Assembly: GCF_000143415.4 (NCBI RefSeq)
Contig: NW_003314330.1
Coordinates: 62,001-126,000, forward strand
Source of the DNA: Selaginella moellendorffii
Taxonomy: Eukaryota; Plantae; Lycopodiophyta
Length of the DNA stretch: 64,000 nucleotides
Reading direction: 5' to 3'
Position 1 is the stretch's first letter; every line of letters starts with the position of its first letter. The position numbers were made by a program, and so were the translations under genes. Below, one piece after another: positions 1 to 64,000 of the stretch. Below the pieces are notes generated by a model, which ran no database searches, was not told the origin of the DNA, and worked only from the letters and a program-made list of their open reading frames with translations.

Positions 1-199
1 ATTGAAAATGTCATATATTGAAATGCTCCTTTTCTTCCTTTCTCCAAAAAGGGCAATACAAAAGCCTGGTCTCTTTCTCTCTCTCCTTTTATTCCCGTTA
101 CGTCCTCAGGATGTTATCCAAGATGTGGTATAAAACAATCAATAATTTCTTCACGAGTTTGGCTTTGCTAGGGCTCATGCAGATTGGAATATATCTATA

Positions 200-1358
200 T
201 TAAGTGGGCAGGAATTATAGTAGTGTCCATGGATGACTTGATTCATGTAGAGTTGCAGTGACTAAAAAGCTTTTAGTGAAGCTTAAAATTGCTTTATCAA
301 CCTGATTCAATAAGATAGACTTGGGAGAGCTATCATATTGTCTTGGCTTGCAAATAGTTCATGATTGTGCTAATATTTTTTCTCCATTAGGCCAAATTCA
401 CAATAGCCATTCTAGCGATATTTAGAAGCATTTTCCCACAACTTATACATCCTCTAGTCAAAGTCTTGCTCACCTCTAAAAATATGAGCTTATGGTTTGA
501 GGAGAAAAATGAGATGGCCACCAAGCCATTTTGTAATCTTGTTGGTAGTCTTCTCTACTTATCCCTGCACATAGCAATAAAAATTGTTCACTACCTTGAA
601 GAGATAAGCACTTGTGGTCTCTTGTACTTAGAAATTCAAGAGACAGGGGAAGCTTAATTCATTTGGATTTGCAAATGCAAATTATCTTGGAGGTCTAGAT
701 AGCAGAAAATAAAAAACTGGTAGGTGTTTAAACATGCTTGGGGGAGCAATTAGCTGAACAAGTAAGAAGCATGTGATGGTGGCAACCTCAATGTGTAAAG
801 CAAAATTCATGGCTCTTGCATTAGCGACCAAGGAAGCTACCTGGCTTCGGAATTTTTTTCAAAACTTCGAAGTTGCATAAAAATCCACACCAACTCAACT
901 CTACAATGACAATACCTCAGCTGTGCAACTTGCTCACAATCCTGTACTTCATAGAAGCACAAAACACATTGAGGCCAGATGTCACATGATCAGAGATCAC
1001 ATCATCCACCAGCAATTCCAAACACCTGATTGTTGATATTTTCACTAAAGTTCTGGACAAGCACACACACCACAAACTCAGAAGCATGCTTAGAATGAGG
1101 AAAACACTTGGCTGAGGGGGAGAAGTGGGCAGCCAAGCATGTTTTACACTTCTTTGTTTTGCACTATGGCTGCCTTGGCTGACCAAGAGTGTCTTACGCA
1201 TTGGCTGTCTTGGCTGAGGGGGAGTGTTAGGTACAGCCAAGAGAATGCCAAAAAAACTGGGACAACTGGAGCATCATGAGACACTAGGGACAAAGAGAGT
1301 ATATAGAGAGTGTGCTTGAAGATACTTTTATTGTGCTCTTTTCTTTGTTCCAGTAACG
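200..1358 (+). mobile_element. Degenerate Ty1/copia 3' remnant (RT/RNase H, PPT, short 3' LTR)
   Basis: Broken frames give copia motifs DLGELSYCLGLQI, KPFCNLVGSLLYL, GGLDSRK and NPVLHRSTKHIE. A PPT GAGGGGGAG is followed by TGTTAG at 1225; the LTR end near 1358 is approximate. Confidence 0.8.
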
Positions 1359-1359
1359 T

Positions 1360-1720
1360 GCATGGAGGACGCTAGCTTCTTCATCTTCGATAAGATGTGG
1401 GTGAAACCTGACTGGCTCCTGGAATGTAATGATCACGGCCTATTCTGACAATCTGTCAGCTTGTAGCCCATGCCGGCTTGCTGCTTGATGGTGTTGACAA
1501 CTATGGTTCCATAGAGACGGACTTTGGCATAACATATGAGTGCATTATCAATCTTCTTTTGCGATCCGGAATGCTGCGGCAAGCCGAGGAGCTCGCCGTT
1601 TGGGCCGGGATGCTCAGCCTGGAGGATAATTCTCGCTGCATGTAAGAGTCATGGCGATGCTAAGAGAGCGGAATGCCTCGGCAAGCAGGTTGATTGAGGC
1701 TTAGCGCAAAGTTCCTGCTC
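1360..1720 (+). pseudogene. PLS-class PPR pseudogene fragment
   Basis: Frameshifted motifs SWNVMITAYS, YECIINLLLRSGMLRQAEEL and AWRIILAACKSHGD (L2/S2/E-like). Confidence 0.7.
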
Positions 1721-1789
1721 CTACTTTTCTTGCCACTGGAGAAATGAGTGAGTACTCATAACACTTTCTGACATGGCAGAAGTGGAGCT

Positions 1790-2035
1790 CCAGAGAGTCT
1801 GGGATTGTTCGTGAATGCTGCGGCCGGGATGGTCCCTGTGGTATTTCCCCAGATAGAAAGTTGCTTTAGAGATTCATAAATCGCAGATTGGGCAGCTTCA
1901 GCATCGATTCAGGAACTTCACCGGTGAGTTCGTTCAATGACAAGTCCAGAGACTCCAGCGACGTTGCGTTTCCAATGCTTGCTGGAATGCTACCTTTGAG
2001 CTCGTTGTCCGAGACTCTGAAGTTGTACCCGTGAG
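1790..2035 (-). pseudogene. Extracellular-type LRR (RLP/RLK) fragment truncated by a copia LTR
   Basis: Minus strand reads VSDNELKGSIPASIGNATSLESLDLSLNELTGEVPESMLKLPNL...GTIPAAAFTNNP, matching the plant LRR consensus LxxLDLSxNxLxGxIP. Confidence 0.75.
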
Positions 2036-2075
2036 GTAGGACCAGCTGTTACTCGGAGGTGGAGGGATCTGACCA

Positions 2076-5000
2076 TGTTGTGATGTGAAAAAGGATGGAC
2101 ATAACACTCATGAGCTCGTTCATTGTCTTTTTTTACATGACTCAATCATGACCACGTGGACGTGCCACGTCAGCTGATCGAGACTGACATCTCGACACTC
2201 CCACTCTGGCTTGATCAGCTGAGAGGATGGACTACCCCTCCCACTCAGCCGAAACAGATGGAGAGCAGACTCCCAGTGCAGCGCGATGGCGTTCAAAGGA
2301 GTCTCGAGCCAATGCCTCGGTGGGGCAATATTCCAGCAGCAACTTTCCAATCTCGATGTGTTTCGTCCGAGAATGGAAGCGTGGATTGGCGGCTAGTGCA
2401 AGAGCACTTTGGTTGTCCGAGAACAGCACCATAGGGCCGGTGCAAGCAAGAATCTGGGGCAGGTCACGGCAGAACTGGGTCAACCAAATCGCTTCTTTGT
2501 TAGGGCAATGTACTCCTGCCTCTGTCGACACCAGCGGCCGGCGCTTACTGCTCCAGGACACAGCAGCCCCATGGAGCAAGAACGCATACCCGGAGGTAGA
2601 GCGCCTTGAGTCCTGGTCGCCCGCCCAGTCCGCATCCGAGTATCCATGAAGTTCCTGTGACACAGCAGCGCTATAGTGAAGCTGCAAATGCAAGGTACCT
2701 CGAACGTAGCGGAAAATCTGCTTCACAGCTTGCCAATGTGCAGGTCCGGGGTTCTCGAGGAACTGGGAGACCATCCCAACAGCATAGGCGAGATCTGGTC
2801 GTGTTCCCAGCATCAAATAAACAAGACTTCCCACAGCTTGACGATATGGCACCGTGGACATGTACTCGCGTTCTTCCTCTGTGACAGGGGCCATGTCACG
2901 GCTGAGTTTGTGATTGACCTCAAGAGGTGTGGCCACGGGAGAGCAGTCCAGCATATTGAAGCGTTCCAAGATCTCCCTTGCATAATGAGCTTGTGTCAAA
3001 CTCAAGGTGCGTGCTCCTCGACTGTGTAAAATTTGGATGCCAAGGAAATGGCAAAGCTCGCCCAGGCCAGACATCTCAAATTCTTCACTCAGCTTCTTTT
3101 TCATCTCGTCCAGCAGGTGGCGGGTTTTTGCACCGAGAATGCAGTCGTCAACGTACACAGCAACCAGGAGAAAATCGTCACCACACTTGTACAGGTACAC
3201 GTTTCCTTCCACTGCAAGAGGAACACACCCCAGGCTCTTGAAGAACACATCAATGCGTTCAAACCAAACCCTCGGGGATTGTTTAAGCCCATACAGGGCG
3301 CGATTCATCTTGCAAATAAGATGTTCCTCACCAGGTTTGACGAATCCAGGTGGTTGCGTGATGTAGACCTCCTCGTTCAACTTGCTATGCAGGAAAGCAG
3401 TGCGAATGTCCAACTGGTGCAGTTCCAGGTTGTACTTGGCAGCCAGTGCAAGGATCACTCGCGCAGAGGTCAACTTCACAACTGGTGAGTACGTCTCCAT
3501 GTATTCCAAACCTGGAATCTGGCTGAATCCCCGTGCGACAAACCTGGCCTTGAACTTTGCTACAGTTCCATCAGGTTTGTACTTGACTGTGTAAATCCAT
3601 TTCGTCACAAGGTGAGCACCTTCAGGTAAAGTTGTCTTTGTCATTGTATTGTTTCGCTCATGCAAATGCATTTCAGCATTCATGGCATGAGGTCCAGCTA
3701 ATGCTTTGTCAACATTCGCTGGAATGGGGATTCGCTTTGGATTAGCAGCCACGAAGTTAGTCTGGTGTGTTCCTTTCTTTTTAATTTTTCCAAAACTAAA
3801 GAAGGGACAAGATTGCTCAGCTTCCAGTTGCAGCCGCAATGGTACGGGAACTCGAGCAGAGCGCCAAGGTTCAGGACGTGCTGGAGGGTGGATCACAGGT
3901 GGTGGAACAAGTGGAGAGTCTGGGAGAGCTCCCACTGAAGTTGGCAACCTGCTTCCAGCTCCCACTGAAGGTGATGATCCACGTCCAGCTCCCACTGAAG
4001 ATGAGCCGAGGAAGAACTCAGGAGCAGCTTGAAATTCCTCGTCGCCCTTGAAGTAAGTGTTCATCAGCTCTTCAGAGAAGCTAGGTGTTCTCACTGGAGG
4101 AGCTTCTGGCAGAGGTGTAGCTGGAGGGTGTGGTGGCAGTGCTGGAGGAACCACCACGTTACCACCAGCAGGAGCAAGAGGCAGCAACGGGACTTGAGAA
4201 GGAGCTGTAGTCTCGTGAATTGTGTCCACCAGCTGGAGTTCCATGAAAGTAGGAGCAGGAACTTCAGCGCGATCCTTGTACAGCTTGCTCTCATCAAAGA
4301 GCACGTCCATCTTTGAGAGAATAAAGGTGATATCCTTTCATGCCTTCCAAATATCTGAGGAAAATGGATGGCTCAGCCTTTGACTCCAGCTTTCGGTGTT
4401 GCTTTTGTGGAACGTGTGCGTAGGCAAAACAGCCAAAAATGCGGAGATGATCGTAACCCAAGTGCGTGACTAGTCCAAAGTTCATAAGGAGTAGTCTTCT
4501 CAGGCAGGGCACGTGCTGGCAACCAGTTTCGAACATAAACAGCCGTGTTAACTGCCTCTCCCCAGAAAGCAGCCGGCATTCCCGCGTGAAGCAGCATACA
4601 GCATGCAGCTTCTATGATGGTGCGATTCACCCTCTCGGCAGCACCATTCTGGGCATGTGCATCAGGGACAGCATACTGGCGCTGGATCCCAGCTTCAGCA
4701 CAAAACGTCTCTAATTCTCCAGAGACGAATTCTCCTCCACAATCACAGCGGAGCACATGAACTAAACAGCCGTGTAGATTTTCTACCAAAGCCTTGTATT
4801 GGCTAAAACAGGAGAATACTTCTGACTTGTGAGCCAGCAGGTACACGATCAGGTACCGCGTGTAATCATCCAGGAAGGTGACTACGTAACGTTTGCCTCC
4901 CAAAGATTCAACCATAATCGAACAAACGTCCGAGTGTACCAACTCAAGAACAGAACTTGCTCGAGAATGAGAAATCTGTGGAAAAGGAAAAACGTGGTGT

Positions 5001-6515
5001 TTTCCACCAACACAAGCTTCTCAGAAGGGCAGCGCGCTCCCAGGCGCCACAGGAACATCCACCTTTTTTAGCTGTTGCTCGTTCACGTGACCAAGGCGCT
5101 GGTGCCAGGTTGCAAGTGTCGGTGGAACCCGAGCCATCAGCGCCACAGGTGGAAGGATCACGTGAGCATCCAGGCGGTAGAGCGTATCAACTGGAACTCC
5201 AAAAGCGACCTTGTCTCCAGTCTCGGCATCCAGCACGAACGCTCCCTGTGCTGTGAACAGAGTATCGAAGCCTACTTGAGCAGCAGTTCCAATCGACAGC
5301 AGCGTGTGTGTAAGTCCCGGAACATAAGACACAGGATAGATCTCCCGGATTTCTCCAGAAGAGAGCTGAACCCTGATTGTTCCTTTGCCTAGCACGTCGT
5401 GAGCAGAGGAGTCACCGAGTCCCATGGCGTCACTCTCACACGGTTCTTGGTAGTCAAAAAACAAGGAAGCCATGGGCGTCATATGGAATGACGCTCCAGA
5501 ATCCAGCCACAGCTCTGGTCCGAGCACGGGCTGGTGGCTGCTGCTTGCAGAGCGAGCCATCAAGAGCTTACGAGGAGTCCCAGAGCCCTTGTCTTTGTTT
5601 CCTTTGTCTTTGTTCTTGGCAGCTTTAGCACGATCAACTTTCTTCTTCTTGCAATCCCTCGCCAAGTGTCCAGGTTTGTGGCAATAGTGACAAATGCCAC
5701 GAAAACCAGTGTCGTTCGGCTGAGCTTGAGAGGACGAGGATGATCCTCCCGCAGCGCCAGCATAAAGCAAGGAAGATTTGGCTGACCTTCATCTTGCGTT
5801 CCTCTTCAATTAGGGCACCCACGACGTTCATGGCCATGTGAGATAGAACAGATGCGAGCGTGCTAAACGCAGGCGTGACGGTTGCAAGCCGCAACGCCCT
5901 GGCGCGATCGTCCGTGACAGGAGACCCAATTCAGATATTAGCTCTCGAATCCGTCCCACGTACACATCAATGGTTTCAGTTTCCATGTGAAGCGCCAAGA
6001 ATTGTTGATTCAGCAACATGGAAGAATTTGCGGTTTGGGCCACGAAGATCGTGCGAAGCGACGTCCAGATTTCAGCAGCGGTCTTGGTGAGATCAATCAG
6101 CGGCAAGAATTCATCGCTCAATCCCAAGCCAATGACGGTGATGGCTTGCTGATTGCGAAAATCCCAATCTGATTGTAGCGTCTGCTCAGCGGGACGAGGC
6201 TCAGTCCCATCAACGATGTTCCACGCTCGTTTCGCAGAGAGGATCAGCCTGATTCTTGTCGCCCATGTGAAGAAATTCGTGCCACTGAATTTCTCCACCT
6301 TCTCTGTGGAAGCCACGAGAACTTGAGCAGCAACCGGTGGCGGCGGCGGTGGTGGGGGCAGCGCCATGACAGCAACGTCAAATCAACCAACCACGAAATC
6401 CGATACCATGTTGTGATGTGAAAAGGGATGGTCATGAGCTCGTTCTCTTTTTACATGACTCAAGGGACATGACTCATGACCACGTGGACATGCCACGTCA
6501 GCTGATCGATACTAC
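2076..6515 (-). mobile_element. Near full-length Ty1/copia LTR retrotransposon, frameshifted
   Basis: LTRs at 2076-2197 and about 6409-6515 (TGTTGTGATGTGAAAA...). PBS TGGTATCGG next to 6409; PPT GAGTGGGAG at 2198-2206. Gag 5828-6367; CCHC knuckle, protease LDSGASFHM and WHQRLGH in 5021-5770; integrase VHSDVC/LRCDCGGEF in 4373-4942; RT/RNase H (YVDD, SDADWAG, RTKHIE) in 2232-4310. Confidence 0.95.
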
Positions 6516-6519
6516 GTTC

Positions 6520-6830
6520 CCACTCTCTGTCAATGCTTTCGCCATTGGACGCGATCCAAGTATCTGGGAACGCCCCACAGAGTTCATGCCCGAGAGATTC
6601 CTTGGGAGATCAGTGGATTTCAAGGGCCAGCACTTCGATCTCATACCATTTGGATTGGGGCGGAGGATGTGTCCTGGGATGCCACTCGCATTGAAAGCTC
6701 TTGAGCTGCTCCATGGATTTTATTGGAGTTTCCCTCCCAGAGAGATCCAAACTCTAAGTCTCCTCTAAAACTCCTGGCAGATCCAAACTCTAAGTCTCCT
6801 CTAAAACTCCTGGCAGTTCCAAGACATTCA
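6520..6830 (+). pseudogene. Cytochrome P450 C-terminal fragment
   Basis: [16 protein letters not shown] and heme motif [10 protein letters not shown]. 5' part is missing (abuts the copia LTR). A 36-bp tandem duplication lies at 6744-6816. Confidence 0.9.
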
Positions 6831-7640
6831 ACGTCTGTTTATGCTACTGTTAAATAATGTGGACATGTAGACATATTTTCTAAAATAAACGTTGTTTCTT
6901 AATAAATCGGCAGGACTCATCTAGTGTGCTGTTCGCCACTGTTACCATGGAAGGCCTTCAGCAGTAGCTTGCTTTCAAGGCTTCCAAAGGTAATCGGCAG
7001 TGCAAGTTTACTTGTTGCTCCTCAGGCCTTTCTAGCTCCATGCTCTGGAAAGAGATGAGGTCGCGAATAGCGCATTGTATCATGCTGTTGACCACACCAA
7101 TCAACTCCACAAACAAAATTCATACAATCTGGGCGATGGATTCATCTGAAATACCATGCAAGCAAGCAGCCATTTGAAATTTCTATGTAGTTCTCGCATT
7201 CTGCATTTTGCTTTACACACTGCCAAGGAAAAAAATGCCACTGCGGAGCTCCCCACGACATCAAGCCACCTTCACCAGCACGCCAACTGCCACCTTTTAG
7301 AATTTTCTTCTAGAGGATAAAGCTCTTGAATGACTTGGCATATGGATTTGATTGAAGCTTTTGGGGAGATCCAAAATCCTGATGCTTGCTTTGAGCTGTT
7401 AAAGTCTTGTGGGAGCAGTGGCTTGGTGGGTTCATTTATCGGTCACGCTATGACTGCCGACCTGTCAAACTTTTCAGCATGCATACGTAGGTAATAATCA
7501 GATGAAGTTTGTTTTTAAAGCCTAAAAATGGTCCAAATTAAAATTAAAAATTTATTATGCTAGTAATAATATAGTACATTTATTTATCACAAATTCCATG
7601 TTTTATTATGATTTTGAGAGTTGTGCACTTTAATGAAAAT

Positions 7641-7810
7641 GGGCTTCTTTGGAGACAATGGTGCTTGGCACTAATCCTAGCTTTAAATACATGACTAGTC
7701 CACAGAGTGCTTTCCCAACAAGATGAATCCCATGAAGTTGTTATTGTTCCTCCATAAGGCAGTGAACCCCATGATTAGTTAGAAGAGTAGCAACAGAAGC
7801 AATGTCAACT
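7641..7810 (-). pseudogene. Inverted, internally deleted copy of a P450 5' end
   Basis: Reverse complement gives ...ggaggaacaataacaac... and MYLKLGLVPSTIVSKEA, matching 8325-8575 of the neighbouring P450 with several deletions. Confidence 0.8.
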
Positions 7811-8283
7811 CAGTTCAGAACACCATTACTTAACGTAGCGACACAAAGGGCTTTTGCAAACTTTGCTCAGTTAGTGTTTGTGATTTCGACTGATCCAGTA
7901 AGGGGTTATGTACCTTTTAATCCAGCGAAGTCTAATTTCTTGGCGACTCACCATCAAGCTGACACCGCCGTTGCCACATGCTTTTACTTGGGATTTTTTT
8001 TGGAAACTTCTCCTGCAAACTTGGACTGACCCATTCAACTTATTGAACTGCTAGCGACATGCATACGTAGGTAATAATCAAATCAAGTTTGAATTATTCA
8101 GAGTTTAGTGCCGAATTCATGTACGCATGAAATAGTATTATGACAAGTATGCAAGCAGAAGACTTGGTGATTAAACTGTTAATCATCAACTTTGCAGTTT
8201 TCAAGAGTTTAGTGACAGCAAAGCAGAATCTTCAAATGAAAAGTCGACGATTCTGATTTGTGTCATGATAACAATACTTTTCC

Positions 8284-8292
8284 TATATATAA
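8284..8292 (+). promoter_or_regulatory. TATA box of P450 gene
   Basis: TATATATAA about 35 nt upstream of ATG 8322. Confidence 0.5.
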
Positions 8293-8321
8293 GTATGCCC
8301 CTTTCCAAAAAAATCAAGCTA

Positions 8322-9876
8322 ATGGAGTCGACATTGCTTCTCTTGCTTCTCTTGTTTCTGATAATGGGCTTCACTGCCTTAAGGAGGAACAATAACAACT
8401 TGCCCCCATCTCCAGGATGGGCAATTCCACTTGTTGGCCACCTCTATCTCGTTGGGATGCAAGCACACAGATCTTTGCAAGCACTCTCGCAAAAGTGTGG
8501 ACCAATCATGTATTTGAAGCTGGGATTAGTACCAAGCATCATTGTCTCCAGTCCAGAGATGGCAAAAGAAGCGCTCAAGGACAATGGCTTGGCCTTTGCT
8601 TCGAGGCCATATCTTTTGATCAATGAGCTTGTAGGCTACAACTCTGTGGGAATTGGAATACGCTATGGCGAGCATACGAAGCGGTTGCGAAAGATTTGCA
8701 CTGTGGAGTTCCTCACAACCCAGAGAATAGATTCTTTTTCTTGGGTGAGATCGGAAGAATTGTCCAGAGCCTTTCGCGTTTTGCTAAAGTCGAGGGAGAG
8801 AAAAGCGGCAGTAAACTTGCGAGAGCTTTTGTCAACTTTCACATTCAACGCAGTGACAGAGATTTTGATGAGCAGGAGATTCTTTGGCGATGCTTCCAAA
8901 GGAGATGCAGACTCCATAAAGTTCAGGAGATCTATACACCAGAGCTTAAGTCTGGCCATCAAGTTCCACATCACAGAGTTTGTTCCAGCCTACTTGAGAG
9001 GATTCCTTGAGTGGCTTGATCCCTCCATCCCTCACTTCAAGAAGTTGCATGAGATTCAAGATAGGTTCTTGCAAAAAGTACTTGAGGAACACAAGGAATC
9101 ACGCCAGAGTACCAAAGATTTCATGGATATCATGCTAGAGAACTTCAAGGAGGAAGGGTCAGGAGGGGAAAACGTTGTCAAAGCTGTTATAACAGTAAGT
9201 CTGGAGCATCCAAAATGATCAAACTACATTAATTTGTCTTCTGTTCAAATAACAGGATCTAATTCTGGCATCAGACTCGACTGGAGTAGCTGCTGAATGG
9301 GCGATGGCACAACTTCTTCACAACCCCTCTGTTATGGAGAAAGCCCAGATCGAGCTCAATCTTGTCGTGGGTCCAAACCGCCTAGTCGAAGAGTCCGATT
9401 TCTCAAAGCTGGAGTATTTTCAAGCTATTATCAAGGAAACTATGAGACTTTGCCCTCCAGGTCCACTCCTCATCCCTCGCAGCTCGGATGAAGCTTGCAA
9501 GATTGGTGGCTATCACATCCCCAAAGGCTCTACGTTGTTTATCAATGCTTTTGCCATGGGACGCGACCCAAGAATCTGGGAACACCCCACGAAGTTTATG
9601 CCCGAGAGATTCCTTGGAAGCTCGACGGACATCAAGGGCCAGCATTTCGAGCTCATACCGTTTGGATCAGGGCGGAGGATTTGCCCCGGGATGCCACTGG
9701 GACTGAGGACTCTCCAGTTGATACTGTCAAATTTACTCCATGGTTTTGATTGGAGCTTCGTCCAGGGAAAAGTTTATACTCTAGAGGATACTTTTGAGAC
9801 TGCGTTGCTGCTCAAGATTCCTTTGGAGGTAATGGCAACTCCAAGGCACTCCTTGGATGTATATAAAGTATTCTAA
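8322..9876 (+). CDS. Cytochrome P450, CYP71 clan (exons 8322-9194, 9256-9876; about 497 aa)
   Basis: N-terminal TM anchor, LPPSP..PLVGHL, ETMR, PERF and FGSGRRICPG. Phase-0 GT-AG intron 9195-9255 at the usual A-type P450 position. Confidence 0.93.
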
Positions 9877-9897
9877 ACTGTGATTTAGAAGAACATA

Positions 9898-10760
9898 ATG
9901 TATTTGCGTATAGATTTGATATTTGTCATGGCTGTTCTTCTAAAGTCTTTGAAACCAGGTTACTCTGATGATCGCATAAGGGAGCAAAACTACTTTGCCA
10001 GTCTTCTCAAATCTTGCACAGACTCAAGAAATCTCCAGCAAGGCAGGCAAATTCACACTCGAATTCTAGAGCTTCCAGATCTTTACCTTTGCAACCTCCT
10101 CGTTCTCATGTATGGAAGGCGTGGCAGCATTGCAGATGCCCAGGCGGTGTTTGTGTCCATCGCTAATCCCAATGATTTCTCCTGGAACATCTTGTTTGGT
10201 ATATATGCCCAGAATGGGCGTTTGCAGCAAGCCAAGAACGGCTAGATCGAGCCAAAGAGATGTTCCATGCAACGCCTTGAAAGGACACTTCCTCTTGGAA
10301 TGGAATGATGCATGCATTTCGTCAGGCTGGACAGGTCGACACTGCGAGAGAGATTTCTGACACCATGCCTCAGAAAGACGTCGTGGGTTATTTCAGCTTA
10401 TACCCAGAACGGGCATCTTGAAGAAGCCGGGACCTTGTGTTTGAGAATGCCAAATTCAAATGTGATCACTTTCAACACAATGATTTTACAAGCTTGATCG
10501 TGTGAAGAATTTGTTTGATTCAATGCCGGAAAGGGATTTGGTGACATGGGGCAAGCTCTTGACACATGCTTAGAAGAAAAACCTCTTAAACGCAGAGTTG
10601 TTCAAAAGCATGCCGAGATGACATTCTGTTAATGAACGTGATGATCAATGCTTATGTTTTGGCCAGCTTGATTTTTACTTTCTATGTATTATAAAAATGT
10701 AGCTTCATGGACGTTTGTTCTTTCTGCATTTGCTCAAGCATTGGAGAAAAATTGAATTTC
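9898..10760 (+). pseudogene. PLS-class PPR pseudogene
   Basis: FASLLKSC...GRQIH, YLCNLLVLMYGR, FSWNILFGIYAQNG and VISAYTQNGHLEEA, with stops and frameshifts. Confidence 0.85.
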
Positions 10761-10894
10761 ATGATTGATGAAATTAGATTATAAAGTTTCATAATATATT
10801 TTCATTATCATTGCCACATTGCAGACATAAAATGCCACATCGGAAGAAATCTGGATCGTTAATTATATTGAAATTTAAACCATTTGTCGCTAGG

Positions 10895-11120
10895 ATCTAG
10901 GTTGATTGCTACTTGCTCGTGGCTGCACTGCTACATTGCTAGATGGAGCTGGATCTGTGTTGTTGGATAGAGTTGGATCGCTGCTTGCTAGAGCTAGATT
11001 GCTGCACCGCTGTGTTGGATGGAGCTGGATCGCTGTTTGCTCGGCTGTGGCTGCCTGGCTAGTGCTGGATCGCTGCTTGCTCGGCTCACGCTGCTCTTGT
11101 CTGGTCGATCCGCTGCTCGC
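10895..11120. repeat. Degenerate tandem repeat (GCTGGATCGCTG core)
   Basis: Repeated gagctggatc/ggatcgctgcttgct units; possibly TE subterminal repeats. Confidence 0.55.
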
Positions 11121-13369
11121 TGAATGTGCCGCTCCTGGAGATCAGTGAGAACAAAAATAGCTTTAAAAAGAAGCAACCTCTTACTAAATCGAAAAGCTGT
11201 TGCACCAACAAGAACTCCCGCAGTATTGGAGAGTACTCCCTGGTACAAGCTCAGTATCAGTTCCGCCCAGAAGTAGGACATGCCAGACTAGTTAATTACT
11301 GCATAGCAAGGGCCAATATCTTGATGGTTGGAATCCAAAATATGCGAAAGACCAGATATCAAACCAAACTTCCACTTAAAGGTAAATATGGAGAGGATAT
11401 TACCTGGGAAACCATCATACACAGAGAAGGTGAACGGACATGGCTAAGCTGCGTAAGCCCGGCCAAGAAAACCAATGGATTGCATCAGTAAAACAATGCT
11501 GCAAATGCTTGACCAACAACGAAGGGCTAAAATTGAGCACATATATTACATACCTTGCTCCTGCTCCTGGGGCCACGGAAATTCAGTTCAACCTGGAAGA
11601 AGTGTCAAGAACGAGAGAGTAAAACATGAGAAAGGATGGAAGAAAGTTTGCACTGGTTTCTGCGACAAGTCAAGAGGGCTTACGTCGGTTTGTTTAGCTT
11701 CGTTGCAATGTACTTCTTGACCAGCAATATGGGAAGTTGCCTATCTCTGCGTGTTTAGAGAAGTCAGTGGAGTTGAAATCGTCTTACGTTATTCTCACGT
11801 AGGGTGTTATGATCGGGAAGCAGCGAGTCCTCACTCCTGTGGATCCGACAAGTCAGATGCCAAAGAGAAAAATAAAACAGAGAGAGATCGAGAGAAAGAT
11901 GACCTGCAAAGCCAGAGAAGTTTCTAAGGGAAAACGAAAGGACTTAACTGGTTGGCTGCGGGCTTGAGAGCAAACCACACTCCCTTGTCTGCTGTGACAA
12001 CCTGGAAGCGAGGAGGAAGAGTAGCTTTGTAAAGTTCTCCGAGAGCAGAAATGCACGAAACTAAGAAACCGAAGGACTACTGTGCAATCAAGCAACTTCT
12101 AGGATTTAAACTTGGCATTGCATGAAAGTGATACAAGCAATTTACTTGAATCACTGCTCTAAGATTTGTGCTCTTCGTCCTCTTCGCTCGAGCTTGTTAT
12201 TTCTCACTTAACTTTCATGTAATTAAATAGAGCTGGGGCAATCTCTTCCTCTGAAAGTGTGATATCTTCCACAGGCGAGCTATATGCCTGTAAAACAAAA
12301 CTGACAATGAGAAGTAATGCAAAGTATGAGTGAACTCATAGTTTTCTGCCAGAATGTAAACTAGACCACTCCTAACAAACCAAACGTAATTATACTTGTG
12401 AATTAAGGCACAATGACCACCATATCACTCTAGGTCACCTTTAAATCCCAAGCCTTGGGTGTAACATTTGCTTCAAGACACTAGGGGGAAATATTATAGC
12501 TTAATGGCTTAGTATGAGTATTTTTACTTTTTCACTTCCATCTTAAAGGGAAGGCCCAAGCCCCTAGGAAGGGGCAAGGATTAATGAATTGCAAGTTGGC
12601 ATCATTTCATATAAATTAGGAGTATTGTAGTTGATTTCCTTTCCAGAAGTGAGAGTTACTTTTGAGCATTTCTTTGAGTAACCCTTCTAACACTACTTGG
12701 AGTCCATATTCACTCCCACCCAAAGTGTTTAAGCTCTAATCTCAACCTCAAGTTAATTTAGAAATACCACTAGAAAATTCCTTCAAGACTGGTTCCTAGA
12801 CTCTAAATGATTTCACTCCTCATTCACTAAGTGGATGTGAAGAGCTAGGTGAATCTGTGTGGGAGAAAGTGTTAGTTGCTATGGTGTGGCTCCATCACAA
12901 AAACAAGCACACACAAACTTGTATGGAACAGTGGATGAAACAAATGGGCTTGTAGATATTGTTGCGGAGTCTGGGCTCTCCACGCCTGATGACATAGTGC
13001 TTGTTCAAAATGTTGGAGTTAGTGCTGCTGGTCTTTTCGTGAAGTTTTATGCAATGTAAACGAATTCATAGGTACTCGTCGGGAGAGTTGCTGGTGAAGC
13101 AAGACGATCTGGAAGCATATTGTTTGGAGTAGCGCAGCTCAGAAGAATTCGCATAAAAAGCCGTACGATTTTTAGGGTTTATATGCTGAGCAAGAGGCAT
13201 ATCAAGCCCAAGAGGACCCAATGCCAGTCGCAAAGTCCAAACAACAAACCAAAGAAGGTGCCTGGGGAAGGACGTTACATTTGCAAGGGAAAGGACAAGA
13301 CGTGTCCGAAGAAAACAGCCGAACACTCTCAAGCATTGCCCGGCTGGGGATGTCAAGGACAAGGCAGCT

Positions 13370-13495
13370 AAGTTTGCTATAACTGTGGGTTTCCCAGGGG
13401 GCACTTAGTTCGCAGATTGTTTCCTCTATGGTCACATAAGCAAGAATTGTCCAAGCAACACTTGTGGAATCTTCTAGCCAAAGATTGCCCAACGA
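13370..13495 (+). pseudogene. Decayed multi-CCHC zinc-knuckle fragment
   Basis: CYNCGFP..GH..ADC, GHISKNCP and TCG..LAKDCP in shifting frames. Confidence 0.55.
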
Positions 13496-13504
13496 AAACC
13501 AAAC

Positions 13505-14110
13505 CTAGATTAAAAAAAAGTGAATCTCACCTCTTACGACTTCGCAGTGGCCCAAAGCGGAGAGAAACGTAATGTTTTTAAAAGCGGCGATGTATTTAAG
13601 TAGCATAGTGTAAGCACTCGTTCTTAAATATCTAGGAAGCTCCCAGATTATCGATTGCTCACACATGTGAAATTGAAAAGGCAGCACCCTCGAGAAGTGA
13701 ATTTCGGATCACCCAGAGGGTTCTCCTGTTCCATGAAGCGAGAAGCGTGTCCCTTCTTCATGCCGTAACGTGTGCTCAAGACGGACGAACTGCCCCTGCG
13801 GAGAGCCAAAGTCTTTCCAGTTGCCTCTAAGGCGTCTGCATACTCGAAGAGCCCGTGATCATCTAAGAAAGCTCTCAGCTCCAAGGCATTCTGCAACGAC
13901 ATCACGAATTCGGTAGGCCAAGTAAAGCTTTGTTGATGCTTGTGTACTTACTTGCTGCTGTTTAGTGAGGCCGAGAGATTTCATATCATTCTTGGTCATG
14001 GACGTGAGCAAGTGGACGTCGTCGTAGCCATTTGTGGTGAAGATCTTACTGCTTCCGGCGAGAACACCGTTGCCAAGGTACTCCTCGAGAGTCTGCATTT
14101 TGTGCTTTTC
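13505..14110 (-). pseudogene. Tandem SAM-like domain gene fragment (intron 13891-13951), probably truncated
   Basis: MQTLEEYLG..IFTTNGYDDVHLLTSMTKNDMKSLGLTKQQQ|NALELRAFLDDHGLFEYADALEATGK..YGMKKGHASRF joined in frame by a 61-bp GT-AG intron; downstream sequence is degraded. Confidence 0.65.
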
Positions 14111-14309
14111 CTAGGTAGGATCCATAAACCTGGTAACTCGTTTTTAAACTCAAATCTAACGCCTTGCAATAGTGTTTCATACTATTCAAAGTCGCCATTT
14201 TTACTTGTTCCACCAGATGAATTGTCCACTCTTGTGGAGCCCCAAAATTGTCAGACTCGAAAAATTTAAGGAGAGTGAGTGCTTCACTCACCTAGGTTAT
14301 GAATGGATT

Positions 14310-14560
14310 TTGTAAGTTTGACTAAATCCCTATTGGCAGATTACAATTTATTATTCAATATAACATAGTAATTTTCCTAATGAGTTGCTCTTTTACATAG
14401 CATAAGTTGTGTGCAATCTATAGAAACTACTATGAGTAATAATCAAATGGGGATTTGGTTAAATTTATAAAAGTCAAACATGCTATCCTATCCATAAAGC
14501 ACAAATAAGACAGTCAAAGTTCTTAGCAAACGTATATACCTGGAATTTTCTTGAATATTC
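14310..14560. mobile_element. Partial copy of the foldback/MITE family at 44650-45340
   Basis: gactaaatccc.attggca...attcaatataa and gggatttggt...taagacagtcaaagtt are shared with the 44.8-45.2 kb element. Confidence 0.55.
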
Positions 14561-17500
14561 TAGTAAACTTTCCTAAACACATTTTAGTATATTCTAGTTT
14601 ATTCTACCATCTAATGGTTGATATTCAATAAGTTTACTCTTTTGTTTATAAAATATAAACATGTTTATAATTATAAACTTCCATCTGATCAATTGGATAA
14701 TAAATATAAATAACACTACTATAAGCAAATCAAGCATTACTACATGTAACATGTAGCAAATTATTTATTACTTAAATAAATTTATTTAGATGGCTTATAA
14801 TATTAATTCATTATCAAACTAAGTATATTGAGATATGGTTTCCTTCTTATAGTTATTTATTTAGATTAATCTTGTATTTATAATTTATAAATATGTTATA
14901 AGCTTTCCTAAATATTTCTAAATATTTAATATATAATAAGATTAATATTGTATTTATATGTTATAAACATAGTTATAAACTTCTGATTGATCAACACAAA
15001 ATAATACTACTATTAAATAAACTTAGCATTATTGCATGCAATGTGCAACAAATTATTATATTACAATATGAAAAATAATATAATTGCTTGTAGACTTCAT
15101 CAAGGACTGATAACATTTGCTTTGTTCGATAATGATTTAGTAGTGATAAATTTACTTTACCAAATGGTGTTATAAAAGATTGTGTTATTAAACTTGCATG
15201 GTTTTTCCATGTTGACATATTGACTATACCTCTGTTGATATCATTTGGTTGTGTTTAGTTCGTGGTGTTGGATTTCATTAAGTCTTGGACAAAGTGAATC
15301 ACTCATTGATGATGTGTTATATGAAACTGAGTATTGTTGAAAGATTAATCTCAGATACTGACTAAGGTATCTTTGACTTAGGTTAGCTTGGTTGCTAAAA
15401 GGTTTTGAGTGGTGATTCATTCTTACTTTCTTCTAGCTTTGTTCTCATATTGATGCCATTGAAGTGATGTTTTATCGTTGACAATATTGATATTGAGATT
15501 CGACTGAAATGAAATGTCTTTTCGTAAGATTGATATTGAGTTTCATTAGTCTTGATATAGATAGTGTTGATGATTTGGCTGTAGCTTTGTGTTATTGGCA
15601 TTTGTGCATTTGCTAGTTAGCAATTATATTAACATTTAAATGAACTAAGTGACAAATGGAGTTAGTTATGTTCTAGTGGAGATTTTTGAGTAGGGGTTGA
15701 GTTTTGAGCTTTTCTTTGAAAAATTATTCAATTAAAAACTATATTAACTTTATAAGAGGAAGAATTAGTGATCGATATTGGAATGTTTAAATCCTTATTG
15801 AATTTGAGTTAGAATATATCAATCATTTATAATTTTTTTTGTGCTTGTTATGATGTGACTTACGTTTTGCTATAGATGGATTTATAAAAGATCGTTTGGT
15901 GATCATTTGTTGAGTATAGCTTCAATATGCTTGACTTTTGAATTAATGCAGATATGCTTTTCATTAGCTTTAGCATTATAAAGTGTAGTTTATGGATGTG
16001 TTGAAGAGGATATTGTGAGTTGTATTATGATTTTTTCTTTAACATTGAAGTTAGTTCATGTGAGACTCATGATCATTGTTAAGCAAGATTTAACTATAAA
16101 CTTCTTTGAGCTTTTGGTTCTTTAAATTTTCATGTTTGTGATCCATTTGTTAGAAGTTGTTAGGGAAAACATTTGGCTCATTAGATTCGATGTTAAAATT
16201 GGCTTTTGCATCTAACAATCATTGGTGATGATTAACTATCATCTAGGATAGTTGATTATCCTTATCAAAAATTTTGCTTTATTATTATTGATCTAGAATG
16301 ATTTGCCATTCTTCGGGATGGTGGATTTTTTTTTTCAATGATGATTATATATTTCTTCATTGATAGAATGATTGATAATCTTTCATAATAGTTAGTTATT
16401 TTTTTTGATGACTTTTGGCTTTTTGCATTACCACATGTTCTTTTGTGGTTTGCTTTGGATTGGTTTATTGGGTTTAAGACATTAATAGGATGTTACTAAC
16501 ACTTGCTTAAGTAACTTGAGTTCTTTTATATTGTTGACTAGAATCTATTTAGATTAGGAATCTTTCCTTACTGCCACGATGGCAAGAAGTCAATATTGCT
16601 GGACCCTTTATTAGTCTCCACCTAAGTTAGTTGAGAAACTAATCATCACATATGCACTTAGACTAGAAGGGCACTAAGGAAGGAAATCCTAAGTTGTCAC
16701 TTAATTAAGCATACTTAACATGGTGACAAAAAACTCATGTTGTTGATTTGCACTTACTAGTGTTAGGAACCCCCGCAATATTGAATTTTGTCCCTCAATA
16801 TTTGCTAAATGATATGTATAGTTTAGCTCCCACTTGTGTACCTGTCCTTGTTTTATGTCCAACTTGGGTCTAAGCCCAAATTCCTGCCAATTGGTGGACA
16901 ACTTATATCTTTGTGTTAAACCACTAATATGCTGAAATGGCACTAGATTTTGTTTAGCTCCATTTTGCATGTTAGTCCTAACATTGGAATGATGGATACT
17001 CTAGGATTGTTTCAAATTATTCCATGCTTATATCCTTTTGCTTTTTGGGTTGTACGCTCGAGAGTTGTTCTATACTTTAGTTTCGTCGTTTTTTGGCTCC
17101 ATGCTTAAGAGTTTGGTTTCATTCTTTCATTCAGTGGCCCAAAGTTTTGAAATTTAAGTTTTACTCCACTGTCTTTGGTGACACATGGCATATGACACAT
17201 GACACATAAAGGGTTTAGGTTTCATTTGCTATACATGTTAGTGAGGAGGATGAATGTGTTTGCATTTGCCCTAAAAACTTGAAGGGCGTGACTCCTCATC
17301 ACCAGCAATCAGCCAACCAACAGGTGGTTATCCGGGTAAAAACCATGACACCCTCCTGCTATAAATTTGGTAATTTAACTTTAAAAGTAACTTACAAATA
17401 AAAATTTAATTATTTTTAATAAAAAACTGTTGCAAATTGGGAGTCCTCTTGGCCATGGCCATGGCCAACCCTTCTGGGTGTGGTTGGCCCTGCAAGCAAG

Positions 17501-18083
17501 AAAAAAAAAAAACAAATTAGAAAAGACCTTACCAGCAATCGCCACACAAACATATTCCATTTCACGGCTGCCTTTGTGATCTCCGCTGCTCCAGCTTAGA
17601 GGAGAGTTCAAGAGAGCACAGGCCACCGCAAACGTTTCTGGGCACCACTTACTGTCCTCCGTTTCTCCAGATTATTAAAAAGATCATCCAGCTTCATTCC
17701 ATCTTCATGACCTGCTCAAATTGTTTCTTCCACTCCAGCATAAGCTCAACAGAACCGTGTAAATCACCACGCATGCCATCTTTTCACCATTAGGGCAGCT
17801 TCATGCAAGTGTAATGCCTGCGATGCCAAAACTCTGAGTTCATTCTCCGGAAGTAACCCTTAACGAGGCCGGCATGGCTGCACGCGAAGAACCGAGAGAA
17901 AGGTGACCGTTTGCAGCTTGTCCTCTTGTATTTTTCTCGAACAGATGAAACACCCGGCTATCGCCCTGACAAGTGTAACCTTCGATTCCAGAGCTCCAAG
18001 TAACGATCCTTCTCCGCATCGACCATGCTGCGACATGGTCTCTTCAGAAATCTTCCCTGCATTGGGCTTCAGGCAATGTCAAT

Positions 18084-18136
18084 GTCGTTGTATTATAGTG
18101 GTGAGCATTTCCGCCTGTCATGTTTCGATCCCTGGT
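18084..18136 (+). pseudogene. tRNA-Asp(GTC) pseudogene, internally deleted
   Basis: gtcgttgtattatagtggtgagcatttccgcctgtca...ttcgatccc; lacks the variable region and the 3' acceptor strand. Confidence 0.85.
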
Positions 18137-18149
18137 CCTAGCTAGTGCT

Positions 18150-18340
18150 TTTTCATGGTGCCTTGATCTGGTCCAGTCTTGCAAATCGCTCCCCGGGGCG
18201 ATTCCACTGCGATCCATCTTTTCGGGAATCGCAAGTGTGGTGGTGCTGCCGAGGCCGGTTTTTATGGGATGCTCGCTCACGGTTTGAGCGTCGAAGAGGC
18301 AGCGTCGGCATTCAGCATGCCCGAGCGCGATCTCTTCTGA
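18150..18340 (+). pseudogene. Deleted inverted copy of the 5' part of the PPR gene at 20116-22530
   Basis: tgccttgatctggtccagtcttgcaaa and atgctcgctcacggtttgagcgtcgaagaggcagcgtcg are nearly identical to segments of that PPR. Confidence 0.85.
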
Positions 18341-19407
18341 ATAACACCTGATGCGCTCTACGTACCAGATGAAGATTTTCGACTCTCTTTCAGCCTGACT
18401 GTTCCAATGGAGCAACACAGGAAGGCGACACCAGCGAGCCCTTTTTCATATGCAGAGGTATGTTGTTGGAGCATGGCGGAGACGGGCCTAGAGGACCTCT
18501 ATCTCAGGCTAGCAAAGCTGGAGTAACAAGAAGAAGAAGATCACTCTCTGGATGGAGGGAGAGAGTGATCTGGTACCAATGAATCCGGATCTGTGGAAGG
18601 GCAAGCCGGCGCAGCTGCTGCTCAAGATTCTTGCCGACCATCTCCCCTCCGCCTGGCGACGGCGACTGGGAGCTCACCGCCGCCATTCTCGCGCAGCCCT
18701 TGAAGAAAGACACGCTTGCTCTTGTGCTTGGAGCTGGTATATCAGTCAAGAGCTGGATTCGTGTGCCAATCTTGCGGCGCTGAGCTCCTCCGGAAGAATC
18801 TCGGACTTCCTTGATGGCGAGCTAGGGGATGAGAGTGACGAGAGGCTGGAGTCTATATGGATGATGTTGCCATCCAAGTTCCAGCGCCAGCGCTTGCCAT
18901 CATCATCGCGCATCCTGTCCGGGAGCTTGAAGACACGGTTCTCGCCGTGGGCTGGAAGCTCGACAGTGCTCACCACTTTGATGATCTTGGAGACGACTTT
19001 CTTCATTGTTCGTGACGACCAGTAGTCGAAATGCTGGCTTCGAAAAGAAGACAGTAGTAATGTAGAGACATCTGGTCGCGCATGAAGTTTCAAGCTGGTG
19101 GATGGATAACTCCATCCAAGCTTGTCGAAAGAAAACATACTTAGAAGTTGAATAAATCCAAAAAACGCTATGGAAGAGTCGAATGTTTCCCGGATGGATG
19201 GATATGCGGCAATGGTTCGAAGAAGATCAAACAAAGATGGACGCTTTACTCGAGGCTGGCCCTTGCATAGAGCGTCAACGTTGGAGACCATAGATTCACG
19301 CGGTATTGCCAGCAATTTGCTCCGGTATAAAAGTCAGGTGAATTCCATCTTGTGAGAGTATCAGTCATTCAAGCTCTTTAGTGTTCTTGTCTGAGTTAAG
19401 TAGTATC

Positions 19408-20031
19408 ATGTCGATGGCTAGTTTGCAAGTGATCTTCTTCTTCTTGTTAGCTCTTGTTGCGGTGGGAGTGTTTGCCTCCGATCCGGAGCTTGTCTCGGAT
19501 TTCGCTGCTAATCCCGCCGCCATCAACGCGAGCTTCTTCACTTTCACTGGCTTTCGCAGCGATGTCACGGCTCCAGCAGGAACTTTCCTGGTGAAGAAGG
19601 CATCGCTCGCGGAATTCCCTGGTCTGAATGGCCTCGGCGTCTCCATGGCCAAGCTCTCCTACCAGCCAGGCACGACCAATCCCCCGCACATCCATCCCCG
19701 GGGCGCGGAGCTCCTCTTCGTGTTACAGGGCTCGCTCAGCGTCGGCCTGTTGGACACCACCAACAAGCTCTTCGTCCAGAAGCTCGAGATGGGCGATATG
19801 TTCGTGTTTCCAAAGGGTCTCGTCCACTTCCAATTCAACGATGGACAGCACGAGGCCAAGGCCATCTCGGCCTTCGGGAGCTCCAATGCCGGCACCGTTT
19901 CCCTCCCTGTCACCCTCTTTGGGTCTGGAATTGACGATCAAATCCTCAGCAAGGCTTTCAAGGTGAGCACGGACACTGTCAAGACTCTCAAAAACGCTCT
20001 CGCAGTGAAGAAAACTGCGAGGAAGCTTTGA
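19408..20031 (+). CDS. Germin-like protein (cupin), intronless, signal peptide
   Basis: Germin boxes NPPHIHPRGAELLFV and GDMFVFPKGLVHFQFN. TATAAAA at about 19326. Confidence 0.95.
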   Translation: MSMASLQVIFFFLLALVAVGVFASDPELVSDFAANPAAINASFFTFTGFRSDVTAPAGTFLVKKASLAEFPGLNGLGVSMAKLSYQPGTTNPPHIHPRGAELLFVLQGSLSVGLLDTTNKLFVQKLEMGDMFVFPKGLVHFQFNDGQHEAKAISAFGSSNAGTVSLPVTLFGSGIDDQILSKAFKVSTDTVKTLKNALAVKKTARKL

Positions 20032-20115
20032 TTCTTTCAATGTTTTTAAAATTGATAACGTGGGTCCAATTCTACCGTCGATCCCCTTTAATTCCTTGAG
20101 CATATTTCTCTTGGT

Positions 20116-22530
20116 TTAAATGCTGACCGTCAGATTTTTCCACGCAAGCATGTAGAAGGCGGGATCGCTCTTCTCTGCCATAGCCATTCCAGCGACCCTC
20201 CGCCCTCGCTTGGCATCGCTCTGTGTCGCGCAAGCTCCCAGATATGCTTTCCAAAACACCGAATTTTTCTCACAAGCCAAGGCTTTGATGAATCGTTCCA
20301 CGGTTTCCAGAGATCCGGCTCTTCCCAGGAGATCTGCGAGGCATCCATACTGTTCTCGCCTTGGATTGATCCCATGATCTAGGACGAATTCCCCGAAGTA
20401 TCTGTGTCCTAGCTCCACAAACCCAACATGACAGCACGCCGAAAGAATGCCCAAGAGTGTGAGCTCGTTTGGTTTGATTCCTTCCAGCTGCATCTCCTTC
20501 TGCAACTCGAGCGCCTCTTGGCTATACCCGTGTTGGGCATACGCTTGGATCATGCAGTTCCAGGATACCACATCTTTACTCGAGCTCAACGACTCGAAAG
20601 CTTGTCTTGCGAGAGGGATGCTTCCACAGGTGGAATACATTTTGATCACTGTGTTGCAAACGTGTGCACTGGAATCAAACCCATTATCAAGAGCACTTGA
20701 GTGAATCTGCTTTCCCTGCGCTAGATCCATTCTCGAATTGCAAACTTGGAGAGCAGAAACAAAAGTTGTCTCGTTTGGCTGCAAGCCTTCCATGTAGAGC
20801 ATTTGGAAGATCGATTTTGGGAAGAAAGAAACCATGAGATTGTAAGTGTCTAGAGCAATCTCAGGCATGCCTTGGAAGAGTTTCCATGCCTCTTCAAACT
20901 TTTGGTTCTCGGCATACGCAGCTAGCAAGGTGTTCCAGGATATCAAGTCCCGCTCAGGCATTGCTTGGCTAAGAATTTTACGAGACAAGGCATCCACATC
21001 TCGGGAATGTGAGACCAGGAGGAGATTCCACGAGAGCATGCTATGCTCCGGCATTTGATCAAACAGCCCAGTCGCATCGGTGTAAAGCTCGCTTCGAGCG
21101 TAAGCTCCGAGCATAGAATTCCAGGACACTAGATTCCTGTGCGGCATTTCGTCAAACACGCACTTGGCCTCTTCCACACGCCCATGCTGGGACAACATCG
21201 ATACCATTCCATTGCAGCTAGCGAGATTATGCTGCAGCATCTTCTCTCGAAAAAGTTTCTGGGCTTCTCCAAGCTGGCCACAACGAGCAAAGGCAGCCAA
21301 CATCGAGTTCCATGAAACTATGTCTCTTTGCGGCATCGTATCAAACAAAACCTTGGCTTCGTCCAAATGCCCAGCCTGAGCATAAGCAGATATCATCGCG
21401 TTCCACGATATCAAGTCGCAGTGGTGGAGGCTTTCGAGGATACTCCGAGCTTCTGAGAGATGCCCGGAATGGGCATACGCCCCCAGCATTGTGTTGGAGC
21501 TCGGGATATCTCGCCAAGGCATGGATTCAAAGAGAGACTTGGCCATTTGGAGATCATCCGCTTGGATGTAAGCACCGAGCATCGCGTTCCAGCAGATGCT
21601 ATCCCGCTCGGGAAGCTCGATAAAGATGGAGCGCGCCTCGTCCAGAGAGCCCTCTTGCGAGAGCGCGGAGATGATCGCGGTGCAAGAGCACGCACTCCAC
21701 TCGGGCATTGCGTAGAACACTCGCCTTGCATCGCCCACGCGGCCATTTCTCGCGAGCACCACTACCAGCGCTGTCCATGAGAAGAGATCGCGCTCGGGCA
21801 TGGCGCTGAATGACGACGCTGCCTCTTCGACGCTCAAACCGTGAGCGAGCATTGTGTTCCATGATCTTATCTCTCGTTCTGGCATTTCCAGAAAGACCAT
21901 CTTGGCAGCGATGGCTTCCCCGGCCCGGGTAAGCACGGCGAGGAGAGTGTTCCAGGAGATGAGATTGTGCAGTGGCATCAAATGGAACATCTCGTGCGCT
22001 CCCTCGACGTCGTCCATCTGCAAGTACACAGCCAGCATTGCATTGCAGGAAACAAGATTCTTCTCGGGTATCTTACCGAAGGTAATTTGCGCTTGCTCCA
22101 GATATCCTGCCCGGGCATATGCAGTAAACATGGAGTTCCAAGAGACTAGATTCCACTGCGGCATCCTTTCAAAAAATGCTTCCACTCGAATAACGTTTCC
22201 CGAGTTCGCAGACAGCATGATGTTCCACGCAACCAGAGTTCTGTGAGGCATTGTCTCAAAGATCTCGGTGGCGGCATCCAGCTGACGGTTGCGAGAGTAA
22301 GCCGCAAGCATGATCTCCCAGGAAAACGAGTCCCTGTTGCTCATCCCGTCAAAAATCGCGCGTGCCTCCGCAGCACTGCCACATTTCCCATACATCTCGA
22401 TGAGCTTGTTCCCGAGAAACAAATCTAGCTCCTTCCCGAAGATATGGATCGCAGTGGCATGGATTTGGCGCGCGCAGGGGAGCGTTTTGCAAGACTGGAC
22501 CAGATCAAGGCACTCGCTCCGAGTGAGCAT
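20116..22530 (-). CDS. PLS-class PPR protein with short E-type C-terminus, no DYW (about 804 aa)
   Basis: Intronless ORF of repeated MPxRNLVSWNxMLxAY motifs, then LSACCHVG and YGCLADLLGRAG. First ATG at 22530. Confidence 0.9.
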   Translation of the reverse strand: MLTRSECLDLVQSCKTLPCARQIHATAIHIFGKELDLFLGNKLIEMYGKCGSAAEARAIFDGMSNRDSFSWEIMLAAYSRNRQLDAATEIFETMPHRTLVAWNIMLSANSGNVIRVEAFFERMPQWNLVSWNSMFTAYARAGYLEQAQITFGKIPEKNLVSCNAMLAVYLQMDDVEGAHEMFHLMPLHNLISWNTLLAVLTRAGEAIAAKMVFLEMPEREIRSWNTMLAHGLSVEEAASSFSAMPERDLFSWTALVVVLARNGRVGDARRVFYAMPEWSACSCTAIISALSQEGSLDEARSIFIELPERDSICWNAMLGAYIQADDLQMAKSLFESMPWRDIPSSNTMLGAYAHSGHLSEARSILESLHHCDLISWNAMISAYAQAGHLDEAKVLFDTMPQRDIVSWNSMLAAFARCGQLGEAQKLFREKMLQHNLASCNGMVSMLSQHGRVEEAKCVFDEMPHRNLVSWNSMLGAYARSELYTDATGLFDQMPEHSMLSWNLLLVSHSRDVDALSRKILSQAMPERDLISWNTLLAAYAENQKFEEAWKLFQGMPEIALDTYNLMVSFFPKSIFQMLYMEGLQPNETTFVSALQVCNSRMDLAQGKQIHSSALDNGFDSSAHVCNTVIKMYSTCGSIPLARQAFESLSSSKDVVSWNCMIQAYAQHGYSQEALELQKEMQLEGIKPNELTLLGILSACCHVGFVELGHRYFGEFVLDHGINPRREQYGCLADLLGRAGSLETVERFIKALACEKNSVFWKAYLGACATQSDAKRGRRVAGMAMAEKSDPAFYMLAWKNLTVSI

Positions 22531-22565
22531 AACCCAAACATCACGAAATGAGAGGTTCTTTTTTC

Positions 22566-22637
22566 CGCCGTTGCCGGGGATCGAACCCGGGTCGTCCGCG
22601 TGACAGGCGGAAATACTCGCCACTATACTACAACGAC
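22566..22637 (-). tRNA. tRNA-Asp(GTC)
   Basis: 72-nt cloverleaf GTCGTTGTAGTATAGTGGCGAGTATTTCCGCCTGTCACGCGGACGACCCGGGTTCGATCCCCGGCAACGGCG; upstream TATAA at 22664-22668. Confidence 0.95.
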
Positions 22638-22689
22638 ATCGACATTGAGCGTTTTTTTTCTCCTTATAGTAGTTTCAAGTAGCTCAGCT

Positions 22690-23170
22690 TCCGGTTTCAC
22701 AGCTTTTGGAAAACCATCGGTGATTCTTTCTAAGGAAATATACCAGACTCCAGACCCGATCGATCCCGGAACTCGCGGAAGAATCGTTCAAGCTAGATCC
22801 GCGAGGCAACCATTTGAAACCGCTGCTGGCCGGTCTCGAGACCCTGACGCTGCCGAAGGAGATGTAGAGTACGGAATTTGGAGCATGCTTGTCGAGCCAG
22901 TCGAGTGATATGGATCTCAAGCTCGCCTCCAGGTGTTGCCACCCTTGAGCGGGAATTACTTATATTTATCATGGACTCTATTTTGTCACGGCGATGGATG
23001 TCGGAGTATTGCACCCCTAGTGCATAGACCCGGACACAATCTTACTGTTGGAAACAACTTCCTCGAAGACTTGCAGCTCCATCTCGAAGATCGAGTTTGC
23101 AAGGATCCATGAGTCAAAGAGAGAGCAAGAGAAAGCGAGAGACACTTCTCGACTCCCCTGTTTTTGTAGA
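22690..23170 (-). pseudogene. UDP-glycosyltransferase (family 1) fragment
   Basis: SLDWLDKHAPNSVLYISFGS and WILANSIFEMELQVF; frameshifted, no PSPG box. Confidence 0.8.
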
Positions 23171-23306
23171 AATCTCTGTGGTGGTTGGCTCTAAATGGCT
23201 TGTTAACTAGAACTTTCTAGCTAATAAAGAAATCCGTTTTTATTTTCCTTTCTTTCTGAGTGGCTTAAAGAGATTTCTTTTCCGAAAATTCTGGTATATA
23301 CATTTT

Positions 23307-23543
23307 GGATCTGTTCACACAAACATAAGGTCATTGAATTACAATTTAAAATCATTTTTTTTTATTTTGTTATTATTTTGTTAGTCACAATCGCTTTCAG
23401 TCATTTTTATTTTTTTATTTTCACTTTCTGGTAAGGAAAAAAAACTAAACAAAAGAATAAATCTGATTATGATAAATAAATATAATAAATAATATATTAA
23501 AATTTAAATTCAACGACCTTATGTTTATATGAACTATTGATCC
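23307..23543. mobile_element. MITE (about 237 bp, AT-rich, TIRs of about 35-40 bp)
   Basis: ggatc..gttcacacaaacataaggtcattgaatt is inverted to aattcaacgaccttatgtttatatgaac..gatcc. Confidence 0.7.
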
Positions 23544-24943
23544 TATAAGATCTCTAAAATATATTTTCTTTCTACTTGTATTTTATTTTATTCGGCTTTC
23601 TAAACATTTATTGTGAGGGGCAAGCACTCACATTATCAAATATTGTTACATTAAGAAATTCTACAAAAATGATTTAGTGATATATTTATTAATTATTTAA
23701 CTCGTAAACGTCCGAGTTTAACTTATAATGATACTTATTATAAAAGTTTGAATGTGGGAATTTTTTCATCCACCAAGTATTTATAATTAAGTTTTGTTAA
23801 TCTCCATATATTTTATGCTTAAATTCAAAGATCATTAAAATAATTTTAAATTTGATAAAAAAATTCATATATTAAGATTGGTGGTAATGATCTTAGTTAC
23901 AGCATGCTAAATTCTGCACATATAATGAATATTAGAATTCTAGGAGTGGGATTTATAAAATTACAATATATAATGTTTAGTAAGGAATATTCCATGTTTT
24001 CATTATGCAGTTATTACAATTATTTCTAATGCTATTTGGATGCATTATGACAATTTTTTGGATGTCTTGTTGAAGCTAGAAATGTTATTGATCATTTAAT
24101 AATAAATTATTGGTCATAACAAATGATATTAACAATCAAAATGATAATTTGTTTTTTGCAAGTGATGATATAATTAAGAATTATGGATTTATAAATTATA
24201 AGCTTTCTTGTTGCAGGATACTTGAAAATGAATAATAATACAGCATATTTGTGATTTGTGAATCATAAACTAACTGTTTACAACAATCCAAATGAATGTT
24301 TATCATTTGATAACACCTATTTCACTCAACAATATATTATTCCAATTATGAGTTTATTGCTTAGCAAATCAAGGGTTAAATGTGACAGTAGACTGGCCAG
24401 GACTTGGTTTTACTAATTTGAAATCCAAGGACTATTTCCTTACCCACTAACACTAACATTTTAGCAAGATTTAAGATTGTAGTGTAATGAGGATTCTTTC
24501 AGTAGGAACAATAAACTCCTTATTAATGATAATCTCAAGAGGATGCAAAGCGTTACCACTGGATAAAGGACAGAGTGAAGATAGCTCTTGTCTGACATTG
24601 GCTTTCTTAGCCTCTCGTTTTCGATGACAAAGCCAGAATCACGTAGTGCAGACTTACTTGATTGTCCGTAGTACATTGCAAAATCACCGAAATAATTAGC
24701 CACCGAGAGTCCATACGCTCCAGGGAGATTGTTTCTCAGCGTGATTTCCATAAGAGACATATGTCACTTCCTCCATTAAATCCAAGACGCAAGCTTCAAG
24801 CAACTAAGTTTCTCAAGGACGACCAAGAACTTCTTCTGACAAGTAAATGAGAACTTCAACTGCCACATTTGGAGAATGGGTTGACGTCATTGTTCCAGGA
24901 AAAGCTAAGGCAATCACTTTCAGAGAAACCAATCTATCATCGT

Positions 24944-25430
24944 AACAGGGACTTGTTTTCTTGGTTGCGGCTTACTCTCGCAACCACCAGACTACCAAGA
25001 TCTTTGCGAAAATGCCTTGGTGGCGTGGACCATCATCCTGTCTACAAACTCGGATAACGTTTCTCAAGTAGAAGAAGCTTCTGAGAAGATGTCGCAGTGG
25101 AATCTGATCTCTTGAAACTTCATGTTTACTGCATATGCCTGGTCAGGGTATATGAAGAAAGCGTAAAGTACCTTCGATATGATACCCAAAAAGAATCCTG
25201 TTTCTGCAATGCAATGCGAACACGAGTTGTTCCGGATGATGCCGCTGCACAATCTCATCTCTTGGAACAGCCTTGGCTGGTGAGAAAAAGTCAGTGTTTT
25301 GGAAAGCATATATTGGAGCTTGCGCTCCAGAGCGATGCCAAGCGAGGGCGGAGGGTCGCGGGACTGGCTATGGCCGAGAAGAGCGATCCCGCCTTCTACA
25401 TGCTTGGGTGGAGAAATCTTTAAACCAAGG
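24944..25430 (+). pseudogene. Deleted inverted copy of the PLS-E PPR gene
   Basis: Blocks match both the 5' part (aacagggac..gcttactctcgcaac) and the 3' end (QSDAKRGRRVAG.AMAEKSDPAFYML) of 20116-22530. Confidence 0.85.
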
Positions 25431-25491
25431 AGAGGAATATGCTCAATGAATTAAAGGAATTTCATAAACTTTGAAAGAATCGAAGGACTTC

Positions 25492-26103
25492 TTAGCACTT
25501 CTTCACTGTGAGGGCATTCTTAAGCATCTTGACTGTGTCCGTGCTCACCTTGAAAGCCTTGCTGAGGATTTGATCGTCAATTCCAGACCCAAAGAGGGTG
25601 ACGGGGAGGGAAACGGTGCCGGCATTGGAGCTCCCGAAGGCCGAGATGGCCTTAGCCTCGTGCTGTCCATCGTTGAATTGGAAGTGGACGAGACCCTTTG
25701 GAAACACGAACATATCTCCCACCTCGAGCTTCTGGACGAAGAGCTTGTTGGTGGTGTCCACCAGGCCGACGCTGAGCGAGCCCTGTAAGACGAAGAGGAG
25801 CTCCGCGCCCCGGGGATGGATGTGTGGGGGATTGGTCGTGCCTGGCTGGTAGGAGAGCTTGGCCATGGAGACGCCGAGGCCATTCAGACTAGGGAATTCC
25901 GCGAGCGATGCCTTCTTCACCAGGAAAGTTCCTGCTGGAGCCGTGACATCGTCGCGAAAGCCAGTGAAAGTGAAGAAGCTCGCGTTGGTGGCGGCGGGAT
26001 TAGCAGCGAAATCCGAGACAAGCTCCGGATCTGAGGCAAAGACTGCCACCGCAACAAGAGCTAACAAGAAGAAGAAGATCACTTGCAAACTATTCGTCGA
26101 CAT
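25492..26103 (-). CDS. Germin-like protein, close paralogue of 19408-20031
   Basis: Same germin boxes; only a few substitutions relative to the first copy. Confidence 0.95.
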   Translation of the reverse strand: MSTNSLQVIFFFLLALVAVAVFASDPELVSDFAANPAATNASFFTFTGFRDDVTAPAGTFLVKKASLAEFPSLNGLGVSMAKLSYQPGTTNPPHIHPRGAELLFVLQGSLSVGLVDTTNKLFVQKLEVGDMFVFPKGLVHFQFNDGQHEAKAISAFGSSNAGTVSLPVTLFGSGIDDQILSKAFKVSTDTVKMLKNALTVKKC

Positions 26104-26550
26104 GATACTGTGTTTGCAAACTTAGCTCGAGACAAGGAGGCTAAAGAGCTTGCAGACTTTGATCCTGACTGATACACAAGTTGGAATTACCCCGGTTTTT
26201 ATACCGGAGCAAAGCTCCGTGTTCTTGCTGCCAATACCGCGTTAATCCTCTGGTAAAATGGGCTCACCTTGACAAAGAATGCCTCGAGCAAAGCGTCCAT
26301 GTTTGTTTGATCTTGTTGGAATCATTGTCGCATATCCATCCATCCAGAAAACATTCTCTTTCAGATTTATTGGAGCGAAGTTTTGACAAAAGATGTTTTG
26401 TTTTGACAAGCTAGAAGTTTCAGTGAAGATCATCTTCGAGGGATGATTGATAAGCAAAACATGCAGAGGTGGTAGGCCAAAAAACGTATTTTGGACTCGA
26501 AGATCTGTAAACCACCGTTCAATCCACCAACTTCATGCGCTGAATGATCC

Positions 26551-27383
26551 CTACTGTCTCTTCTTTTCGAAGCCAGCGTTTCGTACTGCATCTCTGTTGA
26601 TCCTCTTCTTGAATTTCGACGAGTTTTGGTACTGGTAGTCACGAACAATGAAGAGAACCGTCTCCAGGATCATCCCAGCAAAAAGGCCGATCAGGCCCCC
26701 TGCGACATGCTACACGGGAATCGTACCAGAGAAACCAAAGTGGAAAAAATGAGAAGATCACGTACCAGGACCACGGATTCCTCAAACTGGGATCTAAACA
26801 ACGCAAAGCCCAAGAGAAAGCCAGTGAACATTGTGACAATCACATGAAGACCTGCGATCTAGACTTGTTTCGCGTCCTTCTTCCTTGTCAAAGAATGAGA
26901 GATACATACCGAAACCAATTTGATCTTTGTAGGTGGAGAGTGGAACCATCTCTTCGTTCTCCTTCACCACGTCTTTCACTAGATCTTTGTAAGCCTTTTG
27001 ATCTGCTAGCTCTTGTAGCTTTTGAAGACGTTCTTGTAGCTCCCTGGGCTGTGAGAAAGACATCAAAGAAATCGCAAAGCATGCAGAAAGAAAAAAAAAG
27101 AGAAATGAGAGAGGAAACGAACCTTTTCTCTCGGCTTAGGGGACTGGAAGGCGAATGTAGCCCCTTCCAGCAATCGACGGAAGCTCGGCCGCGCCTCGGG
27201 AGAAAAATTACTCCACACATCGCGAATGACCTGATACGGCACCACTGACGCATCCTTGTACCTCAGAGCGAGCTCGGAGACGCGATCGGGCAGCAGCGAC
27301 GCCGAGCTACTGGCGGCATCGAGAAATTCCTGGATACCGGCCGTAGAGTGGAAGCGCAATCCCGCCACGCGATTGTCCTCCAT
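26551..27383 (-). CDS. VMA12: ER V-ATPase assembly factor Vma12/TMEM199-like (exons 27383-27123, 27048-26910, 26851-26766, 26709-26551)
   Basis: SPKPREK|PRELQERLQKLQELADQKAYKDLVKDV..YKDQIGFG|LHVIVTMFTGF..|..GMILETVLFIVR; in-frame GT-AG introns and two C-terminal TM helices. Confidence 0.85.
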
Positions 27384-27480
27384 AGCTACGAAGAACCCTA
27401 AAACCAAGCCACTTGTCAGAATAGTGACCGTCGATCTAACGGCGCGCGCATTTTAGGGCTTCCTGAGCGCTTGGCGCAGA

Positions 27481-28371
27481 ATGCACGCCTCGATTCCTTC
27501 GATTCCTTCTATTCCCTGCCGGTTCGGCAGGGCTGCGGCACCTGGAGATCACATCGCGCCGCGCGCTGCGATTCCTGGCAATTCGAGCTATAGATTCTTG
27601 CATGGCGTCGACCACAAATTTGGTATTTCGATGCGTCGCAGGGTCAATGTCGCTAGAAGGCGTCCAGGGGCCACAAGAAAAGCTGGGAACATCGTTGTCT
27701 CGCAGCTCAATGATTTTCTAAGAGGTTAGCCGCTAGCCTTTCATTTTTAAACTTTCTTCTTTGTTTCTTTTTGTTCTTCTATCTACAGTGGTACGTATTG
27801 TCGCCAGGACAGCGAACGATAGTCTGGAGGCTGGAAGCAAATTGGTGCCTGTGAGTGGTTTTTTTTTCTGCCATGGATCGTTGAAGTGATCTTAGTTAGT
27901 GGCAAGCAAAGTCTTTTTTCGAATTGTTTGCGTGAGTTTCGAGTGACAAAGTTCTCTGGAGTGTGTTCTTCTTTTTTTTTTGTCGCTGGAGTCGTGTGTG
28001 TTAGTGGCATGTTGGATTTGCTTGAGTGAGACTTTCAAAGTTCTCTGATTTGGTGGCTAAGCACCTTTGTTTTTTAATTTCCAGGAATCTGTGCCGAGGC
28101 CTGCTGCGAAGGCAATTGTCGCCGTTCTAGGAATCGTGGCCACCTCCTTCCTGTTTAGCTCTCTACTTTCGCTCGCGAGCTTGGCCCTGGTAAGGCCTTT
28201 TCCTCTTTTCTACGGAACAAACTCTTGTTTTTGTTTCAGGGAATCGCTGGAATTGCGTATTTTGCGTACGTCTACTTTAGCAGAGACGCAAGTGGTGGCA
28301 AAAGGAGCCAGCCCAGCAGCACGGAGTCAAGCTTAGAGGAAGCCAGGAGGATCATGGAAAAGTACAAGTAG
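27481..28371 (+). CDS. Small plastid-type membrane protein (exons 27481-27724, 27789-27850, 28085-28189, 28240-28371)
   Basis: Arg/Ser-rich transit-like N-terminus, VPESVPRP, a hydrophobic hairpin and C-terminal SLEEARRIMEKYK; canonical introns keep frame. Confidence 0.8.
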
Positions 28372-29021
28372 GGGAGAAAAAGAAGCTCCAGGTGCGCATA
28401 CGTTTCTCTCATCAATCTCGAGCATACTTTCGAGAAACTCGAGGCTTTGGCTCGCAAAGTCAATGATTTCTTCATGAGGACGCAACAGGGATTTGTAACT
28501 AATGGTCTACTTCCCAGTTTCTAGAGGCGTTGATCTCGAGTTTGAGATTGGAGGAGAGAAGGGGAAAAAGAGGGAAGTGGCCTATCAAGCACACACAACC
28601 TCTATAGTGCTCGCACGGGGATTTCGTACAAAGTTTCTAGAAGCGAATGCTACGTTTATTAAGATCAACAGAGAAATTGGAAGCTTCCTTTCGTGAAAAT
28701 TAGGTTCGCGCATTCGCTGGTCAGTGGTGTAGCGAATCAAATATCAACGTCAATTCGATAGAAGTTTGATCCCGTCACTCACTCATATTATTCACTCACA
28801 CTGCTGTTCTAGAAGCACTGGCCTTATACGCGAGTGTAAGTGGCCACTAAACTGATGGCACCTCCTCCTCTCCCCAGATTTTAGAAGCTTCGATGGCGGC
28901 AGTTATTGTCGTTGTCGAGGTGGCAAGCGGATAAGACACGCAGTTTTGTCCGCCACATGGGCGCACGGACACGCGTCGCCAGGTCATTCGGGCTTAAGCC
29001 GCCAAATCAGCCGCAAACCCG

Positions 29022-29055
29022 AGAATATTCTCAGAAGATTCTTATCGAATATTCA
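29022..29055. promoter_or_regulatory. Heat-shock element cluster upstream of DnaJ gene
   Basis: GAATATTC-TCA-GAAGATTC-TTATC-GAATATTC (three GAAnnTTC) just upstream of TTATAA at about 29068; further TTCTAGAA at about 28635 and 28807. Confidence 0.6.
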
Positions 29056-29209
29056 GGTCCCGTTTGCTTATAAGGGCCATTCCTCCACAATACCTATACA
29101 CACGAATTTCACCGACGCGAAAGATCAAGAGCAAAGAAATTCCTTTCTCTTTTCTTCCTCTGTTCTTGCGCTACTCGATCGATCTCCTCGATTTTTCCCT
29201 CTTCTCTTT

Positions 29210-29767
29210 ATGTTGATCGTCGCGGCCCCGAGCTCTCCGATCGCAGGAGTAAATTCGCCCAGCTTCTCGAGCAAACTCGCCAAATCCTCTCCAGTCCGCA
29301 GCTCCCCAGTCCGCCCCCGCTCGATCCAAGTGTCCGCGGCGGCGTCGCAGTGCATGGATTCGCCAGTGGCGACGCGATTCTCCGCCCAGCAGAGCCTGTA
29401 CGACGTTCTCGGCGTCGCCCAGCAATCGGATGTGAAGGACATTCGCAGCGCCTACCGGCATCTGGCCAGGATCACACACCCGGACGTGGCGGCGACGGAG
29501 AACAAGGAGGAATCCACCAAGGAGTTTCTGAAAATCCACGCAGCCTACACCACTCTGTGCGACCCGGAGCGCCGCGCCAGGTATGATCTCCAGCTCTCGC
29601 TGCAATCCCTGCCGCGATTCGGCAGCCCACGGGGATTCTCGGGAATTGGGTACGACAGCTACTCGTTCATGGCGCCATCGCCCATGAGGGCCTCGCCATC
29701 GCCATCGCCATCGCCATCCACGCAGTGGAAGACGAGTAGGAGCTGGGAGACCGACCAGTGCTGGTGA
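29210..29767 (+). CDS. Chloroplast-type small J-domain protein (DnaJ11-like)
   Basis: Ser-rich transit peptide, SLYDVLGV..AYRHLARITHPD..AYTTLCDPERRARYD, and C-terminal RSWETDQCW. Confidence 0.9.
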   Translation: MLIVAAPSSPIAGVNSPSFSSKLAKSSPVRSSPVRPRSIQVSAAASQCMDSPVATRFSAQQSLYDVLGVAQQSDVKDIRSAYRHLARITHPDVAATENKEESTKEFLKIHAAYTTLCDPERRARYDLQLSLQSLPRFGSPRGFSGIGYDSYSFMAPSPMRASPSPSPSPSTQWKTSRSWETDQCW

Positions 29768-30104
29768 GCGAGAGAAGGAAGAACACAAGAACAAAAATTT
29801 GGGGCTTTTTCGCCTCGCAGATCAGATCAAGGGGGTCTCAGCGAGCACTCAGGAATCGATCAATCGAGCTGCGAAAAGATGTCATTCGTTTCCAGGCGAT
29901 TTCCCTGGCAAGATCTCTGCGACCCCGAGAAATTTCTTCTCGCATACATTTGTAAATAGAGAATCGTCTGTATCAAAAGGACGAGCTGCTTTGCAACTCG
30001 CAGAGTTCCGTGGCTCTCCAAAGAGCTTTTTTTCGCAATTCGAAGCTTCCCCTTGTCCTCCACTAGCAAGAATTTTGTTTGGAGCCAAAAGTTTCTTCCA
30101 GAAA

Positions 30105-30345
30105 ATCGTGACAGGAGTAGAGTTTTTCGCAACTTACACAAGACAAGAGTAAAGACTTTTCCCATGACAATCTTCCGCAACTTACTTACACAGGAGTCAA
30201 GACTTTCACTTGTAAGTCTTCCGCAAACTTACACAAGAGTAAAGATTTTGTCTTGAGAGATCTCTTGCAACTTACACGCGAGTAAAGTCTTGAGAGGCTC
30301 TTGAATGCGTAAAGATTTCTGCTTGAAAATCTCTTGCCAGTTACA
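30105..30345. repeat. Diverged tandem repeat of about 50 bp (4-5 units)
   Basis: Core GCAACTTACAC..GAGTAAAGA recurs at about 30129, 30177, 30223 and 30267. Confidence 0.7.
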
Positions 30346-31234
30346 GGACGAGAAATTTCGGTCGCAACTTGGATCTGGCAAGTCGGTGGTCCCAAGGGGG
30401 TGAATTCTTATCCTTTGCAGGATTTGCATCACATGCAACCTTTGCATCCCAGTTTCATCGATCCAGCTCAACTCTTATCCCTTTGGCCGCGTGAGTCGTC
30501 CAAATCCATCCGTCTATAGATCAAGTAGTAATGTCAGTGTCACGAGATAAAATAATCCAAAACCACCCCCAAACCTTGCTGATTCGATCCTCATCTTCCA
30601 AGAGCTTCTATTTGATATGATCGATCGATCGGGGTCTCCTCCGGTGCATGGAACTCCATTTTCGAGCGCAACATGGCCATGACTTACGAACATGTTGGTC
30701 GCTGATTCCTCGGAAGTCTCTCTCCGCTTGACTTCCAGGAAGTAGAAAACGATTTCTTTTGTTGACTCTGCCACGGCCCCCTGCTTCGGAGTGTCCAAGT
30801 TCATACCAAATTCTTTGCTGCTGCCTTTTCCTTGTCGATTTGTCGGCTTACTGGCTTCCCTGGAACATGGAACAGGAAATCACAGAGTTAACTATCGTCT
30901 CACGTAAGCGCTGGCAATTAATATGAGAGAGAGCGCAGAGATCGCCCCAAGTGTTGAATCGTGATGAACAACTCAACACGCAAGAAGAGAAAAAAACCAA
31001 ACAATGTACCGCAAAAATTGAAAAAAGTTGGTGAAAGTTGGCCCATGCAACTCATACACCTTTCTAATCACAGGCACGACGAAAAGGTCACGAGAACGTC
31101 ACCTTCTTTCTAGAAGCGCGAGCCTCAGCCGTCCGATCTCGGGGGCCGCATCCAACGGCCGCCCGTCACGGGCGCGCGAAACTAAACCGCCTCGCAAGAT
31201 TCAAATTTTCGAATTCTTGCTTGCCTCGCGCGCT

Positions 31235-32504
31235 ATGGAAGCATTTCGCCTGGCAGCAATTCACGGAGGGATCAGCGCAACCGAGCTGAGAAGTAGAGTG
31301 GAAAACTTACGAGCAGCGTCGGTGCCGCGTTTTTCAGTGGAGTCACGAGTTTGCTGGCGACACCGGGGGAGGAGATTGCGGGCCAAGCAGGACGAGTGCG
31401 AGGAAGCGGCGCGAAGCATGAAGCAGGCACTCGATCACAACCCCGCCAAAGCTGCGGAGAAGCTGGTCTCTGCGTTGGATCCCGGCGGCAGAAAGGCCGT
31501 GATGACAGCGCTCTCTGGTAATGTCCTCACGTCAATCCTGCTATAAACAGCGAAGAAAAAACACACTTTCTACTCTCGGGAATGAGAGCACACTTACGCG
31601 CGCGTTTGGTTCTTGTTGGTTAGGCTACAGCTTCAGAGGAAAGCGATGACAATGACTCGAGATCTATCACTGGAAAGGAAACATTAATACTCACTTTCAA
31701 AGCTGCAATTGGTAAGTTAATACCCCGAGTGTTATGATCACCCGAATGAATTTCCGGGAAAACTTTCCTTGCAGGAATGGTTGGCTTCGGCTTTATAGGT
31801 GAGTGGTCGTTCTATACAGCCCCCATAATTCATCGAGCTCTCGCCCTGAGCAGATAACTCAATCATGATCATCGCTGGAGACGCTATCCAAAACACAATT
31901 GGTGATACCTTTGGCTTGTCTACCATGGCAGTAAGAAATTCTTCCGCGACGCCTGAACTGCAAAGAAAATTCCTGATTAAAGAATCCACGGAAATATCGA
32001 CGACATGCTAACCTGTTGTAAGCTCGTTGGTAGTCTGCAGGCCTTGGAAACGCTGTGTCCGATCTGCTCGGATCGCTTCTATGTGGATATATAGAGCGGG
32101 CTTCAGAGAAGTTTATGCCCGAGCTTGATCTTTCACCCTCGCAGCTTAAGTCCAACAATGCGCAATGGGCGGAGACCATTGGAGCGGCTTCAGGTGTTAC
32201 CTTTGGTTGCATTCTGGGGCTGTCGCCTCTCCTGTTTATATCAGACTCGGGCTCAGGTGGAAGCCACACTGTAGCTTCCACGAGCTACTGCGACAACGCT
32301 CCTGCAACCAAGCACGGCAAAAATCAGTCCCATCAATCGACGACAACCTTTGCATCTATGTCAGACGGATTTCGAGCACCGGGGCTGTGTCGCTTACAGC
32401 GTACAAAGTGCAGCTTTGCTCTAGTCGTATCTATTAGCCTGTTGATGATAGCAAAACGTATGGACGAGTTCCTGTCAAAGCGGAGGAGTCAAAACTCGCA
32501 ATAA
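31235..32504 (+). CDS. TMEM65: TMEM65-family membrane protein (exons 31235-31517, 31631-31711, 31775-31798, 31854-31930, 32034-32504)
   Basis: Spliced product GMVGFGFIDNSIMIIAGDAIQNTIG..GLSTMASAGLGNAVSDLLG..GYIE..GVTFGCILGLSPLLF matches the TMEM65 signature (GFGFLDN..STMAAAALGNLVSD..GCILGM). Confidence 0.85.
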
Positions 32505-32555
32505 AGTATCAGCAGAGACATACCTGTTCCATCCGGCCTCGAAGGAAAAGAAGTC

Positions 32556-34988
32556 TCACCAGAAGTCCTTGCAGGAGCAGGAGCCGTTCTTAAAGTGATG
32601 AAACCGATTTGAGTCCCTCACAATAATTTCTCGTCGTGTAATCTTCGACGTCAGCTTCGTCATGGCATGACAGTCGCCACATACACGAAGGTTCTTCATG
32701 ATACGAAGTGGAGTCCCCTGAGACGTGCTGATGATACCAAATGCGATAGCCAGCCTTTCACTGTGAGCGAAGAGCAGCGGTTCCTTCTGCCCAGCCTCCA
32801 CATCATGAGCAACGTGTGTCATATCAGGATCATATCCCGCTCTCTTCATTTCCTTGTCAAGTCTCTTGAGCTCATCAAATATCTCCTTGCTTCTTGGATT
32901 GGATTGATCCCCCGCAGTAAACTCATAGACGCTAGTTCCAAGCTTGATGATACTCCGCCCTGCGTTTTTTCTGATACCCCGGTCTAGCATCAACTTTCTG
33001 ATCCTGGAGGCCTCCTGAAAATCTCCAGCGTCGGCATGGATGCGTGCTAAAGCCACGTAGCCTGTCGACGCCTCCGGATCAATCCGAATAGCTCCTTTTG
33101 CAGCAAACTTTCCTCGTTTCATATCACCGTGACTTCTGCAGTTGGCAAGGAACGATGTCCACGTCAAAACGTCCGGCTCGAAAGGCATGCCTTGAATGAG
33201 AGCTTCGGCATCGCTCAGCCGACCAGCTTTGCCAAGAGATTCGACCATGCACCCGTAGTGGCCACCCCCTGGACGAACCCCGTGATCTTGCTGCATACAG
33301 ACGAAATAAGAGTGTGCTTCTTCCGGAAGGCCCGCATTGGCACAAGCTGATAGCACGCTCATAAATGTGATGTAGCTTGGCTCTTCCCCGTCAAGCCGCA
33401 TCAAAAGGAAGAGCTCGAACGCCTGCTGCTCGTGACTGTGTTGCGCATAGGCTCCTATCATGGCGTTCCAGGTCACAGAGCCTTTGGCAGTCTTGTCGAA
33501 GATGCTTCTGGCCACGTCCAGGATCCCACACTTCCCGTACATGTTGACGAGCGAGTTTGCAAGCTCTGTAACTTGAAAGGCTCTGTCTCCCAGCCTCCTG
33601 TGAACCTGTTTCCCCACTTCCATATCACCCAAGGTGGCACAAGCGTCTATAACGCTCACGTAGGTGTAGTCGTCCGGCACCACGCCTTCTTCTTGCATGA
33701 GTTCGTAGAAACGAAGAGCCTCGCTGGTGTGCCCGTGCTGGCTGTAAGCTGCGATCATAGTGTTCCACGCGATCACATCCGGCTGTGACATGCTTTTAAA
33801 CATGGCTTCCGCGTCTTGTAGACATCCACACTTCCCATACATGTTGAGTATGACGTTCTCCAGTGGAGCATGGTTCGAAGCTAGAGGATGCTCGCGAACA
33901 CAAGCGTGAATAGCTCTACCATCCTCCAGTGCCACAGGAACGCAGCAAGCTCCCAGGATGTTGATGAAAGTAACTTCGTCCATTTCCAGACCAAGTAGCA
34001 GCATCCTCCGAAAGAGTCCCATTGCCTCCTTGAAGCAGCAGTGCTGGACGTAGGCCGAAATGAGAACGTTCCAGGTGATAACGTTGGGCTCCTGGAGCTT
34101 GACGAAGGCCGCGTTTGCATCATGCAAGCCGCTACACTTGGCGTACATGTTGACGAGCGTAGTGCCTACAACCACGTCCTGATCAAATCCAGTTCGTAAG
34201 ATACAATCGTGAATGTACCTCGCAGATTTGAGCTGAGAAGGCTGGTCGTAGGCACTCATGAGCGTGATGTAAGTCACGCTGCAAGCTCTGATCCCCTCCA
34301 AGAACATCTTTTGCAGCGTCCTCAATGCTTCCAGCCCTCGTCTGTGCTCGGCAAAAGCCGCGATCATCGCGTTCCAGGAGACAGCGTTGAGCTCGGTCAT
34401 GCTCTCGAACGTCTTCACGGACTCTTCAAGGCTTCCACACTTGCTGTACATGGAGACCAAGGAGGTCGTTGCCACCACCGCGTCCTGGAAGCCATAGCGG
34501 CGGAGTAGAGCGTGGAGAGCTCTCCCAGCGGGGAGAAACTCGGGCCCGGCGGAGCAAGCGTTGATGGCAGCAGTGAAGGAGACGCTGTGTGGCTGGATTC
34601 CCTGCTTGAGCATCTCGTAGAAGAGAGCCAGAGCCTCTTGAGATCGCCCATGTTGAGCACACACTGTGATAAGGATCGTCCAGCTAAAGACGTTCTTGGC
34701 CGGGGTTGCCTCAAAGACGAGCCTGGCCTCCTCCAAGCTCCCACATTTTCCATACATCATCACCAGATGATTGGAAACATAGACATCGGATCCCAGCCCG
34801 ACTCTCCGGATCAGCTGATGGATCCGGCGACCCTCCGCTAGAGCCCCGAGCCTGGCGCAGGACTGGATTACCCTGACGCACTCCTTGAGATCCGCATCCT
34901 TGCGCTTCTGGAGCGCGTCGATTGCCGCTGCGATCTGGCCAAGCTGTTGCCGCTTTGAGAGCAGCGTGGAGAGGCGGCGAGGATGCAT
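32556..34988 (-). CDS. PLS-E-DYW PPR protein (organellar C-to-U editing factor), 810 aa
   Basis: PLS repeats, PG-box-like AGRSII, HSERLAIAFG, CGDCH and terminal CSCKDFW. Confidence 0.95.
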   Translation of the reverse strand: MHPRRLSTLLSKRQQLGQIAAAIDALQKRKDADLKECVRVIQSCARLGALAEGRRIHQLIRRVGLGSDVYVSNHLVMMYGKCGSLEEARLVFEATPAKNVFSWTILITVCAQHGRSQEALALFYEMLKQGIQPHSVSFTAAINACSAGPEFLPAGRALHALLRRYGFQDAVVATTSLVSMYSKCGSLEESVKTFESMTELNAVSWNAMIAAFAEHRRGLEALRTLQKMFLEGIRACSVTYITLMSAYDQPSQLKSARYIHDCILRTGFDQDVVVGTTLVNMYAKCSGLHDANAAFVKLQEPNVITWNVLISAYVQHCCFKEAMGLFRRMLLLGLEMDEVTFINILGACCVPVALEDGRAIHACVREHPLASNHAPLENVILNMYGKCGCLQDAEAMFKSMSQPDVIAWNTMIAAYSQHGHTSEALRFYELMQEEGVVPDDYTYVSVIDACATLGDMEVGKQVHRRLGDRAFQVTELANSLVNMYGKCGILDVARSIFDKTAKGSVTWNAMIGAYAQHSHEQQAFELFLLMRLDGEEPSYITFMSVLSACANAGLPEEAHSYFVCMQQDHGVRPGGGHYGCMVESLGKAGRLSDAEALIQGMPFEPDVLTWTSFLANCRSHGDMKRGKFAAKGAIRIDPEASTGYVALARIHADAGDFQEASRIRKLMLDRGIRKNAGRSIIKLGTSVYEFTAGDQSNPRSKEIFDELKRLDKEMKRAGYDPDMTHVAHDVEAGQKEPLLFAHSERLAIAFGIISTSQGTPLRIMKNLRVCGDCHAMTKLTSKITRREIIVRDSNRFHHFKNGSCSCKDFW

Positions 34989-35124
34989 CCCATTCTTCTC
35001 GCCCTAAAGTATTTACTGCAAATAGCCCTAAAGACTTAAGATTCCCGCCAGTTTTTATCTTTGAATAAATTAACGGGGATAATTAATTTAATATATAGAG
35101 ATAAAGAAATTAATAAAACTATAG

Positions 35125-38100
35125 TGTGAGTGCTCAAACGGATGGGAAATTGCAATTGACTCTAACCGTCCTTCCGCAGCACAAAGAGGAGTATTACAAG
35201 CTTGGCACCAAACACAACTACACATATACCGGATAACATCACGTCGCATCTTTGGCTAATACAAAGACTTGCACAACTTATCGGTCATACGACAATATCC
35301 CATATACCCACCTAGAACAAGAGAATCATGGTAAGCATGGAGAAACTATGGAATAAAGATAGAAGGCACCACCAATCATAAATGATCATTAGGATCCGTC
35401 CCCACAAAATAAAGAAAGCCATATTCAAGGCGATATTGAGAATGTAAATGCCGGAAAGGCAAGTTATCAGCAAGTGATGCAGGATCCTCAAACGCATCTC
35501 GAAACCTTCGAATCCATGGCTCAATCTTTTGAGCCTTGCGAACCTTATCAAGAGAAGGTAGATCTTGCTCTGCGCTTTGTGGACATTGAACATCAAGTAT
35601 AGCAACCGCCGATGGCACAGAATCCTCGTCTAGAAAATCCACAGATGCTGGAATAATAGGCTCATCAGAAACATGAGAAGAAAGTGGAGAAGGAAGAGGA
35701 GCTCGAGAAAGGGCATCAGCATCAGCCATAGAACTCCCTGGGCGATGAACAACATCAAAATCATATATCTGAAGCTTTAAAGCCCACCGAGCAGCACGAT
35801 CAACCAGGTTCTTCCGCTTCAATAATGAAATAACGGCAGCATGGTCACCTTCAAATAACGTCCGAGAACCATGTAGATATGCATGAAGTTTCTTGAAACC
35901 CCAAACTACCACTAAACACTCTTTCTCCGTCGTGGAGTAGTTCACCTCTGCTGGTTGTAACGTACGGCTTATATATGCAATGGGATGACGCTGACCAGGC
36001 ACACTCGGGCTCTCTTACATTAACACACCTCCAAAACCAATATTATAAGCATCAACGCGCAAAATAAAAGGTCGAGTGTAATTAGGATATGCCAAAACCG
36101 GAGGAGTCGTCAACAGCTTTTTGAGATTCACAAACGCCCACTCACAATCTGAAGACCAGATGAAAGATGATGTTGATAACTTCAGCAAGGCTTGCAACGG
36201 TGCAGTGCAATCAGAAAGATGATCCACAAAACGACCAAGATACTGCACCTTGCCCAGGAAGCGCTGCACATCATTTACACACTTCAGAGTAGGGAACTTT
36301 AGAACGGCTATGAGTTTGTCAGGATCAACTTGCAAACCCTCACGAGAAATATGGTACCCAAGATAAGTTGTGTCCTTGGACCCAAACATGCACTTCGACT
36401 GCTTCAGTTTTAAACCAACATCCCGTAGCCGATCCAACACTTTACACACATCACGAACGTGCTCTGCCCACGTCCCCTCCGAGTGAATTAAGACATCATC
36501 AATGAAGTCAGTAGTCATCTCTAGCATATCACAAAGAACCTCGTCCATCATCTGCTGAAAAGTTGCTGGAGCATTGTTCAAACCAAACGGCATCACCAAG
36601 AACTCATACAAACCAAACGGTGTACGAAAAGCAGTCTTAGGAATATCTTCATTGGCCATCGGTACTTGCCAGTACCCAGAAGCAAGATCTAGCTTGGTGA
36701 ACCAACGACTTTGCCCCAGACGATCCAAGAGATCAGTAGTGTGAGGAAGAGGGTACACATCCGGGATCGTCACTTCATTTAACGGAAAGGACTCCGCGAC
36801 TTCCGAATAACACCTTTCTCCAACATCTCCTTGACGTTTGCACGTAAAATCTTGATCTCTTTGGGTGATTGACGACGAACAGGAACCTTGATTGGACGAG
36901 CATCCCCGATTGGAATGGGATCACGTGTGGCAATCTTGGCCCCTGACGATAGGTCAAATTCAAAGAGATTAGAATACTCCTTCATGAGCTGGTCAACAGC
37001 TGCAACACAAAGATCATCGGAGGGATCGGAAAAGGGAAGAGTAGAATAAGATGGAAACATAAGAGGAAATAGTGGGGGAACAAAAGTAATGGAAGCAGAA
37101 GTAGAAGTAGAGGGATGAAGAGGTACAAAAGTGAGAGGAATGGATGAAACATAAGGAAGTATGAGACAAGGGGGAGAAGCCTCAAAGTCACACTTGGCAT
37201 GATTGCACTGCAACTAATCCATACCAAGAATGAGGTCAAAAACTTGACTCGGCACCACTCGCAACGACTGCAACTCAAGCTCGAGATCACCCACACACAT
37301 AACCAAATCCGCCTCATCTCGTGCACATGCATGTGTACAACCGTTGCCATAAAGAATGAAAACTGGATCCTCCACACAACGCAAGTGTAGATGACAACGT
37401 GTGGCAACATGTCGAGCAATAAAAGATAAACTCGAACCTGTATCAACCAACATGGAGAGAAGAATAGGAGACCTCTTGTTATAAAAACAAGCTTGGAAAG
37501 TAAACACTGGATGAACCGGTGCCAAGTGAACCCCTTGATGATACTCCTGAAAGAAAGATGGAGGGGTCACTAACTTATTCGCAAGGTCCCTCCATTACTC
37601 GTGTGACTCCTCGTTTCCCGGATGCACCACAGTATCCAAACCTTCCACCGTAGCAACACCAACGGAACATTGCTAACGCCAAGGTCTCCACCCGGGAAAT
37701 GGAGGTCGCCAATCCGGAAAGCGCCAACAACGCCGATAAGTATGACCAACTTCATCACACGCCCAGCAACGAACATCACGACCATGACCACGTTCTCGCC
37801 CTTGTCCTTGGACTCGAGTAGCAGCAGCATCAACCTCCATTTGAACAAGACCATCACTCATAGGAAGTGGAGTTGAAGGACGTGTAGCGAGAAGTGGAAG
37901 AGGCGACATCTCATAACGTTGTGCCAAGCGAAGAGCATCGTCAAGGGTGGCAGGAGAGTTCGCAGAAATAATACACCTTACTAAGACGTTTACGGAACGA
38001 GCAGAAATCCCACTGAAAGAAGCTATTAAGGAGCATACTGAATCTTTCCTACTACTCCAAAAATAGATATGAACGGATGAGTCTAATGCACAAGTCCGAC

Positions 38101-39057
38101 AAGATCTTGACGAAGTGTTGGCCACAACATTCCTAGCTTGATCCGCTCCGACATATTTGGCTTCGCACAAAGCAAAAGACTTCAGAAACGAACGCCAAAT
38201 TGCATCACTAACTTAGATGGCCCTTGGCGAAGATGATGCAATTGTTGGAAGGCATCATCACAATCATCGGCATATCTGAAGGCGCGTTTGAAGACGTCCA
38301 GAAGAACACTCCAATCGTCATGAGTGGCTACACTCAATCCATTATACCACTGCAATGCCGTCCCTTGGAGACATGTGGGGAACTCACGCAAACTTCGAGC
38401 ATCATCCCAAGAATGATATGTGGCAATCATCGTGAAGTGATCGAACCAATGGTACACATCATCCCCATGATTCCCATGAAAGAACTCCGGCCGAACGTGA
38501 AGATTGGCACCAAGAGCAGGAGGAGTTGTACCATGTGCCGTGAATGCCGCCATCAACTGAGTTTGGTTGTTCAATTGCAAGCACATAGCATCAAGCAATT
38601 GAACCAACTGCTGCTCTAGAGTCAAAGGAGGAGATTGCGGATTGGCCATGAAGATGAACGCAAAAGAAAGAGCAAAAGAAGAGAAATGAGAAAAAGCTGG
38701 AAAGAAATGGTAGATCTAGACAATGCAAAAAGCTAGATCTAAACCAAAATCATGAAAGGAAATAACAAAAGAAAGGAAATGGAAAAAGCTGGATCTAGAC
38801 AATGCAAAAGCTATATCTAAACCGAAATCCCAAATCCAAGCACTCCCCAGGGACAATCAAAGGTGCCCCTCACTTCCACTAATGTGAGTGCATGGAATAT
38901 AGAAAGGGAATACAGAAATGTGCATATCAATTAGCCCAAAAACCTTAGCTTATATACAGGAGCAAGTGGTCCGGATTGAAACCAATCCGACGACTACCAA
39001 AATCCCACTACGCTAATATTAGTATACGGCATCGTAACCGTACACTTGGTCCTCACA
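35125..39057 (-). mobile_element. Ty3/gypsy LTR retrotransposon copy 1 (3' LTR and integrase core deleted)
   Basis: 5' LTR 38883-39057; gag 38182-38649; CCHC (CWACDEVGHTYRRC); protease LVDTGS; RT (KLDLASGYWQ, FIDD); RNase H (NYSTTEKECL). Only 9 bp (TGTGAGTGC) of the other LTR remain at 35125. Flanks ATAG/ATAT. Confidence 0.93.
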
Positions 39058-39689
39058 ATATGATATATTTATAATAATTAATAAATTTTATTCTTGCATT
39101 TTTATATTATAAATTATATCTATCACCAAATATACCTTTATTATCCACTATGTTATTGAATAAATCTCTATTAAGTTTTATGCTCATTTATTTGGAATTG
39201 TGAGTGCCTGGAATATGGAAAGGGAATACAGAAATATGTATATCAATTAGCCCAAAAACCCTAGCTTATATACAGGAGCGAGTGGTCCGGATTGAAACCA
39301 ATTCGATGGCTACCAAAATCCCACTACGTTAATATTAGTATACGGCATTATAGCCGTACACTTGGCCCTCACATCATCCCTTCTTCTCGGAATAATGGAA
39401 AGCTATCAGGGTTCTTTTGTAGATGGGCCGCAATCTAGAGGAACGTCAGGAGGAGGCATCGGCGGATCTGTAGACAGCATTAACTGCTCCTGATCCCTTT
39501 GTATGAAGTGTTTCAACCGCTACACATGCACAATCTCCAGAGGATCGGCTTGCTGGATGTCATGCCGAACCTCATAAACTTGCAGTCCAACTTGCCACAA
39601 CACCCGATATGGTCCTTTCCACTGTGCAAGGAGCCCCTTAGATAAACCACGTACCGTAAGATGAGGAAAACGCACTAACACCAAATCAT

Positions 39690-40799
39690 TGTAAGGAACC
39701 AACTCTCCAAGATGTCGTAGGCTAAAGGATCCCCAAAAGCATGACCAAAATGACAAAGAGTTCATCAGATGGGACCGAGTCGAAGATCGAATCCAAGACT
39801 GACTCTGAGACCGAGTTCGAGATAGAGTCCGGGATCGAGCCCAAGGCCGAATCGGAGACCGAGTTCGAGACAGAGTCCGAGATCCAAATCGGGTCCGAGA
39901 CCGAGTCTGAGGTTGGGTCCGAAGTCGAGTCCGAGATCGGGTCCGAAGTCGAGTCCGAGACCGAGTCCGAGGTCGGGTCTGAGATCGAGTCCAAGATCGA
40001 GTTTGAGACCGAATCCGAGTACTAATATAGGTCAAGGGGTGAAAGCCCAAAGCGTGCGTCTCCCAGAGGGGGGGGGTTGCAGGGGGTTCCAAAAGTATAA
40101 TAGGGATAGTGAGGTCCAGGAAGCAGTCTTGAAGGAACTCTCCAGTGGTGCTTCCAAATTGACTTGAGGTTGAGACTGGGCCGAGGGGCCTTGGGTGGGA
40201 GTGAGCAGGGACTTGGGTGGTGCCGAAGGGGCCACCCCAGGAAGTGCTCAAGAGCAGCTCCCACTCCCGAAAGGGAAACCGACTGCGGTGCTCTTGGCTC
40301 ATGTGGAGTGGTGCCCTACTTGAATACCATGCAACTCATTGGTCCTTGCCCTTCCTAGGGGCTTGGGCCTTCCTTCGGGATGGAAGTGGGGGGGTAGAGG
40401 TACCCATACCGGGCCGTTAGGCCATGGTGTTTCGCCCCGGCGTCCCGATGTAAGTGTTGCACCCAAGACTTGGGATTTAGAGGGTCCCATGATCAAGTCT
40501 TGTGGTACCAAGGGGTGTTAGGAACCTAGAGGCTTGGTGTGTTTGGCTGCTTGTGCCTGTGGGGAGTGTAGCCGAACCTTAAATCCAGTTTAACCCGGGG
40601 AGGGGGATTGGGAGAGATTTGGGAATCCGTGGATGGATGGCTAACGCTTTGTTGCTCATGCAGTGAGTAGCTGAAACGAAGTAGGAACTGGTACCATAGG
40701 AGGGAACCTTGGCAAGGGAACTTAGCAAAAGCCAAGGCAGTGTTGGATGAATAAACGAAGTAAACTGGCAAATTGGAAAAGAAAAATTTGTGGCTTATA
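39690..40799. mobile_element. Solo LTR of another family nested in the gypsy integrase
   Basis: Ends TGTAAG...CTTATA; 5-bp TSD ATCAT (39685-39689 and 40800-40804); splits integrase EYKVD|DLVLVRFPH. Confidence 0.85.
39775..40020. repeat. Hexamer-based minisatellite (CCGAGT/CCGAGA/TCGAGT) inside the solo LTR
   Basis: About 40 degenerate 6-bp units. Confidence 0.9.
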
Positions 40800-43700
40800 A
40801 TCATCCACTTTGTACTCTGCAGGTGGATGATGATGGGAGTTGTAGCGCCGTTGTTGTCCCACTTTTACGCGGCCTAAGTGTTCGGCAGACTCTGCTCGGA
40901 CAAGTGGAAGAATGTTGTCAAATATTGATCCCATGACCTAGCATCAGGAGCTTGTGGCAATCGCGAAGGTAAACCCAGCTCCGTTGGTAATATTGGATCA
41001 TGACCATATAGAAGTTTATATGGTGAAGCACCAACAGAACTCTACACCCCTGTGACATAGGCATACTGAAGAGACGGCAAATAACCATCCCAATCCAAAT
41101 GCTGAAAGTTCACATACTTCGCAATCATCCCTTTGAATGTCCGAACGAGCCGTTCCACCAGACCGTCTGATTGTGGATGATAAGCACTCGTAAAAGTGTG
41201 GCGTATCCCCAACCGAGACGTCAAAACATGAAATGCCTCAACTATAAATGCATGACCATTATCCGAAAGAATCCGCTCTGGACAAGAATGTTGGAACACC
41301 ACTCGATTGAGGAGAAAGTATCTAACAGCAATTGCAGAGGTGCTAGCAAGAGCACCAACTTCCACCCAACGAGTCAAATAGTCAGAAGCAATAATAACAT
41401 ACTCATTGCCAACAGTCGACCATAGAAAAGGTCCCATAAGATCAAATGCCACCAACTCAAACGGACGGGAAACTGCAATTGACTCCAACCGTCCTTCCGC
41501 AGCACAAAGAGGAGTATTACGAGCTTGGCACCAAACGCAGCTACGCACATACCGGATAACATCACGTCGCATCTCTGGCCAATAGAAAGACCTGCGCAAC
41601 TTCTCGGTCACACAACGATGTCCCATATGCCCACCTAGAACAGGAGAGTCATGGTAGGCATGGAGAAATCGCGGAATAAAAATAGAAGGCACCACCAGTT
41701 GTAAATGATCATCAGGATCCATCCCCACAAAATAAAGAAGGCCATCTTTAAGGCAATATTGAGAATGTAAATGCCGGAAAGGCAAGTCATCAGCAAGTGA
41801 TACAGGATCCTCAAATGCATCTCAAAGCCTTCAAATCCACAGCTCAATCTTTTGAGCCTTGCGAACCTTATCAAGAGAAGGTAGATTTTGCTCTGTGCCT
41901 TGTGGACACTGAACATCAAGTATAGCAACCGCTGATGGCACAGAATCCTCGTCTAGAAAATCCACAAATGCTGGAACAGCAGGCTCATCAGAAATATGAG
42001 AAGAAAGTGGAGAAGGAAGAGGAGCTCAAGAAAGGGCATCAGCATCAACCATAGAACTCCCTGGGCGATGAACAACATCAAAATCATATATCTGAAGTTT
42101 TAAAGCCCACTGAGCAGTACGACCAACCAGGTTCTTCTGCTTCAATAATGAAATAATAGCAGCATGGTCACCTTCAAGTAACGTCCGAGAACCATGTAGA
42201 TATGCATGAAGTTTCTCGAAACCCCAAACGGCCGCTAAACACTCCTTCTCTGTCGTGGAGTAGTTCACCTCTGCTGGTTGTAACGTACGGCTTATATATG
42301 CAATGGGATGATGCTAATCAGGCACACTCGGGCTCTCTTGCATTAACACACCTCCAAAACTAATATTAGAAGCATCAACGTGTAAAATAAAAGGTTGAGT
42401 GTAGTCAGGATATGCCAAAACCAGAGGAGTTGTCAACAGCTCTTTGAGATCCACAAACGCCCGCTCATAATCTGAAAACCAGATAAAAGATGACGTTGAT
42501 AACTTCAGCAAGGCTCGCAACAGTGCAGTGCGATCAGAAAGATGATCCACAAAACGATTGAGATACTGCACCTTGCCCAGGAAGTGCTGCACATCATTCA
42601 CACACTTCGGAGTAGGGAACTTTAGAATGGCTACGAGTTTGTCAGAATCAACTTGCAAACCCTCACGAGAAATACGGTACCCAAGATAAGTTGTGTCCTT
42701 GGACCCAAACACGCACTTCAACCACTTCAACTTTAAATCAACATCCCGTAGCCAATCCAACACTTTACACACATCACGAATGTGCTCCGCCCACATCCCC
42801 TCCGAGTGAATCAAGACATCATCAATGAAGTCAGCAGTCACCTCTGGCATATCACAAAGAACCTCGTCCATCATCCACTGGAAAGTTGCTAGAGCATTGT
42901 TCAAACCAAAAACTCGTACAAACCAAACGGTGTACGAAAAGCAGTCTTAGGAATATCTTCCTCGGCCATCGGTATTGTCGTATATCCATCCATCCAGAAA
43001 ACATTCTCTTTCATATTTATTGGAGCGAAGTTATGACAAAAGATGTTTTGTTTTGACAAGCTAGAATACTGGATCTGCCACATGATGCAAGTGTAGATGA
43101 CAACGTATGGCAACAGGTCGAGCAATAGAAGATAAATTCGAATTTGTATCAACCAACATGGAGAAAAGAATAGGAGACCTCTTGTTATAAAAACGAGCTT
43201 GGAAAGTAAACACTGGATGAACCGGTGCCGAGTGAACCCCTTAATGATACTCCCGAAAGAAAGATAGAGGGGTCACTAACTTATTCGCGCAAGGTCTCTC
43301 CGTTACTCGCGCGACTCCTCATTTCCCGGATGCACCTCGGTATCCAAACCTTCCACTGCAGCAGCACCAATGGGACGTTGCTGACGCCAAGGTCTCCACC
43401 CAAGAAATGGAGGTCGCCAATCCGGAAAGCGCCGACAACGCCGATAAGTATGACCAATTTCATCACACGCCCAGCAACGAACATCACGGCCACGACCACG
43501 TTCTCGCCCTTGTCCGTGGACTCAAGTAGCAACAGCATCAACCTCCATTTGAACAAGACCATCACTCATAGGAAGTGGAGCTTAAGGATGTGTAGCGAGA
43601 AGTGGAAGAGGCGACGTCTCATAACGTTGTGCCAAGCGAAGAGCATCGTCAAGGGTGGCAGGAGCAAGTGCATGCACAAGTCCGACAAGATCTTGACAAA

Positions 43701-44649
43701 GTGCTGGCCACAACATTCCTAGCTTGATCCGCTCCGACATATTGGGCTCCGCACGAAGCAAAAGACTTCAGAAACGAACGCCAAATTGCATCACTAACTC
43801 AGATGGCCCTTGGCGAAGATGATGCAATTGTTGAAAGGCATCATCACAATCGTCGGCGTGTCCGAAGGCGCGTTTGAAGACGTCCGGAAGAACACTCCAA
43901 TCGTCACGAGTGGCTGCGCTCAATCCATTGTACCACTGCAATGCCATCCCTTGGAGACATGTGGGGAACTCACACAAACATCGAGCATCATCCCAAGAAT
44001 GATATGTGGCAATCACCGTGAAGTGATCGAACCAATGGTACACATCATCCCCAGGATTCCCATGAAAGAACTCCGGCCGAACACGAGGATTGGCACCAAG
44101 AGCAGGAGTTGGACCACATGCCATGAATGCTGCCATCAATTGAGTTTGGTTGTTCAATTGCAAGTGCATAGCATCAAGCAATTGAACCAACTACTACTCT
44201 AGAGTCAAAGGAGGAGATTGCTGATCTGCCATGAAGATGAACGAAAAAAAAAGAGCAAAAGAAAAAAATGACAAAAAGCTGGAAGGAAGTGGTAGATCTA
44301 GACAATGCAAAAAGTTAAATCTAAACCAAAATCCTGAAAGGAAAGAACAAGAAAAAGGAAATGGAAAAAGCTGGATCTAGACGATGCAAAAGTTAGATCT
44401 AAATCGAAATCCCAAATCCAAGCACTTCCCAGGGACAATCAAAGGTGCCCCTCACTTCCACTAATGTGAGTGCCTGGAATATAAAAAGGGAATACAAAAA
44501 TGTGCATATCAAGTAGCCCAAAAACCCTAGCTTATATACAGGAGCGAGTGGTCCGGATTGAAACCAATCCGATGGCTACCAAAATCCCACTACGCTAATA
44601 TTAGTATACGACATCATAGCTGTACACTTGGCCCTCACAGAATATGAAT

Positions 44650-45340
44650 GCATATTTTTGAAATGTTCTAGAAATTAGTAACATTAAAAATTATAATGAT
44701 TGTTTTTAAAAAATAGCATTTTCTTCTTGAATACTCAAAGTTAAGTCAAACTTTGACCATCTTACATGTTCTTCATGACTTTTTTGAGAGCTAGTTTTTT
44801 GGATGTTATATTGTTTGGACTATGAATGTTATTTGACTAAATCCCCATTGGCATATTTAAATCTATTATTCAATATAATATAGTAATTTCCTTACTATTT
44901 AAGGATGAATTGCATCTTAATTTTTCTTTATGTTTTTTTTTAGTTATATCTTCTTTGCTAGCACTTACATCTTATTTGTCCATACACATTCTAGACTTGT
45001 TAGCTAGAATGATACCTTTCCTCTTCATCATTACCTAGTGAACAAGGTGCAACTCATCAAAGAAATTATTATGCTACATTGAATAATAAATCTAATGGGA
45101 TTTGGTGAAATTTAGAAAATCCAAGTAATGATATTCATAGCTTAAACCTATGCATATAACATAAATAAATAAATAAATGTCAATATATTAATAGTTGTTC
45201 CTACTAATGAAGCATAAGTAAGACAGTCAAAGTTTGACTTAATTAAATATTTATTGAGTATGCAAGAAGAATATACTTTTTACTAAGAAAAACATAATAG
45301 TTTTTAGTATTATTAAATTCTAGAACATTTATAAAATATA
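44650..45340. mobile_element. AT-rich foldback/MITE with long imperfect TIRs (about 230-270 bp)
   Basis: aaatgttctagaa..aagtcaaactttgac..ttattcaat is inverted to attgaataat..gtcaaagtttgactt..ttctagaacattt. Confidence 0.75.
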
Positions 45341-45408
45341 TAATATATTTAATATGTCACATATTCTAGATAAAACTAGAATATCTAAATAATAGAGGTA
45401 TATTCAAT

Positions 45409-46738
45409 TGTAGCGCATCTTGGAAAAGGGGCAATTGTTTGATGAAAGAGCCCTTAGTGGCTATTTTATCCCCATTTATCTCCTAAGGTTCCAAGGATCC
45501 ACAATGATAGTATATTCAAATCTCATTCCATAATTATATGCGCTACACTCAACCCCCCCCCTTTCAGAGATGTTAATATTCTCATTGATTATTGGGGAAC
45601 TAACACCTTCATTTCCGCACTGAATCTACCACTCATCCCATGATTATATGGGCTACACTCACCCCCCCTTCAGAGATGTCAATATCCTCATTAATTATTG
45701 GGGAATTAACACCTCCATTTCCGCACTGAATCTACCAATCCTTCCATTATGTAGACCAGTTATTCCATGTGAGGCAATTAGTCATCCACCTATACTGTAA
45801 TCCCATGGTGGATACCTTCGTCCGTGGATACTCCACACATTTCCACACTGAATCTACCAATCCTTTCATTATGTAAACCAGTTATTCCATGTGAGGCAAT
45901 TAGTCATCCACCTATACCGTAGTCCCACGGTGGATACCTTCGTCTGTGGATACTCCACACATTTCCACACTGAATCTACCAATCCTTCCATTATGTAGAT
46001 CAGCTATTCTATGTGAGGCAATTAGTCATCCACCCTAAACCGTAGTCCCACGGTGGATACCTTCGTCCGTGGATACTCCACACAAGAGGAAAGACATACA
46101 CATGAATGCCCAATACATACAATTTCAAATTTAGGGATAGGAAAGACGTACACATGAATGCCCAATACGTACAATTTCAAATTTAGGGGTAGGAATATAC
46201 CTTGCTCAATCATGCCCAATACGTACAATTTCAAATTTAGGGGTAGGAAAGACGTACACATGAATGCCCAATACGTACAATTTCAAATTTAGGGGTAGGA
46301 AAGACGTACACATGAATGCCCAATACGTACAATTTCAAATTTAGGGGTAGGAATATACCTTGTTCAATCCTTCCATTGTGTAGACCAACTATTCCATGTA
46401 AAGCAATTAGTCCCACGATGGATACTCCACACAAGAGGAAAGACATACATATGGATGCCCAATACGTACAATTTCAAATTTAGGGGTAGGAATATACCTT
46501 GCTCAAGGGTATATTATATTTTAAGTAGCCACTAATCAATGGGAATCGAACCCGTGCCATTTGCTCTGATACCAACTATAGTGCACCTTATCTCTCTCCC
46601 CTTAAACCAGCTGAAAAAGGGGCAATTGCTTAATGAGAGAGCCCTTAGTGGCTATTTTATCCCCATTTATCTCCTAAACTTCCAAGGATCCACGGTGACA
46701 GTATATCCAAATCTCATCCTATGATCATATGCGTTACA
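45409..46738 (-). mobile_element. Non-autonomous LTR element (TRIM-like)
   Basis: LTRs at 45409-45547 and 46577-46738; exact TSD TCAAT; Met PBS TGGTATCAGAGC (46563-46574); poly-G PPT at about 45548-45561; non-coding interior. Confidence 0.92.
45716..46500. repeat. Internal tandem arrays of the TRIM: 3 x 122 bp, then about 6 x 52 bp
   Basis: ttccRcactgaatctacca recurs every 122 nt; tgcccaatacgtacaatttcaaatttagggg recurs about every 52 nt. Confidence 0.9.
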
Positions 46739-47899
46739 TCAATGATCTACTATACATGAAAATTTTCTAATCATCTACTTGTGCCTTCTCAAAAGCCACT
46801 AACACTTTAGTGGTGAGTTACAACATGAGCTCCTTCTATTCTCCTCTATTCATTGGGTGGATATGAAAAGTTGGGTAACTTTGTGTGGGAGGGAGTTTTA
46901 GTTAACTTGGTAGAGTTATGGTGTGGCTCTATTGACAAAAATAAGAAAGAAATATAGTGACAATTGTAAAATAAAGGTGATTGCTTTGCTTGAGATGATC
47001 TTTTGGGAGATTTGCTGGAGCAATAATGCAGTCAATTTAGATTGTCAATCTTGAAAATGGAACTTCAAAATTATAATAGTATTGGAACCACATACTAGAC
47101 TACTATCATTCTAGAAAATACAAGATTCTACACTTTACTCATAATGAATTAAAATTTCTACAAAAGTAAGACATTATATACATAATAAATCTTATGGCTA
47201 GAACAAGGTATATTACCTATAATCAATACCATTTTTTTTCTTTTTAGAAATGGGTAATATAGTAACATAAAAAAGAAATTATGACTCTCATATTACATTA
47301 TAGAGTAGCCTAAATATCCCATAGCACTTATTGATATAATAGAATATTGTTGAAATTATTATAGTTATATGTCTTTAAATCTTTCTTGATTTTCTTGTAC
47401 ATCCAAGCATGCACACCTTCTAAACCAGCTTTTAAGCATTTAAACACATGTGGGAAAAAAGTGGCATAATAATTTTTATACTCTTTATTTCCAAAAGTTA
47501 AAGATCTTGAACATACATAGATATGGAGATAAATAAATCAAAGTTGCAATCTTAATTTTTCTCTGTTTTGTGTATTTGATAATATTCCAAGCTGAAGAAA
47601 ATGAATATTAAAAGCTTTTCAAAGAGTCTTAAAGGTTTTAAGAACATGGACCATTCATATTGTAAGCTCTAGTAAAATCTTTAGACTTAACAATTTTATA
47701 TCTAGATTTTCAATGTAATTCCTCGACTTTGCTGGGAAGAACTAAGTAGAAGAATAGGAAAGCAAGTGCTATAACTTACAAAAATTCATAATATACACAT
47801 ATACACATTATATATAGATTCTCATCTAAGAAGCATGAGACTCTATTTACATGGGTGTATTGCACTTCCTTGTTAATTCCTTTATTCTTTTTGTTTATG

Positions 47900-48960
47900 T
47901 TATCTATTGCAATCCTAAAGTAGAGAGACTTGATTTTACAAGAAAACTTGATCCTACTCATACCAAGGAAATGCAATATGTAGACATTGGTAACAATGGC
48001 CTTGGTAAAGGGGGTGGAAAACATCCTCCATCTATCCTAGAGTGCATTGTTTGCATATTTGGTTTTCCCATGGGATGTATAGTTTATAATAATGCTTCTA
48101 TTCTACCTTAAGCTTATGGGCACCACAATGGTAATAAGCTATCTATATAGAGTAAACATCAAGGAGTCTTATACAATAAGTTCCAAGTCTAAGCCTAACC
48201 ATATTGTCTAGTTGTGCAACTCACTCCACCATTTGCCATTCTTTTCATATATTAAGTTGATGCAATCCTTTATAGCTGGAGCTACCAATTTATCTTGGTG
48301 GTCTTATTGTAAAGCTTTACAAAAACAATGTTCATTTCCATAAAAGGATTCTTATTGAAAGAAGGTTATTTTCCAAGACAAGGATGGTGTATAGTATATG
48401 CTAAACTTGTAACTCTTGGTATATAAACAAATCCTTTAGTATATCCCATATGCATTTTAGAAGTCTTGGACCTGTAAATTCATGAAACAACTTTAGCTGC
48501 ATAAAATGTTTTCTTGGCCATCATTAGTGCTTAGCCTTCCAGCTAATGACAGCTTTGATGTGGTAGTCAGATTGAAAGTTGTAATAAGCCAATTGTGCTA
48601 CCTTAACATAGTCTTTCACTCCTTTCAATGTGCCTTTAATGAGAATTTAGTTTGGAAAATATCCTTAAAATAGCTAATATAAAAGAAAAGTTAAAACATC
48701 AATTAATGTAAATATGTCAATATATCGATACATTAGTCTATTTTTTCATGTTTGAACTATAGCATCAAAGTTGAAAGTGTCTATAAGTGAACCCTCAATA
48801 GAAATTCTGATCAACTCATCCATTGTAATTGTTCCTATTTAATTTCAAAACTTAGTTTTCACCAAGTTGATCTTATTAATGCTACGCTCATATGAAGTTA
48901 TATTGCAACACTAAACCATCCAATCGTTGTTAACTATAACAAATTTGAGTACTTACTTGT
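47900..48960 (-). mobile_element. Highly decayed LINE 3' remnant
   Basis: KINLVKTK (RT-like) and C-terminal HKLKVE..IPWENQICKQC...MEDVFH, typical of LINE ORF2 tails. A partial duplicate lies at about 55070-55400. Confidence 0.5.
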
Positions 48961-48984
48961 TCAACCACTATGCCCATAAATCAT

Positions 48985-49146
48985 TGTAGTGCATGTGATC
49001 ATGAGATAGAATTTGGATATATTGTCACTATAAGTCCTTGGAACCTTAGGAAATAAATGGAAATAAAATAGGCATTAAAAGCTCTTTTATCAAACAATTA
49101 TCCTTTTTCCAGTTGGTTTAAAAAAAAAGAGATAAAGTGTGATACA
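48985..49146 (+). mobile_element. Solo LTR of the 45.4-kb TRIM family, opposite orientation
   Basis: TGTAGTGCA...ccttggaaccttaggaaataaatgg..aaatag...GATACA is the reverse complement of the TRIM LTR; no clear TSD. Confidence 0.7.
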
Positions 49147-49498
49147 TGTGGTATTAAAGCAAATGGTAAGGGTTTAATTTTCATTGATTAATGGCTACTT
49201 AAAATATAATATACCCTTAAGTAATATATATTCCTATCCTTATTGCTCCTCCTTGCCATAGACAAAGGAATAATTAATTGCTCACATAGAATAGCTAGTT
49301 TAGTTGTCCTAGTATGCAGCAAGAAGCTTCTATTTTTATAAATTCCAAGGAGCTGGTCAGGACACACAAGCTGGGGACATTTGTACAACTAGACAGGAGT
49401 CTGGTTCTAATTTAATTAAGTGGCTTGTATTGACTTATTGGGCTTGTAAGAGCACGGACTAGCTGTTTTATTTACAACTCTTGAGAAGTAACTCTGCA

Positions 49499-50102
49499 TT
49501 ATCTTCTCTCTAGACAAGGAACTGGATTGGCCAAAGCATTACTGATTGTAACGTCGTTGGCAACCAGATAGTAGTTAAAGCTGGAGGGGCGGCAAGGGTT
49601 GTTCGGATCACCATACACAAACCGGAACCACATCTTTACCACACCATTAGTCTTGGACTCACCAATCGCTCCACATTCTGTGCATAAGCCCCCATGTTGA
49701 AGTTGCCATTCTGTGGGAAAATGTTCCACTTGACAGTTCCCAGTCCTCCCTGGTTCTTGCCGATAATGTGACCAGCTTGATCGCCCTTCTTCCCATTAGC
49801 CGCCTTGATACCAATCTCGGCTACTCAGTCTCGCATTGCTGGATTCGTGTTTGTGCCTCTGCCCAGATCACTCCTGCGAATTTCTGCATAGAGATACTCA
49901 ACAACATCCACATTGGGCTTGCATCGCTTAAAGTTGACCTCCTTGACAGGCTGCGCAACTCCCAGCCTGAATTCATTACCTTGAGGCATGGAATTCAACC
50001 ACTCCCCTCCCATGACTATGTTGGTTGGACGCTGTGTGATAGCCTGGGTTATATGAGGAAGGAGAGTCAATGGTAGCAGGAGAATCTTGCATAAGTGAGC
50101 CT
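49499..50102 (-). pseudogene. Secreted non-specific endonuclease, copy 1 (pseudogene)
   Basis: Colinear with 56016-56612 but ATG changed to AGG, TGG to TGA at 49825, a 7-nt deletion near 49657, and loss of the stop codon. Confidence 0.9.
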
Positions 50103-50828
50103 TTATATCTTGCTCTTGCTCATGCTCTTGGCTGGATATTTATATTGAGAAACCGGGTAAAGATTTTCAACACTCACGGGTTTGAACAACTTTAAGTCTG
50201 AATCAACGGCCACGTTGTGCCACGTTAGAAGCAAACGTTAACAACCCTAAGCCGTCTCTTCTAAAACGCGTTGGTAGGAAAACTTATCTTTTCTGCCTAC
50301 CATGATGCTAACCCATTGATAGAAGGACGGGAATTGCAAAGCTAAATGTTTAAACTGACGTTAATCAGTGAGGATAGATTACGTCCTGGAAACGCAGAAG
50401 AAGGAAAGTACCATGGCGATGGCACTACAAAACGAACTCGTGAGCTCGTACCTCGAGCTTGTCCACGGTTTTCACTTGAGAGTGCCGTGCACAGAAACCA
50501 AGCGTGGCTGCAAGCGCAGCAAAGTTTTTGAAGAATTGGTAGCAGCTAGAGTGCCAGAAGATGTCACCTCTTTGCTAGATCAAGAGGAAGCGGAACTATG
50601 CATGTTCATTGATGAGAACATCCTCTGCACATAATTCTCAAGACTGCAATACTGATTTTCACTCTTAAGGTCTTCCAAATCTGATAACTTGAGTATGTGC
50701 TGAAAGGGAAGCTGCAGAAAGATGGTTAGCCGGTGGCATTTGTATAGCGAGACACGAGTACACGGTTTAAGTACTTTTATTGGGCTAGTTCTTGGAACTA
50801 GCCGTTTCATTTACGGCTCCTCCTAGCT

Positions 50829-51425
50829 TCAAGGAACTGGATTGGCCAAAGCATTACTGATTGTAACGTTGTTGGCAACCAGATAGTACTTAAAGCTGGA
50901 CGGGCGGCAAGTGTTGTTCCGATCACCATACACAAACTGGAACCACATCTTCACCAAACCATTTGTTTTGGTGGCGTCACTCACCAATCGCTCCACACTC
51001 TGTGCATAAGCCCCCATATTGAAGTTGCCATTCTGTGGGAAAATGTTCCACTTCACAGTTCCCAATCCTCCCTGGTTCTTCCCGATAATGTGACCAGCTT
51101 GATCGCCCTTCTTCCCGTTCGCCGCCTTGATACCAATCTGGGCTACCCAGTCTCGCATTGCCGGATTCGTATTTGTACCTCTGCCCAGATCGCTCCTGCG
51201 AATTTCTGCATAGAGATACTCAACAACATCCACGTTCGGCTTGCATTGCTTAAAGTTGACCTCCTTGACGGGCTGCACTACTCCCGGCCTGAATTCATTC
51301 CCTCGCGGCATGGAATTCACCCACTCCCCTCCCATGATTACGCTGGCTGGACGCTGTGTGATGGCCTGGGCGATATGAGGGAAGAGAATCAACGGTAGCA
51401 GAAGAAGCTTGCACAAGTGAGCCAT
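50829..51425 (-). CDS. Secreted DNA/RNA non-specific endonuclease (His-Me finger, Endonuclea_NS_2-like), 198 aa
   Basis: Signal peptide MAHLCKLLLLPLILFPHIAQA; motif GDQAGHIIGKNQGG..NIFPQNGNFNMGAY..VE; intronless. Confidence 0.8.
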   Translation of the reverse strand: MAHLCKLLLLPLILFPHIAQAITQRPASVIMGGEWVNSMPRGNEFRPGVVQPVKEVNFKQCKPNVDVVEYLYAEIRRSDLGRGTNTNPAMRDWVAQIGIKAANGKKGDQAGHIIGKNQGGLGTVKWNIFPQNGNFNMGAYAQSVERLVSDATKTNGLVKMWFQFVYGDRNNTCRPSSFKYYLVANNVTISNALANPVP

Positions 51426-51619
51426 TGCGAAACACCGTTGATGATGGCCTCTTGATATTGGGTGGGTATTTGTATTGAAGATCCGGGTGGAAAATTTCAA
51501 CACTCGTGTCACGACTTCTAAGTCTGAATCAACGGCCAGGATTGTCCCAGGAAGTGAATGGAATTCTACGTGGCAACCCTGTCTCGTCTTTTAACTGACT
51601 ATGGAGATTCTTTTCTTAA

Positions 51620-53620
51620 TCTCTTATTATCATACTACCAGGAGCAACCCAGCAAATCCTAGATGATTCACTCGCACCTTCACCACCTTGAAACAAAATG
51701 GAAGAAAGAAAAAAACAAAGGAGATAGAGAGAGAGAAAAGAGAATTCCAAGCTAGAAAGCTGGAACGAATTTCGCCCATATACATTGCCTGTGAGAAGCA
51801 AATCTGTGTGAGTGTGGCATATCCTTTGTACAGAGTTCTCCATCCTTCTCACAAGGCAATAGTGTAAAGAGCATCAAAAGGCCCTTTGTATATGCATTGC
51901 CACAGCCCCTTGAACAAAGAGCACCATTATTCTCCAGAAGAAGAAAAAAACATTGGAAGAACATTCCAAAGATTGAAAAGAAGAATTCAATACAAAATAG
52001 CCTTAAAGCGCAGCTATTAGTCAAGATTTGACAGTGATATGATGCCATCCACTAGCATCCACTAGCGTCCCAGCTTAGAACATCTCAAGCACCCAATTTT
52101 CTAAGAGTTCAAGCCCTTATATTCTAGAATCCACCTTTTAATTCCAACCTTTGGAATAGGAAACTAGATGGAAGAAAGACAAAATTTATCTATCTTACCA
52201 GGATGGGAATAGTTAAGGACAAATCTCATCCAGGTCTCTTCTGCATGAACACACTCATTTTTCCCAGCATTTGTACACACTTTGGAGTTGCTATGGCTTC
52301 TGCAAATAAAAACCTCCAGCTCAGGCTGAGGATTTTGCAAAAAAGAGTACAATAATCATTTAAGAATTCCTCTTTAAAATTAAATAACTTATGGAGCATT
52401 TTGATTTTAATATTGTTAATCCCTTCATATCATAAAATAAATGTATTACTATTACAAATTCATCACCAGTCATTGGCAATTGTAAATGAAAGTTTAGTGG
52501 GTGTGTCTTAAGTTTTTGGGGCCACTCCCTACAGTATTTTAAAAGGATCTATATGCGCTAGTATACACAGTAAACTTCTATTTTCTGAAGCATTGGTATG
52601 AGATCGCTTGTGCAAATTTCTGCATAGAGATACTCAGCAACATCCACGTTGGGCTTGCATCACTTAAAGTTGACCTCCTTAACAGGCTGTGCTACGGCTT
52701 GAATTCATTCCCTCGTGGCATGGAACTCAAGTCTCCCATGACTATGTTGGCTGCACTGGCTTGGGCGATATGAGGGAGGAGAATCAACGTAGCAGGAGAA
52801 GCTTGCAAAAGTGACCCATTGCGAAACACCGTTGATGATGGATATGGGAATTCCACGTGGCATGCATGAATATTCTTTCCTTAGGATTATCATACCACCC
52901 AGAAAATCCTCGACGTGATTCCACTCGCAAAACCTCCCCATCCCTAGTTTCTCTAGATTGCGGTGCAGGCCCAGCGTAAGTCGTACAGCTCGAAACATTG
53001 CTCTTGCCTTGGACTTGGATCCTCGTCTTGATCACGACGCAGATGATGAACTTCTTTGGTGGTAAATAGATTGTATTATATGATACAATAACGCAAACCC
53101 CCGATAAAGGAAGCTCATTCCTTCTTGCCCGGTATCCAAAGATCCCTGTAAGGAATCCAAAAAGTCATCAAATTCCATCTTTTGTTTGTAGAAAAAAGAG
53201 TAACTTGTAGCAGCCTTGAAAGCTTGCACCATTTGTCTCTGCCGTATAAGAGTGGCAGCTAATCCACCTCCAAATTGCACTGCGGAAACGAAATGGAAGA
53301 AAACAAGGAGAGCAAGTGTATCGCGTCGGCCAGAATCGCTAAGCTGTTGGCCATGAATCCTCCAATCACTTCCACCACAAATACAGAGAAAAAGGAGAAA
53401 AATCCAAGCTAGAATTCTGGAACGATTTTCTTGGCGGATTGATAGACGACCATATGTATACATTGCCTGTGAGAAGCAAATCTGTGTGATCGTGGCCTAT
53501 CCTTTGTAGAGAGTTCTCCATCCTGACAATAGTGTAAAGAGCATTGAAAGACGGCACTGCCAGTTCCACCTCGTTGATCCTGGGAAGCAGAAACACACAA
53601 AGATCGCCATTATTCTCCGT
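51620..53620 (-). pseudogene. Mitochondrial carrier family pseudogene fragments (about 51620-51950 and 52860-53620)
   Basis: NALYTI..LYKG, AVQFGGGLAATL, GQEGMSFLYRGF and VIKTRIQVQG; broken frames. Confidence 0.7.
52601..52820 (-). pseudogene. Endonuclease copy 3, 5' fragment
   Basis: MGHFCKLLL..MPRGNEF..VKEVNFK*CKPNVDVAEYLYAEI with frameshifts; truncated. Confidence 0.85.
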
Positions 53621-53799
53621 TTTTTATTTAAAAAGAACGAAATATGCTCGCAGCTATAAGGCATTCGATTCAATCTCTGCTGCAAAGAAACAATAGAGTT
53701 TCCTTGTTTTCCTTCTTGTTCCCAAGCAAAAGAATCTACACACCATCGACCGAGAGCATAGATTCACTAGCCCTAAATATTTTCAAAAAGAAAAGAGAA

Positions 53800-53871
53800 C
53801 GCCGTTGCCGGGGATCGAACCCGGGTCGTCCGCGTGACAGGCGGAAATACTCACCACTATACTACAACGAC
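53800..53871 (-). tRNA. tRNA-Asp(GTC)
   Basis: 72-nt cloverleaf differing by 1 nt from 22566-22637, followed directly by TTCTCTTTTCTTTTT (Pol III terminator). Confidence 0.97.
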
Positions 53872-54184
53872 ATTGACATTTATCAAAGCTGGCTATCTGT
53901 CTTAACAGTCAAAGGTATTAAGCAACCTTATTCCCACTTTTTAACGCTTTACGATTGGGAATAGTGAAAGACAAATTTCATCTAGGTTTTGTGTGCCGAG
54001 TTGCTTCATTCTGCCAAATGAACACGCGCTTTTCGTTAGCATCTGTGTAAACTTTGGAGCTGCTATGGCTTTTGCAAATATAAAAGCCTCCAACTCTGGC
54101 CATGAATTCATCCTCCTCTAGTTGCCTTCCAAATCAATAGATACTTCTAAGCAAAGCTCTTTAGATCACAAAGGTTCAAGAGAT

Positions 54185-54778
54185 ATGTCGATGGCTTACT
54201 TGCTAGTGTGCTCTTTGTTTCTCGCAGTAGGAGTTTATGCCGCAGACCCGGAACTTGTCTCAGATTACGCTGCTGAACCCACCGCCACCAATGCGAGCTT
54301 CTTCACTTTCACTGCCTTTCGCGGCCATGTCAGGGCTGCGCCAGGAGCTTTCATGGTGAGGAAGGCATCGCTTGTGGAATTCCCAGGTCTTGCTGGTCAG
54401 GGCGTCTCCATGGCCCAGCTCTTCTTCCAGCCAAGCTCGGTCAATCCCCCCCACATCCATCCCCGGGCCTCGGAGCTCCTCTACGTTTTAGAGGGCTCCC
54501 TCGCCGTTGGCCTGGTGGACACCACCAACAAGCTATTCGTCCAGAAGCTTGGGACGGGCGATGCGTTCGTGTTTCCGAAGGGTCTCGTCCACTTCCAATT
54601 CAACGAAGGACAGTACGCAGCCAAGGCCATCTCAGCCTTCGGGAGCTCCAATGCCGGCACTGTTTCCATCCCCGCCACCATCTTTGGGTCTGGAATCGAC
54701 GATCAAGTTCTAAGCAAGGCCTTCAAAGTGGGCATAGACACCATCCATACGCTCAAAGCGGCTATCCTGAAATTCTGA
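54185..54778 (+). CDS. Germin-like protein
   Basis: Signal peptide, NPPHIHPRASELLYV and GDAFVFPKGLVHFQFN. TATAAAA at about 54079. Confidence 0.95.
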   Translation: MSMAYLLVCSLFLAVGVYAADPELVSDYAAEPTATNASFFTFTAFRGHVRAAPGAFMVRKASLVEFPGLAGQGVSMAQLFFQPSSVNPPHIHPRASELLYVLEGSLAVGLVDTTNKLFVQKLGTGDAFVFPKGLVHFQFNEGQYAAKAISAFGSSNAGTVSIPATIFGSGIDDQVLSKAFKVGIDTIHTLKAAILKF

Positions 54779-56015
54779 AATTGATATGCCTTAATTGGCA
54801 TCTTTTGTATTTGTGGAGCTTTTGCTTTCCTCCATAAATTAAAAGTGCATCATGGTTCAAGAGAATTTGGAATTTTTGAATTGCAAGAAGTTTGCAAGTT
54901 TGGAAAATATTGAAGAAAATGGGAAGTTGTGTTGGTCATATTAGGTCAAATCCTTACATCAAAGAGATGTGGAGCGTTTGATTGTTCACGGGATTCATTC
55001 TCCGCACCAAACTATTGTTTGAATTTAAAATTCACTGCAACAGTGGTGACCCGGTTCCCGTATAACAAGATCCAAATCTAGGCTTAACCACATTGTCCAA
55101 TTGTACTCTACCATTTGCCTTTTTTCATACATTAGGTTGATGGAATCTCCTATATTAAGCTGCCAATTTGTCTTTGTGTCTTTTGACAAAAAAAAAACTA
55201 TTTATATCCACATAAGGATCTCCATTGGAAGAAGGCCACTTTCCAAGACAAGAATGGACTTTTGTATATGAACAAGTCCTCTAGCATATCCCATATGCAT
55301 TGTGAAAGTTTTGGACCTGTAATTTCATGGCAGTTAGTTTGGAAACTGTAATAAGCAAATTGTGCTACCTTGACACAGTCTTTCACTCCCTCTTTCCATG
55401 TGCATCTTCAATGGAGAGAATAGGCTAGGTACTTGTAAATGTTCATCTCAGCAATTTGTTCTCCATTGTAGCAGCAGATTTTGGAGGTTGGGTTTTTAAA
55501 GATCATTAAAACCATCTCTACTAGATTCCCTTACTCTTTTAATTGAAGAAGTATGATATTTATCATCTTAGCTAATAACCTAATCAAGTTAATAATGTAT
55601 TGCTCTATAAATCATCTATCAGCTTAATAACCCAGGAATAAAAATTACTTTGTAATATTACTGATATTGCTCAACACCTAATCAAGTTATTAATGTATTA
55701 ATAGCCCAACAATTTTACTTATAATGCATTGAAGTGTTGTTTAGTGCAATTTCTGGTGTGACAAGTTATCGGCCAAGTCAAGGCTTGCCATCTAATATCA
55801 AACAGTTGTCCTGTTATGCAGCAATAAGTTTTTATTTTTAAGATTCCAAGGAGCTGGTCAGGACACACAAGCTGGGGGCATTTGTACAACTAGACAGGAG
55901 TCTGGTTCTACTTTAATTAAGTGGCTTGTATTGACTTACTGAGCTAGTTAAGAGCAAGGACTAGCTGTTTTATTTACGACTCTTGAGAAGTAGCTCTGCA
56001 TTATCTTCGCTCTAG

Positions 56016-56612
56016 TCAAGGAACTGGATTGGCCAAAGCGTTATTGATTGTAACGTCGTTGGCAACCAGATAGTACTTAAAGCTGGAGGGGCGGCAAGGG
56101 TTGTTCCGATCACCATACACAAACTGGAACCACATCTTTACCACACCATTAGTCTTGGTGGCATCACTCACCAATCGCTCCACATTCTGTGCATAAGCCC
56201 CCATGTTGAAGTTGCCATTCTGTGGGAAGATGTTCCACTTGACAGTTCCCAGTCCTCCCTGGTTCTTCCCGATAATGTGACCAGCTTGATCGCCCTTCGT
56301 CCCATTGGCCGCCTTGATACCAATTTCGGCTACCCAGTCTCGCATTGCCGGATTCGTGTTTGTGCCTCTGCCCAGATCGCTCCTGCGAATTTCTGCATAG
56401 AGGTACTCAACAACATCCACATTGGGCTTGCATCGCTTAAAGTTGACCTCCTTGACAGGCTGCGACACTCCCGGCCTGAATTCATTACCTTGAGGCATGG
56501 AATTCAACCACTCCCCTCCCATGACTATGTTGGCTGGACGCTGTGTGATGGCCTGGGTTATATGAGGAAGGAGAATCAATGGTAGCAGGAGAAGCTTGCA
56601 AAAGTGAGCCAT
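56016..56612 (-). CDS. Secreted DNA/RNA non-specific endonuclease, copy 4, 198 aa
   Basis: Intact, close paralogue of 50829-51425 with the same catalytic motif. TATAAAT at about 56651-56657. Confidence 0.8.
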   Translation of the reverse strand: MAHFCKLLLLPLILLPHITQAITQRPANIVMGGEWLNSMPQGNEFRPGVSQPVKEVNFKRCKPNVDVVEYLYAEIRRSDLGRGTNTNPAMRDWVAEIGIKAANGTKGDQAGHIIGKNQGGLGTVKWNIFPQNGNFNMGAYAQNVERLVSDATKTNGVVKMWFQFVYGDRNNPCRPSSFKYYLVANDVTINNALANPVP

Positions 56613-57239
56613 TGCGAGACACTATATCTTGCTCTTGCTCTTGGCTGGATATTTATATTGAGAAACCGGGTAAGATTTTCAACACTCACGGGTTTGAACG
56701 ACTTTAAGTCTGAATCAGCCACGTTGTGAATAACAACTCTAAGCCGTCTCTTTTTCTGCCGGTAAATTTATTGCAAATTTAAATGTTTAAACTGACGTTA
56801 ATCAGCTTCTGGAAACAAAGAAGGAAAGTGCCATGGCGATGGCAGCGCTACAAAGCTCGTGAGCTCGTACCTCGAGCTTGTCCACGGTTTTCACTTGAGA
56901 GTGCCTTGCACAGAAGCGTTGTTGCAAGCGCAGCAAAGTTTTTGAAGAATTGGTAGCAGCTAGAGTGCCAGAAGATGTCACCTCTTTGCTAGATCAAGAG
57001 GAAGCGGAATTATGCATGTTCATTGATGAGAACATCCTCTGGCATAATGCTCATACTGATTTTCACTCTTACAGTCTTCTTTGGTACGTGGCAAAATACA
57101 GCTCCGTCCTTGCCTTGGAAAATTTCAGCACTCGTGTCACGACTTTGAAGTCTGAATCAACGGCGAGGATTGTCCCAGGGAGTGAATGGAATTCTTCTTT
57201 TTACTGACGTTAATCCAATTTTTGCTTAATCTCTTATTA

Positions 57240-58810
57240 TCACCAGGAAAATCCTCGATGATTCACTAACCTCTTCGTGGCATCCGCAGGCCCAGCGTAA
57301 GTCGTGCAGCTCGAAATGTTACTGGACTTGGATCCTCGTCCTGATCACGTCCTGGAAACGTAAAAGAAAAGGGACTATAAGAAAACATTGAAAATTACCA
57401 TGGGATTTGTCACGGCAGCAGCGATGGCAGCGCTACAAAACGAGCTCGCCAGCTCGTACCTCACGTCGAGCTTGTCCACAGTTTCCGCTTGCGAGTGCCG
57501 CACACAGAGCTTCTTTGACGCTCCCCACAGTGGTAGATAGATTGCATTAGACGGTCCCCATACAATCTCAAATTCCCTATAAAGGGAGGTGTGCCTGTCC
57601 AAAGTTCTAGCGACATCCAGAGATCCCTGTAAGAAATCAACCTTTGTTCATAAAAAGAGAGAGCGAGTTTTCCTTCATTTACCCCTTTCTTTCTTCAAAG
57701 AATCAAAGAAAAGTTACTCACTATTAGTCAAGAATTGACAGTGATGTGACAATTTTCTAAAAGTTCAAGTCAAATGAAAAGCGTGACAGCACCGGTTCTT
57801 TAAGCATAACGGCATTCTTAACAATGAAATCCCTTATAGCCAGGCACTGTCCACACCTTTTAATTCCAACCTTTGGAATAGGAAAATAGATGGGAATAGT
57901 GAAAGAAAGACAAGATTTATCTATCTTATTATCCAGGATGGGAATAGTCAAAGAGAAATCTCATCGAGCTCTCTTCTGCTGGTATCCTACAGTATTTTAA
58001 AAGCAATTATTTAATCACATGAACATTATCATACCACCGGGAGCACCCCAGAAAATCCTCGACGTGATTCCACTCGCAAAGCCTCCCCATTTCTCGTTTC
58101 TCTGGCATCTGCAGGCCCAGTGTAAGTCGTGCAGCTCGAAATATTGCTCTTGCCTTGGACTTGTATCCTCATCTTGATCACGCCAGAATCCATAAGAAAA
58201 CATTGAAAAGTAGCATGGGATTTGTCACAGTGGCAGCGATGGCAGCGCTACAAAACGAGCTTGCGAGCATCGAGCATCGAGCTTGTCCACGGTTTCCCCG
58301 CGCATAGATCTTCTTTGAACGTCTTTGGTGGTAAATAGATTGCATTATATGGTCCCCATACAATAACGCAAACCCCCGGTAAAGGGAGCTCAGTCCGGCA
58401 TCCAAAGATCCCTGTAATAAATCAGAAAATATCATCAAATTCCATCTTTTGTTCGTAGAAAAACGAGCACCTTGTAGCAGCCTTAAGGTTGCACCATTTG
58501 TCTCTGCCGTATAGCATCCACTCTGCCGTATAAGAGTGGCAGCTAATCCACCTCCAAATTGCACTGCGGGATTATCTTTACGAAATGAGAAAACAAAGGA
58601 AATACAGACGAAAAAGAGAAAAATCCAAGCTAGAATCCTGGAACGATTTTCTTGGTGGATTGATAGACGACCATATGTATACATTGCCTGTGAGAAGCAA
58701 ATCTGTGTGATCGTGGCCTATCCATCCTGGCTATAGTGTAAAGAGCGTTGAAAGACGGCAATTCCAGTTCCAGCTCGTTGAACCTGGAAGAATTAAAAAA
58801 ACAAAGATCG
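57240..58810 (-). pseudogene. Mitochondrial carrier family pseudogene fragments (second cassette copy)
   Basis: YELASSFCSAAIAAAVTNPM, LSSLYRGFALLY and AVQFGGGLAATLIRQ; frameshifted. Confidence 0.7.
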
Positions 58811-59007
58811 GGATTATTCTCCGAAAGAAAAAAGAAATTGAAAGAACATAAAAAAGGACGATTCAATACCAAATAGCCTTGAAGCTTGCGGATGGCATCA
58901 CATACCCGATTGCTGGTGTGTAGATTCTTTGGTCTAGGAACAAGAAGGAAAACAAGGAAACTCTACTGTTTCTTTTCAGCAGAGATCGAATTGTAAGAAA
59001 AAGAGAC

Positions 59008-59078
59008 TGCCGTTGCTGGAATAGAACCCGGGTCGTCTGCGTGGCAGGCAGAAATACTCACCAGTATACTACAATGAC
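59008..59078 (-). pseudogene. tRNA-Asp-derived pseudogene (anticodon now GCC)
   Basis: Colinear with 53800-53871 but with several substitutions, TTCG changed to TTCT in the B box, and a 1-nt deletion. Confidence 0.85.
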
Positions 59079-59475
59079 ATTGACATTTCCAAATTAAAAG
59101 CTACGGTTGTACCTTTACAACGTTATTCCTATAACCATATAGTCCAGAATCCACACCTTTTCATAATTCCCTCAACCCTTTACCATTTGAAAGATTGGGA
59201 ATAGTGAAAGGAAGACAAGATTTGTCTATCGTATCCTGGATGGACAATAGTCAAGGACAAATTTCATCCAGGTCTCGTGTGCTGAGTTGCTTCATTCCGC
59301 CAGACGCACACGCGCATTTCCCAGCATCTGTACGAACTTTGGTGTTGCTATGGCATTTGCAAATATAAAAGCCTCCAGCTCTGCCCATGAATTCATCCTC
59401 CCCTTCAGCTAATTGCCTTCCAAAACAATAGACACTTCTAAGCAAAGCTCTTTAGATCGCAAAGGATCAAGAAAT

Positions 59476-60072
59476 ATGTCGATGGCCTACTTGCTAGTGT
59501 GCTCTTTGTTTCTCGCGGTAGGAGTTTTTGCCGCAGACCCGGAGCTTGTCTCGGATTATGCTGCTGATCCCACCGCCACCAACGCGAGCTTCTTCACTTT
59601 CACTGCCTTTCACGGCGATGTCACAGCTGCACCAGGAACTTTCATGGTGAGGAAGGCATCGCTTGTGGAATTCCCAGGTCTTACTGGTCTGGGCGTCTCC
59701 ATGGCCCAGCTCTTCTTCCAGCCAAGCTCGGTCAATCCCCCACACATCCATCCCCGGGCCTCGGAGCTCCTCTACGTTTTAGAGGGCTCCCTCGCCGTTG
59801 GCCTGGTGGACACCACCAACAAGCTATTCGTCCAGAAGCTTGGGACGGGCGATGCGTTCGTGTTTCCGAAGGGTCTCGTCCACTTCCAATTCAACGAAGG
59901 ACAGTACGCAGCCAAGGCCATCTCAGCCTTCGGGAGCTCCAATGCCGGCACTGTTTCCATCCCCGCCACCATCTTTGGGTCTGGAATCGACGATCAAGTT
60001 CTAAGCAAGGCCTTCAAAGTGGGCATAGACACCATCCAGACGCTCAAAGCGGCTTTTGCAGTGAAATCCTGA
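59476..60072 (+). CDS. Germin-like protein
   Basis: Paralogue of 54185-54778; germin boxes intact. Confidence 0.95.
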   Translation: MSMAYLLVCSLFLAVGVFAADPELVSDYAADPTATNASFFTFTAFHGDVTAAPGTFMVRKASLVEFPGLTGLGVSMAQLFFQPSSVNPPHIHPRASELLYVLEGSLAVGLVDTTNKLFVQKLGTGDAFVFPKGLVHFQFNEGQYAAKAISAFGSSNAGTVSIPATIFGSGIDDQVLSKAFKVGIDTIQTLKAAFAVKS

Positions 60073-60506
60073 AATTGATATGCCTTAATTGGCATCTTTT
60101 TGTGTTTGTGGAGCTTTTGCTTTCCTCCATAAATTAAAACTAAAAGTGCATCATGGTTTAAGAGAATTTGGAAATTTTGAATTGCAAGCTCACCAAGTTT
60201 GGAAAATATTGAAGAAAACAGGAAGGATTTATTGCTTGTGTTGGTCGTATTAGGTCCAATCCTCACATCAAAAGAGATGTGGAGCGTTTGATTGTTCACG
60301 GGATTCATTCTCCTCCGCGCGAAACTATTGTTTGAATTTAAAAATCGCCCCGCGCAAGAGACATTCGTAGAATATTCTTGTATATGCCGTGCTTAACGGA
60401 AATCCTGGCCGGTGCTTTTAACGGACCGACTAGATAGTGCCACGTCACCACCCCAGGAAAGGGTTAAAAAGAAGAGGCCTTTTTGTGTGCCGCGGGCAAG
60501 CCCGTG

Positions 60507-62466
60507 ATGCAGAGGACGATCGGCGCCATACCGACGAGGTCTCCTCAATCCATGGCGAGGCAGCGGCTTCCGGCAGCTAGATCGCGCGTTCTTGACAATG
60601 ATCTGGAGGTGGAGATCGACGAGGAGCACATTTTCGTCCTCAGCAAGGTAATCGCTCTCGATCTCGCAGCGTTTCTTGAAATTTTCCCTTCCGATCGATC
60701 CGACAGAGGCAAATGGCGAAGTATTCCGGGCGGGCGAGGCATCTCATCGCGACGAGCAGCACTGGCGCAGCCGGCAGCCGGAAATCCAAGCGGCAGCGGC
60801 TTGTTCTTCGCGATTTTCCTGGCGGAGCCCCGGCATTCGAAATGGCGGCATCTTTTTGCTACTCCGGTGGCCAGCTCGAGATCGCCCCATCCAATGTCGC
60901 CGTGCTCAGGGCTGCCGCGGATGAATTGGTGATGACCGAGGATATTTCGGCTGGAAATCTCGTGTCCAGGACCGAGGAGGCGCTCGGCGGCGTCGATTCC
61001 TGGCAGTGGCAGGATTTGGTAGCGGCGCTCAAGGGGTGTGACAGCGTCCTCCATATAGCCGAGAATCACCGGATCGTCCAACGGCTAGCATTTGCCACAG
61101 CAGGGAAAATCTCGTCCAGCATCGAGCTTCTTCACACCGCTGGGGAATCGCCCATGTCACCGGATCAAGAGCTCCGAGCGTCCACGAGCCTGTCTCCAAG
61201 AACTTGGTGGTTCACGGACGTTTGCGGGCTGTCCATGTATCTCATGGAAAGGGTCGTGCGAGCGCTCTTCACAGTCAACGTGGAGCATCGCTATATCTCC
61301 AGGTTCTTGCTCTACTACTTGAAAACGAGCTTGGCTTCGCTTGGGTATAGCTGGGTTTCGTCCAGGCACAGTGCTAGTAGTGCTACGGGTGAGAGTGAAG
61401 GTAAAGATGGTGGCAGCCGGGAAGATGGTCAGCAACTCCAGTGCGAAGTGATGGAAACAATTGTGAGCTTGCTGGGTCATCTAGAACCAGGATCGACGAC
61501 GTGCCGATCGCTGTTCGTGATCTATAGGATGGCCGTGGGGATAGAATCGAGCAAGCTGTGCCGGTCACAAATCGAGAGGATGATTGGTTTGCAGCTACAC
61601 AACGCCACCCTCGACAACCTTTTGCTACCGTCATCGACTTCCCCGAGGTCCGGAGGCCCGGTCTACGATGCTGATCCTGTGCTGCGGTTGCTCTGGTACT
61701 TCCTCAAGAGCTACGTTTCCGAGAATTCGTGCTCCATTGGGGAGGAAGCGCTGATCAAGCTGGGAACGCTGGTGGATATGTACCTGTCGGAAGTGGCGCC
61801 AGACCCGCATTTGCACCCGCAGAAGCTCCTCCGCCTCGCGAAAGTGCTACCGCCTTGGTCAAGGGTAACCGACGACAGACTCTACAGAGCGGTGGACATC
61901 TACCTGGAAGTAAGTGAAAAAGAAATGACCGAACGCTGATTCAATGCTCTTGGTTTGTTTTGTAGGCTCATCCGTTTATCAGAAACGCGGAAGCGCTGAG
62001 CCTGTGCAACGCGGTGAATTACCAGAAACTCTCCCCCAAGGCGTGCGCTCACATAGCACAGAACCCGCGGTTTCCTGCTCCCGTGGCCGTGCGTACGCTG
62101 TTGGCACAGAAGGAACTTCGCAAGCAAACAGTCTCGAGCCCCGTGAACAACAGTCCCAGCCAGGCCAAGAACATAGATCCGGGAAAGAGTCCAGGCAAAA
62201 GTCCAGGCAAGAGTCCACAGAAGATCGACCACCACCAAGAACGAGGAGGAGAAGAAGAAGAGGCGAGCAGGCTTCTTGACGCAGAGCAACAGCAGCAAGC
62301 TGGGCCGATCGACCCGAGTGTGTACCGCAGGGCTCTGATGCAAAACGAGGAGCTGCGATGGGGGCTGCGAGCCATGCAAACCAAAGTCACGAATCTGGAG
62401 AAGATGTGCAAGTCGATGCGATGCGAGGTGGTGGAATCAGTCCGGATGAAGGGGATGATCTGCTGA
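60507..62466 (+). CDS. BTB/POZ-NPH3 domain (NRL family) protein (exons 60507-60647, 60707-61909, 61966-62466)
   Basis: DFPGGAPAFEMAASFCY, WWFTDV, ATLDNLL, LVDMYLSEVAPD, DDRLYRAVDIYLE|AHP, YQKLSPKACAHIAQNPRFP and a C-terminal coiled coil. The start may instead be 60552. Confidence 0.92.
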
Positions 62467-62839
62467 CAAAGAAGCTGAGACAAATCGAGCCAAGGAGCTT
62501 AAGAGAAGGAAGGGAGGGAATGAATCTCGATCTTATCTGCGGGCTTTGGAGCTTGTAGCCGGCGGACGCCATAGCGTGCTCGAAGGAAGCTGGATCACAG
62601 GGAAAGAAGAGGCCACCGTGGTAGCTGAAATGGGAGGAGGAGGCGCTCTCCTCCATGGCCAGCAAATCCTGGAAGCGTTGATCGTTTAGGTAGATGACTG
62701 GGATCACGAAGCGCTTGCGATCTCGTCCAACGTACACTGCGAGGCTTCCTTTTGGGACCAGTTGTGGCGGCTGCTCTGGCGATGGTGCTCCACAAATAAG
62801 GTCCGCGAGGATTCCTCTCATCATCCATCTTCTAGACAT
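62387..62839 (-). CDS. SAUR (small auxin-up RNA) family protein
   Basis: VPKGSLAVYVG..RKRFVIPVIYLNDQRFQDLL..GGLFFPCDPASF; start could be 62911, 62839 or 62824. Confidence 0.85.
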   Translation of the reverse strand: MSRRWMMRGILADLICGAPSPEQPPQLVPKGSLAVYVGRDRKRFVIPVIYLNDQRFQDLLAMEESASSSHFSYHGGLFFPCDPASFEHAMASAGYKLQSPQIRSRFIPSLPSLKLLGSICLSFFVSRSSPSSGLIPPPRIASTCTSSPDS

Positions 62840-63118
62840 TCTCTCCTCTATTCGAACGAATCTCTCTCCGAGCAGGAATAATTTTTGTGGATTTTCTCTT
62901 GTTATATCCATGAGGGGATTTTGCAGGCCTGGACGAGACCGTCTATAAACTTTGTCGTTTGGTCGGACGCTTTTTGTACGGGAAAAACGTCTTTCTTTTT
63001 CCTTGATTTTCATGAAAAAAAAACAGGATTGTCGTTTGATCCAATGATAAATCGAATACACTATGACGTATGAACCGTTGGATCCTGCCTATCCAACGGC
63101 TCCTGGGAGATCAGCGCA

Positions 63119-64000
63119 TCACGATCGTAGGAGTCGCACTGGAAGAGTTTCAAACGCCACCTGCACGGACAAACTGGTTGAAAGCTGAATTTATGGCGCA
63201 ATCATGTTACCAATTGTTTTGAGTCGGCCTCGAGTTGCGCGCTCGGCCTCGTGTCGAATGTGATCTTGATGCAAAGCTCGAAGTTCACGGAGAAAGTGCT
63301 GCGCCGACGAAACAGGAGAGAATTACGCAAGCCTGGGAAAGAAAAGAAGGAAAAGCTCGCTGGCTTACTTGGCTGAGAGCGTTGGGCATGTCAAGAGGCG
63401 AGGAAGAATCACGTAGATGGGTATTGCGACGCCTCGGCATACGTCTCCATCGGCTATCTGGTGGAAAATGCGATGCTTAGATGATAGTGTTTAGATTTTT
63501 TGGTTTTCGCTTACTTGTGTTGTTTGGATTTCGGTTCTCTCTGTTGAGCTCCTGTCCGAAACGAGGATGGATTCGACGCGAAAGAGTAGAACGTCGATGG
63601 ACAGCAGTGGAGTGTTCGAGTACTCGACTGTTAGTTCTCCGGTAAGAGGTTCAGAAACGAGGCACTGAGTCGCCACCTTGCCAGTGACCTTGAAACCACC
63701 TTCACCATCGACAGAAGAGTTTTTTTTAGCTGTATGCATGTAGTAGCTTACCTGAACGAATCGCAGGCAAGAGAAAGTGGTTTTGAGTGTCGTGAGTGAT
63801 GTAGAAGCTGACGGATTCCGGCCTTGAGAGAAGCCTCGCTGTTAGAGAAGATCGTCGGAAGAAAAGTAGATTAAGAGAAAGTTTTGTAGTCCCTACCTCG
63901 GTGTCCTTCAACAAAGAACTCAAAGTTTGCGGTGTAAGGCTTTTGTAGATAGCCTCGGACCACCTCTACAATCACTTGATACTGCCAGGGGAAGAGTTGA
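63119..64000 (-). CDS. VPS26C: VPS26C/DSCR3 (retriever subunit), 3' exons; the 5' end is outside the window
   Basis: RGYLQKP..FEFFVE, PESVSFYITHDTQNH, GFKVTGK, SIDVLLFRVES, IQTTQ|IADGDVCRG..PIYVILPRLLTCP, TFSVNFE and VAFETLPVRLLRS*, joined by GT-AG introns. Confidence 0.88.

Follow-up and report, generated by a model that had tools for sequence, protein, structure and literature searches.

In the lycophyte Selaginella moellendorffii, intronless genes for a nuclease of a type that is mostly a bacterial toxin elsewhere form a small tandem family that is transcribed. The plant version appears to have gained an export signal, and thus probably represents a foreign gene that was turned into a secreted plant nuclease. 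A foreign rather than vertical origin is likely, and the complete explanation, in which domesticated foreign genes were both exported and duplicated, is moderately probable; we infer, rather than observe, the donor and the date of the transfer.

The window, i.e. the whole stretch of 64,000 nucleotides that was analysed, is 100% identical to S. moellendorffii scaffold GL377634.1 by scaffold match. This scaffold is 1.03 Mb long, and PPR-DYW, P450, NPH3, germin-like and retroelement genes are the window neighbours of the nuclease copies. All four minus-strand copies recognised in an earlier note on this DNA were found in place: two intact genes with open reading frames of 198 amino acids, copy D (56016-56612) and copy B (50829-51425), a pseudogene, copy A (49499-50102), and a 5' fragment, copy C (52601-52841), the latter two identified by self-comparison. 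Copies D and B show 92.6% DNA identity and differ at 17 residues, and the mature protein contains the two cysteines described before (C61 and C173). Copy A, which is the most recent duplicate of copy D (dS 0.08), has AAG as start codon, TGA at the Trp93 codon, a 7-bp deletion and TGT as stop codon. In copy C, which shares ~83% identity with copy B, only the first ~240 bp of the gene are left (the leader and some 60 codons), and these contain in-frame deletions. The GC3 of the nuclease genes is 0.58-0.60, compared with 0.61-0.72 in their neighbours. Copy D corresponds to NCBI LOC112340718, a 136-aa model that starts at Met31 and from which a predicted intron (56393-56488) is removed; translation from Met31 would leave the protein in the cytosol. 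Copy B is without a gene call in the annotation examined, and we found no publications on the gene.

The nuclease was copied in tandem together with its germin-like neighbours. Self-comparison revealed a segmental duplication (49302-60343) with a unit of one nuclease and one germin-like gene, in which 49302-55030 matches 55804-60343 and copies B and C are confined to the first unit. The co-duplicated germin-like (cupin) gene at 54122-54778 (plus strand; Pfam Cupin_1, 8.6e-36) and the second one at 59413-60072 (plus strand; found by self-comparison) lie in stretches that match at 91.5% (53960-55030 versus 59246-60343). Tandem duplication with these adjoining genes gave rise to the present set of two working genes, a pseudogene and a fragment, which agrees with the birth-and-death evolution proposed in the earlier note. 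The "expanded" family of that note amounts to only two working genes here.

Both intact copies are expressed, an observation on which the earlier proposal had depended, and their RNA comes from the minus strand, since all first mates lie on the plus strand. In the stranded RNA-seq data of run X19, coverage within the nuclease stretch was restricted to these two genes, at a depth of about 10-14 (about 10-12 for copy B), with zero reads in the spacers between the nuclease copies and none on copy C. Expression is modest, and two of the three RNA runs show levels that are about 6-10-fold lower. RNA reads and contigs run unbroken across the whole nuclease reading frame and, because they cross it without a joint, the gene has no intron, as had been assumed from the DNA; the intron of the NCBI model was rejected in view of the unspliced reads and contigs across copy D. 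In run X1, a contig of the copy D transcript extends to 55829 and thereby delimits the 3' untranslated region (55829-56015, minus strand), which includes AATAAA at 55831-55836. The TATA-type box TATAAATA, a putative promoter element recognised in the sequence, is located 45-38 nt upstream of the copy D ATG (56650-56657, minus strand), and is kept in copy A and altered in copy B. Both intact copies are under purifying selection, with a dN/dS of 0.175 between D and B (dS 0.23) and of 0.34 for the comparison that includes the pseudogene.

The nuclease is a member of Pfam PF13930 (Endonuclea_NS_2), which represents group 5 of the His-Me finger nucleases (PMC5714182), with scores of 32.3 bits for copy D and 33.3 bits for copy B against a curated gathering cut-off of 27 bits. 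Of the two families that had been proposed for comparison, PF13930 is thus above its cut-off, whereas PF01223 remains below (14 versus 23 bits), and a Pfam search at E <= 1 returned only PF13930 and, weakly, PF01223, with no match to S1/P1 or RNase T2. The AlphaFold2 model (pLDDT 88, pTM 0.81) has the beta-beta-alpha-metal (His-Me) fold predicted in the earlier note. Foldseek found 55 matches in the PDB at E <= 0.001, and the best 50 of these 55 are all His-Me nucleases, with EsaD first, followed by EXOG, EndoG, EndA, Serratia nuclease and NucA. Matches in the structure atlas are PF13930 toxin domains (TM 0.61-0.66), and the family profile, when compared with solved structures, hit EsaD/EssD of Staphylococcus aureus with an E value of 8.4e-13.

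The motif GDQAGHIIGKNQGGLGTVKWNIFPQNGNFNMGAYAQNVE is present in both intact copies, and includes the family-invariant residues H112, G119, G120, N136 and E145. H112, N136 and E145 are invariant across 63 sequences and occur in both intact copies, and none of the 17 differences between D and B touches an invariant residue. His112 (codon 56277-56279, minus strand), the predicted general base within the D-Q-A-G-H motif, aligns with the catalytic His528 of EsaD, the H528A position of crystal entry 8gun. The codons for Asn136 to Glu145 (56178-56207, minus strand) span the predicted metal-binding Asn and the conserved His-Me Glu, whose roles are presumably those of their counterparts in Serratia and EndoG-type nucleases.

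Protein searches that covered 5.8 billion and 1.84 billion proteins yielded the S. moellendorffii gene as the only named plant match. The gene is not unique to this plant, however. Its nearest relatives, at 41-56% identity, are ~170-aa stand-alone proteins, some of which are encoded on bacterial contigs (of 122 kb and 481 kb, and a cyanobactin (PatG) contig), including cyanobacterial ones, and others on eukaryote-like transcripts, at least one of them plant-like. Related C-terminal domains occur in 618-726-aa proteins of Fischerella and Nostoc, and the wider relatives are either bacterial proteins that stand alone or domains at the C-terminus of proteins of 350-1220 aa, consistent with the mainly bacterial family assumed at the outset. 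In the springtail Folsomia candida, PF13930 is combined with chitinase and chitin-binding domains. The Selaginella pair falls inside a 99/94 clade that mixes bacterial and eukaryote-like members. This nesting favours the horizontal transfer that had been considered possible, but eukaryote-like relatives at 52-56% identity qualify it, and one transfer and several both appear compatible with the tree and the AU test.

The first 21 codons (56550-56612 in copy D, minus strand) are predicted to form a signal peptide, MAHFCKLLLLPLILLPHITQA, with cleavage after Ala21. As judged by hand and from hydropathy, this leader consists of K6, a leucine-rich core at residues 7-15 and T/A-Q-A before I22, with T and A at positions -3 and -1 in copy D, and Ala at both positions in copy B. 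Residues 7-15 have a hydropathy of 3.3, compared with <=1.3 in the mature part, and the leader has a pLDDT of 53-56 in the AlphaFold2 model. The relatives begin with M-x-N-R-P opposite the plant I22-T-Q-R-P, i.e. directly after the leader, and the 21-residue hydrophobic stretch, which matches the signal peptide postulated earlier, is absent from every relative aligned. The position of the TATA box and the coding-type conservation of the leader codons suggest that the first ATG is used, and the Selaginella nuclease would then be secreted.

A stand-alone, non-specific His-Me nuclease of the EssD/YeeF branch of PF13930, a domain found at the C-terminus of bacterial polymorphic toxins, probably entered the Selaginella lineage horizontally and ultimately from bacteria. 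After the transfer, the gene would have stayed intronless, come to resemble the host in base composition, and acquired a TATA-type promoter, a poly(A) signal and 21 additional N-terminal codons for a signal peptide.

Contamination, an assembly artefact or non-functional leftover reading frames have a negligible probability and were rejected: the gene may be intronless, bacterial-looking and poorly annotated, but it is integrated into the chromosome, on a 1.03-Mb scaffold with plant genes on either side, its four copies have diverged and were duplicated along with germin-like genes, and it shows strand-specific RNA reads and a dN/dS of 0.18. It is quite unlikely that an old plant gene, which had entered or arisen in an early land-plant or streptophyte ancestor, was lost from most lineages and that Selaginella is one survivor and not a separate recipient. 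The relatives at 52-56% identity would fit such a descent, as they lie on eukaryote-like transcripts or gene contigs with a contrast between CDS GC (0.53-0.61) and flank GC (0.36-0.44), TATA-like boxes and long non-coding flanks, and one of them adjoins a plant receptor-kinase-like fragment that matched nothing in the PDB except LRR receptor kinases of plants (BRI1, E 0.006). Moreover, the AU test does not reject monophyly of Selaginella with all sequences of both eukaryote-like groups (p-AU 0.27-0.34). Because these eukaryote-like relatives are leaderless and may, by this test, form one clade with Selaginella, the gene could conceivably have been acquired earlier and then inherited vertically, or have passed from one eukaryote to another. 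An ancestral plant gene is, however, difficult to reconcile with the lack of any annotated plant proteome besides S. moellendorffii in either protein search, and with the best tree, in which bacterial-contig proteins are interleaved with the eukaryote-like groups and one of them, P0011, is sister to such a group at 92/87. It is very unlikely that a giant virus (Nucleocytoviricota) or a different eukaryotic vector delivered the gene, which would then not have come directly from a bacterium. In ESM Atlas searches by feature and shape, the nearest clusters include stand-alone PF13930 ones that mostly bear the label Nucleocytoviricota, but these rows do not represent alignments, and few members underlie their taxa. 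We also counted in favour of viral delivery that S. moellendorffii is reported to carry some giant-virus-derived genes (PMC4083422); that study does not list this nuclease gene, and found no other viral genes in the vicinity of its Selaginella cases. In BFVD, viral matches by structure reach <=22% identity, family-specific motifs found no relative in IMG/VR, and no viral gene lies within the 64-kb window, all of which argues against a viral route.

An active enzyme could also stay inside the cell, which we consider unlikely: either the leader would retain it in the ER or vacuole, where it would take part in programmed cell death or the turnover of nucleic acids, or it would be made in the cytosol from Met31. 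The Met31 start of the NCBI model would agree with this, the transcript contig of copy D ends 14 nt short of the first ATG, and the TATA box implies a 5' untranslated region of only about 15 nt, a length that would favour leaky scanning. Yet both intact copies show coding-type conservation over the leader (dN/dS 0.21, D versus B), the C-terminus (ANPVP) has no ER-retention motif, and the NCBI model includes an intron that unspliced reads and contigs contradict. Furthermore, a nuclease without specificity would be expected to do damage if free in the cytosol, and there is no evident gene for an inhibitor.

For the exported enzyme that we favour, the leader would direct the nascent nuclease into the ER, away from the plant's own DNA and RNA, and after its removal a 177-residue protein would be released to the apoplast, or possibly the vacuole. 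His112 would activate water while Mg2+ held by Asn136 stabilises the leaving group, and both DNA and RNA would be cut without sequence preference. As far as enzyme activity and biological role can be read from sequence, the enzyme would most likely serve defence or act against biofilm by destroying extracellular nucleic acids of microbes, with nucleotide and phosphate salvage as an alternative. The association with defence lies only in the germin-like gene neighbourhood. It is a tentative idea that the lycophyte turned a bacterial warfare nuclease into a secreted immune weapon, which was amplified with germin-like defence genes and acts on apoplastic microbial extracellular DNA and RNA or on biofilms. 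If true, His-Me enzymes would constitute a third class of secreted plant nucleases, unrelated to S1/P1 and RNase T2.

Among known systems, the T7SS toxin EssD/EsaD of S. aureus (PDB 8gun, 8guo) ranks first by structure, is alone among solved structures in giving a strong profile match, and has in common with the plant nuclease the PF13930 domain, the position of the catalytic His and the overall core, including an RP motif near the C-terminus. EssD/EsaD and YeeF, an LXG toxin of Bacillus, are C-terminal domains of large toxins that are exported by the T7SS and accompanied by immunity proteins, whereas the plant nuclease stands alone, has a predicted eukaryotic signal peptide and is only about 16% identical. 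There is no immunity gene beside it, its neighbours in the window being germin-like genes and non-coding spacer. A bacterial polymorphic toxin system was therefore rejected for this 198-aa stand-alone domain, which has no N-terminal trafficking or repeat region; the layout of trafficking region plus C-terminal toxin occurs only in more distant relatives. Among sequences whose kind of host is known, the closest show 40-50% identity and are bacterial ~170-aa stand-alone proteins (P0011, P0020, P0025 and P0200), which align over the whole mature plant protein, and the Fischerella and Nostoc domains, which align over residues about 68-196. Both lack a signal peptide and occur in contexts rich in mobile elements or toxin-antitoxin genes, and no conserved partner gene was found among the stand-alone proteins.

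Serratia nuclease, pneumococcal EndA, streptococcal NucA and the streptodornases are His-Me nucleases that bacteria secrete and that do not discriminate between sugars; they have a DRGH-type His and Asn-bound Mg2+. They match the plant nuclease in fold (Foldseek E 4e-5 to 4e-4), but most of them score better to PF01223, and with about 220-250 aa they exceed it in size and have a role in virulence or DNA uptake. The S1/P1-type (BFN1/ENDO) and RNase T2 (S-like) enzymes of plants act in the apoplast or vacuole in defence, senescence and phosphate salvage, which corresponds to the location and uses proposed for the Selaginella nuclease, the former with a three-zinc site and the latter by a two-histidine transferase mechanism, and their folds are unrelated to His-Me; an identity with either was rejected for want of a Pfam match. 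The 'dae' amidases of ticks are domesticated interbacterial toxin genes in a eukaryote. They differ from the Selaginella nuclease in activity, host and architecture, but they, like the PF13930 fusions of Folsomia, resemble it in that a bacterial antagonism domain appears to have been captured by a eukaryote and placed into a secretory context.

We found two intact nuclease genes in the window by ORF reading, copy D (56016-56612) and copy B (50829-51425), each an open reading frame of 198 codons on the minus strand. Alignment of the four copies at the nucleotide level placed two decayed relatives on the same strand: copy A (49499-50102), a pseudogene with four lesions (AAG for the start codon, TGA at the Trp93 codon, a 7-bp deletion and TGT for the stop codon), and copy C (52601-52841), which comprises the first ~240 bp only and carries in-frame deletions. 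All four copies, and the motif GDQAGH...NIFPQNGNFN...E that both intact copies have, were thus present in this region as the earlier note had listed them. Exact look-up of the 198-aa proteins of copies D and B returned no gene on record. In a self-comparison, the locus proved to be a segmental duplication (49302-55030 versus 55804-60343), whose unit combines a single nuclease gene with a single germin-like gene. Copies A and D form the young pair (93% identity, dS 0.08), while copy B, found in the first unit only, is older, with a dS of 0.23 to both A and D; copy C is most like copy B (83%). The dN/dS ratio is 0.175 for D versus B and 0.34 for D versus pseudogene A. The working copies are under purifying selection and the others are decaying, a birth-and-death process as had been proposed, albeit on a small scale. 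The description as an expanded family is overstated, as only two genes work in the window. RNA reads also contain second alleles at 51237 (C>G, 6/10), 56268 (C>T, 4/17) and 56299 (G>T, 3/17), which likely stem from the assembly's second haplotype or from a further near-identical copy.

The two intact copies reach 32.3 and 33.3 bits against the Pfam family PF13930 (Endonuclea_NS_2), for which the curated cut-off is 27, and stay under the cut-off of PF01223. An AlphaFold2 model from a 63-sequence alignment is confident (pLDDT 88, pTM 0.81), with low confidence in residues 1-20 only, and a Foldseek search of the PDB gave 55 matches at E <= 0.001, the best 50 of which are all His-Me nucleases. EsaD, a type VII secretion nuclease toxin of S. 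aureus, heads these matches, followed by EXOG, EndoG, EndA, Serratia nuclease and NucA. Matches in the structure atlas were the C-terminal PF13930 toxin domains of Rhs, CdiA-type, LXG/YeeF and eCIS proteins, together with stand-alone forms. A single-sequence search of PDB sequences yielded no match, and EssD was reached by the family profile only (E 8.4e-13). His112 aligns exactly with the position mutated in the EsaD H528A crystal entry, and the 17 residue differences between copies D and B all fall outside the positions invariant across the 63 sequences (G83, H112, G119, G120, N136 and E145). Together, the Pfam scores, the model, the Foldseek and profile matches and the retained invariant residues establish PF13930 membership, the fold and an intact active site, and the earlier assignment to the Endonuclea_NS_2 type and His-Me fold stands; from this we infer nuclease activity of the Selaginella enzyme. 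The two cysteines of its mature part, C61 and C173, are nearly confined to Selaginella in the alignment.

The N-terminal leader (residues 1-21, MAHFCKLLLLPLILLPHITQA) contains a basic residue and a core rich in Leu, positions -3 and -1 are occupied by small residues, and the 9-residue hydropathy of the leader is 3.3, versus at most 1.3 elsewhere in the protein. Every recovered relative, bacterial or eukaryote-like, starts with M-x-N-R-P, aligned with I22-T-Q-R-P. As all relatives begin opposite I22, the leader is, judged by this alignment, an addition set exactly before the ancestral start. Copies D and B have retained its coding sequence, at a dN/dS of 0.21 from three non-synonymous changes and four synonymous ones. 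From the leader, secretion of the Selaginella nuclease is predicted on good grounds.

A word-indexed search of 5.8 billion proteins gave 16 matches and an exhaustive HMMER search of 1.84 billion representatives gave 239 at E <= 0.001; in both, this Selaginella gene was the only named plant protein. Stand-alone bacterial relatives of ~170 aa include P0011, whose 122-kb contig also encodes transposases, a resolvase and a TacA/GNAT pair; P0020, whose neighbours are HipA and a cyanobactin protease of the PatG type; P0025, from a contig of 481 kb; and P0200, on a clearly bacterial contig. No conserved immunity-type partner was found in bacteria; P0020 and P0025 each have a 132-aa ORF upstream, and these two ORFs show no similarity. 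In larger proteins the nuclease is the C-terminal domain: ORFs of 618 and 726 aa in Fischerella and Nostoc, a 700-aa protein on a 5.4-Mb contig, a LysM-GH18-nuclease protein, and chitinase-nuclease fusions of the springtail Folsomia candida. In P0023 and in the F. candida proteins P0191 and P0192, the domain is joined to LysM/GH18 chitinase and chitin-binding domains, and the springtail fusions may represent another eukaryotic capture of the nuclease domain. The closest relatives overall (47-56% identity) lie on ~1-1.5-kb contigs of many sequencing runs and JGI samples, which look eukaryotic. These eukaryote-like, leaderless relatives (contigs L006-L025, L026, L027, L030, L031 and L035-L040) come from many independent runs, and a scan of JGI metagenomes added just two further ~1-kb contigs of this kind. 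Each contig has one ORF. Their non-coding flanks are long and AT-rich, TATA-like boxes occur, and the GC content is 0.53-0.61 in the coding sequence versus 0.36-0.44 in the flanks, a contrast that the bacterial contigs do not have. Neither of the two short flank pieces of L006 had a Pfam match; one, a downstream fragment, matched only plant LRR receptor kinases in the PDB (BRI1, E 0.006), and the other had no meaningful PDB match. The leaderless relatives would be cytosolic non-specific nucleases with no visible inhibitor, which is puzzling in itself.

In the maximum-likelihood tree, the Selaginella pair falls inside a clade of stand-alone proteins (support 99/94) that also contains proteins from bacterial contigs and both eukaryote-like groups, with no resolution within it. 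One eukaryote-like group is sister to the bacterial P0011 (92/87), and the long cyanobacterial proteins form the neighbouring clade. Trees that unite Selaginella in one clade with one or both of the eukaryote-like groups were not rejected by AU tests (p 0.27-0.34). A foreign, ultimately bacterial origin of the nuclease is probable, given how patchily it is distributed, its lack of introns and its position nested among bacterial sequences. Both its host-like GC3 (0.58-0.60) and a dS of 0.23 from one paralogue to the other speak against a very recent arrival. Delivery by a giant virus was suggested by atlas labels that pointed to this route, but matches in BFVD reached at most 22% identity, the family motifs matched no relative in IMG/VR, and a study of viral genes in Selaginella (PMC4083422) lends no support. 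We found no report of the gene in literature searches that covered HGT and endonucleases in Selaginella, HGT of PF13930, and polymorphic toxins in connection with Selaginella.

Bacterial contamination is excluded, as the nuclease locus is embedded in ordinary plant nuclear DNA, and a reading of the genes as non-functional leftovers of a dead enzyme was discarded in view of the strand-specific RNA reads and the low dN/dS. The best database match of the nuclease is the NCBI entry 'uncharacterized protein LOC112340718 [Selaginella moellendorffii]', whose locus is 100% identical to the window across 17,985 bases; the window is part of scaffold GL377634.1 (1.03 Mb), where record position equals window position plus 62,000. 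The other parts of the window have the usual content of plant nuclear DNA, with PPR, PPR-DYW, P450 and NPH3 genes, a DnaJ-domain ORF, ordinary retroelements (a copia-type reverse-transcriptase ORF, RVT_2, at 2232-4310, and gypsy-type RT, RNase H and integrase ORFs in series at 35376-40302, all on the minus strand) and four germin-like (cupin) genes. Two of the latter lie at 19381-20031 and 25492-26103, and two were duplicated with the nuclease (54122-54778 and 59413-60072). Short tandem or nested direct repeats (45421-46742; self-match offsets of ~52, 122 and 158 bp, identity 90-97%) immediately precede the nuclease and germin array. The duplicated spacer holds minus-strand ORFs of 143 aa (53032-53463) and 168 aa (58178-58684, with no Pfam match), possibly chance ORFs or vestiges of an unknown gene.

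Raw reads from stranded RNA-seq runs that carry the same species label, mapped at 97% likeness, attest expression of both intact copies: in run X19, 50949-51545 and 55924-56700 are covered at a depth of ~10-14. No reads fall on the germin-like gene or on most of the spacer; beyond the two nuclease genes, signal is confined to two short islands (53138-53535 and 53735-53933). Their matching parts of ~72 nt (53307-53378 and 53800-53872) have reads that run on both sides into unrelated sequence, with the same loose ends in four runs, and look like exon-sized pieces common to a spliced transcript or repeat encoded elsewhere. The germin-like gene at 54122 had zero reads in three raw runs, yet is covered by contigs of run X1. 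First mates of nuclease-gene reads are all on the plus strand, which in usual stranded libraries denotes minus-strand RNA, so the transcripts are of minus-strand origin. Two sister runs gave a far lower nuclease signal than X19, so expression appears to vary with condition or tissue. Over the nuclease genes no joint was reported, X1 contigs are unbroken from 55829 to 56596, and reads and contigs cross the nuclease ORF unspliced, in agreement with the earlier view that it has no introns. The NCBI model of LOC112340718 (136 aa) starts at Met31 and excises a 96-nt in-frame 'intron' at 56393-56488 (minus strand, GT..AG ends). This intron is unsupported, since unspliced reads and contigs span both its splice sites, and its excision removes 32 core-sheet residues; the public protein thus probably lacks these residues as well as the leader, and our finding corrects the gene model. 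A TATAAATA box lies 45-38 nt 5' of the first ATG of copy D, and AATAAA (55831-55836) lies at the end of its transcript contig. That contig leaves a gap of 14 nt to the first ATG, whose use is therefore presumed.

We propose that co-translational entry into the ER would keep a dangerous, non-specific nuclease apart from the plant's own nucleic acids. Cleavage at Ala21/Ile22 would then release the enzyme into the extracellular space or perhaps the vacuole. There it could cut both DNA and RNA through a His-Me mechanism in which His112 serves as general base and Asn136 holds Mg2+. Compartmentation could in this way stand in for the immunity proteins that bacterial toxin relatives need. By analogy, and from the linkage to germin-like genes, which encode typical secreted stress proteins, the enzyme might attack microbial extracellular nucleic acids or salvage phosphate; we regard a role in defence as less likely than not.

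If confirmed, the gene would be a clear plant case of a captured bacterial toxin domain, and would represent a kind of nuclease not previously known among the enzymes that plants secrete. Its domestication steps are legible in the sequence: a predicted signal peptide was added, joined exactly at the old start codon, and the gene has a putative promoter and poly(A) signal of eukaryotic type, a base composition like the host's, and tandem birth and death of copies. The gene is a clean and testable case of a domesticated toxin domain in a vascular plant lineage that diverged early, and could offer a simple experimental system for how a dangerous enzyme becomes safe in a new host. Eukaryotic capture of a bacterial antagonism domain, together with the gain of a secretory context, is a pattern already known in other lineages. 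The Selaginella gene is a true member of PF13930, but it is not a polymorphic toxin system, as it has neither a trafficking region nor an immunity gene, and none of the known secreted plant nucleases is related to it.
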